From: Ascidiella aspersa
Taxonomy: Eukaryota
NCBI GenBank assembly: GCA_963924565.1
Contig: OZ004612.1
Span: 14,570,001 to 14,634,000, forward strand
Direction of reading: 5' to 3'
Length of the DNA: 64,000 nt
Notes under the pieces: generated by a model
Told to the model about the DNA's origin: nothing
The model's database searches: none
What the model saw: only the letters and a program-made list of their open reading frames with translations
Shown: one piece after another, positions 1 through 64,000 of the stretch
Position numbering within the stretch: position 1 is the stretch's first letter
Layout of the letters: every line of letters begins with the position of its first letter
Position numbers and translations under genes: made by a program

Positions 1-402
1 GTGACAGATACATACACATACGACCGTGTTCAACAATTGTAATATAGCCCTACTGAAGTCGATTTCTGAACAGCGATGACGGCTCACGTCATCTTTCTAG
101 ACTATTGGTATTAAAACGAACAAAGAATTATTCAAAACATTGACAAAGTCCTAACTAACTTCTGTATGGGAAATGATATTTATTCTACGTCTGGTAGGAT
201 TGCTGCTGGATCAGGAAAATGGACTTAATTGCTATACAAGGTAATCCGAGTAAAAGGGGGGCAAACTTACAAGAAAGTTAATTGAGTTTGTCAATTCGAT
301 CCTATATTTCTTTCAGACAGTTTTACGAATTGAATAAATATTAACGTTGATATGTTGAACCCATATCCGAATCGCAGGTATTTCACATTTCGATGCAATG
401 AC

Positions 403-3400
403 CAGGGACGTGCAGTCAGGGGAGGCAGGTGAGGCAGTGCCTACCGCAAATTTATGTTTCCATACCTAAAGCGTCAGTTTGGGGAGGGCCATGAAATTTT
501 TTCAGATATGACGTCACAATTTTTTCAGATATGACGTCACAAAAGTATATCATTGCGTGATGTCATAATTCAGGTAAAAATAACATGGGCTGGCCGAATA
601 CTCTTAATAACATGGGCTGGCCGAATACAGAAAGGTCTCTGCGGGCCGCACAACATATGTTAAATGAGATTTTGTGTTATTATAACTTTATAACAATTGT
701 GAATCAGGTGGGCCTCGGATTTTTTTGCACTTTAAAAACGTGTTTATAATTACTTTTAAGGAGGCAGTAAAGTATTGGCGCAAATTCGCTAAAAAAGCGT
801 ATACTTGGTTTAAAATTCGAGTCCACACGTCGCCATCCCCCTTCTATATTAAAAAAGTGTAATAAAACTGCTTTGAGAAAACGCGATAAATGTTATAGTT
901 AATCTAGTTTAGTGTTTGTTAACCATTTGGGGCACATCTGGCGATCGAAGCGAGCGCGATTTTTTTGGTATATTACTTTTAAATTTCTTGTTTTTGTTAC
1001 ATTTGAAAAAAAATGGTTAAAAAATATTTGTCGATTATGTTTGAATACGTTTGTCGTTTGTCCGCGACGCCCATTGGCAGCTTTCCACGGCGCAACAGTA
1101 AAGAAGCGCTGATCTAGTTCCAAAAGAGCATCAAAACGTAAACACACTGGATGTATTAAGATCATTAGCGCGAAGCGCGAATATTTTTTGCATTTACACA
1201 CTTAAAATAGTCAAAAAGTATTTAAAATGGACTCGTGTCTAATTTGTCAAAGAGGCGGCGGGCCGGATGAAGTATATTGGCAGGCTGGTTCTGATACAGA
1301 TTTGCATTAACAACAAAAAAGCTTTTAATTGTACTTGGATATAAGTTAGTTATTATATAGTCGAGGTCAGCGTACGGTCACTTAAGCCGTCTCTGCAAAT
1401 CTGAAAAACGCCGCTTTGCGCGAGTGCGGGAAACGAATTTTACAATTTTTTTGAAATATTCATTATATGGCGCCATGAGCTCGTACACCACTACAAAACT
1501 TAAAAATATGTCTTATTTTGGCGAAAATAGGCCATACTACTTAGGGAACCAAGAAAATAAACTGCCTATTAAGTAAAAAACTGTACGTATTTTTTAGTTT
1601 GGGGGGGGCATGGCCATATCTCCCCCCCCTAGATCCGCCCCTGGTTATTCATATCAATCGTTCACGCGGTCAAAATCGTTGAAGTACGCAAAGTGAGGCA
1701 GCGCCAAGCCGTGCCTCTCTTCAGATCACAAAACTTCCATACACTGCATTATGCGAGCCTTTTTCTTTTGCGAATTCTCTCGGAAAACATGATGAACGAT
1801 TTAGCTATGATTTGAGGCAGTGGAGTGCAACCTTTCATACTGCCGGGCCAAATATGTGTATTCGGATTAGACCACGGGCCGCTTGCATATCTCGTCGCCA
1901 AAATGTTAGTGTAGTAGTCGGCAAACTTTTTGTTGCGGCATAAAGTAGTCTTTTCAGAGCTACTTAAAGGCCCACTACGTAAAACCACTACGAAAACAGT
2001 GGCGGATTCAGGGGTTTTAAGGTGAAATATTCTACGATGCTTAATGACCAAAACACTGCCATGCTATATAAAACATTATATAAAAAGTAATATACGCGCC
2101 GAGAAATTTGCGTTTACCTAGGGTTAAAGTTGGCAAAAAGTATAGTTTTACGGGCTTACCAGACCACATTTGGTACGTGCTGAGTCTTTCCAATCTGAGC
2201 CAATTTAAAACATTATATGCCACACCAATTGTTAAAATAAAGTGCAATGAATGTACGGCTATCATGCAGCCAACAACTACGGTACATGATAACACCAAGC
2301 TATTCAAAAATAACTCACGGCCCACAGTTGGCCAACCACTGTGTTAGTGACTACCACAAAAAAATTGCTTACACACGTAGGCTACGTTGAACCGAACAAT
2401 GCTACCTTAAAAGAGACAAATTTTCTCAGCTGTGAAAACTTATTTAGATCGAAGTGTTCGTGGTAAAAAACTACTTTCTAGCTGCGCTGAAAAAAATTTG
2501 TTTCTTTTTTTTACAACTCACATGAACATTGAATATAAAACAATTACATTTCAAATGAGCGAAAAAGATCAAACGGACATTTTTAATATGCTTTCTTTAC
2601 ATGGCCACAAGTAGCTATTCTAAAGCATTTCAAGAACAAAAAAATTGCAGCGCTCAGTTCACTTTCACACAAAGTTGTGCACTTTCCGCAACAACATCCA
2701 AAACACATTTTGTAGTTTTATTTTGTTAGCAGGTCACATTCTATTCTAATATGTTAGCAGGTCACATTCTATTCTAATATGTTAGCAGGTCACATTCTGT
2801 TCTAATATGTTAGCAAGTCACATTCTATTCTAATTTTAATAAACTAAAAAATTACATGCTATATAAGGCGACCTAGACTAAGGAACAGTCAGGAAGTTTC
2901 AATATTTTAACTGAATGTTTAGTGGTGCGGGCCAAAAACCAAAGTACACCGCGGGCCACATATTTTGGTTCCGCGGGCCGCATTTGGCCCGCGTGCCGCA
3001 GGTTGCACGCCCCTGATTTGAGGCATGCCTCAATTGTGACATCCAAGCTATGAAACCTTTCTTTGTCCAGCTTAAATAGTGTGTGTACATTGATTTCTTG
3101 TAGTGTAAAGCTCTAAAGTTGAAGTCATAAATAAAGGCAGACCTGTTGCAAATTTAAAAGTTTTGCATCAGACGACAAAAAAAATAACACGCAACCGTCA
3201 AAGAGATTGATAAACAAATAGTGACTGTTTGGATGTCATGGGCGTAGCCAGGGGGGCCATGGCACCCCCAATAATTTATAAATATTGTACTCTTAATAAT
3301 AATTTGTTTTGTAGCATTTATGAGCAGTAGCCTACCACAAGAGTCGATCACAGGCGTGTCACACCTTCAATTGTCATGCACAGTTACGTCATAAACGATG

Positions 3401-3687
3401 TAGTCATTATACCGTTTGTTATATTAATGTAGTTATACTACTTTTTAGTCATTTTCTTTTTGCTCTCTGAATGGAGTAGTGCGAAAAAAAATCAGTTGCT
3501 TCTCGAAACGGTAGCATTGTTATTTGTGTTCGATACGCAGTTCATACAATGGTAAAAGCTAAACAAAGAAAGTTCAAACTTTATTTTTGTAACATACTAT
3601 ACCGTGTTTGTGTTGTGGTTGTTAAAGAAAAGCGTGACTCGAAAAAATTTGTGCCTCACCAACTAGGAACCTCACCGCACGTCACTG
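403..3687. mobile_element. Composite non-autonomous hAT-type element with nested MITE fragments
   Basis: TIRs CAGGGACGTGCAGTCAGG / CCTCACCGCACGTCACTG; near-perfect 8-bp TSD gcaatgac/acaatgac; internal MITE ends (1622-1642, 2926-3015, 3238-3270). Confidence 0.7.
2724..2834. repeat. 28-bp minisatellite, ~4 copies
   Basis: tgttagcaggtcacattctattctaata repeated in tandem. Confidence 0.9.
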
Positions 3688-6600
3688 ACAATGACAATAT
3701 ATATAGTACACAATTACTCGAAGAAAATATCACAGCAAAGTTATCCGGTTGGGCGTTGTTGTAATGGGAACATGTTACGGAACACCATGGAACATAATTG
3801 CGTTATATTGAGAAAGGCAATTGGCTTCCAAATAACAATGGCGAAGTTTTTTGTCGACAGCGTCATACCTTAATATTTCCAGTCAGAAAAGGATAATAGA
3901 GTTCATCATCAACGGAAATCAATACTAATGCCAATTTTTACAGTCCACAATTTGGTTATACCAAATTAATAAGAATTGCCACGTTATGGCACTATATGTG
4001 GTCCGCACAGGTATCTTAATTGCTTCAAACATTCCGCGACAAGAAACCACGAATCTGTGGTTCCCCAACATGGGTCGCACAGTAACGGTTCTAATCTGCT
4101 AAACATTGGACAAATTTGTCTATGAATTTTTTTTCATTTTACTCAATTTGATTTCATCCCAACGTATTTTCCAAAACAGAGAAGAGAAAAATTCAAGTGA
4201 AACGAACGCGTCGCAACACTTTTAATTTTACCATTTTGGCTCTGTGTGTGTATGAGTTCGGGGAATTTTAGCGTGTCGTTTGTTTATTGTTGACTTTCGC
4301 TGAGACGCCTTGTATCGTTCGATAGCGAGATGGCGCAACTGCAGTGAGCGAATATGATTTGTACAAGCTTAATGAGTTTTAAACGTCTCGAGACTAAAAT
4401 GCATTACGGCTCAGTAAAAATGTAGCCTTAGATTAAAAATGAATAAAATATGCCCTAATGACTGTAATTATTATTGCATATTGGATGTAATTTTAATAAG
4501 ACCAAGTTATGCATGTGTGTACTGTATAGGTCATAATATGGGTATTTAATATTACATGTCAAGGATGCTTGCGTTAAATGTACTATAAATTAATAAACAT
4601 TTAATCATAAGTGTTTCTCTTAGGCGCCGCACAATACTTTTTCTCTCGCCTTACAGTACGATGCGTATTGCAGAATATTTCATTTTTAGTTCTCTCTTGT
4701 TACAGATAGTTTGTTCAATTACCATACCCGCATATTTTTTATAACAAAGCATATGGGATATTTTCCATAAGTAGAATAAAAGAGCTCCAATACGAAATGT
4801 TGTTAGGCCTCTCACAATTCCGCCTCGCTGTTAACTTTGCCTTACTTTGAAATACGGCCAAAATAAAAAATACCGCTTAAATTATACGCACGTTTATATT
4901 ATAACGTTATAACTTAAGACAACGTTTAGTTTAAGATTATTATTACAAATATGATGACGCAATGTATGGCTAAATTGCAAATATTTTTTTTAACTGCAAA
5001 ACCGTCTAAAATTTTAGATTCCTTTATCATATTTGAAATATTGTCCACATTCCCACACACACGCACATATGCGCAACATAAACTCAGCGGGGAAAATACG
5101 GCACAGTGTACAAAAGGCTTCGATCTTTTTGATTTAATGGGTTTTCCCGAATTTAAACACAATGCCGCAAATTTCCAAGTCTTATGAATAGGGCAACTGA
5201 AAGTTTAGACGCAGGCACTTCTTTATTGAGCAACACGACAATCAACGCAGCATTTTGCTATTGTAAGGGCTTTTATTTCCAAGACACAAAGAAAACGCAT
5301 TTATTTACTTAAACAAAGGGTTTGACAGACGAAACTGAAGCACACAAAGTAATGTGTTTAGTCTTTTGGATCCTATTGTAATTACAAGTCGAGGCTCGCA
5401 GCGACAATTCCTTAACAAAATGTTTGTTTCATTGCCGTCCAGATACGTTTCTTCAAGAGAAGCATCGCGGATCAGTACGAATAGGTCGGACACATGTATA
5501 GTGTAACCACGAAGCCTAAGATAAATATGTAGTGACGGTGTTGCGAAATAAAAACGTTGCTTTTAAAAAGTTAAAGCCAAAGTATGCGAAGATTCAGATT
5601 AAACCAGTTGAGTGTGATACAGGCCTGTAGTATTTTTCTGTAAATAAGATGTTGGACACATGTTAAATGTGACATTACTCGAATTAGTTTTAATTGGCCA
5701 TGCGAAACTAGAAACATTCAGATTCGAGCGAAGTACGAAAATAAATTCCTTTTTTGTAGCCTAAATGACAAAAAATACAGTTTTTTTTAGTCTGGATCTG
5801 CACCTTTAAGAAGTGGGCCCATCTGGATCCTCAAGGGTTAGCTTCAGTCGTCCTGTTAAATTTACCTATGAAATCAAAAATCCCTTGACTATCCAGTGGT
5901 TTTTCATCATTTTAGTCGGCGGACTAATTTTTTATTAGCATAGATATTCGCGGACTCAAGTATAGGAATAATGAGCATAATTTATTACAACACTATAACA
6001 GCCAGTTAAAACGCAAAAGCGATTTATTAGTGGACACACTTTGCAATTTATTAAAGTGTTACATGCACAAAAGCCTGCTTTGTAACATAAACATGGCAGT
6101 TTGTACTCATAGAAATTAAATAAAAGTTACAAAGTTGATGTGCTCGCGGACTCACTAGAAACTTTCACGGAATCGAACTGGGAAAACAGTGTACTATGCT
6201 TAGTTCGATTATACAACTGATGTATTTTGTGGTTCGCTTAGCGAAATGCATTTGCTGTTGACAAAAATATAAGTTGAGGTTTGCATAGGGATGTTTTTTT
6301 TTAATGAGCGAGGAACGTTGATTGTTTGACGCCGATGCTTTAATAGAGTAGGCTATACCCATCAAGGGGAATTGAAATCTATTTTTCAAAAAAGAGTAGA
6401 ATAAAAAGTTTAAAAACCTGTACTACAGTACAATATTGAGCAATATATTGTGTTTTGTGTTTATCGACGAGATTTTATGATGTTTTTTGTTTGGAAAAAA
6501 ACTGTTCAACTGTCTCTATCGAACAGTCACTTCGTGATGATGCAGTTGATCTTTGGTTCTTTTAAACTGAATGATGAAATAATATATCAATTGTTCACTG

Positions 6601-7605
6601 CGTTTTAAATAAAATATTACCAACCTCGTTTCATTTACAGATTTATAAAACATATAGCAATAAATATCTGGGCCAATGAAATGCCGTTAGATAGGTACTT
6701 AATTGTACTTGTGACTGTAACACAGTTTTTGTTCACACAGCAACAGTGTTATTTTAGAGCTCCCTTCATAACCGGCGAACAGTATTGGAATTCGCTTTAT
6801 GGTCTATACTCCACATGTAGGTAGCGGTTTTGTATGTTTTATTTTCGTGCGGTAAATAAAGCATGGTATTAATTAAGCATTTATTTTAACAAGTCGATTT
6901 TCTGCTTTAGCTGAACAACTGATAAAAATCAATATTTTTGGTACAGTTTTGTTAGGTTCTTCGTTTGGAAAAAAACTGTTTCAAAACTGATATGTTAAGT
7001 TCAGTTGAACTTGACATAAAAAAAGTGCAAAAGTATGATTTCTTCGAATGTTATGACACAAAATTATTATGATTTAAGAAAATTCAGGGAAATATTTAGA
7101 CTGAAAACCTAAAGATATTGTTCGCTTAACAAAATACAAGCAAAAGTATAAAATATTTCGTAATCGACGCTGTTTAACTTTTGATAGTTGTAAAATTAAA
7201 CAAAGGTCTAACTCTACATATAGCAAAATCAGTTTATATCGGTACTACCTCTGCGTTTTTCATTTATTTTATAGTGTCAGTTTATTTCTCAGCATAGGCC
7301 TATTTATAATATACAGTTTTTATATAATATGGCAATTTTGTTTTTGCCGATTAACTCTGGACTTCTATGTTTAAAACTGTTTTAAATAGTGTCCCTGGAC
7401 AACAGATGGCAAACCATTGACTAGCGTCAAAAATTTGAAATTACTTACTTCTCAAGAAATACAAAACATTTAATGAAATATTTCAGAAATAAATAAATGT
7501 TCCACTAAATCATTAACATAATGTTTTATATTTTTCAAACCAGGGTTGCCCATATACAAACTCCATTTTCTCCCTCCGTATTACAGCTGGGATCAGACGA
7601 TAACC

Positions 7606-10600
7606 ATGTGTTGCGAAAATTGAGTATTATTCGCATTCCTGTATGTAACTATTTTGACTTTGCAGCCGACCGATTTTACGGAATGTGGTCCCATCAATGC
7701 GGCTACGCTTCACGACATTGGATGACATACAACTACGAGTACAGAGTTTCTGATGGGTGTTCTGCTGACGAACAAATACGTTTTATTACCTGCGCGGAAG
7801 ACAGAGGGTCAACCGTGTAAGAAAAGCGACTGCTTATGTTGTTTAATTCCCCTAGTAGCGATAATTATATAGGCTTTCTTATAAATTGTTCGAAATAATA
7901 GCAAATCCCTCCAGTTAGGCCTACCATTCCCGCTACTGTATGTTGATGTTTGTAATGCAGGTCTGTCAGGAGTATCGGGTTTTTCAACGATTCGATTGGC
8001 CAGGATTTCTTCTACAGTGATGTAACTCAGATCAGTATCATAAACGTTCCTTTGCGTCGAGCTTTTCGAAACACCTTTTCAAACAATCTTCAACTAACTC
8101 ATCTGTAAGGAACCATCGAAGTTTTAGGGATATTGTATTTCTGTAAATCATTTGTATTTGCAAATCTATAGAGGAGTGTTATACTGAAACTGGGGTCCGC
8201 AAAACAATTTTCTGGGACCGCGATGCACCTAACAAAAAAATCAACAAGCTCCTGAAGAAGAATTTTTGTTTAATAAACTTTTCAGGCAACTTACTTTTCC
8301 AAACCAAGTTGATTATTAGTTGTCCATGGACGTCATTGCACGCTTCATGTCAAATTGTCCATTGTGACGACATAGTGTTACGTTTTTACAACTTGCTGCG
8401 CTGCCACTGTGGGATATACGGTCACGGTTTTAAAACTGTTCGTGATTGCTTCACTCAAATTAAGTGATTTGCTAGAGGTTAACATAGCCGAGCTTATAGC
8501 AAAGAATCAAGTGCAGCCGTCCCATTGTTACCATTAAACACAACGTGTTATTTTTTGTTAATTTGTGTATATTTTAAGGGACCGTGAGCAATTAAAAAAA
8601 TTGCTGGGGGACCGTTGCGTAATTTTTTTAAAAAGTTTGAGAACTACTGCTGTAGAGTGTCGCGTTTTGAACGAGACGGCGTATTTTTGTCGCAAAGACG
8701 CCACGAGGCGACTTGTTGTAACTGTCTATATGTTATTTGCAGTTTTTTGTGTTTCATAACAAAAACTAATGGCAAAATAAAGGTTTTATGTTGTTTTTTT
8801 TTCAGGACAATTCACGATACGAAATTGGAGGATTTTCCCGATTTCGAATCGAACACAAAACTGCAATGGCTGTAAGTGTAACAAATTACTCCTACTTTAA
8901 CAGAGCATTAGTACGGGTTGCCATATTTGGCAACGTACAAGCACTGACGTATTTCGCAACGCACAATCCCAAACGAGTTATTGTTTGAAGGGCCATAAAA
9001 TATACAGAGTTCATGTCATAACGTGTATAAATTCAAAAGAAGAAACCTGCTGTTTTTGAGCAAATCAAACAAGCAAACCAAATTGAATCAAAACGCTTTC
9101 GTCAAGGCCAATTGTTTTATTTAAATTTTATAGTAACTATATTAATGTAGTGTAGTAACTATATTAATGTAGAAAGAATGTATTTGTATAGTTTATTAAT
9201 CTTTTGGGCGCTAGTCTGTGGCCACATTAAGAAACATAAATATATTTTTAATGTTAGGTTTATTTCTAATGAAGGTATAACGAATGTCGCCTTTTGGCAA
9301 TTTAGCCCAAGCATAGACCAGTGTACGTTGTCCAACTGTATATTTTTTTACGCAAAAATCAAAAATTTAAACATTTGTTTTGCTAAAAATAATTTCACCA
9401 TTACTAATGTAGTTTGAAAGACACAAATATTTTTAGCTATAGGATCTATCCTTCCCCATCTTACAAACACAAGACAGAAAATGACACTTTTAATCATGGG
9501 CGAATACGGGATTGTTGCCATGAAGGGGCATAGGAATTTTTAGATATGAGGTCACAAGTTTTACGTCATAATTTATAACGTGACCTAAAAATATTTCGGC
9601 TTTAAAATAGCTAGAATCCCCTCCAAAAAATGCCAACATTATGCTTTTTACATTTGCGTTTTCTTGCTTATTAGTTTAATAGAATTATATTTTAACGTGA
9701 CTTTTTGTTGTGAGACCTAAATTAAGTGAAAGAATTTAAATTTGTTTCAGCACAAGAATACGTTCTACCTATTTTTATCATAGCTAAATTGACTTTTCGA
9801 AAATATGGTAGACCTCTTCTAAATGTATTAAAGTAGTAAAATTGGGACAGTTTTTACCCTTACTTTTTCATTTGAATATTTTTAAAGAGGCTAAAACACA
9901 TGCTAAATTAAAATTAGAACATCACAGCCTTACCTGTACAGTGTATTAATTAAGTCATGTTTTGACAGTGATCTTAGCAGAAATAACATCTCGTTTTTTC
10001 CGAATCACACTCGCCAACATCTCCCACCCTCTGTCACACATGTGTAAGTATACTGTAGGGCAATTATTTGTCAATAATCTTCCAACAAGGAGAGTCGTTG
10101 CTCATTTTATTTTAAGTCCACAAGTAGCCTTTCAGGTCTTTTTTTCTATTGGCAATAAAGTAACACGGTTTGTACGGTCTCCATAACATTATTTTGATGT
10201 CTTATTTTCCCGCTTCCAAATAAAACCATAGGGCCAAAAATCCAACTAGACCATTCGATTACCAAATATACACATAACTTGTGCGAAAAAAGAGTCGTAA
10301 TCCTTTTGTATATTACTTATGCGAAAAAAATCCCGTAATCCTATTGTAGTGGGGAGAGAATCGTAGCTATTGGTTTTAGTATAGTTACATATTTTAACTT
10401 ATTTTTTTTTACAATTTGCGCAAATACACAAAATGGCTTTGGTTGATTTTTACAATAAGCAAATTGCAAAACATAAATAAGTTACTATAATTGCTTGTTT
10501 TAAGACCTCGTTCAACGATGTGAAGTGCTTTTATCATTACCATTAAAAATCCATAGTTTGTAGACCTCAAACTTCTTTTAAAATAAATTTGTGAACATTT

Positions 10601-13600
10601 TATCACCTTTGTTTTTACTTAGCCCAGCTACTGCAAGAATAGGACGTTACTTAATATTTTTTGTTTACAGAAATTTAATTGAAAACAAAATTTCATGGAT
10701 TCCGCCTGATCTTTTCTCGGGAACAAATATCTCGTTTTTGTGAGTTTACCTGAACTTAACAACTAAGTAGACAATTTGCCTAAACTAAACAACTAAGTAG
10801 CCAATTCTGCAAGAATTATCCTTTCAAATAAAATCTATGTCGAAATTATTTGCAGCACGGTTTACTTCGTACGGCTGATAAAAAAAAATCGAAAACATCT
10901 AAAGTAAAGTTTTTAATGTCAGGCTAAATGTTTTTCCTAGAACTTTTAAGCCATGAATTATTTTAATTGTTACTTTTTCCAGTTTTCATATTATTCTAAC
11001 AAAAATGTTGTTGTTCTCAGAGCTTTGAGTTCAAATGAAATCGGGCCGGTCATTCCATTGCGGACTTTTTTCGATATGCCTAACCTTCGATATTTGTAGG
11101 TATTTTTTTGACAGTTGGTTTTATACCACTGATTTTCAGCTATATTGCAATAAACTTGCTTATTTTTTATCGACTTGATCGTCGCTGTAATCAAATTTTG
11201 TCAATAGATTAAACTATTTTGTAATTTTGTCTTTTTTCTATGATTTAATTAGTGTATCTACCTAGGTCGTTCGATGGTAACAACTTGACTGAATTATCGA
11301 AGTATTCTTTGCAGCAATTTCCGACTTTGATACATTTGTAAGTATAGGATTTGTATAACACATACATTATCCCAAACAGTAAATAAAACAGTGGCAATTC
11401 CACGGGTTATTTTTTTCTAAATACACCTAATTTGGGAGCTTTTTTTTTAAATAGTCCTATAGGCATTTGTAATATGTCTAGTTCGTCGGTTTACTTGTCA
11501 AAACCAAGCAAAATGTATTATTATTTTTTCCATTATTAATTATAACTAATACCGATTACGTTTTAGATTAATCAAATTTATTACATTTAATACTGCCTGC
11601 TTTAGTGTAGGCCTACTCCACGTACTGAATTTACAAAACGAACTTTTGTTGTTTGTATGTTGTAAAATAACACAGCCATGTTTAAATAGAAACCTCAGCA
11701 ATAATGAAATATCCCAGGTCCAGGCCAACGCTTTTCAAGGAATTAAACAGCTAAAAATTATGTAAGTTTTCTTTAAAATATATAGTTGTTACTTTAGGTT
11801 ATATCTTCCCCTAAATATTGCATTTACGTATTATTATGGTATGTGATTACATCAATTTTGGATTCGTTTATTTTGGTTTCCGAATAAAAAAACTTCAAAT
11901 CATAAACAGAACCTATTTTATAGAGATATTGAGTATTACATATTTAGGTGAACGTTAAGTGGCATTTCATTCATCTTGGAAGTGTAAAATAATATGTCCT
12001 ATGGTATAGATGTCCGTATTAATACCAAAAACAGGGAAAGATACACAATAATATTATTGTAAGAAATCGAACACCTGTCTAAAACTGCGCTAATTTTATG
12101 GTAAATTTTATCTTAGTGAGTTACACGGAAACAAAATCGGTAGGCTTGGATCATGTGTTTTCAACAACCTCCCTGATCTTCTTCACATGTAAGTATACAT
12201 GTAAAAGTCGAGTTAAAACAGCTATATATAGAAAAACGTGTTCAAATCCTACCTACTTTATACAGCGATCTAAACCATAACGAAATGACTGAAGTGGTGG
12301 AAAAAACGTTTAGCAACCTTCCCAGTCTAAAAACGCTTCGTTTGCACAATCAGCAAATAACCCACATCCACCCACAGTCGCTGCATAACATAAATGCACT
12401 TGAAGAGATCTTTGTTAGCAGTAATCTTTTACCGCTATTTCCTCATCACGTATTTGAATATAAAATCTGGACTTCTTTGAGACACATGTAAGTTGGCAAA
12501 TGTATTTTCTATTAAACCTCAAAAAAATATAACAATATTGCTTGAGTACTAATAGCTATAAGGAATAAAATGTCTGCCAAATTCGAATGAACATTGACAC
12601 ATTTTTAAGTAATACCTATTTTCTTATAGACATGCGGACAATAACGCCATTCGTGGTTTAGTGGAGTATTCGGCAACCTCCGAGTACGGAATAAACTGGC
12701 AAAAATGGAGGCGACTAAACGAGACCTTTGAACCCTTTCGGAATTTATCAAGTCTCCAAACATTGTAATTTTCTCTACTAACGTATCTTATATCAGCTTA
12801 TTTAAACATACGTTTTATAGACGTATTAAATACATTTTTTTCTACTGAAGTTATATTTGTCGTCTTGCTTAATAATATCCGTGATGTGCGAAAATTATTT
12901 CTAGGTTTTTGCACAACAATCAAATTTCCAACTTGGAGGAGAATACCCTCTGCAACATCCCGGCCTTATATCATTTGTCGTTAGGGGGAAACCACTTGAC
13001 ATCATATTCGATCAACCCACACTTCTTCAAATGCGTTCCACAACTAGGTATACTCAACCTGGAGAGCAATAGGTAGCTGATCTTTTACCTAAAAGCTGGA
13101 AATCAAACAGACGAGTGTACATTCAATAAACCATAACACTGTTTCATTTTTAAGGTTTCAATTTATACCAGAAGCAATCGCTGACACAAACTTTCTAAAG
13201 GAGCTAACTATATTGTACCTTCAAAGGTCTGTCTGAATCAGGTTGCTTTTGAAAAACCCTGCTTATAATATTCACATTCTAAACTTTGTTAAAAAATAGA
13301 AACAAGTGTTTCTTGACTGATTTGTGTCATTAGGGGTCTATATAGCCTATCATTCAAGAAAACGTTCTAGCTCATATGGCCTGGGAAATCTCTCACTTTT
13401 GGGTTTTAACAGCTGACAGTGTCATCTAATGTCAATTTACTATAGGCCAATATGTGACATATGCTTTTAAATTCTCAAAAACCACAACAAATCTTTATGA
13501 AAGAAATTACGTTTTTAATTTACTTGTTATTGTAGGTTAACCTTCTGTTTAAAGAGTAACTGTAGAAGTAAAATCAACAACATTTTTACTTCACGAATAT

Positions 13601-16600
13601 GAGAGTCGTTTTCCATAAATATACTTAGTTTGTTTGAATTGATTTTTTGATATATTGCAATATTAAACCTCTCGCCCTGCTCTATATCAACGTCATCAAG
13701 GTTTTCTTGGCTTCAATATAAGTATATCTAAATATAGGAAATGCATTTCTATGCTCATTTCGACCCCAAGAACTTGTGTTTTGGTCCACATTTGTTTCAC
13801 AAGTATCTTTAAATGAAATATCATGTGCTTAGAAAAAATCCTTGTTGTTGTTGTAAAGCAGGAAACAAAACATCTTAGTTCGAATATTTTGATAAACAAA
13901 CGTAAATAAACTTATTATTCAGCTGTATAGTGTTACTTTATAGGTTTTCTTGTATGAACCTTTTCAATGTTAAATATCTTATTGAAGTAACCAGAAATTA
14001 TACAGTTATATAGTTTATATACCAAGCCTTTATATCTAATAATACGTAAGCCGTAAACATTGCTCACAAAACAGCTTCAGAAGGGCCAGCCCACAGTTGT
14101 TGAACACACACATGTGTGTATTTTTTATTTCTTTACATCCGAATTGACCTGTTTTCATAAAAGGCAGGGTTTTGAAAGAGTTAACCCGGCGGCCCGGATT
14201 TTGCCATATTTAGTGACCCCGGCTTAAGATGCAACAATAAATGAAGAACATTTTAATCATTAAACAATATATGCAGTGTAATCAAATGTTTTAAACAAGA
14301 TAATTTTGTGTCAAATCGAGGTATAGGTTTACCAAAGAAATTTAATTAACAAGTTATTTTGATTAGTACGTCAATATTCTTTTTTTGTAAATTCATCACA
14401 TTTTTTTAAGATTTTTGAAAATCTGAAACCATGGGTAACCAAGCCTGTTGAATTAATAGATAATCACCCTGTGAGCCACTTTTCCAATACAAAATTGTGG
14501 CTTTTCACAGGATTAGATTTTATTGAGAATATATATATACCCAAAAGACACAAATCAGTTACGAAACAGTTAATTGTTTAATTTTTTTTTAAATGTATTG
14601 TCTTTTAGTAACAAAATAGCCTTCATACGAGCAAAAGACTTCACAACGTTGATCAAATTACAACAGTTGTTCATTTACTCCAACAACATATACACTGTTG
14701 AAAATGGGGCTTTTCCGTCAAATTTAACGACGTTACATATGAGCGCGAACATGTTTAATTTTAAGGTATTTTGTTTTACATGACGAATAATATATTTTCT
14801 TTGAGATTCTGTGTATGTGTTTATCTATAACAGGATTGACCAACCTTTTCATCGCGCCGGTCGGAAACACGACCTTAATTCTTAAAAAAAATAAACCAGT
14901 GTTGCATATATTTAATTATTTGCTAAATTCAAAGTTTTTAGACGATTTACAAATTTGGATTTTCCAATTTTAAGAACATAAGTAGTATACAAATTCTGCA
15001 GCATTTTTTATGGGATTACTGTAGTTCAACAAGAAGCTTTTCAGCATGGGTGTCCAAGGTGTGCAGAATTTTTATGCTGCGAGCTCTTAATTTCCCCTTA
15101 AGGATCGACATCCTTTACGTTTCACAGCGACGCACAAAATGCTTTAAGTTGCCTGCCTTTCTGTGCGCATTTGTTGAAGTACAATAGATTTATCCTTTAC
15201 TGAAAATGATTTATAACAATTCATATTTTTTAGAGACAAGTGGGTCATAAAATATCTGTGGTGGTGGGTCACTTCGTCACCCGCGGTTCAGCGGTCCGCC
15301 ATCCCTGATCTATAAAAACGATTTTAAACATAAATACAAATAAAGGGTAAAGTGTTTTCCCATATTTTTAGCACAACACAAGCTTCAACAATCTGACTTT
15401 ACTTACGTCACTTTACCTTGACCATAATCGAATCGATCACTTGCCCAGAGATGCTTTTTGGGGTCTTGATCGTTTATCTCGACTAGGACTCCACAACAAC
15501 CGCATTCCGTTTCTTCCAAAGGAGTTTCTTCGCGACAGCACATCTGTATTATTTCTGTAAGAACCTCAACCATGATTTTATTTAATGCTGTACCTTGTCG
15601 GTGTATGCTGTACCTTGTCGGTGGTGAAAAAGATTCTCTATAATGTTTTACCTTAGAAATGTCCTGCCGTTTATTGGTAATGTATTACAGAAGGTCGTAA
15701 AAATTTAGTAAGGTTTAGTTACATCCCATATCTTTTTAATTGTGCATTTCATCCATTGTTTACGATCTGACTCTGCGTATGTTTTTCTGAAAGGTTTTTA
15801 TTTTAATACACAAACGTAACTAAGTCCCGACGATAATGCAAATGTTAACTTCAAAATTGTATTTTTCTCACTATGTTTTTGTCTTTATTATTATTTGTCT
15901 TGTTCTAGTTCTCTAAGTTCCAACGAGATAACATTCATTGAAGCAAGTGCACTGACAAGACATACTTGGAACGGAATATCAATACAATTGTCCCACAATT
16001 GGATAGTTCACTTTCCATCACAAAACGTAGGATAATGTATACGTAATGTTTATACTGATATAGTAACAAAATGTTAATTCTTTAAAATTAATTGTTGGTT
16101 TAAGATAAATTTGTTTTCTTTTCCTAGGTTGATGCGCTTTCAAACCGAACATTAACATATTTGCAGTTGAACTACAACCGAATTGAAAGAATACAGAGTT
16201 TCTCGTTTCGCAATATACAATTTTCACTATCTACAATTTCAATTTTCACAGGCCTGGACCTTTCAAACAGTAAAATATCAACGATTGAATCAAATGCGTT
16301 GACTTCAACTACTTCAGGTTATTAACATTGGTATTGAAAATTTTTCAACTCCTAAATTGTAAAAATTAAACCTAAATCGATAAATCTTTGCGCAACCCCG
16401 TGTTTACTAAACGCGTAAAGCATTTCTCGTTATAATAGTAAAGTTTAATGTAATTCGAATATGCTAGCAGGCATTTTTAAAAGCGAGATATTTAGATAAC
16501 AAACTAAAGAAAAGTCAGCCATTTATAAAAGAACTATGTTAAATAGTTGATTGGTAACCTACTACCTTATCGATATTAATTTTAGTTATTTAATTTTAAA

Positions 16601-19600
16601 AAATATGTTAATACAACAAATAGGTTTACGTATTACAAATATCTAAGTTCAATGTTCTGGTGTATTTATCTTTTTGTTAATAGAAAAGTGTTAGTTTTTT
16701 ATTTTTTTCGATATGATTAATGTGAAAGAGCCTCATCACTAAGTTTTGAAACGATACTGTTTTACAGGAATAATAAATCTCAATGGAAATGTGTTGAAGG
16801 ATATTCGCACAGAAGCGTTTGTTAACGTTGAGGCGACACATTTTTACATGCAAAACATTTTAGACGAGTCTCTACCGACGTGCCTTTTTCAAAGTTCTAC
16901 AGTTAATTATCTTTACATGAACTCAGGATTTATTACAAATCTAAGCCCAACGGTAATTTAGCATTATCAATGTTTTGAAGGCCAGCGAGTTTTGGTTTAT
17001 CTTAAATGTTTAACAGTTTGCACATTTTCTGTTTGTCAACAGGGAGGCGTAAATCCAAGAAAAGCGTTCAATTCGAGTTTATGCCAATATGAAGTTAACT
17101 GTTATTATAACTAAAGTTCATACGTAAAAATACTCGCCATCATGGAATATAAGTTCTCATAGAAAATTGATTTTTAATTTCACGGAATTTTAGATGGCAT
17201 CTTTACGTTTCCTATAAATGAGTTTTTGTTTTGTCATTTCATTGTTTGTAGCATCTATTGCTTTAAACATTTCATTACCGCCTTGTTAGCTTTAAATTGT
17301 TTGTTGGATTTTTGTTCTATACCAACAGGTTTTTTGCGCCATCACTGTATCCCAAACACTTCATTTGGAAAGTAACCAAATTACAGCAATTTCGTCGCCA
17401 CTCTTTAGCTACAGCAGCTATGTTTATCGTTTGAACTTGCAAGGCAACGCGATTACAGAACTATCGGAAACTGCATTTGACGGAGCTTCGATTACTATTT
17501 TACATCTGGAATATAACCAAATCGTAAAAAATTCATTTGCTAGTTTAATAATTTTTAATAGCGTCATGGTTCTTGTTTCGGTCTAAAATGAAATCATGAT
17601 ATTTTTCATGTTACTGTAGGTTTTTTCAAAACGTTAGCTTTATCTGGGCACCGTAACTAAATGTTATCTTAAATTTAGGATTTTATGAAACACTTGTAGT
17701 GCTATAAATAGACAGTCAAAAATGAATCTTTAAAATAGGCGGAACTTCCAGACGAACTGAAAGTCAATGGTCTTCAGAGGCTAAATTTAACCTCGAATCT
17801 CATTGTACGCTTAAGACCGGTAGGATATCCCTAGTTATTTAGTATACAACAATCCGCATATGATATAACGTATACCCTAATTTCACAGGGAGTTTTCAAC
17901 AATCTTACCAACTTACGATATCTATACATGGATAACAATCAAATAACCGTGCTCCGATCGGAATTGTTTGACAGTCAAAGTTCTTTAGAAATTTTGTCAT
18001 TTACAAATAACGACATTACGGTGCTTGAGACCGGATTTTTCAGGTGCAACAGGGGGCGTGGCCTTATTTTGCACAATGTGCGCAAAAATGTGCAAGCCAA
18101 AATGTGCAAAAAATGTGCGCACATTTTAAACTGTCTTCAAAAATGTGCGCACTTTTTCAACAATGTGCGCACATTTTGAACTGCCCGCAAAAATGTGCGC
18201 ACTTTTTTCAACAATGTGCTAAACTGCCCGCAAAAATGTGCGCACTTTTTTTTTTTTAGTTGGAGTTGGAGTTGGAGTTGGAGTTAGAGTTAGCTAAACT
18301 ATGTACTCTAAGTCTGACCCTAATTAATTCTAACTATAACCTAAAAATGTGGGCACATTTTGAAGGCATTTTAAAATGTGCGCACATTGTTGAAAAAGTG
18401 CACACATTGTTAAAAAAGTGCGCACATTTTTGAAGGCAGTTCAATATGTGCGTAATTGTTAAAGAAAAGTGCGCACATTTTTGAAGCCAATTTAAAATGT
18501 GCGCACATTGTGAAAAAAAGTGCGCACATTTTTAAAGGCGGTTCAAAATGTGCACACATTGTTAAAAAAGTGCGCACATTTTTGAAGACAGTTCAAAATG
18601 TGCGCACATTGTTAAAGAAAAGTGCGCACCTTTTTGAAGGCAGTTCAAAATGTGCGCACATTGTTGAAAAAGTGCACACATTGTTAAAAAAAGTGCGCAC
18701 ATTTTTGAAGGCAGTTCAATATGTGCGCACATTGTTAAAGAAAAGTGCGCAATTTTTTGAAGGCAGTTTAAAATGTGCGCACATTGTGAAAAAAGTGCGC
18801 ACATTTTTGAAGCTATTTTAAAATGTGCGCTCATTTTTTGCACATTTTGGCGTGCACATTTTTGCGCACATTGTGCAAAAAATGTTCGCATCCCCGTCTC
18901 TTCAGGTGGCTAACCATAATCTTTTATTATTATACTACAAAGTTTAATATCATTGAAATTTTAAATATACATAATATCATTTCTATGTAATGTTATTAAT
19001 TTAATTATTTATTTTCAAATTATTTCAAAGTAAGCGCATTTAATCTTACATAACCCCTTTTTTTCAGCTTATCTGGCTTTCAAGCTTTGCGCACACTGTA
19101 CCTTGGTGGAAATCAAATAAAGCACATACCGCACTTGGGAAATTTAGTGAACCTACGTTGGTTGTACTTGGACAGCAATCCTGATTTAAAGACCTTCGAG
19201 ATTGGATCCCTGGACAGCGTATCAAACGACTTTGCCACTCTAGGACTTAGTGGTGTCGAGCTTTCTTGCAAGTAAGTATATTTATCGCAGTGTTGCTTAA
19301 CCCTTTTCACTCAGGCGCACCTTGTATCCAGCGGGGAAAGTAGAATAATTTTATTTCCGGAACGATGAACAAATGTCAGAAGTGACGTCACAAAGTTCAT
19401 ACTAAGCATCTAACATAAGTAACCAAATGAAACCAGAGGTTATCGTTTAATGTATTACATAAATATCAGTTTAAACACATTCAAAGAGATGGCGGAATAG
19501 CTTGGCGTAAAAAAAGACATTCAAAATTTCTTTAAGAAAACGCTGTTCCGAACCCTTCTAGCCTACAAACACCATGCTGTGTGTATCTCCAAAAATTGAT

Positions 19601-22600
19601 AGAACAACTGGTGTGCTATTGAAGCGAGCGCGGGATTTAGTGGCCTCCAGGGTCATTTTATGTCAATTCACCAGGCCATAGAAACCATGGTTTTGAAATG
19701 CTTAAAATTGTTTCAATTTTTTAAGAACAAGCCTTTTTGAAAAAAATTGACTTATTAATTTTTCTGAAACTCGGACGTATGACGTTTTTCGTAATCCACT
19801 TTTTCGTTAATTAAAGTGTAACTGAAACATATAACTTTATTTCTTGTCCAAGAATGGCATTTTATTAAAATGGAAACGTCATTTTTCTCAAAAACTGTAA
19901 TTTTAAGAAATCTGACAGTGATGTAATGACTTGAGTCATTTTTTGACAAAAGTGCACTAAAGTCGCTGTTTTTAAATTACTTGACTTGACTTAATTTGTT
20001 CGACCAAAATGACTTTACTTGAGTCTTTTGGACAAATAACTTGACTTGGACTTAAGTCATTTCGTCGAATAACTTTGGATTAAATTAAGTGTTTTTGTTT
20101 AGAATTTATCTCGAATTTTTGCGCATTAAACACTTTTCGTGTTTCGTTAATGTTATTTTTAATTGATTTATTACCCAAGTTTACCAATTTTAAAAGCTTG
20201 GATTTGACTTGGACAACCTATATGCCTTGGTGTGGGACTTGACTTGTTATGTTTTCAAAAGACTTGACTTGGACTTCTTGGACTTAAGTTATATTTCAAA
20301 TGACTTGACTTGGACTTATTGCAAGTCATTTCAAAATGTTTGTTTACAACACTGGAGTCTGAAACCATGTGTTATGGCCTTGTAATATGAGAATATCTCT
20401 TCCCTTGGGGAATTAATAAATATATATATATATATTTATTTTCTACTTATGTGTTATCGTTTTGTTATGTTTGACAACTTATTAGAGCCGTTTTAACATA
20501 AGGCTTTAAAAAAACACCTTAAATTTCAGCTGTGATATGATCAACACGCTTTATCCAGTGGAGCAAGCAATCGTAGGTGGAAAATGTGAACAGCAAGGTG
20601 TCAGTCTCTCATCGCTTAAAATGACTATAAATGTCACAGAAAATCTATTTTTGTGCAGGTGATTTTTAAGTTGTTTTTTATTTCAACAGAAACATTAATT
20701 TAAAACAAAAATCCTTGATCCGGCAGTGCTTTTTATGTTTTAAATTAAAATTTAAACACTTTTAAAGAACCAAGATATATTTCGATAAACAAAAGGGTTG
20801 TTGATTTGGAACTTTTGCTAGAGTCTGATTGTACGTTTCTCCGTTCAGTGGTGAAAATTACAGCGCCTACGTAACAAAGGATAAAGAGTTGTCTCTAACT
20901 TGGTCACAACCAAGCAATCTCTTCTACCAATTATCCAACACATCAGGTGATTGGACCGTGGAACCCGTTTTAGAGCCGGTATCACTGGAGCAGGGCGTTG
21001 ACTGCTCATGCAGGTAAATTAGACGTAGAACAGCTCTTTGTACAAAACTAAAAGTGTGATTAATCGCAGGCTTTTATCTTGAAGCTATATCGTTTTCATT
21101 TGGTATAAAACAATATCATAAAAATAAAATTATAGTTTCACAACAGATAAGTGTTTGAAAGTTGTTACTAATTGTGGAGTTGTTAATATGTAATACTGTG
21201 TTGCATAGAATTTTTTTGTGAGACTTTTATGACGTATTCCTGTCCGAGTATAAGCGCGACTCTCCCAGTACCGGTAGTAGGTTATTTATTGCTTGTAATA
21301 GGTGCACTGCCAGTAAATACTACACTAATCAACACTAAAACGATAAATAATGTAATTATGTTTGAAATGTTAATTGTATATTCACGTTGAAAACATATTA
21401 ATAAAATACAGAGAGCTTGTGGCAAATTCATCTATAATCAACTCTACTGCACTACTCAACGAGACTGCGACAAACGGAACATTCTTCACGAACGCTAACA
21501 TGGACTGTTTGAATTCAACCACATCAACAGAAAACGCCACCAATCCAAGTAGTTGTTACGTTAAACTTATTGTTTAGCTAATAAAGGAACTATCAAAGCT
21601 TATAAAGTGTCAAAATATAAAAAGGTTTACAATATTTTATAGATTGTTCAGCTGCATTTAATGAAACAGTTGTCGTATGCGGCACCCACTGGAGTACTTC
21701 TCAAGAATGCATCGACGAAATGATGTAAGTAATCTTAGTCATAAAAATAGTATCGTTGTACAATGTTTTAACTAAATTCATTCATAGTAAAAAGAGCATA
21801 CCTCATAAATAATTTTATCGCAAATTAGTGAGTCATCAATGTTTTATTTACAATGTCATAAATACTTAATCTTCGTATATGGCCGTATGTGTCTAATTCT
21901 AAATAGAGGAATCAGGTGGCACTGTATAAAGACAAATTGTATTTGTTTCTCGACAAGCTTTGCACAACCGTGCTTCATCAGGTCAAAGTATAAATGAAAA
22001 CAATTGAAATGCACGTAAAAGCACAAGCGCAAGTAAAAGGCGATAAGAATGGTGATGTCTAACATATCCACAGGCACATGTTCGCAAAAGCGTGTTACTG
22101 ACGCAAAAACAATTATACTACGAGGCCTGCGCTTCAAGGTACGATGGGTGTAGTACAGCCTGCTATGAGGTGTAGTGTGACATAAAGCCCAAATCCCGAA
22201 GTCCGACATTGATGGCATCGAACTTTTTAATTATGTTTTGTTCGACTGTCGCCTGCGGCACACTAAAAATATCAAAATTAATTCAAGGCACACTTTTTAC
22301 AAAATATCACAATAATAACTTAACAATCCGAGCAACTTTTTAATCTCTCCAGCACACAGTTTTAATCACTGAACTAACCTATTAAATAATTTAACAAATA
22401 AAAAGCTCATTTGTTTGTTTTGCAATGAATAGTAGTATTATTCAAATGGCCTTCTATATAACAAAGTAACCGGTAAATACCTTATTAGTTTTATCTAATT
22501 ATAATGGGTATAGGTGAAGTCTTGAGTGCATTGCCGGCATATTAGTAATACAAATAGTGATTTTTAGCAAAATCACACTAATTCAGTCGCAAACTTAACA

Positions 22601-25600
22601 ATCTCTCGCAACACACTATAGTGTACCGCGGCACACAGTTAACCAATCACTGCTGTTCAGTGTACACTATTAGGCAAAATATGCACGTATCATTGTTGGT
22701 AACAAGGCGTTTTGAAATGATTTAGGTCGAAGTCAAGTCTTCTGCCAAAAATGTACCAGTATAAGTCATCAGTTGACAAGGTCAATTCCCGGTCAAGTCA
22801 TTATAAGAGAAAGTCAACTTCAAGCCAAGTCATTGATATAAAGTTATGACGTTGAACTAATAAAATGAATAAACTCGTACGATTATGAGCAGTAAACATG
22901 ACTAAAATTAACAAAAACGCAATATAGGCCTACAGCAAAGTCCATGTAAAGCTATTTTTTAAAAAGTATCAACTTAAGTAAGTTAAGTCATTTTGGTCAA
23001 AAGACTTGAGTCAAGTCAACTCATTTAAAAACAGTGACTTATATCCACTCAAGTAATCTCATTGACTAAAAACATTTCAACACTGAAAAAGTACTGTACT
23101 GAACAATATGTTCCGATTTATAAGAAATGCCCTTTTTTAAAATATTACTATCGATAACGGCTCACATATCACCATTAGTAGAGTGGGAATAATTTAGCAA
23201 CAACAATAGACTGGTGCCTTATCGTAGGAATTTACTGGCCAATGTAAATATCGCAGATCTTACAGTGTCAAGTGCTCATCAGAAGGTTCGTCGTTTACTT
23301 ACAACGTTACAAACACGACACTTCTTATTAAAGAGCCTCAACCGGGGTCAACTTACCAATGCACAGTTAGTCTTTTGTATAACAATACTGAAAGCTCACC
23401 AACAGCTATTATATGGCTACAAGTTCCTGAACTCGAACTAGGTTAGTACAGATTAAACTTAAATTCATTATTAAAAAATAGGTGTTTTAGTCGCTAGTTG
23501 ATGTATTTCTAGTTTCGATCCGAAGCTGCGATAATAATTAAATGCGATACGCTAAAACTTGATAAAATCTACCTTAACGATAATTCGGTAAACCTCGGTT
23601 CAGTTTTTGGCAAATAGTAATTCATTTTTCCTTCGTACTAAAATTTATCAAACTATTAAATCGTTTTAAATTAATAAAAATCGATAATTTTTTATACCTG
23701 GCCCGCAATCGTAAATGCTAACAGTTATTTGCCTCGCGATGGTCAGGCCTTACATTTATCTAGCTAATTATGAAAAAAGATTAGTTATCCCTGCACTAAT
23801 ATACTATTAACTTATTTTATTAGTGAAAACAGCACATTTTAATAACTTAATTTGCATTCAGCTGAATCGTGTAACAACACGAAATTGTGGAAATTGCCGG
23901 TTACCTATTATGATTTTAGTAAGCTACATCCAGATTTTGGAAATAACCCAGTTACAAGTCCTTCGTCCTTTTTCTACATAGCCAGGTGTTTATATGTGGT
24001 TTGCTGTTTGCGATGATCGTTTGCTTAACTATTATTTTACGAAACATGTTAAATTGCCTATAAACTTTTAGCCCTGTAACTGTTTGGTTGGCCGACCTTG
24101 ACAATCCGAACAACACTGGATTTCAGGATTGGTTCCGGAATGTTTCTGGAATAAACTTTGTCTACCAAGAGCTGTTGTACCTAAAATCCTGTGAAGACAA
24201 TGGTTCATATAGGTTTGTGCAGTCTCACAATTAACAAATAAAGTACTCTAGTTTAAAAAATGAAATCATTTACCAGGTGTTACCAAAATGCTGACCTAAT
24301 AGCTATTGAGTTCTTATACACTTGTCGCAGAAAACGCTTGTTTATATTGGCAACAGCCGTCAATTATAGGCTACTAACTTTATATGCTAAGTGTTATGAT
24401 TCATTTTTTAACTGAACGTTTATCTTACAGCAATAATAAATAAATTAAAATTCTTCTAATAATATAGATACTTTAACTCCACGTACTATCCATTGGATTT
24501 CGTTGGTTACCAGCATGAATCCCAAAGAAACTGCAGCGATGAGTTACACAACATGGGGTAGGTTATATTGCAATATACACAAGTTTTAGTAGTTCCAAAA
24601 ACAATCCCAAACTAAAAAATTCAATTTCACGTAAAATCTGTGTGAAACGTCAACTACAGATTTTGTGTGATACAACAACTAACACTTTTTTTGAGAGAGA
24701 AATAAAACAACGGCAAAAAAGATAATATGTTACAGATTTACAAGTGCAATTAGGACGGCATTCACTTACGAAGGACCAATGGCAATAACTTTGGGGGGTG
24801 GCGAATACATGTTTCTTTTTATCGGCACTAAGTTGGTCGCGACATACGCCAGCAGTGGGAACAATCTTATAACTGAATGTGTCATGTTAAACGTTGGCCT
24901 CAACGAGCGCGGTAAATACGTTGCATTTATTTTTTATTATCATTTTTTAATAGCCGTAAATGTAATACGTAGTTTGTTACACTCCTAAAGGTTTATTGAA
25001 AGTCGAGAGAAGTTTTGGGAACATAAGGAATCAAACATGCGTCACTGAAAGCAGTGAATTTATCAGTTTTGATCTAGAACTACAGGTAAAACTAATCTCT
25101 TTTGGAAGATTTAGCAAATGTATATCCGATAAGATATTGATATATGTATAAAGATATCGTTGGGGAACAGTGCTTTAAATGGGTACACATATGTTGTTGG
25201 AAACAATTCGATGTGGAAATATGGATAAATGAACATTAATTGTAATTATTTGATACCCGTACCATAAAAATAAATTAGATAAAGTATAAGTTGCATAATT
25301 GTAATTATTTGTGATTACATATAGATAGGCGACGTTTATCAATTTGACTTGTTTCATGTTGAGCGAGATTCTTGCTCGTCTGAGTTTCTATTTGAAACAC
25401 TAAATGTACAGTTTTCAGAGGAATTTTTAAACGAAAGTACTGAAATCATCTCAGGTGAAATTGTTTTATACTTTTTATTTTCAATACTAATAATATTAAA
25501 AAAATGCTGCTTTTTAGGGACGGATTCAGCTGTAACATCAACGGCCATCCCACTAGAGACAACCACTACTAATGTCGTTGCGACTACCGTAACAAATGGT

Positions 25601-28600
25601 TCAACAACCAGTTTGCCACCAAACGACACAAATATCGGTCTGACAAGTGTTTGACATGTATAAAGCCGCATTTGATTACCTTAACGGAAATCGATATGTT
25701 AATGTTAGCCTGTTCTTGAACAATTCGTTATTATTTGTAAAATTCAATAAGATAGAAACGGTTGTAGAATCGTGTTAACACGGTGGTTTTAAAAAATTTG
25801 TTCCTTTTACCTAAATGTATATAAAAACGCTCAAAATATAACTGCATATTATACAAAAAGTAGCGAACGGAATTTAGAAAACGTGTTACGTGTGACTTGT
25901 GGTATTTTACATCAGTATGACTTGCAGGCAATTAAAGCGTTACACTATTAAACAAAAAATTGGAATTAATCACGAATTTTGAATGTAATACATCCTTTTT
26001 TGATGAAACTTATCATTCATCATGCTTTTACTAACCTATACCTCGCTGCAAATAATACATAGGATTTTTTAAATGTCAACCACGAAAAAGTCAGTGCACT
26101 ATAGTCAAAATTGTTTTCAGGAGAATCAGTTTAAATATAATAAAATTTTCGTTTTGGCTGCAACTTAAGATTTCTATTTTCTTTCCATATATAGCCAGCA
26201 TTGTGTGTCTATACTATTCACACTAAATTATTACATACTGTATGTCTGCAATCGCGACGTAAAGTTTCACTACCACTGTATTAACCCAAACAAGCAAACG
26301 CTTTTCTTGGCCAACTTAAATTGTTTCTTATTTTTATATATTGTTTTAGGTGAAACGAATGCGGTTCCTTTAATATTGGCAGAACCACACATAGATTTGT
26401 TTTTAACGCTTCCGGAAAATATGGAAGTTGGAAGTTACGTTGTTACATTTGGACTTGGAAGAAAAAATGGGTGAGTTTTAAAAAATATATTTTTGTTGCC
26501 ATTAATTCGCAACGACATAATAGAAAAAAATTAAGGCAATACAAATAGGTATTTACTAGGCGGTAATTAGCATCAAAATTTTATTCAAACTATTTTAAAA
26601 AGGGCAAGCACGTATGCTTTATAAAGAATAGTAATGAAAGTCTTTCAGTTACTGGTCATACTTGTTAACAAGGAAAATTTGGTTGTCTGGTCTCAACAGA
26701 TCATTCAGGGTCGAAATGTCGGACGAAAACGGAGCTGGGGATTTCTTTCAACTTACAGCAGAAAACAGAGCAAACCTCACAAACCGTTCTTTTTTTGCAT
26801 TGCAAGGAAATCAACGAACTATCAGCAATCAGACTTTCTTAGATTGCTCTTCACTGTCTGGTACGCCACCTTGTCAACGTCTTATTTTAAAAAATAATAT
26901 TTTTTATTTTTCCTTAAAACACCCTTGGATTACAATGTTGTCCTATAGAGCTTTTTATTGTTTTTCATTCATGTTGTTAATAAAAGTAATATCGTTTATA
27001 TTGCTTTTAGTTCGGTTTTGTTTTTAATAGATTTTGGCACAACGGTACCACCTCCTGTAGGAACAGTTGTTTACACTAACGACTCTCTCTGCCATGTTTT
27101 TCTCAGAAGTCGTCTAGACTTCGAAACAACACAGTTTCACCTGCTTAATATCACGGTAGAGGTGAGACAAAGCTCTTACGACCTAAAATTATCTGCAAAG
27201 CATCTAAAATTGTTTGTATTTCACAAGTTTTAGTTCAAATTAAATAAGAATATTTAAAAAAAATATTATTTAAGGAGGTCTTATATTTAAATAGCAACAA
27301 AGTTTTGGTTTGTTTCAAATGTTAATCCTGTTTGGTAGGACATTTTGTTGAACCAAACAAACTTTCTAATAATTAAAATCAATGTTGGGGATACAAATGA
27401 CAATTGTCCTGAAGTGAACGCTTCTTTGGTAAATATAACTCTTTTGAATCCCTCACTTTCTACGCACGTTCCAATGTTTGCGCTGAGTGCAGTTGACGTC
27501 GACAGCTTTGACAACTCTCTTATAAATTACGTCCACAGTGAACCAAGCGTTAGGTAAGTAATACGGCATATTTTGTTAAAACATATTAATGCTTTAGCTG
27601 TTTATAGGTTGCAATCCAATGTTTACTAAAATGCTCAGCTAATAAATAAAAGTAGGATTTGGCCTACCACAAAAAAAACTTTTTCTACACTTCCAACTGT
27701 AGTGACTTACTTAACCTAATACTAAACCCACGTATCTCAGGATTTTATTTGGGCAATAATGCGGCTAATTAAAAGTTTCAACAAAACAAGCAAAACGTAT
27801 TTAAATTGCTTGATGTTAGTGTTATTATCGCTTTTTGTTAGCTTTAAACGAAAGTTCCGCCTATGTGTAACATACGTTGTTTAGCGGAGCAAAAGATCCC
27901 CAATTTTTTATGTTATAGACAAAAACTTGAAAGGTCCAGCATTCTTTGTTTTGAAGTCGTAGCATATGACTCTGGGAGTCCAATACTGGGAAGATCTTTA
28001 TCAATCAACATTGAGGTTTATTTGACATGAATATTTTGACGTTTATGTAGCTTAAATGTTATCTTACTAATTTAATCCGTTTTGAATATTGTTAATCTTT
28101 AATAATCACTTTGCAATTTTGAGTTAAATCAACCACTTAATTTAGAAAAGCCTGATTTTAAACTTTAACAAGACGATTGTTCTAGTAACTATACTTTTCT
28201 CATGTCTCCACTTGGATCTTCCATAAGTTCAGATTAGCCGATGCCGATACCAAGTGGTATTTTTGCTACAGGTCCGATAGTAATGTTGTATCGGTACCAA
28301 TCAAATACCAGAGTAATACTAGAATTTCAGTCATGGTTTGTAATCCCACCCACCGACCCTACCGTTTAAGGAGATTTAACGAAAAGACAAATATTGACCT
28401 AAGATCGGAAAATGGTAGTAATGACGTAATTTGGTATACGATAGGGTCGTGAAACTTTTTACAAAATATCGGCTTTCGGTATCGCAATAAATTGTCAACT
28501 ATCGGACATCCATATATTTCCCACCATTTTTTTTTATTTCAATTGTTTTCTATAGATATCGGATACTTGTCTTTATGATTCTTTTGGGCATCAGTTGAAT

Positions 28601-31600
28601 TATTTCATTGAGTTAGAGTCAAAAAATAATAGTGGCACAGCAAAATTCTTTCTACGCCTTCCAACGAGATACGCCTTAACGTATGGTAAGTTTATTACAA
28701 TAACATTTAGACTTATAAAAACGTTACCTAATGACCTTCGGTACTGATACTAATAAAGCAGCGCGGTTCTCTATAATACAGTTGTTTAGAAAAAAACATA
28801 CATTTAAAACTGAAATAACGACAAATGAATGCGAACGCGAATTGTCAATTACCACAAAGGATTTGTGAAAAACATTCAGTTTACTAACGCTGTCTAACCT
28901 TTCAATATCTAATGGCCAGGTTATAAAGAATGTGTCAGGATCTCATTGTATAAACAAACAGTGTCTAAGTTTGATTGACGAATTTATAAGACGTAAAACG
29001 CCTAATGCGGATTGTGTAGTCGACCCTTGGCAACGCCTTGTCCTAGTTGATAAAGTATAAGCACTATTTCCTACCGTTTTTTATGTGCTGTTGTCGTTCG
29101 AATTTATTATTCCCATATAGCATGTCTGTTAAATACTAATAACCCACTTACAATCAATTAAAAAAGAAAGTTTTAGTTGCTATTTGTCTTTTGTAGATTG
29201 TACCCTGCCAGTTGGAATTGAAAGTGGCACAATCGGCAACTCGGCTATAAGAGTGTCGTCTGTGAGGGATACCGGCGAATGTGGTCATGTGTATCACGGA
29301 CACTTCGCCAGGCTCAATCGGGAATCGACATTTGACAAACACGGATTTCTTTTGGTCGGTGCTTGGGTGGCGGAAGACAACGATACGATGCCTTGGATTG
29401 AGGTGCCTTAGATTTTGTCTAAATTGTTTTTCAGGGCGACCTTTTTTTAAAGATCGGTCACTTTTCGATTGTTTGATATAAATAGTAACTTCTCTGTGTT
29501 TTCCTGATTTTAGTTTTTGCTAAAGAACGTTGGTTAGTACGTTCTGTTTCAACTGAGTTTCAGAAATTTCCATGGTAGGAATAAAACACAGTTCGTAGTA
29601 AGTTCAAAATAGGACTAAAATCTAATAGTCAGAATATGGTCAAAGTCAAAAAAAAAATACCTATACCCATCGGAATAACACCTAATTGGCCAGAATAAGT
29701 TCTAAAGAACCTCTTACCTAAAACCTCAAAAGTCACCCCTAAATCGTAACTAAGTTCAATTCAGGACGCCCAAACGCCCATACTAAAACGGCCGATGCCA
29801 GCCCGATGGACGCCCCATATCCTCGCCAGACTGTTTTTTTAAAGAGTTATTCAGGCCAATTAGGTCTTGTTTCGACGATTTTTAACTTATTTCCACAGGA
29901 TTAGACCTTATACCAACAATATACGGCTTTATTTCGTCGTAGATGTTGCTGCGTGTTTTTCAATTTTAAGTATTGTTGTTTTCTAGGCTCTATTGTGTGT
30001 TTTCTTTTTATCATTATACTTCTGACAATTGAATACCTGCAGAAAATTGACTTTAGGTGGCTATATCACTGCTTATAGGAAGTGAATATGGTCAATTATG
30101 ATGCGTTTGATTCGTGATCTAATCAGGATACGTTATTTATTTGGCCCGTGGTCAAATCTTGATAAATGAATTTGACGCATTGGAATAAAAGGTTCCACAT
30201 CTTTTTTAGAACAATTCCGTTGAAAGACCAATTGCAGCATTGATAGACAAGATACATATTGATGTATTCTGTCATGACCTAGTTAATAAAGCACCACCTA
30301 GCACAACTAATTCAATATATCAGCAACTGTCAAAATTTTCGCAAACGTTTTTTATAGTAAAAAAACACGAAGCTATTAATGGCTTCTTGGCAGCAATTGC
30401 AGTGGTCAGGTTGTAAAATATACTTACACAAATTGTTGTTTATAGGTATCCCTTGAAGAGAGTACAAGCCTTACATCCATAGCTACGCAAGGGTTTGAAG
30501 ATTTCAACTTCTGGCTAACTCACTATTACGTAACATTCAGCAATGATGGAGTTAATTGGCTAATTTACATTCCACAAAATTCAATGGCGATAAATGGTAA
30601 TTATATGAGAAATATTGTTGAACAGATATTTTGCACACGCTTCGCGCAAATCTTTTTGTAATGTCTTACAATGATTTTTGGAAGAACTTAGCCCAAAAGC
30701 GCCGTGCGCAAACGGCATTCTAAAGAATTTTCCTATACAAATCATGTTTCATCCTGGCAAAAATATTTTTGTCTGTTTTTTTACATATAACATAAAACCG
30801 TGAGTATGACGGGTGTATTAAAATTAAATTTAATTTTGCGTTGACTTGGACTCTCTCCAAATTAATATTTCTGTCAAACTATATTATTTTTAGCAAAAGC
30901 TACAAAATTATCCTAAAATACGCAATTACATATAACAATGTGCGAACCGTTTTTGTGCGTCTTCTGCTGTATTAAAGTTATTGTCGAATAAGCCTTAACG
31001 AGGTCACGGTATAGAAACATCCTGAAACAGCCCAGCTCCTGTTTGTTGTCCGCCTAAAACTCGCGAGGAACATCGTGACCCCTGAAGAGTTTCAGACATA
31101 ACGCCAAAACAATTAAAGCAAAATTTACGACTTTTCTTGAGGAAATGGTGTGATTTGCGATTATAGCTTACCAAACTGACTCCAAATAAAGTGGATTAGA
31201 GATGACCAAGCGTGTGTATTTTAATAAAGTAAACACTATATTTACTGATTCAGGCCGGGTCAAGTGATGGTGCTAACTTTTGTGATATAAAGACATATTT
31301 TTGCCTTTCCCGCAAATTTCTGTTCACTTCTACTGTGTTTTTTTTTCCGCTTTTAGAAAGACTATTCGGCGCGCTATTAAAACCATTGATTTACAGGACC
31401 CTAATTCAGGCAAAAATTATTACTAAAACAGTTTTCGTGTTAATTTAAATAGCTCCTTCGACACTAACTTCGTCAAATAATCTGTCAATATAGTCCGAGC
31501 TATATGAATACGTTTTGCATTTTGGAGTATATTATATAGCCATTAAATCACTATTTTTCGTCTGTCGACAGACACAGGTTGTTCTTCACCGAATACCGAA

Positions 31601-34600
31601 GAGTTTGAGTCGATTTACTCAGCATCGTCAAGTGGCGAAAGTGTCAATCTCTGTCTTAAACATCAGAATAACGTTACTGGGGATATCGGAAATTTGTCGT
31701 ACGTTATTCGGGGAAATGACGATGCAAACTCGACGGTAAAGGTGGACTTCAACCCGACGTTTATTGCAAAATACGTGAGGTTGTATCCGATTGCTTGGCA
31801 CAGCGGGATCGGGATGCGTCTGGAGTTGTTCGGTTGTGTTGAATCAAGACGATTAACAGGTTATTAAATGTAGCACTATATACAACAAATTATGGTGCTC
31901 ACAATCAAGTCTAGGTCAAGTGATTAGCGAAATAAAACAATAAATTATTAAAACTGTTAAACCTAGCAGATACTGAGCGATATTTTGATTGGCAAAACCA
32001 AACTTTTTTACCAGCAAAATATCGGCGAAACAATAACCAAAAATTACCAACAAACTATTTTAAAATATTTAAATATAAGGTAATTTGTTTGCCTGAAAAA
32101 CTTTCATTTGAATGTGTATTAAATAAAAAATCGCCAGTGGAGAGCAAATGCTACCCGTGTCCGACAACGTACTACTGTCCTGGTGACGGAACGATGCTTC
32201 CATGCGGAAGGTGTCCTACGGATGACAACTCAACTAGTTTAGATCCAGCCGATTGTGGAAGAAGCTCTACCGAGCACAGCTTTGGGGCGGCCGAAGCTTG
32301 CGAAGCTTGTCCGCTCGGTTATGTGAGTTTTTAGATTCTAGCACTATACTGGGCGAAATACTATTTCAACTCAATTTATTGTGTTAGCAAACTGAATGGT
32401 GTTCTATACTCATAAAATGGTTTTGTATGGAGTCGATTTCTAACGGTAAATAACTTCTTGCTAAAATACTATCAGTGCGTTAAATTTACAAACTGTATTT
32501 TAGTGCTGTTGAATATACACTTTGTTTTAGTTATTTACTTTCATAAAAGAATATTTTTTAGGCAAATTTTTGTTATGTTAATTGGTGTTATTGCAAAAAA
32601 ATGGAATATAACTGCGAAGTCATACAACATTTTATATACTAACATGCTTCATTGCGTTAGACTATAAATCTACAACTGTTCGCCGCCGCTTGGGTAAATC
32701 GCTATTTTTGCGTTGACGCAGACTTGTAAGAATGGGTTAGCAACCCGCTGTCCGAAATTTACTTTCACCGAAGTTTGCAATGCAACTGAGTGTTCAGCTT
32801 GTACGCCGTGCGAAGCGGGTCATTCCTGCTTGGTTGGTGTGATGACGTCATGCCAACCAGGAAGGTTTTCTGAAGACGGTCAAACAGGTAACTTCCTTTT
32901 TGTAACAAAAAAAAAACGCTATCCAGCAGAAAACAAAGTATGCATCGTTGCCGCAATATTATTAATATCTGAGTTATAAAACGAATTTTCTTTCGAATAA
33001 CAGAATCTGCTTAAATCTGGATGGTGAAACAAACGATTCTGGTTGCACATCAATGATAAAGATTAAACTAAATATAGAACTTGGTAAACCGAAAATCGGT
33101 TTGTTTAGATGTTGATTCATTCGAATTAAGATACTGATGATGCTTTTAACAGCGAAACAAATGCATCATAATTAACTCATATCAAAACAATTTTTTTTTT
33201 GATAAAATGAAAGATAAATTTCAAAATAACCGAACGACCAATTTCAAAAAGCTGACTTTAGTTTTTTTTTAATTTTTTAAGCGATTTATGTGCAATTTTA
33301 TTCAATTTTAACTTACAAAAATATTGACAAATTTTGACCTAACGTGTAAATTTTGACAAAATTTTGACTTTTTTTGACAAGTCAAAAAATATTCGCCCTA
33401 ATCATAATATAACAACTAAACAAACTGATTTTCGGTTTACTAACTTCTGTACTTAGTTTAATCTTTATCTGAGTTATATTGTATAAAATATTATTTTGCC
33501 TAGGAGATTTGGTAAATGAACAAACATGTTATATTTCGTTATATATTACTCAATATGATCATAGTATATTACACAGTTAAAAAGAACAATAAATCGAAAG
33601 GGTAAGAAAAATACGTAACGTGTACTGTAAAAATGAATTCGATAAGATGCGTTATTATGATAGACGTTAATCGTTAAAACTTGCACAACTTACAAGCATT
33701 GACGTCTATCATAATAATGTACCTTTTACAGATTACTGTTTTCCATGCCCTAGTGGAACTTTCACCAACATTTCCTCATCAACTGCGTGTAGCCCCTGCG
33801 CGTCGGGTAATTATGATTTCAACATATTGTTTATAAGATAGCAAGTGACTTGTACATATCGCGCTTTTACTTTCGAAGGTTACCAAAGCACACCTGGTTC
33901 AATGCAGTGTTTTCCTTGCATGAATCAGGAATGGTCTAAGGCTGGTAGCGCATTTTGTGAACCGTGTTTCGACGAATGTACGTATATTTTCCAATTAATA
34001 TTATATGTTTAATCGTTCACCCGGTTGTGTATAAAAACGAGCATTAATTCGGTGGTTTTACAGGCAAGTGTAAGCATCCTTCTTCTCCGTGCTTCCAAGA
34101 CGTGGAGTGCATCAATATTTTCGATGTTAATTCCACTTTCCATTTCATGTGCCTCGACTGTCCCAGAGGATTTACTGGTGACGGGGTTAACTGCACAGAC
34201 GAGGACGAGGTAAACAAAAAATATTTTCAAACTGTTAATTATAGGCCTATGTGTTTTTTTTTAAGATTTTCGGGTGCGTGATATTTATATTATAGTTTTC
34301 CATTCTCGTGACTAAAGTTTTTAGTGAACTATACTTGTCGCATAATTCTGAATCTATAAATTCAAGTCAATCTCTGCAATAGATATAATCCTACCAAAAG
34401 AGAGGTAAAAGGGGATTTGAACCAACCATATTCATAACGTTTTAACTAAACTATAATAATTTTTTTGTGGACAACCGTTAGATAATTTAATTTAATTTAA
34501 GAAAAGTTATTTTAAAATTCTGTTTTAGTGTGCCTCTTCAACCAATCCATGCTTCAGTAAGGAACTGTGTGTCAACACATATGGCGGTTTTCACTGTGAA

Positions 34601-37600
34601 GGATGTCCCATTGGATATCAAGGTGATTTTTATGCCGGATTCGGCGTAAATGATACGTCACCAAAACAAGTATGTCAAGACATAGATGAATGTGCTCACG
34701 ATGCGTGCGATCCTTTGGTATCCTGCGCAAATACAGTGGTTAGTTTTCTAAGTTGATGTTAGGTAAACTTATATTAAATCTAAACTTGTGAATTTTCTAA
34801 AAATGTATATACTTTTGTGCGTCAAGGGAAGCTACATTTGTGACCCATGTCCTGATGGTTACACTGGATCAGGATATTCAACTTGCACAGTTTTGAATCC
34901 ATGCCTATCGTTGTCCATGCGGTGCAATCACAATGCAACCTGTAGAAACGTGAATTTCAACAACGCAATTTGTGAGGCAAGTGTAATAATCCATTTGATT
35001 TATGTTAGTTCGGACATCGGTTAAGGAATCTTTAAGTAGCACAATATTTTAAGAAGGTATACTATGTGGAACGATTAACACATGGCAGCCTTGTTTAACC
35101 CATAACAAGTGTGTTTTGCAAAACATATTTCAGAATTTAATATCACACAAAGGCTAAAATAACATTTTATCTTACACGTATTCACGCAAAAATATATATC
35201 TAAAAATATAGCAATGTTTGTATGTTGCAGGAGTTACACTGGTATTTACAGTATAGTTGATCAATAATATCTTATATGACGTAATTTATTTTGCGTAACA
35301 ATTTCATAAGCAGTCCTTTTGTTAGGGAAATTTTTACATTATTTTAAAACTTTGAACTGTTTTTAATGATTCATCAGTGACCAGGTCGTAATTCGTCTGT
35401 GGTAGCTCATTTCATAAAACCAGAGTATTGCATCCAACCTTGGATATTTCCAAAGTAGAGGAACTCGCTTGGAAGGAAATATAAAAAAAAAACAATAAAC
35501 AAATTTTTTTTGTTTTACCTTGTAGTGCGAAGTCGGGGGAACAGGCCCTGGTGTAACTTGCGGCACGGATGACGATGCAGACGGTCAACCGGACTTCTTT
35601 ATATCGTGTGCTGACATCGGTAGGTGCGCCCAGGACAACTGCCTGGGCATCCCGAACAGCGGACAGGAAGATACAGATGGGGATCGCTTCGGTGACGCAT
35701 GTGACAATGACGACGACGGCGACTTGATTCCGGATTTGATTGTAAGATACACTTTCGATATGACTTAAGTCAATGGCTTCACTTAAGTTTAGTAAAGTCG
35801 CTGTTTTCCCTTACTTTACTTAGATATTTTCTCCTAAATTGATTGACTTGCATAATGGTTTGTTAAAAATGACGTGATTTAGACTTGAGTCACTTGGTTG
35901 AAAAGTAGTTTTAAGTGCTTTCATTGAATAGGACAAAACTAAAATTTGGTAAATTTTTTCGAACTCTGTTCGAAAACAAATCGCTTGCTATTTGCATTGT
36001 TTTTGGTGATTGCATTTGAAAATAATGTATGGAATATACTAGTTTTGTCAGTTATGGTTATAGAAAACAAGTTTTGTGCTAATGATTTTAGTTGACCATA
36101 ACAGTGGTTTCATACCAGTGTGCCGTTGTTAACGCTCAAGGGTGCCAAGTTATATTTAGAAATTTTTAATGTATATCATTTTTGCTCTTTTGGTAAACCT
36201 CTTGATGCTACTTTTGTTATTTCTGGGGTGTGCCGGACACCAAGAAAGGTTGGGAACCGCTGTGCTAAAAAATGAATTGCACTCGGATTTAACTTTGCGC
36301 ATTTGTCAAAAATAGCGTGTCTTGGACGATTTTTTTTTAATGACCTAATTGGACTTACATTACATCAAAATAGTTTTTTTCTAGTTTTCAACATGGATTT
36401 ACTTTTTGTTGCTATGTCAAACCCCGGTGCCGGTGTTTCACACAGGGTCGTGACATTTGTTTGTTAGTGGATTCCTAGCAAACACTTATATTTAATCTAG
36501 AAGAAAATTTAAACAAGTTTTCTAATTAAAATTCGAACTGCAGGCCTATGACCAACCGAAATGCTCAATCGAACCGATTTTTCAGCTTGACCTATACATA
36601 GGCCTTACCGAATACTAAAAGCGAATTTACCTGTAAACTTTATTCTGCTAATGCAGTATTGTTGCAATGTATTAAGTTACAATGTTGCAGGACAATTGTC
36701 CACTAGTGGCCAATTACGTAGCGTCAGGCTCGCAGCTGGACACCGACGGGGATGGTTTCGGTGACGAATGCGACACTTGCCCACACCTACCAGGACAATT
36801 TGTGGATACAGACAGTGACGGGTTTGGAGATGCATGTGACGACGATGACGACAACGATGGTACTTCCAAACTTAATATTTATTTATGTGTACTTACCAGC
36901 ATCATTCAAGAGGAGCGGTTGTAGCCGTTCTAAGCTTTGCCTACCGGTAAAGAAAAAAATAAGCCTAACTTTTCAGTTGTGCGACACCTTTAAATTTATG
37001 AAGGCGTTGTGCGACTCTTTAGGTTTGAAAGTGGTAAAAATAACACTTTCCGCTGTCGGCACACATTTGTTGAGGAAATGTGTAACATAAGTTTGAGACT
37101 GTGTTTAGCATTCATTTTGAAATTTGCATAATAAATGCATATTTATCAAAATAATGTTCTAAATATGTTTTTTAACATTTGGACCCTAATGTTTTTTGTA
37201 AAATTGTCTCACAACAATTCTCAGACAGACTTGTTATGCCTGTAGGCTTCCTAGCTTTAATATAATTGTATGTATTTTAAAAACCTAACCTTTTTGTGGC
37301 ATACACATATTAAACCTATTATAAACAAGAGTTATTATGGGTCGTGTAACATTTCCATTATTTTATATCCAAATGTCACAACTGGCTTAAAAATCGTTCA
37401 CAAAATTATCGAACAAACGAAGATAAACACTTCCCTTACTCATTTTTTGGAATTTAGACGACATTGCTAAAAGTAAAACTTATTAATCTCAACCAGGTGT
37501 CAGTGATGCTTTAGACCTGTGTCCTCTCGAATCTTCGGTGACCCTTGGACCAGATGCCGATGTCGACGGTGTGGGTGATCTATGCGACAACTGTCCCAAT

Positions 37601-40600
37601 CACAGCAACCCCGATCAGTTGGACATGGACCAAAATGGCGTAGGAGATGCTTGCGACAATGGAATTGACGTGTAAGTCAAATGACCCACCATCTACACCT
37701 GAAAAGTTATGCTCCTTTGTAGCTGGAGAAACTGAGAAATAGAATATAGGTTTAGAACTCCATTTGTAGATATATGTGATTCTTACTACTTCTCCTGCAA
37801 ACAATTCTGATGCTAATTTGTTGAACTGTGAAATATTTAATAGTATGGTCCATAGTTGTGTGTCTTGTATATTTTCAAATAGGGTATGATTTAAGGATAT
37901 TTCGAGCAAAACTATAATGTATCCATCAATACAGAACGGCATTTTCTATAGTGTATCCATCAATACAGAACGGCATTTTCTATAGTGTATCCATCAATAC
38001 AGAACTGCATTTTAATTTAATAAAGTTTTTGTTAAGTGACGGAGATGGTGTGATTAACGACCTCGACAATTGCCCAACCATCCCCAATCCAAGTCAGTCC
38101 GACTATGACGTGGATGGTCTGGGAGATTCTTGCGACCCGGATATTGATGGAGATGGTGTAGAGATGAACGGCACGGACTTCTGTGCTTTTTATTTTGACA
38201 CGACAGCAATTAATGGTACATACAGTGATTTGTTACGAGCTTTACACAAACACCCGACTTGAACTCGTGGTAAACTCGGAAACGACCCTGAGAAGCACCC
38301 GTTGCATAAAAATACTTCAATTGAATGTCAACTTTTTTTAAAGTAACGCTTCTGACATCGCTCTGCAACTTTCAGCAAAAGTATCGCTTATATACTTTCT
38401 AACGTATACCGCTAGTTTTAGTGGCGTAATTTATTTGGATTGAAGGTTGTGAACGTGGTTTCTCTTATCAAGCAATAGCATTAAGTCACCGTTTATACAA
38501 GAAAACGCAACAAATCGTTTTGCGCAATATTAGTTCCCCATCCTATGCTTTACATGCAAGATTCTGCTTGCCGGCTGGACTTTGATGCGGACGGAGTGAA
38601 CGACGCAGAAGACACGTGTCCAAAAGATCCGTCAATCGTGACAAATTCTTTCGAACGTCATACTCTTGTCGAAATAAATGCGGGAACACCAAACCCACGG
38701 TGGAGAGTGCTGAATCAGGTTTGTATAGGTTGTTCTCAAAAGTTTAAATATATAGCCAAATACCAATATTTTGGATAAGATTTTAGACACCATTGCGATC
38801 AAGTAAGCCCAAATAAATTATAAACTTGGAAGAGTTAGATTGCCTGGTGCCGAAATACGATTATTACTATACTGTACTGAAACAATGCAGTAAAACGAGA
38901 CATAATTTGTTCGGGAACAAAGCAACTTTAAAACATTAAATTATATGTTTTATCTTTAAAAGTAGTTTTACATAGTAATTATTAAAAGGTGCCCTAATTG
39001 CTGAAGAAGTTGGTAAGTCACACTATACTTAGTTTGTAACACATACGTTTATTTTAATATTGTGCATCAACTTTGGTTATGCTATAAAACGAATCAATCA
39101 ACTTATATCAGGGTCGGGAGATAACACAAACTGTCAACTCTTCCGTCCCTTCGTTGCTGATTGGCCAGCAGCGTTACGGCTCAATGAACTTTACTGGCGG
39201 TATTTTCGTTAACGAAGAGAGTGGAACTTCAAACTACATTGGGCTGGTGTTCGGCTACCAATCCAACCGCAAGTTCTACTTGGTTTTGTGGAGAGGATAC
39301 GACGACGGAAGATTTCTCACGGGAACTGTTGGAATGCAAATTAAGGTGGGAATATTTACATTTACGCTGGAATTTTTGTAAATGGGAGTAAAAAGACAAT
39401 TCCGCAAGACTTATTAAGTTCGATTTAACATAAACTAGCTTTATGGAAAAATATAGCAAAAAGTATTGGTAAACCTAATTTGCTTTAATGTTTTTTTAAC
39501 TAATTGTATAGGCTGTTAGTTCAACAACTGGTACGGGAGCAGCGTTGGCTGATGCTCTTTGGTTCGTTGGGGACACAACTGGTCAAACAGAAACCCTGTA
39601 TCACGACCGCACATTAGCGCCTTGGAACCACAAAGTACCATACCTGTTTCGCATTATACACAGGTAAAGCGGCTTTCGTATAATAATACAAAGAAAGAAA
39701 CCTTTCAAAATGCTTCACAATTAACTAAAATCTAAAGCGACTTTTAATCTTATTACTTAGCTTAAACTACTAAAAAAGAGACATAAATGTTTATAAACGT
39801 AAAACCTAGTGTAAAACGTGCAATGAAGTGTCAACCACATAATTCGCATGAACTGTCATCTTTATTTTTTTTTAAATAGCAAACACATATAGTTTTGATT
39901 AAATTTTAGGCAAGATGGTCCGATTAAACTTTGGTATTAATTAATCCTTTTGAAAACATATCAGGACGCAACTCGATAAATCGCCAACCGATAATTTAAT
40001 TGTATATGTATAAAAACACATAATCCCGTTAAGTTGTCGTTGGCATCAACCTTTACCCGAAAACGTTCGAACGCCGTTAGGTAAAATAATACTAACGAGG
40101 TTTCTGTAAATAAATGTGCTGAATTACATGCCCTATTAATTTACGCATATTGTATAGAGCTTCAATCGGGCTGATTCGAGTCATCATCTTTTTTCGTGGC
40201 GAAATCCTGATTGACAGCGGTCCAGTGTACGACACGCGATACAACGGCGGCAGGGTTGGAGTCATTTCGTTTCAACAGGGAAACGTGATTTGGTCAAACC
40301 TGCAAGTGAAATGTGTCGACAGGTCTTGATAACAATGTTTAGTTAGTTTTATAAAAAAAAAGTGATACTTGAAATTGCTTTTACTTTTGGTGGTTCTCTC
40401 ATTTAACGTGTTGATTATTTCCTATTTCACATTATGTTCGGGTTAGTAACAGTGGTGAAAGTAAGCCTGAAACGTCCCGGAACGCCGGAACTGTAATATA
40501 ATTGCTATCGGAACTGTGTTTTAAACTAAATTTCCAATACATATTTATGGACTACAGCAAAAGATAACCTCAGGTTTCAATTAATCTAGTTTCACTACTG

Positions 40601-43600
40601 TTTAATACCTTTCACTTTCAGTTGATTAAATACGTACAGCCACCAATTTTATATTCTACATATTGTTTTTTATTCTTGTTGCAGGGAGAACACAGCTCTT
40701 CGTTTGGGAATTGAAATTGGTTACGTTCTGCTCCCCAACAATAATCGTTTTCACTTTGAAGATAGCTTTACAATAGACGCGTTTGTAAACTTAGATGCCA
40801 TGCTTAGCAATAGCACGCAACCGATTATTTGTACTAGCGATGGAATGATCTTATGTCTGGCAATAGTGAACAGGTTTTTCCTTCGTTAACTTTTGACAAC
40901 CATATTAATGTAAAAGATTTGAAAGGATGGAAAGGTTTAAATTATCTAAAAAACGTTAAAGTATGAAATACCAGTTTATTACGTGGGTAAGCTATAGCAC
41001 GTTGTTTGTGTTTACAACAACAACAAAACGAAGTAAATGTTTATGTTTTAGAACACTTGGCGTTTCATTTGGATCAAATGTAACCGATCCTAGCAAGAAA
41101 CCGTATTTCCTTGTATCTGATATCCCAATAGTTTCTGGCGCATGGCATCACGTAACTACAAGATTTGATGCATCTGCTTGTGAATTAAGCGTCCTATTGA
41201 ATGCAACAAATAAAGCAACACTGTCTAACGTCGAAAAATTTGAATGGGTAAGAATGACGTTGTTTTCAAACTTGCTAACAAAAAGTTCGCTGTAATTACT
41301 ACATTGTCCAACTAGAATTGTTTCCAGTTTCTATGTATGGGTTAGATAACTGATTCTTGCGGAATTTTATATTACTTTTATCTTGTCTAAGGCAGGTGTA
41401 GAAACAACGAGTGCCAATAATTCTATGGGATGCGTAAGATATTTTGCAATTGATAATCCTAGATAATTTTATCATTACCCCTCATGTCAGAAGATATTAT
41501 ACGCTGTCGATAGATTAATAAAGGCAGCTTCAGTCTTCCTTGTTTCAAACCCTATTTAAATGTGTGTTGTTCACGCTAATGCTTGATCTGTAATGTTACG
41601 TTTCAGTCTAAACCAGCTTGTTCCGGTGGAATGTTTCCGTTTAGGAGTGGGTAATTTTGTTTAAGGTGGTGCGCTCTATAGGAGCTTAATTACATCGACA
41701 GCAGAGAAGTGAGATCGGCCTATAGCTTGATGTTTGTTTTTATGGTTTTCGAATTAATTGCAGGGTGGCAATATGTTAATCGATGCTCATGTGTATTGAT
41801 CTATGTTGACTGTATAGGGAAAGTCGTTAGAACTATGCGAGACACTGGGACCGGTTCTGTGTTGTTGTTCTTTGATATGAAACATAGTCTGGGGTGTCTT
41901 TTTTCTATCTTGCTGATTTAAAGTAGTGATGGACGGGGTGTGCCTGGGGTTAGGTCAATCTTTGGGTGGCCCTGAGTTTTTATCGCCTTTCAAAGGGATT
42001 AATGCACACAAGCCTCCACACGACTCAAACATGTTTACCTTGGTCGTAAAGGAGCTGCAGTAGTTGAATCAATTCAAAGTGGCCAAAAAATGATAGTGAC
42101 GTCTTTCCACAACATTCCACGAAGTATATAATTCAATTAATTGATTTACACCCCCCTTCAACCGAGACTATCGTCTATCATTTCTACCTAAACAAACACA
42201 CTTGCATTTACCACATGCAATAGAATAGAATCTACTACAAACTATGCTTTTTACACGCCTACATCTTACAGTTGAGCGCGTCGTCACGCCGGTTTTCGTC
42301 ATAACCGCAAGGGGTTTCGTTACGGTTTTGTAATTCCGTCAACACAGGCTTTTTGTACGGGATTTTGTCTCGGCGTTGCAAAAACATTTTCCAAACAATT
42401 ATTATCGCGCTTCGATGAAAATTACAAAACAGAACGTTTGACGACACACCCGTCACTATAATCGGAGCTTATATGGACATTTATTTTTTCCAAACGACTT
42501 TTAAGAAATGGTGATTTGCTATATATAAAATTATTGCAACAATTAACTTTGCGAAGACTTCACGTTAAATAATAATCGCTTCCCAAGTAAATAAATGGAG
42601 TTGTATATACTTAGATCGAAAAAAAAAACGTTTCCCGATGAATTCCCGGTGTCCCAGTGCTTCTGGGAAATGTCTTGTGACCACCTAGTGCAGGGATTGC
42701 GAGCCACTGTCCGCGGGTTTGTAATAACCCACTTAAATATCGAAGGGATGTCAATCATTTTCATGAAAGGATTAATGTAAAACAACAGTTCTCCGTTAGA
42801 TAGAAATATACTGTCCAGAACAGGGGGTCGTGCAAAAGTGTTTTAGGGTGACAAGCAGGGGCGCCCGCAGAAAATTTTCCAGGGGGGGACAATCAGGGGC
42901 GTAACCAGAAAATCAAAAAGGGGGGTCCTGAATTTTCAACTTCGAGAATTCCCCTATTTTTCGTCTGACGTTTATGAAAAATGACGTCACAAAACAGTGA
43001 CAGCATGACGTCATAGAATGGTGATTGCAAAACGTGATAAAAAAACTAATCAGAAACAGCCAAATACGTCCAGTAAAAGCGACCACGTGCGTCGTCGACA
43101 ATCCTGTCAGGCGCCAGCTGCGAAATCACGATGTGCAATCGTTAACATTAAGAAAAAAACAAACCAAGACCGTGAAATATGTGTGATTAATTGTGGTAGG
43201 ATCACACATATTTCGACTATCAGCAGCGCAAGTTTCAAGTTCCATGAACGGAACGAGCGCTAAATTACAAGCACGTCTTTCTCCACCTGCAATACTAAAA
43301 CTAAGATTGTTTTTTCCGGGTGTTATTATGCCTCGATTAGCGCAACATCTGCGCCAAGCTGTGTGCAAAGTCAGCTAAATTACAAGCTGCGGCTGAGGGG
43401 AAATAAGTTGTGTTTATTGCACACTTAGCACGTGGTCTTAGAGTACAGTATGCTAAAAGAGCATAATTTTGCGTTAAACATCATTACTTAAAAATGGATA
43501 CTTTGAAACGCGCACGACAGTCACCATTATACCTCCTTTTAAGAATCTGCTTCAGTTAAATGGCGATGTTACACCAACATCGGATATTCGCGCAGAGAGC

Positions 43601-45763
43601 GAACAGCGAGGAACTTACTGCGTATAACTCGACGTTTTTTAGCGATAAAAAAGGGAAGAAGGTTTGACTTAGCGTTGTCAATTGTCGAATACACACTTGC
43701 AAATCAGTCAACCTAAAGTAACGAAAGAGAAAACTTCCAGCGTTTACGGTCGACCAAACAAAAAACAAAAAACGGCGTTTTGCTTTCGATTTTGGTTTCG
43801 CATTAGATTAAGGTGCGTGACCCAATTACTTAAAAAGCACGCCGCTTCAAACAGTTTGTTAAACCATGACAAAAACGAACAAAAAACGATAATATCACTT
43901 ACAAAAAGGGGGTAAGAACTCCCGCCCACCTGGATACGCCATTGGGGGCAATGTATAATGGATAATATTTTAAACCTTCGTAAGTAATACATATTACACT
44001 TATAAAACTAATAATCGCATTTTGAAATTCCAGGGGGGGCAACCCCCCCCCCCCCTGCGGGCGCCCATGGTGACAAGTAGATTAACTGCACTTCAACAAA
44101 TATGCGCAGAAAAGCAGACAACTTAAAGCATTTTATTTATCGAGGGTGGCTATCCTTTAAGGAAAATTTAAAGTTCGCAGACTAAAACTTGACTAAAACT
44201 TCTAAAAACCCTGGTTAAACCAACAAACCAAGCCAAAAAGCTTTCTGCTGACTTCCTATTTGCCAATAAAAAATGCTACTGCCTTTGTTAACTATTTAGC
44301 TTCTTAATATTGTTGAGTATCTGAATTTGGAAATCGTCCATAAACCTTGAATTACGAACCCAGAAAATAACACTTAAAACGACGCGGCAGCAGAGTTTCG
44401 CATAAAATTAGCAAATAATTAAATATATGACCCAGCACTTGTGCATTTTATAAAGATAAACGTCGTGTTTGTGACCCGCGCGATGAAAAGGTTCGCCATC
44501 CCTGACCTACAGTGCTCCATTGTTATGATCAGCGGATATTCGGATAACGACAATGTAATAAAATAACATTTTTCTTAAAACCCAAAATTTCTTATTACGA
44601 ACAATAAAATTTCATGTAGGCCTAATTAAGTTGATTGAGTCTATATAAAACCGAGTCGAACTTATTCCAAGTAGCTTTTATGTCGACAATATTTTTGTTC
44701 AATATTTTGCAGGCGATATACTGCTACATGCTGGATAGGTCAGTTTGACAGTAAAAAATAATTATATTTTGAGGCCCGTTAACGCAATAAAAAGGCCTGT
44801 ACATGAAATGTAGACTAATTATCAATTTGGAGATTAATTAATGTTAAAAAAATTCAGAGTTAATTAAGTTAAAATCCACTATATATATAAAACATTTTTA
44901 AGATTTAACGTCCGTGCTAATTATATGTGTCTGCTGATTACACCTTAATGGTAATAGATCAGATAATCGAATATGTTTCAATCAGGCAGAACTATCTGGC
45001 AATCGATCATTGCGTTTTGCTATTGGTTGGGATGGAACCAAACATTTCCAAGGAATGATCGACGATGTAAGAATCTACGATAGAGCGCTGGGTGATACTG
45101 AAATTGCCGAACTTCTCACAAAAACTGGCCTGACGCGACATATGTCCCAAAAAATATTGACAGGTATAGATCTAGGTTACATAAGATATTTTTTTATCCT
45201 GCCACTAAATAGGCTAATTAACAAATACAGCACCTATAAGGTATATCAAATTTACAATGGACAACATTTATAGCGTCATATTTGTTTCTTTATATAAACG
45301 TTTTTGTATTTTTTGTTTGTTAATAAAACGAAACCATTGGACATGCTATCCTTGCTAGTTTTGACTTTAATTTCTGTTACAAAGTATGATATTAGCCTAA
45401 TTTTTTTTTTAAATTGAACTCGAATTTCGGAGTTATTTGAAATCATGTCGTGATTTAATTTAACGCTAATTTTAGTGATTTGACACAAGTCCAATAGCAT
45501 ATCAAAAAAAGACCTCTGCAATCGAAGCTGGGCGTCATATGTCATTTTTCGCCTTTTTAAAATAATGAGAACAAACTTCGACAATCATAAGGCAATACCA
45601 ATTCGAGAAACCATTTTAAGGACATTACGATATGAATCACCATGATTACACATCCAAGACGCTAAGGGACAGAAGCCAATATAACAATGATGGTGAACTC
45701 ATTGGGAAGACAAGCTTTGGAGCAAGCTTTGCCGACGTGGCCAGATTTGAAATAACTGGCTAA
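7606..45763 (+). CDS. Mega-thrombospondin-like giant ECM protein, ~61 exons, ~3,000 aa (LRR-FN3-fibro-slime-cadherin-discoidin-Cys-rich-EGF-TSP3-TSP C-terminal-LamG)
   Basis: Chain of phase-compatible exons joined by GT(GC)-AG introns, from 7961 to stop TAA 45761-45763, with recognisable domain motifs throughout. LRR + cadherin + TSP C-terminal region matches the described mega-TSP family. The 5' start is uncertain (see findings). Confidence 0.88.
7961..19271 (+). CDS. Leucine-rich repeat exons of mega-TSP
   Basis: Exons 7961-8104, 8806-8871, 10671-10739, 11021-11095, 11266-11337, 11690-11761, 12117-12188, 12266-12487, 12630-12764, 12905-13072, 13155-13226, 14609-14765, 15372-15556, 15909-16026, 16128-16317, 16768-16952, 17329-17523, 17739-17819, 17889-18043, 19068-19271. 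LxxLxLxxNxI motifs ([32 protein letters not shown]); many are ~72-nt phase-2 modules. Confidence 0.92.
8174..8649. mobile_element. hAT (Charlie-like) MITE in mega-TSP intron
   Basis: 3' end AAGTTTGAGAACTACTG; TSD-like ctatagag/ctgtagag. Confidence 0.55.
18047..18900. mobile_element. Foldback-type transposon with long inverted arms built of AATGTGCGCACATT repeats
   Basis: Inverted arms (ttttgcacaatgtgcgcaaaaatgtgca.gccaaaatgtgc at both ends), internal tandem repeats, central (AGTTGG)n; flanking 8-bp direct repeat TTCAGGTG at 18039-18046 and 18901-18908. Confidence 0.85.
19916..20354. mobile_element. MITE of a dispersed GACTTGACTT-rich family (relatives at ~22725-23083, ~35760-36390, ~53850-53992)
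   Basis: Termini CAGTGATGTAA...TTACAACACTG; repeated internal GACTT/AAGTC motifs shared between the loci. Confidence 0.6.
20530..23441 (+). CDS. LRRCT cap and FN3-like domain interrupted by a Cys/Ser/Thr-rich insert
   Basis: Exons 20530-20658 (LSCN|CDM...KC...LC), 20849-21013 (ELSLTWSQP), 21412-21548, 21643-21724, 23257-23441 (SYSVKC...[18 protein letters not shown]). Confidence 0.75.
23862..25454 (+). CDS. Fibro-slime (PA14-related) domain exons of mega-TSP
   Basis: Exons 23862-23985, 24072-24212, 24468-24557, 24736-24911, 24991-25085, 25325-25454 give [79 protein letters not shown]...SEFLFET. Confidence 0.8.
25518..28685 (+). CDS. Thr-rich linker and two cadherin-like repeats of mega-TSP
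   Basis: Exons 25518-25637, 26350-26470 (LPENMEVG), 26700-26860, 27031-27161 (LDFE), 27339-27553 (DTNDNCP; AVDVD), 27919-28015 (VAYDSGSP), 28556-28685. Confidence 0.85.
29197..31859 (+). CDS. Discoidin / coagulation factor 5/8 C-type domain
   Basis: Exons 29197-29402 ([10 protein letters not shown]...ARLN...AW...PWIE), 30446-30596 (IATQG...SNDGVNW), 31572-31859 (RGNDD...[24 protein letters not shown]). Confidence 0.92.
29669..29879. mobile_element. Small inverted-repeat element (MITE)
   Basis: cctaattggccagaataa / ttattcaggccaattagg inverted pair. Confidence 0.5.
32138..34976 (+). CDS. Cys-rich CxxCPxG repeats (ephrin-receptor-like/TNFR-like) and TSP-type EGF domains
   Basis: Exons 32138-32322, 32732-32887, 33732-33806, 33879-33977, 34064-34209, 34529-34738, 34827-34976; [36 protein letters not shown]. 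Confidence 0.9.
33055..33469. mobile_element. MITE with ~60-bp terminal inverted repeats
   Basis: gataaagattaaactaa...gtaaaccgaaaatc..tttgtttag versus its reverse complement at 33411-33469. Confidence 0.75.
35526..38718 (+). CDS. Thrombospondin type-3 calcium-binding repeats
   Basis: Exons 35526-35741, 36691-36859, 37497-37671, 38037-38215, 38561-38718; [48 protein letters not shown]. Confidence 0.95.
37920..38010. repeat. 34-bp tandem repeat (~2.5 copies)
   Basis: tatccatcaatacagaacggcattttctatagtg repeated just upstream of the exon at 38037. Confidence 0.85.
39112..40322 (+). CDS. Thrombospondin C-terminal L-lectin domain
   Basis: Exons 39112-39345, 39512-39663, 40158-40322; [59 protein letters not shown]. 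Confidence 0.95.
40685..45763 (+). CDS. C-terminal LamG/ConA-like jelly-roll domain and terminal exon of mega-TSP
   Basis: Exons 40685-40873 (SFTIDAFV), 41052-41247 ([11 protein letters not shown]), 44986-45163 ([20 protein letters not shown]), 45621-45763 (GHYDMN...[15 protein letters not shown]...stop). Confidence 0.85.
41400..41960 (-). mobile_element. Decayed non-LTR retrotransposon reverse-transcriptase fragment
   Basis: Minus strand reads, with stops and frameshifts, SSYRPISLL...[27 protein letters not shown], typical LINE RT motifs. Confidence 0.75.
42856..44069. mobile_element. hAT MITE (outer)
   Basis: TIR CAGGGGCGCCCGCAG / CTGCGGGCGCCCATG; perfect 8-bp TSD GTGACAAG. Confidence 0.9.
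42894..43944. mobile_element. hAT-type non-autonomous element nested in the outer MITE
   Basis: TIR CAGGGGCGTAACCAG / CTGGATACGCCATTG; TSD gggacaat/ggggcaat. Confidence 0.8.
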
Positions 45764-47334
45764 AACTTATTCACTTTGTTTTTTGGTGGCTGGTGTTTTA
45801 TGTTTTCTTCATTACCTTGCAGTGTTGTATTATTGTATATACCGGTACTCGATATATTTTTCGCTAACGAAGTGTAAGTTTATTTGGGGATTTAGCAAGC
45901 AGCTTTAATAATATATGCCCCTAAAAACTTTAGCTGCAAATTATGGAAGGTAATTAGCCTACCGGTGATATAACTGTGAATTCTTAAACTATACCCAAAT
46001 AAGTAGGCTAATTAACAAAGTAGACAAGTAACGAGCTATGCATTTTGATCACTAACATAAAATGTTGTATCGTCTCGTATCAAATTAAAAGATAACTTAG
46101 AAGTAACTTATATAGCGCACCTTTTTTAAATAAAGTAGGCCTATGTTTAAAATAATCTTTCCTGTGAACATTTTGTTAGTATGCTAAAGCCGTGTGTCTT
46201 AACCGATGATAAGGATTGTGTCACGTTGATATTTAACCTATATAATTATTGTACGCATCGTGTCAATTTCGGTTTACTATATAATTCGGACGCGTTTTTG
46301 GTGCTATTATAGCTTGGCATAAAACAGTGTTAGATCAAGCAAGCTTTGTTTGTAACGTCGTAACATTTAATTCACCCTAAATGTTTTATTACATTGGGCT
46401 ACATGATATTAATTTTGCGGTCATCGATGAATGTGTACAGCCGTAAATTGAAAATGCGACCATATGCTTTTTACGGCCAATCGTATATGATTGCTTTCCG
46501 CAAAACATTTAAGACTTGTAAGAATTATCAAGTTATAAAAATATAGGGTATATGGCAAACATACATATTAGCCTCACAGAAATACAAGTTTAGCAACTGT
46601 AACTCATTCTGACGTGTGTGAAGCGTTAAATATAAACAGTCTACATTAAAAGTGACTTACAAAAACAAATAGTTTTTTTCCGTTAGCAGTAGTAGTTAGA
46701 CGAAGAAAAAATAGGCTAAAAACATGAGCCTTGTTTGTCGAGTAGTTACCACAATAAACAGTCCGACACCTTACGTTATGCATGTATTTATTTACACATA
46801 GCAAATACGGTCACTGAAATGGTTAACATTGTTTGTTATTATTGTGCATGTACAAGCTACGGCTAATCAAGTTAATAGTTTGTAAAGTTGAGACAGTCAA
46901 CATAGAAGTTATTTACGAAACGGTACTATATACTGTAATACCAATACTTTTTAATTCACTAGAGTGCAAAAAAGAGGCATATTAAACGGTTGGAAACTAA
47001 ATTAAGGTACATGTGTTCAAAATACCAGTGGGCATAAACAAATAAAAAAAAACAGGATAACCTTTTTCATTTATTAGCAAAAAGTTTTATGGCGAGATAA
47101 ATTAAAAAAAATTTGCTTACGGCTTATATATGCTATATTTACAATGACCAATTTGGATAGGTGATATAATGATGGGCGTGAATATTGTTCATTTTTTTTA
47201 ATGACAACGACTAAAGTCAGTTTATATAGGTGTATAGCCGAAAGTCACATGATATTTTGCAAAGCATGAATAATATTGAGAAGCAATTGATTTTGGTTGG
47301 AAATATCTTTGTTCTATCATTTCTGCTTTGTTGA

Positions 47335-48966
47335 TCATTTAGCTGGGGAAATCCATATCTCGTTGTGGCGAAAGAGCAGTTTCATTGGGCTGTCATATCC
47401 AGCATACCACAATACATTTGTCTGCAGTTGATCTTTTAAAATGTTATTTTCTTCCAATTCTTTCATTAAATCATTGCCATGTTGAATCATATTATTGTAG
47501 TTAGCATAGCCGCCAAATTTTCTGCAATGCAAAAATATTGCTGTTGTGCACAATACCAGCAAATTATTTTGCTTACAATAAAACTGATTGCAATTTGGCA
47601 CAGAAGCACATACTACAACAATAAAATAAATTGGACCATATAATTATACATCAAAGGAAAATATTTATACATGAACAGGACTAACTTGACATAGAACACA
47701 GAAGAAGGACGCCGTATAATTTTCACAAGAGGGTCATTTGGCGTAGGAACATTGTGCTGGTGTGCATGCGGAATAAAGAACGACATGATAAACTTGCGTT
47801 TGCAGAACAAACACTCACTGGCATCCATTTCTACAGTCACTGGAATAGTCATGTCCAACTTAACACCTGGACAATAAAATAAAACATGGTTCAGTTCTTC
47901 CTGTAAACCAAGATTAAGGTTAATTTATAGGGAAGTGTGAAACCAAAGTTTTGTTAAACTCCAGTTAAATGGCGGGGACATGGAGCCATGATCATCCTTA
48001 TATATTTTTTTTAAGGACAAAATACTAACTTTCTATGGCCTAAAATTTTACAGGGTTTCTATAGGCTAAAACTTCACAAACTGAACAAACACACTAATTA
48101 TATAATTGTTTGGTCTGTTTTGAGATATTTGACTATAACATACTGTTGCATGCTAATCAAACGGACATGTTTGGACCTTTTTTATACTGTTTATGTATTT
48201 TTTAAGAAAACTTAAATTCTTTGAATATTAAGGTAAACTTTTAATTTTAAGTAAAACACACATGTATTTTGTGATTGTTTGACATTTAATTTGGTAACTT
48301 GCAGAGGATATGTTTGATAAATACTGTCAAGTTTTAACAGCACAAATGTTTTGAGACGTCTGAACAAGAGCAAATGTTCTTCTGGGATATTAGGATGCCA
48401 TAGCAAAATAAAACTAGCAACTTAGATACAATTCCACGTATAAGACTGATTACACAATTTCATCAATGACAAAATTTACATATATTAATATTAATAACAG
48501 CTATTTTTAACAAAATGCTAAAACCTCCAACGTTACTCCCAGAAATGTATTTAAAAAGTCTCATAAACGTGTCCCTTCGTACATCATCAAAATTAAATGC
48601 ATAAGCAGTTGTGCTGACCCAGTTTGCAGCAGGATAACTTCGTTCCTCATATGAACCATTCTAAATAAATTGTAATATATTATAAAAAAGGACATAATAA
48701 TTATGATGTGACGTTAATTATACCATAAAATTATTTTTATATATGTTAAACCCTTTAAAAAACTGCAAAAGGACTTAAATATTATGAATAAGGTGTATGC
48801 TATTGTTAACATGAAATCACGATTCAGTCATGGCTGCAGAACCATAACTTAAAATCAGATATATACTTACTGTAGGTATTGCTGTATAATTCGGAGCATC
48901 ACTGTTGCCTAATATACTTTTTGCAAAACATAACATCAGCAACAATAAGACTCCCGCTGAATGCAT
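47335..48966 (-). CDS. Secreted SOUL/heme-binding protein (HEBP2-like), copy A, 4 exons, 199 aa
   Basis: Exons 48966-48871 (MHSAGVLLLLMLCFAKSILG signal peptide), 48660-48525 (YEERSY..NWVST...FMRLFKYISGSN), 47866-47686 (MTIPV...MSFFIP...PTPNDP), 47521-47335 (FGGYA...YAGYDSPMKLLFRHNEIW). Confidence 0.92.
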
Positions 48967-49929
48967 TTCTTTGTCTACAAAAAAACAAAAACTGAATTGT
49001 GTGAATAAAATTCATCTTTTTAAATACTTGGTGTAGAACAGGCAGTTAATCCAAACCCAGAGATTTTGATTGGAAACTTTTCTGGTATCAAATTAGGTCA
49101 ACAATGTTTGCTATTTGGTTAACGGCTGAATATACTTTAAAACAGGCCAAACAAAATACTAGTAATAGAGCAGCTATATAGGCTATGCAAGTATCACTAT
49201 TTAAATTTAAGGAATATTATATAAACTTACATGGACCTTAAAGGTAGGGTTATTTTCCTGATTTACTGGTTGTATACAACAGATTAAAATACGCACTGCA
49301 GTTCAACGTTATTTTGGGACGTTTAGCTTTGCGGACATCAAGCAAAGCATTATAAACTTTCTTTGCAATTTGCATTTTTTTTTGCTATGGTTTAACCCCC
49401 GACCTTAATCCATTAATTATTACATAACAAAACAAGTGTGTTATATAACCGACGAAGATTTTAAAACGTCCCACAATGTTCATAGTCGAACAGCATAGAA
49501 ATCTTAAATCACATAAACAACATAAAAATAAATTTGTTAAAAGCAGTACAAAAATCTTGGCAGTTTAAAATTCTCTTGTGCCATTCGTCCAGGTAATAGT
49601 GATTAGACTAAACTAAAATATATACGTTTTGCTCGACAAAAAAGTATTAAACTTCAAACTGTGCTCTCCAGTAAAAGTTGAATTTAAAAAGGTTTGCCAG
49701 AAACTTGTAGCATGTTAAGCCATAATTAATGTATAATTACATATTGTGGAATTTATCGTATTGCGTATTTCAAAATTTGTTGCTGTTGCACGCTTTTAGG
49801 CGCCGATAGAAATTGCAAAAACACCGCTTAGCAAAACTTCCGGCTTGAGCCCTGAGACCGCTTACCAAAAAACTTCCGGCCGTAAGATATTAATCACATC
49901 CGCAAGCCCACCTATTTTACTCTCGTACT

Positions 49930-51300
49930 CAGGGCCGGATTAACATAGTGGCAGCTGCTACGGGCCCCGCGCTTCACAAGGCCCTGCGCTTGGTGAGCCA
50001 ACATTGTTTGTTTTTTGGGCAAAAAAATGTCGAACATAGTTGGTAAGAAATTTTTGGCTTGAAAACTGGAATGGCATAGGATAATATTATAGTTGTAACT
50101 TGTTAGTTTAAACTACTAGTCCCGAAATATTGTCCCTTCCTAATTATTGTAAACTTTAAAAACAGTAATTTCCACTGGAGGCAACTACCTTGATCGAGTG
50201 CTTCACGAACACAATAATGTGACCGCTACTTTGGAAATACTTCGACACATTTCAGCCTGTATACCAAGAAGTGTTAACTATTAAGGCCCGTTTACACTTC
50301 AGCTGCACTGGGCGTGAAGTTGTTTTCACTACAGCTGCAGTGAGCTGCGCTGGGCGTAAAAATCGCCCCAAAACGTAACGTGTTTGAATAGCTGCACTGC
50401 GGGCTTGAGTTTAGCAAAGCGTGAAAATCGCTCCAAAGCGTAACTTTAAGCTAGCTGCAGCTGATGCACGGGGCTTGAGTTTAGCAAAGCGTGAAACCTT
50501 CGCCACATTAGAATTTTAATGCAAATTACGCTTTGCTCAGCTCAGTGCAGCTGTAGTGTAAACGGGCCTTTAGTTTCGCTTTGACTTGGTTTCCCAATCG
50601 CACAAAAAACACTCATGTTAGCTCGCATTTTTCTTACATCGAACGCTCTGCTTTAACGCAGTAAACATCACGCCACGTTTAAGGCATTGTGACGTAATAC
50701 GAACGGTTTTAGTCGTAATAAGTTTAATATGGCATTTTTTATCTGAAAAGAATGTTAAATACCACTGTTAGATACTAATTGTAACAAGGGCCACGATGCT
50801 AGTCCTAGTTGTTAAAGAGAACATTCGAGGGATTGACAGCTTCGCATTGGATTTATACTATTTCGTGATTGAGACAACTATAGCACCTTTTGTACTAATA
50901 GCCAGCTGGTTGAATGGTTGGGTGTCAGCCGAAGGACTACAGTAATTTCTATTGCCATTGATTGCTCCTCTCCAGAACTCAACTATTTTACTTTGATCAA
51001 AGAAAACAATATTGACACCACGTTTCCTAACAATGACAATTTGTTACGTATTTATCTATGTATGATGGTAACTAATTTTACCGAAGAGAGATCGTTTTCA
51101 AAATTGAAGTTAGTTAAAAACTATCTGCGAAACACAATGGGGGAAGAGCGGCTACACTATTTAACTCTTTTGAATATTGAAAATGACGTTCTAAATTCAC
51201 TAAGCTCATCCGAAATAATTACCAAATTTGCAGAAATCAAAATGCGTCGAAAAGACATTCAAATAATATTGTTGAATTTTTATATTTCTTGCAAATAAAA
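49930..51300 (+). mobile_element. Degenerate hAT transposon with transposase C-terminal dimerisation remnant
   Basis: 5' end CAGGGCCGGATTAAC; the ORF at 50918-51298 contains FPN...LLRIYL...ERSFSKLKLVKNYLRNTMGEERL..L.LLNIE. Confidence 0.85.
50284..50569. mobile_element. PIF/Harbinger (Tourist-like) MITE
   Basis: TIR AGGCCCGTTTACACT.CAGCTGCACTG / CAGTGCAGCTG.AGTGTAAACGGGCCT; TTA TSD. Confidence 0.9.
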
Positions 51301-54300
51301 CATTTCATTAGACGTTTTTGTTGTAGGATGTAGATTAAATTCATAAAATATTTAATTACTCCCGGTGATTATTTTTGTACATCAATTCTGCCACAGTAGT
51401 TGGTCGTCAGTCAATACACGCTTGCTGGCTTGCTTAACACCAGCCAACGAAAATGTGTGGACTTGTAATCAGACTCAGATATCCCCATTGAAGAAGTAGG
51501 GAAGATTCATCGGGCAAAAGACAATTAATGAGAACTCATAATCAACCCACTTTCTTCAAACTAAACTCGAAATTTTCTCTGATTCACATTTCTTTCTCCG
51601 ATTTTCACAATTCTTTCTTTGATAGTATGCACGATGTTTAAAATTTACATAAAAACAAATACATTCCCTTTTTATTATTACAAATTGTGATTTCTTAAAA
51701 ACAAATATTGTAAATAGGGTCCCAAACCCAATGCTGATTCTTAAATTTATCATATTGTGAAAAAACATCATAATGTGAAAAAGGCCTCTGGTAAATAAAA
51801 TTGCTGCCTTGATCATACTTATTGTTTACATTTTTATGTTTTTTGCTCGTAAATACATTTTTATTTATTTGTAAATAAACTTTCAGAGGTTTAAGATTAT
51901 TTATTGTAAGTGCTTGCTGTTTCCCCCTTACTATGTGCACTAAGCAGTGTAACCATTAGGGACAACAACATTTAACCCTATGACTTTTAAAAGATTGAAG
52001 TCATTTATAGACAGACTTGAGTTCACAGTTGTTTTTTCCTGCACTTCAGGCGATTGAGCTGGTGATAAGAGCAGAGGAGAACTTGCCCAACACTCAAACA
52101 CCTGAACCACATCGAAGAGCAAATCCTCGAGCACCAATCGTGGAAGTCTGCTTCCCCCTTGTGGCAGGCTCTCGAGCTGGTGGGCGGGGTGGCACCGCAG
52201 TGCGAAGAAGTGAGAATTTTTTATTAAACATTTATTTTCGTTTTATTTTTTTGAATTATTTTTTTTAAGGATATTAAACACTTTTAACTGGGTGATTTTA
52301 CTCACGAGCCACGTTTTGTAAGCGAGCCAAGTAGGGGTTTAGTTTAAAAGTTCGATTTTATTCCGATACCATAATCTAAAATTTTGAACAAAAAGTACGA
52401 CTCGATACCTAATCACGTCGTTTTAATGGCCAACAAAGCAATATTGATAAAATTCAAGGTGTAAACCTATTTTGTTTTTCGCTAAAAGAAAAAACTTTAG
52501 CATCGCAAACTGAGATTAAAACGCACCCCAGTGTCTCACTAGGCAGCGGCTCCGATCAGATATAATCCCTAACACCGAGTCGAATGACCAACGATCACAA
52601 CCAAATTGTCGCTTCGCAGGTCAATCACCCACAGCACATCGAAAACAACGGCAGGCTTACGGCGGGTGGAACTGGCGGACCCAGTCGGCTACGTTAGCCC
52701 ACTTAAGGCGGTTCTACAGTGCGAAGTCAAGATTAAGACTTCGCGATCGGAGAGTGGCTTCGATTCAGTTCCCCGTCCCCCGATTCGGCCAAGCGCCGTC
52801 TTATCACCATTCCGTCCGAGCACGGCTCCGCGACTACCGCTGCCGGCTCGCCCCAGGTTATTTCAGTGTTCCTGCAGTGCTTAATTATGTTTAGATTTTA
52901 TTTTTCATATATTGATTGCAAAATATTTTTTTCACGCTTTTCAAACTAGGCTAAACTCTGACGCGATATAGCCTAACTTCAATCTTTAAATACAAGTTCT
53001 GACGTCGTGACGTCATGCCGGATTGAACCGCGGTTTTGACTGGTTTGAGTTCGGTTGAGTCATTTATTTAAAATATTTTCGGTTCAACTCCTTAAATACT
53101 TGCAAAATATAGTTAGGATTTGTTTACGTTTAGACAAAATTACCTTGGTTGTTCTACACCACGTTCCGCTACCTTCAGCACTGAAGAGTAATTTTGGCAT
53201 AGTTCTAAACAAATCATTTTAAAGTGACCTAGTCCCCGTCAAGTTATTTAAAAGCATAACTTGTAACGTCTGGGGTCATTTAAGATATTATTGAGTATTT
53301 AAGACGTTTATTTGAGTCGTGTTCTTTTCAAAATGTAATGATTGACGATTTTGTAAATCGTGCATCCCTTAACCAAAACATTCCGTCGCTTGCGAACCAA
53401 CCGCTTGGCTTTTTAAAACATGACAAATGTGAAGCGTTGCACATATTTCCGTTACAGATAAAAGTATTTCACCTGTGTGAACACTTACTGTCACGGTTCC
53501 CGGCTGCCAAAAGGGCTCCGGGTTCTGAATCATTTCCGCTTTTCCGTATCGCCCTTTTGTTGTTCATGTAAAATTCTAACTTGTATAAGCAGAAGCGTTA
53601 AGTGAATATAGCGTACACTAGTCTTTTCTAGTTAATACAGTAAACGGTTGCTGCTGCCGGCTAGTCCAGTAACCCAGAAGCAAAAGGTCGAGTGGTTGTT
53701 TTCTGAGCTAAGGCTTAATACGAAGCAGAAGATGAACAATTCTATATGAATGCAGCATCTACCTTGAAGTAGTAGTGAGGTTGATACACCGAGGCACAAA
53801 CAATTAATGATTCTTATAATCTACCTACGTTGCTTCAAACTTATCTAAAAGTCAAGGGTTTTGCAAAAAATATTAAGTCAAGTCGATATTTAGAGCAAGT
53901 CAACTTTAAGCCCATAAGACCTAACATGAAGTCAAGTCATTTAAGAACAGTGACTTAAGTGCACTATATTTGAATAAGATATTACAACACTGTCATTTAA
54001 TCCCGTTTTCATTTGAGGTTTAGCCAAAACATGGCTTCGCAACGACCTTTCTTCTATAGCAGAACAACAATCACTTTTAAATTGGAATTTACCAAATTTG
54101 TTCTCGGCTTAAGGTGCCCCACTGTCATCGGAAGATTTTAATTTATTTTTTAACAGCAGTAATCATTGTCTCTACTTGTCCTTGACATGGTTATTAAATG
54201 CAAGTAAATGAAATGCGAAATGTTAATTTACAACGTTTGAGAAGGAAATTGCTAAAGTTTACTAATATTGAGACGTTTCACATTTAAGAAAAAGAATGAG

Positions 54301-54501
54301 ACATATGAGTTCGAAATACTAGTGGACATAAACAAACAAAAAACAGAATGATCTTTTTCATTATTTTTTTTTTCGACTAAAGTTAGTTTATACAGGTTTA
54401 TAGCCGAAAGTCACATGACATTTTTGCAAAGCATGAACAAGATGGAGAAGCAATTGATTTTGGTGAGCAATATCTTTGTTCCATCATTTCTGCTTTGTTG
54501 A

Positions 54502-56728
54502 TTATTTAGCTGGGGAAATCCATATCTCGTTGTGGCGAAAGAGCAGTTTCATTGGGCTGTCATATCCAGCATACCACAATACATCTGTTTGCAGTTGATC
54601 TTTTGAGATGTTATTTTTTTCCAATTCTTTCATTAAATCATTGCCATGTTGAATCATGTCACTGTCGCTAGCATAGCCGCTAAATTTTCTGAAATGCAAA
54701 AATCATGCTGAATTATACAGAATACCAGCAAATTATATTGGCTTACAATGAAATTGCATTTCTGCACAGAAGCACATACTACAACAATAAAATTAAATAG
54801 GTAGGCTATATACATCGAAGAAAAAAAATCATATATAAGCAGGACTAACTTGACATAGAACACAGAAGAAGGACGCTGTTCAATTTTCACAAGAGGGTCA
54901 TTTGGCGTTGGAACATTGTGTTGGTGCTTGTGCGGAATAAAGAACGACATGACAAATTTGCGTTTGCAGACCAAACAGTCATTGGCATCCATTTCTACAG
55001 TCACTGGGATAGTCATGTCCAATTCAACACCTGGCCAATAAAACAAAATATGGTTCAGTTCTTCCTATAATCAAAAACAAAGGTTAAACTATAGGAAAAT
55101 GCGAAACCAAAGTTTTGTTAAAAATTATTATGTATTTAAGGCTTAACAGTGACATAATAAAACTAGGTCTTTAAGACTTTAATTAGTTTTGCAGTTAAAT
55201 AGTGTGGACATGGAGCAATGATCATGCTTATATACTTATAAAATAACAAAATACTATCTTTGGCCTAAAATTTTACAGGGTTTCTATAGGTTAAAACTTC
55301 ACAAACTTAACAAACACACTTATTGTATAATTGTATGGCCTGTTTTGGGACATTTTATTAAAACATCCTGTTGCATGCTAATCAAACAGATTTTTAAAAA
55401 ACATAATTTTTAGACTTTTTATACTGTTTGCGTATTTTTTAGGAAAACTTAGATTCTTTGAATATTAAAGTAAACTTTAATTTTAAGTAAAACACACATG
55501 TATTTTGTGATTGATTGACATTTAATTCGTTAAATTGCAGAGGGTATGTTTAATAAATACTGATAAGCGGACAGAGCACACATTTTTTGAGACTTCTGAA
55601 CAAGAGCTGAATGTTCTTCTGGCATATTAGGATACCATAGCAACAGTAAAACTAGTAACTTAGATGCAATTCCATGTATGAGGCTATTTACACAATTTAA
55701 TGAACGACAAAATTTATATATATTAATAATAATAACTATTTTTAACAAAATACAACAAACCTTCTCTGTTATTCCCAGAAATGTATTCAAAAAGTCTCAT
55801 AAATGTGTCACTCCGTATTTCATCATAATTCAATGCATGAACAGTTGTGCTGACCCAGTTTGCAGCAAGATAACTTCGTTCCTCATATGAACCATTCTAA
55901 GGAAAATGGAAATATATTATTAAAAAATAGACATGTGATGTTAATTACACCTGAAACTATTTTAGATAAAAACCTTTAGAAAATTGCAACTTAAAGCAAT
56001 TAAAAAAGTATTAGGAATATGGTGTATGCTATAGTTAACAAGAAATTTAATGATTCAGTCTAGGGTTCCTTTCCGGGAATGTTTAGACAAGAAATTCCCG
56101 GGATTTCCCGCGAATTAACAATCCCGAATCCCGGGAGACTTTTATTTGAATCCCGGGTGTTCAGCAACATAGCAAAACTTGTTCAGCAACATAGCAAAAA
56201 CACAACAAAAATTGTTGTTTTTAACTGATATAAAGAAAAAAAATATTATAAACCCTGTTAAAGTCGTTGCCTAAGTTGCATTAGTTGCGTTTACTAGCGC
56301 AAAAAACTTTAAAATTATTCTCCCAAAAAAATGCGCTTTTTGGAAATAAAAACAAATAAGGGTGCTGACTTTAATACAAGAAGGTCTTGTAAAATGCAGA
56401 AGCAAAACTAAAAAACATAAATGAGATGAAAAATAATTTTAAACGCTAATATAATATAATTTTAAACGTCATAATGACGTAATTTTAGGTATAATTTTTT
56501 CTTCGCGAACCCCCGGATTCCCGGGAATTTTCATTTTTCAATCCCGTTTCCCGCTACTGAAAAAATCCGGGAAAAAGAGGAACCTTTATTCAGTCATGGC
56601 TGCAGAAACATATCTTAATGTCAGATGCTTACCGTAGGTATTGATGTATAACTTGGAGTATCATAGTCACCAAATATGCTTCTTGCAAAAGATAACATCA
56701 GCAACAATAAGAATCCTGCTGAATGCAT
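54502..56728 (-). CDS. Secreted SOUL/heme-binding protein, copy B, 4 exons, 199 aa
   Basis: Exons 56728-56633, 55896-55761, 55030-54850, 54688-54502; same exon lengths and SOUL motifs as copy A. Confidence 0.92.
56061..56587. mobile_element. hAT MITE in intron 1 of SOUL copy B
   Basis: TAGGGTTCCT...AGGAACCTTT termini, CCCGGG-rich subtermini, 8-bp TSD ATTCAGTC; empty site in copies A and C. Confidence 0.88.
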
Positions 56729-56865
56729 TTCTTTGACTACTAAATAACAAAATATGGAATTGAATTCAACTTTTTAAATACTTAGTGTACTGTAGATCAG
56801 GCAGCTAATCCAAACGCAAAGATTCGGCTTTGAAACTTTGGTATCAAATTAGGTAAAATATGTTT

Positions 56866-57250
56866 TCCAAAGGGAAGAACGCAGCTCAGAAAAAACATTT
56901 TTGTCCGATTTGATATTATCGACATTGATGAATTTTTGAAAAAATACTAAATAACTTATCCCTGAAAAATTGGCGGTCGGGTCATATCTCATTTTGTAAG
57001 AGTAGAATCGTAGCTGTCACCCTATGAAAGTAACTTAGGGCACATTTTAATTTGATGGCCGAATATGACTGCATGAATATTAATATTCATAAATATAATA
57101 TTAATATTTTAATGTTTGTTTTTTAAAAAGTCTGCTGATTGCTGGTTAGCTTAGGTTGCTTTGAGTAATGTGTAAAAAATTTAGATCAATATACTGTTTA
57201 CTTCCGGAGATATTACGCAAAGAATTTTGAGCTGCGTTCTTCCCTTTGGT
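56866..57250. mobile_element. TIR element with 9-bp TSD (Mutator-like) upstream of SOUL copy B
   Basis: TIR CCAAAGGGAAGAACGCAGCTCA / TGAGCTGCGTTCTTCCCTTTGG; TSD AATATGTTT; empty site in copy C (~61076). Confidence 0.88.
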
Positions 57251-58115
57251 AATATGTTTGCTATTTGATTAACGTCTGAAGATACATCAAAATAGGCCTT
57301 ACAAAATACCTGTCTATACAGAAGCTAAATATGTAGGGTATCAGTATCACTATTTGAATTTAAGGCATGTTATCTTATCTCACATAGACCTTGAAGGTAA
57401 GGCTATTTATATATACTTGTTGTATACAGCAGATTACAATTCGCACAGCAGTCGGCAGTTCAACGTTATTTTGGGCTTTGCGGGTAGTAAGCCAAGCATT
57501 ATAAATTTTCTTTGCAATCTGCATTTTTTTGCTATAGCTTATTAACCCATGACTTAATGTTAAATCCATCTAATATTACATAACAAAAAAAATGTCTTAT
57601 ATAACCGACGAAAATGTTAATCCGTCCCAGTCCCACTATGTTCAAAGTTGAACAGCATAGAAACCTTAAATCACATAAACAACATAAAAACAAATTTGTT
57701 AAAAGCAGTACAAAAATCTTGGCAGTATAAAATTCTCTTGTGCCATTCGTCCAGGTGATATTGATTAGACTAAACTAAAATATATACGTTTTGCTCGACA
57801 GCAAAGTATTAAACTTCAAATTGTGCTCTCCAGTAAAAGTCGAATTCAAAAAAGGTTGGCCAGAAACTAAACCCGAAATGTTATTCACATTTCTTTCTCT
57901 GATTTTCACATTTCTTTGTCTGATAGTACCCGAGAATTTCGTCTGAAAATGTGTTCAATCCGCAAAGTAACTCATGTGATGCACGATGTTTTAAATTTAC
58001 CTAAAAACAAACGTATTCCCTTTTTATTATTACAATTGTTATTTCTTAAAAACAAATATTGTAAAAGGGTCCCAAACCTAATGATTCTTAAATTTATCAT
58101 ATTGTGAAAAAAAAA

Positions 58116-58285
58116 CAGGGAGTCGAATCGTTTAACTTTCCCGGTTCAGGTTCGGTTCGGGTTGAAGGATTTTTTCGGAATCCGGTTTCGAGCAATTTAA
58201 AAGTTCCGATTCAGCTCCGGTTCGACAAAATTTCTTTTCAAAACCGGTTTATAAAGTTCCGGTTCGGTTCCGGTCCGACTCCCCA
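58116..58285. mobile_element. Short GGTTC(C/G)-repeat MITE
   Basis: CAGGGAGTCG...CGACTCCCC ends; absent from the paralogous units. Confidence 0.7.
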
Positions 58286-59028
58286 GGCCTCTGGTAAATG
58301 AAATTGTTGCCTTGATCGTACTTATTGTTTACTATGTTTTTTGCTCTTAAATACATTTTATTTATTTGTAAATAAACGTTAGCGGTTTAAGATTCTTTAT
58401 TGTAAGTGCTTAAACATGGCGTCACAACGACCTTTTTTCTATCGCATAACAACAATCACATTTAAATTGATTTCCTTAAACAATTTATTCAAGTGCCCCA
58501 TTGTGATCGGAAGATTTTGATTTATTTTTTAACAGCAGCAATCATTATCTCTACTTGCCCTGTCATTTTTTTTGTTGTTGCCATGGCTTCATCGTTATGC
58601 TTGACGCAAGTAAATTAAATGCGAATTGTTTATTTACAACGTTTGAGAAGGTAATTGCTAAAGTTTACTAATACTGAGACGTTTTACATTTAAGAAAAAG
58701 AATGAGACATATGAGTTCAAAATAACAGTGAACATAAACAAACAAAAAACAGAATGAACTTTTTCATTTATGGGCAAAAATTTTCATGTTATGTTAAATT
58801 TAAAAAAAATGCTTCTAGCTTATATATGCTATATTTACAATGACCAATTTGGCAGGTGATATAATAATGTGTGAATATTATTCATTTTTTTTAATGACAA
58901 CGAATAAAGTCAGTTTATATAGGTGTATAACCAAAAGTCACATGATATTTTTGCAAAGCATGAATAATATTGAGAAGCAATTGATTTTGGTTGGAAATAT
59001 CTTTGTTCCATCATTTCTGCTTTGTTGA

Positions 59029-60951
59029 TCATTTAGCTGGGGAAATCCATATCTCGTTGTGGCGAAATAGCAGTTTCATAGGGCTGTCATATCCAGCATA
59101 CCACAATACATTTGTTTGCAGTTGATCTTTTGAGATGTTATTTTTTTCCAATTCATTCATTAAATCATTGCCATGTTGAATCATATCATTGTAGTTAGCA
59201 TAGCCGCTAAATTTTCTGAAATGCAAAAAATCATGCTGAATTGTGAATACCAGCAAATTATATTGGCTTACAATGAAATTGTAACTGATTGCATTTCTGC
59301 ACAGAAGCACATACTACAACAATAAAATTAAATAGGTAGGCTATATACATCGAAGAAAAAAATCATATATAAACAGGACTAACTTGACATAGAATACAGA
59401 AGAAGGACGCTGTTCAATTTTCACAAGAGGGTCCTTTGGGGTTGGAACACTGTGCTGGTGCTTGTCCGGAATAAAGAACGACATGACAAATTTGCGTTTG
59501 CAGACCAAACACTCGCTGGCATCCATTTCTACAGTCACTGGAATAGTCATGTCCAACTTAACACCTGGCCAATAAAGTAAAACATGGTTCAGTTCTTCCT
59601 ATAATCCAAAATTAATAAATATAATATAGGAAAATGCAAAACCAAAGTTTTGTTAAAAATAATCATGTATTTAATTAGTTTGCAGGCTTAACAGTGACAT
59701 AACAAAACTAGGTCTTTTAAACTTCAATTAGTTTTCCAGTTAAACAATGTGGACATGGAGCCATGATTAGCTTGTATATTTTTTAAATTACAAAATACTA
59801 ACTTTGACCTAAAATTTTACAGGATTTCTATAGGCTAAAACTTTACAAACTGAACAAACACACTTATTATATAATTGTTTGGTCTGTTTTGGGACATTTT
59901 ATTAAAACATCCTGTTGCATGCTAATCAAACGGATTTTTAAAAACATAATTTTTAGACCTTTTTTATACTGTTTGTGTATTTTTTAGGAAAACTTAGAAT
60001 CTTTAAATATTAAAGTAAACTTTTAATTTCAAGCAAAACACACATGTCTTTTGTGATTGATTGACATTTAATTTGTTAAATTGCAGAGGATATTTTAATA
60101 AATACTGTCAAGCTGTAACAGCACAAATGTTTTGAAGCGTCTGAACCCTGACTGCATTCTATAATTTGTGGCCGCCAAAGATTCACGCCAAATGCTTTTT
60201 TGGCTGAAATACTACGCCAAAAATGACAATTTTGTTTTAGTAAATTCACATGGCCTGTGATGTTTCAGGCCAAATAATGTCACTGGTATGATTTTGGGCA
60301 AGTATTCCATACCGAAGATGCCTGGTGGGAAGGCACTCGAATGTAATTGGGGTCTGAATAAGAGCTGAATGTTCTTCTGGGATATTAGGATGCCATGTAG
60401 CAAAAGTAAAACTAGTAAGATGCAATTCCATGTATGGCGCTATTTACACAATTTCATAAACGACAAAAGTTATATATATATATATATAATATTATAATAA
60501 TAACAGCTATTCTTAACAAAATACTACAAACCTTCTCTGTTATCCCCAGAAATGTATTTAAAAAGTCTCCTAAATGTGTCACTCCGTATTTCATCATAAT
60601 TCAATGCATAAGCAGTTGTGCTGACCCAGTTTGCAGCAGGATAACTTCGTTCCTCATATGAACCATTCTAAGGAAAATGGAAATATATTATAAAAATGGA
60701 CATGTGGTGTTAATTACACCTGGAACTATCTTTATATTGAACCCAATTTTAAAGCAATTAAGAAAATATTTTGAATATGGTGTATGCTATAGTTAACAAG
60801 AAATTTAATGATTCATTCATGGCTGCAGAAACATATCTTAATGTCAGATGCTTACCGTAGGTATTGATGTATAACTTGGAGTATCATAGTCACCAAATAT
60901 GCTTCTTGCAAAAGATAACATCAGCAACAATAAGAATCCTGCTGAATGCAT
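59029..60951 (-). CDS. Secreted SOUL/heme-binding protein, copy C, 4 exons, 199 aa
   Basis: Exons 60951-60856, 60667-60532, 59564-59384, 59215-59029; intact reading frame and splice sites. Confidence 0.92.
60146..60351. mobile_element. Small TIR element in intron 2 of SOUL copy C
   Basis: CCCTGACTGCATTC / GAATGTAATTGGG ends; direct repeat GTCTGAA; empty site in copies A and B. Confidence 0.75.
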
Positions 60952-62223
60952 TTGTTTGACTACAAAATAACAAAATTCGGAATTGAATTCATATCTTTAA
61001 GTACTTACTGAAGATCTGGCAGTTAATCCAAACGAAAAGATTCTGCTTTGAAACTTTGGTATCAAATTAGGTCAAATATGTTTGCTATTCGGTTAACGGC
61101 TGAAGATACAATGAAAAAGGCCTTACAAAATACCTGTCAATACAGAAGCTAAATATAGGGTACCTGTAACACTATTTAAATTTAAGGCATCTTATCTTAT
61201 ATCACATAGACCTTGAAGGTAGACTATTTTCCTGATTTACTTGTTGTATACAGCAGATTAAAATTCTCACAGCACTCAGCAGTTCAACGTTATTTTGGGA
61301 CATTTAGCTTTGCAGATATCAAGCCAAGCATTTTAAATTTTCTTTGCAATTTACAAATTTTTTGCTATAGTTTAACCCCTGACCTTAATCCATCAAGTAT
61401 TACATAACAAAACAACTGTGTTATATAACCGACAAAGATGTTAGAACGTCAAATATGTTCATTGTTCACAGTTGAACAGCATAGAAACCTTAAATCACGT
61501 AAACAACATAAAATTAAATTTGTTAAAAGTAGCGTAAAAATCTTGGCAGTTTAAAATTCTGTTGCGCCGTTCGACCAGGTAATATTGATAAGACTAAACT
61601 AAAATGTATACTTTTTGCTCGACAGCAAAGTATTAAACTTTTTGCGCTCTTCGGTCAAAGTCGAATTTCAAAAAGGTTAGCCAGCAGCTAAACTCGAAAT
61701 CAATTCCACATTTCTTTCTCTGATTGTACTCGAAAATTTCATCTGTGAATGTGATCAACCCGAAGAGTAACTCCTGTGATGCACGATTTTTTAAATTTAC
61801 CTGAAAACGAATGTATTCCCTTTTCATTATTACAAATTGCATTTCTTAAAAACAATATTGTAAATAGGGTCCCCAACCCAATGCTAATTCTTAAATCAAA
61901 AAAAAAAACATCATAATGTGAAAAAAGCCTCTGGTAAATAAAATTGCTGCCTTGATCATACTCGTTGTTTACATTCTTTATGTTTTTTGCTCGTAAATAC
62001 ATTTTATTTATTTGTAAATAAACTTTTAGCGGTTTAAGATTCTTGATTGTAAGTGCTTAAAACATGTCTTCACAACGACCTTTCTTCTATCGCAGAACAA
62101 CAATCACATTTAAATTAATTTCCTTAAACAATTTATTAAGGTGCCCCATTGTGATCGGAAGATTTTAATTTATTTTTTAACAGCAGTAATCGTTGTCTCT
62201 ACTTGCCCTGTAATTGTTTCGTT

Positions 62224-62237
62224 GTTGCCATGGCTTC
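62224..62237 (+). promoter_or_regulatory. Candidate RFX X-box upstream of TEPP
   Basis: GTTGCCATGGCTTC resembles GTTGCCATGGCAAC, ~300 bp upstream of a ciliary/flagellar gene; the second half-site is imperfect. Confidence 0.45.
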
Positions 62238-62541
62238 ATCGTTACGCTTGACATGGTTATTAGATGCAAGTAAATTAAATGCGAATTGTTTATTTACAAC
62301 GTTTGAGAAGGTAATTGCTAAAGTTTACTAATTGTGAGCCGTTTCACATTTAAGAAAAAGAATGAGACAACTTCTATAAAATTAAAATGTATTTAGCCAT
62401 TTTGTTATCTGCCACTAAACAGTTTGCATTATAATGTTCTTCAAATAATATTTGTTACCTATGTTGTGTTTGTACTAGGTTGCTGATTTTAGATGCTAGT
62501 TTATTATAAATTTGGCTTGGGAAAGTAAAATTAAATAAAAA

Positions 62542-63174
62542 ATGGATTCATCAAACAAGCCCCATCCCAATGCCCATCTTCAGTACCATATGAATTACAA
62601 CTATCCCCCATTTCGGAGAGTGATGCTGGCAGCAGTCAAAGAGGGCTTGTATCACCCACGCCTTCCCACACTGAGGCGGATGGATATGGACACTGCCACC
62701 CATATGCTCTCTGATGAGCACTGCAGAACAACAACTACATGTGGACCTAAGGATTTCCAGGACGCCACCAGTAGCGTTTTTCAATCTGCCCGCAAACCGC
62801 TGTCTGGGACCAGAATAACGGAAACAGGCAGATCATTGCAAAAGATTATCCCAAATTACCCAGCTGGAGTTTCCCATACTGCCCCTCCACAAAATCGTTA
62901 CATGCTAAGTCTGACCAAGGGTGACTGGTCCAAATTTATATCAGCCTCTGGAGAGTTTAAATTACCTGAATATGACCCCAAACACTTCAGGTTCAGCGGT
63001 TATGCTGTGCGATATCTTAAACCTCAGGTCAGCCAATCATGGAGATACACTTTACAGCAGGAACCAAAACTAGATCAATATGCCCAGAAGCCAATTCCAG
63101 CTAATGTCTACAGTCGCTACAGAGATACATTCCCGCAATACAGCAGAAACATCTCGGTGGAAGCATGGAGATAG
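62542..63174 (+). CDS. TEPP: Testis, prostate and placenta-expressed protein homologue (sperm/ciliary microtubule inner protein SPMIP8), 210 aa
   Basis: LYHPRLPTLRRMDMDT, DEHCRTTT, DWSKFISASGEFKLP, SGYAVRYLKP, WRY, YAQKPIP match my recollection of vertebrate TEPP motifs; single coding exon. Confidence 0.88.
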   Translation: MDSSNKPHPNAHLQYHMNYNYPPFRRVMLAAVKEGLYHPRLPTLRRMDMDTATHMLSDEHCRTTTTCGPKDFQDATSSVFQSARKPLSGTRITETGRSLQKIIPNYPAGVSHTAPPQNRYMLSLTKGDWSKFISASGEFKLPEYDPKHFRFSGYAVRYLKPQVSQSWRYTLQQEPKLDQYAQKPIPANVYSRYRDTFPQYSRNISVEAWR

Positions 63175-64000
63175 ATGATTGCTGTACATCCAAATTCATG
63201 CACAAACTGTCCAGTTTTACATTGCATGTCTCATATTTATGTAAATATAAAATATGTTCAAGTTGCATCAAATGTTTATATGTTTGATTGTATGATTTTC
63301 AAATATGTAATTTTCATGACATTTTTGAGATTACATATTATTTTTGTGAAAGTGTTTACTATTCTATTTAAGAACCGATCTCTCTGACTGCCTAGAGCCT
63401 TAAATGAAATTACATTGCATCTAACTGCCGTGTTTGAATTTCTGCCAAAGTACTGTAGGTCAAATGGAATATGGTCATTTTGCTTTTATTATTTTATTAT
63501 AAAATTGTAAGTATATTACTATTCATTTATTATTGAAGTAGTTACTGATTTAACTTTGAGCCATATTTTAATGCACTTTACTGTTTTAAATTTGATATCA
63601 ACTGTGATAATTTGTTGCTAGGTTTTATTGTTTTATATATTTATGTGAGATGGATCTGTCTCTTAAGTGCTCCAAATGTAAAAATACTGTCCCAGTTTAC
63701 TCATTTGGCGATCATCAAAACAAACACAATGCATTGAGAGTACTGAAATTCAAAGGAAGTAAGTTATTATTAAAGAATGTGATTTATAATTATGTCAGTT
63801 TTTTACTCAAGTAAATCACAGGCTATCGCAATATTTTCTGTTGTTTAACTCTTTACAACCAGTGACTGTTACAAATAATTTAACCGTTAAGCCCATCATC
63901 AAAACTGTGTTTTCACTAAAGTATTTTATTTTAATATTAAATTTTGTAACTAGATGTACTAATGTTTATTGAAAAATACTCTATCATGTATAATATATAT

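Follow-up and report, generated by a model that had tools for sequence, protein, structure and literature searches.

A polymorphic foldback transposon whose target-site duplication copied a splice donor in a mega-thrombospondin-like gene of Ascidiella aspersa

Introduction

What becomes of a splice donor when a transposon inserts beside it and leaves two copies of it behind? We address this question in Ascidiella aspersa, in a window of 64,000 nt (assembly GCA_963924565.1, contig OZ004612.1, forward-strand positions 14,570,001 to 14,634,000; positions below are those of the window). The original prediction held that a foldback transposon inserted on a donor had created an intron-shaped insertion, representing either an introner-like or recursive-splicing configuration or a further lesion in the gene.

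Results

The host gene

The region was covered by three sequencing runs (X1, X2 and X3) of one study. The gene and the parts of it that flank the insertion are as follows.

6681..45270 (end approximate), + strand: mega-thrombospondin-like gene, from Pfam matches and domain order
17889..18043, + strand: exon 22, 155 nt, LRR, ending ...TTTTTCAG, phase 2, from the gene model and an X3 contig
18906..19067, + strand: ancestral 162-nt intron, intact, with donor GTGGCT, TTAAT at 19040-19044 and acceptor ...TTTTTCAG
19068..19271, + strand: exon 23, 204 nt, LRR, from the gene model, the X3 junction and Pfam

We classified the gene as mega-thrombospondin-like by domain order only. Its predicted architecture comprises a signal-peptide-like start, LRRs, FN3, F5/8C, TSP3, TSP-C and LamG, the Pfam fn3 match being weak (E 0.006, below its cut-off). 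In the available portion of Shoemark 2019 (PMC6526912), the mega-thrombospondin domain order matches the LRR/FN3/discoidin/TSP3/TSP-C/ConA-like series of the host, in which an LRR region of about 1000 aa is followed by FN3, discoidin, TSP3, TSP-C and a second ConA-like domain. The one candidate exon for a cadherin domain gave no Pfam match to it, and orthologue searches returned none usable, one of them giving generic TSP3-repeat proteins only.

The gene model used here covers exons 1-23; an automatic exon chain for the rest of the gene proved noisy and was set aside. Exons 1-23 form one LRR-rich open frame of 999 codons, with 0 stops in 2999 nt and no other lesion, so the proposal of a further lesion finds no support in this part of the gene. 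The exon that carries the donor, previously numbered 20, is number 22 from the ATG, and exons 22 and 23 are both single-copy in their own genome. Elsewhere in the gene, an EGF-like exon is followed by a likely GC-AG intron donor (GAG|GCAAGT, 34978-34985), and exons 17-18 (15909-16317) exceed the X3 contig by 18 nt, a gap likely to reflect an in-frame duplication-like stretch near 16215-16250.

The insertion and its empty allele

The insertion consists of the following features.

18039..18046, + strand: left target-site copy TTCAGGTG, spanning exon position -5 to intron position +3
18044..18049, + strand: new donor GTGCAA, in which the element now supplies +4 to +6
18047..18900, + strand: non-autonomous foldback-type DNA transposon, 854 nt, termini CAACAGGGG...CCCCGTCTC, absent from X2
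18901..18908, + strand: right target-site copy TTCAGGTG, whose AG at 18904-18905 is the candidate recursive acceptor

In context, the left repeat reads CAG|GTGCAA and the right repeat TCCCCGTCTCTTCAG|GTGGCT. The element entered between +3 and +4 of an intron that is used in X3, and the TTCAG of the repeat belongs to the last codons of exon 22. The stretch 18044-18905 is 862 nt long, begins with GT and ends with AG, and its deletion restores the empty-allele sequence exactly, as expected of a removal that regenerates the ancestral 5' splice site. Any duplication of an AG|GT donor produces such a GT...AG shape, so the intron shape of this copy follows from the donor duplication and is not a trait of its family. 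AG precedes GT in 13 of the 37 donors of the host gene, and the duplication of this donor was likely a chance event.

The X1 sequence is identical to the window, carries the insertion as its only allele and may be the source of the assembly. X2 represents a haplotype that differs from the window by 1-6%, depending on the stretch. In one 2858-nt contig of this run, exon 22 passes directly into GCTAACC, with one TTCAGGTG (record letters 1288-1295, the 8 letters that map to both repeats), no element, and no change from the window at 18901-18931. This is the empty allele that the original prediction had called for. The results showed that the insertion is a real, polymorphic foldback element whose 8-bp duplication copied a true donor. 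Across 6300-19345, the DNA-like runs X1 and X2 each show a single haplotype, yet they lie several percent apart; inbreeding, cryptic lineages or assembly collapse could account for this.

The ancestral splice junction

The X3 contigs join exons at a depth of about 54; the kind of run is unrecorded, and we treated X3 as RNA-like solely on account of these exon-joined contigs. In a 1960-nt spliced contig, the end of exon 22 stands directly before 19068, the start of exon 23, and letters 197-432 (236 letters between the mapped pieces) correspond to exons 21 and 22 (81 + 155 nt). The end of the exon (18036-18043) and the end of the intron (19060-19067) carry the same 8 letters, TTTTTCAG, in the window, which makes the junction ambiguous to aligners. 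X2 differs from the window at two letters of the intron copy and X3 does not, so the joint is 18043|19068. Taken as an acceptor, the end of exon 22 itself reaches 5.7 bits and thereby resembles the distal exonic sites described in the accessible part of PMC10156609.

From the fact that X3 shares with X2 all 9 exon-23 differences and the silent change at 18032, we infer that the spliced contig derives from the empty allele. The spliced contigs found belong to this other haplotype only: they confirm GTGGCT as the original donor and are silent on the filled allele. None of the X3 contigs listed spans the element boundaries or the 162-nt intron, a blank that we did not count as evidence. Among the 40 of 411 entries listed, 11 of the 19 exonic haplotype differences are non-synonymous and 8 silent, which is not a strong signal of constraint.

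Structure of the element and its predicted RNA fold

Within the element, four features were distinguished.

18052..18206, + strand: left arm of the long inverted repeat, composed of GTGCGCACA units of about 50 nt, 155 nt long and 88% complementary to the right arm
18258..18291, + strand: central AGTTGG/AGTTAG microsatellite, typical of the family, with expansions in some copies
18314..18334, + strand: the sole branch-point-like YTRAY motifs of the element, some 570 nt ahead of the AG at 18905
18741..18895, + strand: right arm, covering the would-be branch region of the AG at 18905

The long inverted arms are tandem arrays of units, as in foldback elements, and together with the fixed termini, the duplication of fixed length and the empty site they bear out the classification as a foldback transposon. 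The outermost 20 nt of the two ends match at 9 of 20 positions only and are not inverted repeats. In three other copies (L007, L024 and L037), the central hexamer microsatellite has grown to several hundred bases.

The predicted RNA hairpin is strong (z = -32 against 20 shuffles), in agreement with the long hairpin proposed earlier. Its stem is predicted to close 18052 to 18895, with both donors and the AG at 18905 outside. The predicted pairing probability is about 0.9 over 18860-18879 and mixed (0-0.9) over 18880-18895, and the AG at 18905 is predicted to be unpaired. Folded in this way, the hairpin would leave the two donors about 20 unpaired nt apart.

The element family and its target choice

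Exact family ends in the element's own genome number at least 123 right and at least 131 left, against 2 and 0 for reversed controls. Fifty-six copies have both ends, among them the focal copy and four copies from one duplicated site, and their termini are CAACAGGGG and CCCCGTCTC with little variation. Among these, the 8-bp duplication is exact in 33/56 and has at most one mismatch in 41/56, whereas lengths of 4-7 and 9-12 are exact in 0-2/56, so the repeat at the focal site is a true target-site duplication and not a coincidence. The other copies thus do not differ in their termini or duplication length, the finding that would have spoken against the original prediction. The pyrimidine tract before the right target-site copy is present as described; it is the fixed right terminus of the family, CCCCGTCTC, and not peculiar to the focal copy. 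Copy lengths range from 81 to 1508 nt among the 39 sites kept.

The target preference of the family is C|C......G|G. At the at least 123 right and at least 131 left ends, focal copy included, AGGT or ACCT stands beside 5 right and 7 left ends, against 9 and 4 for AGCT or ACGT. Of the other 38 paired sites, three of which represent a single duplicated site, none contains AGGT or ACCT, where 1.2 would be expected. Neither orientation of the element begins with GT or GC or ends with AG, and the opposite orientation likewise ends pyrimidine-rich. By eye, the 70-nt flanks of the 10 other AGGT/ACCT ends showed no evident coding-exon boundary. These findings indicate that the family is without splice-like targeting. 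They give no sign of a genome-wide AGGT preference (12 AGGT/ACCT against 13 control tetramers), and introner-like behaviour of the family, which lacks this preference and terminal splice dinucleotides and creates no new intron position here, is not borne out.

Several individual copies deserve description. In L021 and L022, a duplication ending in AGG and the element's first C together give an AG|GC...AG shape. In L096 (1556-1920), the duplication GTTGGTAA overlaps a consensus-like candidate donor (right copy G|GTAAGT), 2.8 kb upstream of an SR-protein-like frame. Four 137-nt copies with a common target site (L009-L011 and L023; G000:C6, 11.52-11.62 Mb) stem from tandem segmental duplication, not from separate insertions.

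Search for an autonomous partner

Our search for an autonomous partner covered Zisupton-KDZ, MULE and P-like transposases. Family termini were absent around 8 of 8 KDZ matches, around 19 of 21 MULE matches at 10 kb and from 40 stretches covering most of the 51 P-like matches. The sampled MULE families begin with GGTAG, and the P-like termini are CACTGATC or CAAAGAG. No autonomous partner was found in 20 stretches following family left ends, and the centre of a 2-kb relative, which matched at 4 places, identified none.

Other transposons came to light in this survey. A Mutator-like family with a GGTAG start (L194-L197 and L207), unrelated to the focal one, looks recently active; its copies agree at 98-99% along some 7 kb, and a long repeat array occupies one side. 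A group of P-like elements (L213-L215, L218, L219 and L250), some 6.5 kb long and bounded by CACTGATC termini, has open frames of up to 800 aa and, in L219, an 8-bp duplication, and also looks recently active. The window itself holds a fragment of a hAT transposase dimerisation domain (Pfam PF05699) at 50873-51295.

Splice-site strengths in the filled allele

We scored splice sites with matrices built from 37 donors and 38 acceptors of the host gene alone, of which 15 and 16, respectively, were picked by eye. Of the two donors, the new one scored 2.5 bits and the displaced one 5.7 bits; among acceptor sites, the AG at 18905 scored 4.9 bits and the true acceptor 10.4 bits. The new donor GTGCAA scores above 4 of the 37 gene donors, and 28% of 506 decoy GTs score at least as high; it lacks a match at +4A, +5G and +6T, as does 1 of the 37. 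Of the decoys, 5% score as high as the displaced GTGGCT. Calculated U1 pairing is -6.8 kcal/mol for the left donor and -7.3 kcal/mol for the displaced one.

Among the 42 AGs of the intron, the true acceptor ranks first and the AG at 18905 tenth. The latter outranks 15 of the 38 true acceptors, and 15% of 352 intronic decoys score at least as high; it has a pyrimidine tract, no TRAY at -50..-12 and a branch region mostly predicted to be paired. TRAY is present at these positions in 26 of the 38 true acceptors and missing in 12. When the AG abuts exon 23, its score drops to 2.7 bits. One further site was noted downstream.

18987..18992, + strand: cryptic donor GTAATG, predicted, 81 nt past the AG at 18905, 5.7 bits

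This donor could define a cryptic RS-exon.

The filled intron measures 1024 nt, and other introns of the gene reach 1097 and 1382 nt. Normal mRNA could arise by three routes, namely directly, with the element removed first, or with the old intron removed first and the element second; all three require the left donor, and the last two also depend on the new AG. Splicing from the right donor alone, which keeps the element as an extra 862 nt with a frameshift and a stop after codon 976, and exon-22 skipping both lead to early stops. A junction of 18043 with 18906 would by itself be no proof of splicing, as it has the sequence of the unspliced empty allele, and reverse transcriptase can jump from one 8-nt direct repeat to the other across a strong hairpin. 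The element ends differ from those of the nearest copies at 3/110 and 2/110 nt, so the element is possibly not brand new, although this bounds its age only loosely. Counting substitutions only, a dead allele would have a chance of 0.54, 0.29 or 0.08 of carrying no stop at 0.5, 1 or 2% divergence, and the open frame of exons 1-23 together with the single allele of X1 weakly suggests that the filled allele is tolerated.

Which splicing route fits the filled allele

The reading we favour, to which we give about an even chance, is that of a chance foldback insertion whose filled allele still gives normal mRNA through direct splicing of the left donor to the old acceptor. The 854-nt transposon would have entered intron 22 three bases in and duplicated TTCAGGTG, and the left copy would keep CAG|GTG at its normal distance from the exon-22 acceptor, so that exon definition would favour the left donor. 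The hairpin would fold the element out, leaving 8 nt to the stem and 172 nt from the stem to the acceptor. Part of the transcripts would use the stronger displaced donor, meet a premature stop and be lost, and the right end of the family, which happens to be pyrimidine-rich, would give the AG at 18905 its acceptor-like look. Consistent with one-step splicing, the left donor lies within the gene's range (4/37 lower, with similar U1 pairing) and clear of the firm stem, no other of the 42 AGs scores as high as the true acceptor, introns as long as the filled one exist elsewhere in the gene, and the family has no AGGT preference. In human introns shorter than 1000 nt, conventional lariats outnumber recursive ones, according to the available part of PMC10156609. 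The stop-free exons 1-23 and the finding of the insertion allele alone in X1 are in line with a tolerated allele, but X1 may be the source of the assembly, contigs drop alleles, and the open frame counts for little if the insertion is young, a dead allele having a no-stop chance of 0.54 at 0.5% divergence. Further points against one-step splicing are that the new donor loses the +6 match and is equalled by 28% of the 506 decoys, that the displaced donor at 5.7 bits keeps its own 162-nt intron, and that the spliced contigs come from the empty haplotype only. When a donor is duplicated, the copy nearer the acceptor often wins. Were the displaced GTGGCT to win here, the element would be kept in the mRNA or exon 22 skipped, both outcomes ending in early stops, and the allele would be weak or null. 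The difference in score (5.7 against 2.5 bits, reached by 5% and 28% of decoys) and a hairpin that would place both donors within about 20 unpaired nt argue for such a lesion, and the intact exons 1-23, the insertion-only X1 and element ends that are maybe not brand new argue against it; we regard it as a serious alternative, less probable than one-step splicing. Since both donors fall outside the firm stem, donor competition would be a likelier cause of any lesion than the hairpin.

The new AG would matter if the intron were removed in two steps through a zero-length exon, either the element first (recursive) or the old 162-nt intron first. The geometry for this is exact, with a tandem acceptor-donor that regenerates the 5' splice site; the AG at 18905 outscores 15 of 38 true acceptors and is predicted to be unpaired, the hairpin would draw GT and AG together, and the TRAY missing at -50..-12 is missing in 12 of the 38 true acceptors too. 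Recursive sites need a cryptic exon defined by a downstream donor (PMC8605326, in the part available), and the GTAATG 81 nt on may define one. Set against two-step removal are that missing TRAY, a branch region mostly within the predicted stem, the tenth rank of the AG and its 2.7 bits once next to exon 23. The available text of PMC6110457 describes recursive sites as typical of long introns and conserved, and the 3'-first order as rare in flies; the present intron is 1024 nt, and the site is polymorphic and absent from X2. Two-step removal thus appears unlikely, the sequence features lean against the AG at 18905 as the main route, and it is equally improbable that the target-site duplication created a working zero-length exon in which the copied AG would be needed to rescue the mRNA, given the greater strength of the displaced donor. 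Some introners take both of their splice sites from the target (PMC9860276, as far as its accessible text goes), and L021 and L022 show an AG|GC...AG shape. Against an introner family that seeks out AGGT or generates introns across many loci stand the lack of AGGT enrichment at its ends, the absence of splice dinucleotides from its termini in either orientation, flanks of the 10 other AGGT/ACCT ends without an evident coding-exon boundary by eye, and the place of the focal copy in an existing intron. The flank counts (12 AGGT/ACCT against 13 control tetramers) largely refute this reading, which we consider highly improbable.

Discussion

Taken together, the case is most likely an ordinary polymorphic insertion beside a donor, with tidy geometry. 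It resembles the intron gain by transposon insertion into AGGT described by Yenerall and Zhou 2012 (PMC3443670, which cites maize Ds, Giroux 1994; available in part), in that the duplicated AGGT provides a left-hand donor together with a right-hand acceptor and makes precise removal possible. The present case departs from that model because its AGGT already served as a donor, in place of a protosplice site within an exon. The insertion therefore adds no intron position; it would yield two introns lying end to end, and a one-step event can skip the new AG. With introners (Gozashti 2022, PMC9860276; PMC11282704; both available in part), the element shares the form of a non-autonomous DNA transposon with inverted repeats and a target duplication and, with those of Florenciella in the same part of PMC9860276, splice signals that would both derive from the target. 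It differs from them as a single case, known from DNA sequence, in a family with no AGGT bias.

Recursive sites or ratchet points, as portrayed in the accessible parts of PMC8605326, PMC6110457 and PMC10156609, likewise show a tandem YAG|GT with a second donor shortly downstream, whereas the site described here lies in a 1-kb intron near its 3' end, is polymorphic, lacks a branch motif and is a matter of sequence so far. In build, the closest likeness is to Tm1 of root-knot nematodes (PMC3169594, in the part available), an element of variable length that likewise has composite inverted repeats made up of short tandem units, flanked externally by fixed asymmetric motifs, and duplications of 8-10 bp. 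Compared with Tm1, as given in the same part, our family has a duplication of 8 bp against mostly 9 and an asymmetric part of about 20 nt against 7; it also has a target preference and no linked transposase. A literature search, with most subscription journals outside it, returned no paper that combines recursive splicing, a transposable element and a target-site duplication, nor any on duplicated donors.

Filled and empty alleles both exist, with SNPs within read length on each side, among them those at 18032, 18932 and 18936, and thus offer a natural test that could tell whether the duplicated donor is bypassed, harmful or a recursive site. If it were a recursive site, it would be a newly arisen ratchet point, still polymorphic and with the empty allele serving as its natural control, and recursive use would give ratchet points a concrete origin.

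What the first reader, a model, noticed from the sequence alone, without database searches (positions are those of the whole stretch)
23862..25454. Fibro-slime (Dictyostelium Psi / bacterial PA14-type) domain embedded in an animal mega-thrombospondin
Seen: six phase-compatible exons, mostly missed by the ORF track, splice into [12 protein letters not shown] / [12 protein letters not shown] / YYPLD..GY / HNMGFT...FTYEG / LFIGTKLV / [18 protein letters not shown]. Knowledge: this ordered motif series is the fibro-slime signature (RDF..HPDF, F.QW+.D..G+N, FFP+D..GF, HNF.FT...F.Y.G, GDDD+WVFIN.KL, G..Y.+D+F.AER...SNF.I.T), known from Fibrobacter and myxobacterial proteins and Dictyostelium secreted Psi factors. 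I do not recall it being listed in the mega-TSP architecture. Inference: a glycan-binding or signalling module, acquired by ancient horizontal transfer or retained from a pre-metazoan ancestor and now fully intronised, sits between the LRR solenoid and the cadherin stalk.
Basis: partly seen in the sequence, partly recalled or inferred. Interest (0 to 1): 0.88.

Follow-up and report, generated by a model that had tools for sequence, protein, structure and literature searches.

The report
Fibro-slime PA14 domain in sea-squirt mega-thrombospondin
Six small exons of a giant sea-squirt matrix gene (a mega-thrombospondin) encode a lectin-like PA14 domain of the "fibro-slime" type. The domain proved to be a standard, old and mostly unannotated part of this protein family from corals to chordates, not a special acquisition of this animal.

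Summary
Exons at 23862-23985, 24072-24212, 24468-24557, 24736-24911, 24991-25085 and 25325-25454 (+ strand) all have AG/GT borders. They map in order onto a ~245-residue block found in all 49 full-length animal mega-thrombospondins (mega-TSPs) I collected.

The block is a PA14-superfamily domain of the fibro-slime subtype:
- TIGR02148 matches 21 of 21 orthologues tested, best 51 bits against a cut-off of 45.
- A profile of the animal block finds bacterial fibro-slime proteins at E 1e-27 to 1e-44, and those pass Pfam PA14.
- An AlphaFold model of a coral orthologue is closest to solved PA14 lectin domains.

The host gene (about 7.6-45.3 kb) is a mega-TSP.

The novelty claim is only partly right. 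Shoemark et al. 2019 already list a PA14 domain in Hydra mega-TSP. What goes beyond that paper is that the domain is found in every sampled cnidarian and bilaterian mega-TSP, although Pfam misses it.

Recent gene transfer is excluded. Three introns share position and phase with a coral-like contig, and a second paralogue in this genome has the same exon layout.

Function (probably glycan or matrix-ligand binding) is inferred. This copy has lost half of the acidic pair.

The parts
23862..23985 (+). Exon 1 of the domain. It encodes '...[16 protein letters not shown]...' (in-frame codons 23864-23983) and ends 2 bases into a codon.
   Evidence: AG/GT borders read. Profile positions 23-60, E 8.6e-6 among 1505 window frames. 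blastp to P0145, P0014 and P0012 at the matching place.
24072..24212 (+). Exon 2. It encodes '(S)[28 protein letters not shown]...' (codons 24073-24210).
   Evidence: Profile 61-112, E 1.3e-8. The split codon AG|C gives the conserved S of 'SPY'.
24468..24557 (+). Exon 3. It encodes '(R)[29 protein letters not shown](G)' (codons 24469-24555) and contains the first family-specific cysteine.
   Evidence: Profile 109-140, E 2.8e-10. The phase-2 intron inside the G codon of HN.G|FT is shared with a coral-like contig.
24736..24911 (+). Exon 4. It encodes '[34 protein letters not shown]...ECVML...' (codons 24737-24910): the core strands, the degraded acidic pair (E-Y) and the second cysteine.
   Evidence: Profile 139-193, E 9e-14. 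TIGR02148 positions 4-72 at 15.6 bits in the own-genome scan (locus L003). Translation.
24991..25085 (+). Exon 5. It encodes '(G)[31 protein letters not shown]' (codons 24993-25085): the mega-TSP-specific insert with the third cysteine.
   Evidence: The score is weak (3.6 bits, profile 204-233), but the exon is in the right place and order. It is flanked by introns whose position and phase match the coral-like contig. The conserved G and C are kept.
25325..25454 (+). Exon 6. It encodes '[30 protein letters not shown]...' (codons 25325-25453) with the fourth cysteine; it is the end of the domain.
   Evidence: TIGR02148 positions 63-86 of 90, E 0.041. Profile 233-268, E 1.2e-9.
25518..25637 (+). 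Probable next exon: a Ser/Thr-rich linker ('[24 protein letters not shown]...') between the domain and the first cadherin-like repeat.
   Evidence: Reading of the sequence and the open frame. Borders are inferred and not tested.
7606..45270 (+). Host gene, a mega-thrombospondin. Order of parts: LRR exons at about 10.5-19.3 kb, an FN3/Ig-like part at about 20.5-23.4 kb, this domain, cadherin-like at about 26.3-28 kb, discoidin at about 29-32 kb, Cys-rich and EGF at about 32-35 kb, TSP type 3 at about 35.5-38.3 kb, TSP_C at about 38.5-40.3 kb, and a second ConA-like domain up to about 45.3 kb.
Evidence: Open frames. Pfam hits on ten exon frames. The TSP-C exon retrieves mega-TSPs.

Best explanation
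The six exons encode one extracellular beta-sandwich domain of about 245 residues. It belongs to the PA14 superfamily, fibro-slime subtype, and is an ancestral, constant module of mega-thrombospondins. It sits between the N-terminal LRR region (plus an FN3/Ig-like module) and the cadherin repeats.

Shown here: its identity, its conservation, its fold class and its age. It was already present, with three of its introns, before cnidarians and bilaterians split.

Inferred: like other PA14 modules, it most likely acts as a glycan- or matrix-ligand-binding site that adds one more lectin-like surface to this multi-domain matrix protein. Compared with bacterial fibro-slime domains, the animal version differs in three ways. 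It has four family-specific cysteines. It has a ~45-residue inserted hairpin. It has GGG(D/E)E in place of GDDD.

The copy in this window keeps the cysteines but reads GGGEY, so classical binding through an acidic pair is doubtful for it. It is the more diverged of two paralogues in this genome.
For: 1. Exons and chance test.
2. TIGR02148 Fibro_Slime matches:
   - E6 at E 0.041 and E4 at 15.6 bits.
   - Full-length orthologues P0011, P0014 and P0077 at E 4.8e-9, 3.3e-10 and 1.5e-8, at the matching residues.
   - 16 of 16 further mega-TSPs at E <= 0.001, best 4.6e-11.
   - Coral transcripts at 44.1 and 51.0 bits against a cut-off of 45.
3. Reciprocal test: the mega-TSP profile hits 80 of 81 bacterial DDDxWVFIN open frames, the best 20 or so at E 1e-27 to 1e-44 over profile 26-178 and 220-258. 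Seven of these pass Pfam PA14.
4. Fold: AlphaFold2 model of the coral orthologue domain, pLDDT 81.5 and pTM 0.82. The best structural matches are PA14 domains: Cea1A Z 8.8, RTX-adhesin PA14 8.2, the KmBglI residue range (406-556) that I take to be its PA14 insert 7.8, MpIBP PA14 7.1, Epa6A 6.9, Flo5A 6.3. Foldseek gives probability 0.97-0.99 for Epa1A and the Marinomonas primoryensis PA14 domain.
5. Language-model features: nearest clusters are bacterial PA14 families at 0.89.
6. Constancy: all 49 animal mega-TSPs in hand carry the block. Their taxa, named, are Cnidaria, Echinodermata, Hemichordata, Cephalochordata, Mollusca and Annelida.
7. Age: three introns have the same position and phase in a coral-like contig. 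A paralogue at G000:C6:10.064-10.071 Mb has the same six-exon layout and a TSP_C about 16 kb downstream.
8. Conserved residues and cysteines.
Against:
- The six exons were never scored as one protein. Each alone is far below the TIGR02148 cut-off.
- Pfam PA14 does not match any mega-TSP directly.
- Structural Z-scores of 7-9 are in the range the tool calls middling.
- The fold model is of a coral orthologue (about 35-40% identical), not of this protein.
- Ligand binding is pure inference. The second acidic residue, the conserved W and the conserved N of the core motif are changed here (E-Y, F, G).
- The copy scores lower than its paralogue (about 165 against 221 summed bits), which fits relaxed constraint.
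Confidence: 0.8

Rival explanations
1. The window's copy is a decaying or functionally released paralogue. The domain is recognisable, but it no longer binds a ligand and may serve only as a spacer, or the gene may be on its way to becoming a pseudogene.
For: - It scores below its paralogue on five of six exons, for example E4 45.8 against 60.5 bits and E3 30.9 against 50.5 bits.
- It has changes at positions that are at least 90% conserved: P56F, S70L, D131N, E155M, W166F. The core reads [11 protein letters not shown] against the consensus GGGEELWLYIN.
- Earlier unchecked notes report a broken first exon and a foldback transposon on a splice donor in the same gene.
Against: - All six exons are open with canonical splice sites.
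- All four family-specific cysteines and about 30 of 38 highly conserved positions are kept.
- Downstream TSP_3, TSP_C and Laminin_G_3 exon frames are intact and score well.
Confidence: 0.15
2. The domain entered the animal lineage by horizontal transfer from bacteria (for example Myxococcota or Fibrobacterota) at or before the origin of mega-TSPs, rather than by vertical descent from a unicellular eukaryotic ancestor.
For: - The closest non-animal relatives reachable here are bacterial: Myxococcota, Planctomycetota and Fibrobacterota.
- Myxobacteria also carry TSP type 3 repeat proteins, which match the same animal proteins (NF047638).
Against: - No eukaryotic outgroups could be sampled, so the apparent bacterial affinity may only reflect what the tools reach.
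- By the title of Kolbinger et al. 2005 (cited in PMC6889452), Dictyostelium has an extracellular PA14-domain protein, so a eukaryotic route is open.
- Any transfer would predate the cnidarian-bilaterian ancestor.
Confidence: 0.3
3. The motif series is a chance resemblance, or bacterial contamination, in non-coding or mis-assembled DNA.
For: Each exon alone gives no Pfam hit and only weak NCBIfam hits.
Against: - Five frames are significant and collinear out of 1505.
- The block is interrupted by spliceosomal introns shared with a coral-like contig.
- It is embedded in a 38-kb animal gene.
- A second copy lies 4.5 Mb away on the same contig.
Confidence: 0.01

Closest known systems
PA14 domain of Hydra magnipapillata mega-TSP (Shoemark et al. 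2019, PMC6526912)
   Same: Same protein family and the same central region. That paper lists a beta-barrel PA14 domain (IPR011658) there.
   Different: The paper reports it for Hydra only and does not treat it as a family feature. Here the block is found in all 49 sampled mega-TSPs, and Pfam PA14 fails on those tested. The Hydra sequence itself was not examined here.
Bacterial fibro-slime domain proteins (TIGR02148; Fibrobacter, Myxococcota, Planctomycetota)
   Same: Ordered motifs are shared: RDF..HPDF, F.QW, FFP.DG.GF, HNF.FT...F.Y.G...WVFIN.KL, Y.FD.F.AER. Reciprocal profile hits reach E 1e-27 to 1e-44. The Fibrobacter proteins are described as cellulose-binding surface proteins (abstract of PMC4668043).
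   Different: The animal version has four extra conserved cysteines, a ~45-residue insert after the WV.IN strand, and GGG(D/E)E instead of GDDD. Most animal copies score just under the TIGR02148 cut-off. The context is a eukaryotic matrix protein rather than a bacterial surface protein.
PA14 lectin and adhesin domains with solved structures (Cea1A, Epa1/6A, Flo5A, M. primoryensis and RTX-adhesin PA14, KmBglI insert)
   Same: These are the best structural matches to the model of the orthologue domain, with Z 6.3-8.8 over 124-163 aligned residues.
   Different: Sequence identity is 8-14% and there is no direct Pfam PA14 hit. From my own knowledge, those lectins hold calcium and sugar with an Asp-Asp pair. 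Mega-TSPs have (D/E)-E at the position aligned with the bacterial D-D, and this copy has E-Y. The structural equivalence of that position was not checked.
Ciona intestinalis mega-TSP (CiMT, XP_002121519, formerly TSP-DD)
   Same: It is the published tunicate member of the family at 3,020 aa. The best named match of the window's TSP-C exon is a Ciona savignyi TSP C-terminal fragment at 53% identity.
   Different: The Ciona protein could not be retrieved, so orthology to either of the two paralogues found here is untested.
Dictyostelium secreted PA14-domain proteins (Psi factor family)
   Same: Extracellular, cysteine-rich, PA14-bearing proteins. One mediates quorum sensing, going by the title of Kolbinger et al. 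2005 as cited in PMC6889452.

Membership tests
Mega-thrombospondin (Shoemark et al. 2019) | Extensive N-terminal leucine-rich repeats | tested here: met
   LRR_8 hits on exon frames 15372-15557 and 17296-17583. Many further LRR-like frames lie at 10.5-19.3 kb.
Mega-thrombospondin (Shoemark et al. 2019) | Central region with one or more cadherin domains | tested here: inconclusive
   Frame 27339-27554 has a cadherin-like 'DTNDNCP' signature but gave no Pfam hit. Orthologues have PF00028 right after the block.
Mega-thrombospondin (Shoemark et al. 2019) | Canonical TSP C-terminal region: EGF, type 3 repeats, TSP_C | tested here: met
   EGF_CA, TSP_3 (twice) and TSP_C (77.1 bits) on window exon frames in the right order.
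Mega-thrombospondin (Shoemark et al. 2019) | [quoted passage not shown] | tested here: met
   Laminin_G_3 on frame 44938-45270.
Mega-thrombospondin (Shoemark et al. 2019) | Very large size (typically over 2,700 aa) and a signal peptide | not tested
   The spliced model was not assembled (joined step left out). An earlier unchecked note gives about 3,000 aa and another queries the first exon.
Fibro-slime domain (NCBIfam TIGR02148) | Score at or above the curated cut-off of 45 bits | tested here: inconclusive
   Window exons alone score 14.3 bits (E6) and 15.6 bits (E4); the joined protein was not scored. Orthologues score 51.0 and 44.1 bits and 40.3, 36.6 and 35.0 bits. 16 of 16 have E <= 0.001.
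Fibro-slime domain (NCBIfam TIGR02148) | Ordered motif series shared with bacterial members over the whole domain | tested here: met
   The animal-block profile aligns to bacterial members over profile 26-178 and 220-258 at E down to 1e-44. The window exons carry the same motifs.
PA14 domain (Pfam PF07691) | Pfam gathering score | tested here: not met
   No PF07691 hit on the window exons, on three full-length orthologues or on two coral domains at E up to 10. No precomputed Pfam list of any retrieved mega-TSP holds it. Bacterial intermediates do pass it.
PA14 domain (Pfam PF07691) | PA14-type beta-sandwich fold | tested here: met
   This was tested on a coral orthologue's model, not on this protein. 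The top structural matches are PA14 domains at Z 8.8-6.3, and Foldseek gives probability 0.97-0.99.
Calcium-dependent PA14 lectins (Flo/Epa type) | Adjacent Asp-Asp pair for calcium and sugar binding | tested here: not met
   At the columns aligned with the bacterial D-D, mega-TSPs have D/E in 43 of 43 sequences and then E/D in 37 of 43. The window has E-Y and its paralogue has D-I. Equivalence to the lectins' pair is inferred from sequence only.

The most novel reading that the evidence does not exclude
A fibro-slime-type PA14 module, reinforced by family-specific cysteines, is a universal founding component of mega-thrombospondins, possibly of all animal phyla that have them. Standard annotation has missed it because Pfam PA14 does not reach it. 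One of the oldest animal matrix proteins would then carry a ligand-binding module otherwise typical of surface and signalling proteins of aggregative or substrate-attached microbes (myxobacteria, Fibrobacter, Dictyostelium). A more speculative rider: in cellulose-making tunicates, one of the two diverged copies may have been retuned towards tunic polysaccharide.
Probability: 0.45. Interest if true: 0.5.

Novelty: new member of a known kind. Interest (0 to 1): 0.4.

Why it matters
Mega-thrombospondins are among the few matrix proteins traced to the base of animals, and knock-down of the Hydra member blocks head regeneration (abstract of PMC6526912). Their central region has been described as variable. 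Showing that about 245 residues of it are a constant PA14/fibro-slime module gives three things:
- a concrete, testable ligand-binding site;
- a corrected domain map for the whole family;
- a profile that annotation pipelines could use.

It does not overturn anything. The domain class was already seen in Hydra, and the family was already known in tunicates.

Tried and rejected
- Per-exon Pfam scan: nothing. Per-exon NCBIfam scan: only E6, weakly.
- Own-genome hit L001 for TIGR02148 is noise under the animal profile. L004 is a different PA14 gene.
- PDB sequence search with P0009: the domain region was drowned by TSP, discoidin and cadherin hits.
- The search for homologous proteins on the domain of P0009 and P0260: only 2 and 26 hits, all mega-TSPs. 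No sponge, ctenophore, placozoan, tunicate or non-animal protein came up. That says little, because the search needs shared words and has a length window.
- The supplements of the 2019 paper hold no sequences of the central region. PMC1151990 is not held.
For that reason no tree including this copy was built, and the fold is that of an orthologue.
- A bacteria-versus-animal tree without other eukaryotes was judged uninformative for the transfer question and was not run.
- Rejected readings: chance motifs or contamination, and recent horizontal transfer (see rivals).
Full report
**1. What is in the sequence.**

The window is AT-rich (34.6% G+C) animal DNA. Earlier notes of the scan call the genome a probable ascidian. 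That fits the best named match of one of its exons, a Ciona savignyi fragment.

Between 23862 and 25454 I read six + strand exons with canonical AG/GT borders:
- E1 23862-23985
- E2 24072-24212
- E3 24468-24557
- E4 24736-24911
- E5 24991-25085
- E6 25325-25454

The phases are compatible. The split codons read S, R, G and G, and the first three restore residues that are conserved in orthologues. Its assignment of motifs to exons is slightly off, and it overlooked what the fifth exon encodes.

**2. Is it more than chance?**

Each was searched alone and by reference.

- Alone they are too short for the curated libraries. Pfam gives nothing. NCBIfam gives only E6 against TIGR02148 Fibro_Slime (E 0.041, profile 63-86 of 90). 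The own-genome scan gives E4 against profile 4-72 at 15.6 bits.
- I therefore collected orthologues. A search with the TSP-C exon and two region searches gave about 50 full-length mega-TSPs. They come from anthozoan and scyphozoan cnidarians, echinoderms, hemichordates, amphioxus, molluscs and an annelid (names).
- The six exon translations map in order on one block at about residues 1120-1365 of these proteins.
- A profile of that block was scored against all 1505 open frames of the window. It picks exactly the frames of E1, E2, E3, E4 and E6 (E 8.6e-6 to 9e-14), in collinear order. E5 is weak but in the right gap.

**3. What the block is.**

- All 21 orthologue sequences tested hit TIGR02148 at the matching place: three, two coral transcripts (44.1 and 51.0 bits, cut-off 45) and 16 of 16.
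- Pfam PA14 does not hit them. No precomputed Pfam list of any retrieved mega-TSP holds PF07691.
- For a reciprocal test I fetched bacterial loci carrying DDDxWVFIN. They are mostly Myxococcota, Fibrobacterota and Planctomycetota.
- The animal-block profile finds 80 of 81 of their open frames, the best 20 or so at E 1e-27 to 1e-44. The hits cover far more than the selecting motif: profile 26-178 and 220-258.
- Seven of those bacterial proteins pass Pfam PA14 over the same stretch. This gives a transitive link to PA14.
- Two intronless coral transcripts from a metatranscriptome (L005, L006) provided a domain-only reference. An AlphaFold2 model of it, built with 40 aligned sequences, has pLDDT 81.5 and pTM 0.82.
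- The best structural neighbours of that model among 48,161 chains are PA14 domains: Cea1A Z 8.8; RTX-adhesin PA14 8.2; the KmBglI residue range 406-556, which I take to be its PA14 insert, 7.8; MpIBP PA14 7.1; Epa6A 6.9; Flo5A 6.3. The second-ranked row (6qe7, Z 8.3) and the xylosidase row (2xvg, Z 7.1) are not labelled PA14 in the output.
- These Z values are middling by the tool's own warning. Most of the named top rows, however, are PA14 domains. Foldseek agrees, and so do language-model features.

Conclusion: a PA14-superfamily domain of the fibro-slime subtype.

**4. The host gene.**

Open frames and Pfam hits along the window give this order: LRRs, an FN3/Ig-like part, this domain, a Ser/Thr linker, cadherin-like repeats, discoidin, Cys-rich and EGF modules, TSP type 3 repeats, TSP_C, and a second ConA-like domain. 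That is the mega-TSP architecture of Shoemark et al. 2019. That paper lists a Ciona member.

**5. Age and origin.**

- All 49 animal mega-TSPs in hand have the block. The bacterial type 3 repeat proteins retrieved alongside them do not.
- In a coral-like genomic contig (L015) the block is also split. Three introns coincide with the ascidian ones in both position and phase: phase 2 inside the G codon of HN.G|FT, phase 1 in the G codon before the insert, and phase 0 before (V/I)G..Y.
- The ascidian genome has a second mega-TSP 4.5 Mb away on the same contig (G000:C6, about 10.049-10.071 Mb, minus strand). It has the same six-exon layout, and its own TSP_C exons lie about 16 kb downstream. That paralogue is closer to the family consensus.
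- The module was therefore already an intron-bearing part of the gene in the cnidarian-bilaterian ancestor. A recent transfer is excluded.
- Whether the ultimate source was a bacterium or a unicellular eukaryotic ancestor cannot be decided. I could reach no amoebozoan, choanoflagellate, sponge, ctenophore or placozoan sequence.

**6. How it probably works.**

Shown:
- the fold class;
- four cysteines that are conserved in 42 or 43 of 43 animal sequences and absent from the bacterial ones;
- a ~45-residue insert carrying two of those cysteines;
- an acidic pair (D/E)-(E/D) where the bacterial domains have D-D.

Inferred: by analogy with PA14 lectins and adhesins, and with the cellulose-binding fibro-slime proteins of Fibrobacter (abstract of PMC4668043), the module is most likely a glycan- or matrix-ligand-binding site. 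The four cysteines probably form disulfides that stiffen it.

In this copy the pair reads E-Y, and the conserved W and N of the following strand are F and G. Classical acidic-pair binding is therefore doubtful here. The copy may be under relaxed constraint.

**7. Novelty.**

That is the only paper in the library that uses the family name. What I did not find described there:
- the module is constant across cnidarian and bilaterian mega-TSPs;
- it is of the fibro-slime subtype;
- it has animal-specific cysteines and an insert;
- it shares introns between a coral and an ascidian.

This is a useful annotation correction and a modest evolutionary point, not a new kind of system.

**8. Limits.**

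- The joined exon model was not built, scored, folded or placed in a tree.
- The fold is that of an orthologue.
- Function is inferred.

Noticed in passing
G000:C6:10049197-10070750 (minus strand; loci L143, L002, L142): There is a second mega-TSP paralogue 4.5 Mb from the window on the same contig. It has the same six-exon fibro-slime block and is closer to the family consensus (core 'GGGDIMWLYVN'). Its own TSP_C exons lie about 16 kb downstream.
   Followed up: partly
G000:C1:34255267-34259348 (+) and G000:C7:6317239-6320447 (-): Two further TSP_C-bearing genes in this genome, probably canonical thrombospondins.
   Followed up: no
G000:C5:5840647-5840790 (-), locus L004: One exon hits Pfam PA14 directly (39.6 bits). 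It is not of the mega-TSP type under the animal profile, so it belongs to a different PA14-bearing gene.
   Followed up: no
window 47300-62300, mostly minus strand: Several copies of the same pair of open frames recur at about 47.6, 54.7, 59.3 and 60.5 kb (for example '...NGSYEERSYPAANWVSTT...' and '...EELNH.LFYWPGV.LDMTIPVTVEMDA...'). This is a tandemly repeated gene family or repeat element downstream of the mega-TSP gene.
   Followed up: no
window 18030-18990: A block of repeated 'KCAHI/KSAHIF'-type open frames follows directly on an LRR exon.
   Followed up: no
L015:8010-11458 and L010-L014 (coral-like metagenome contigs): Genomic copies of a coral mega-TSP domain. Their introns fall at profile positions about 39, 140, 200, 233 and 289. 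Three are shared with the ascidian; the one at 39 is coral-specific, while the ascidian has its own at about 60 and 110.
   Followed up: yes
L040:2119-5514, L047:789-2657, L053:1316-3211, L031:3-4052: In Myxococcota the fibro-slime/PA14 domains follow arrays of DUF4215 Cys-rich repeats. One Pseudomonadota protein combines the domain with PKD repeats and a Sde0182-type cellulose-binding C-terminal domain.
   Followed up: no
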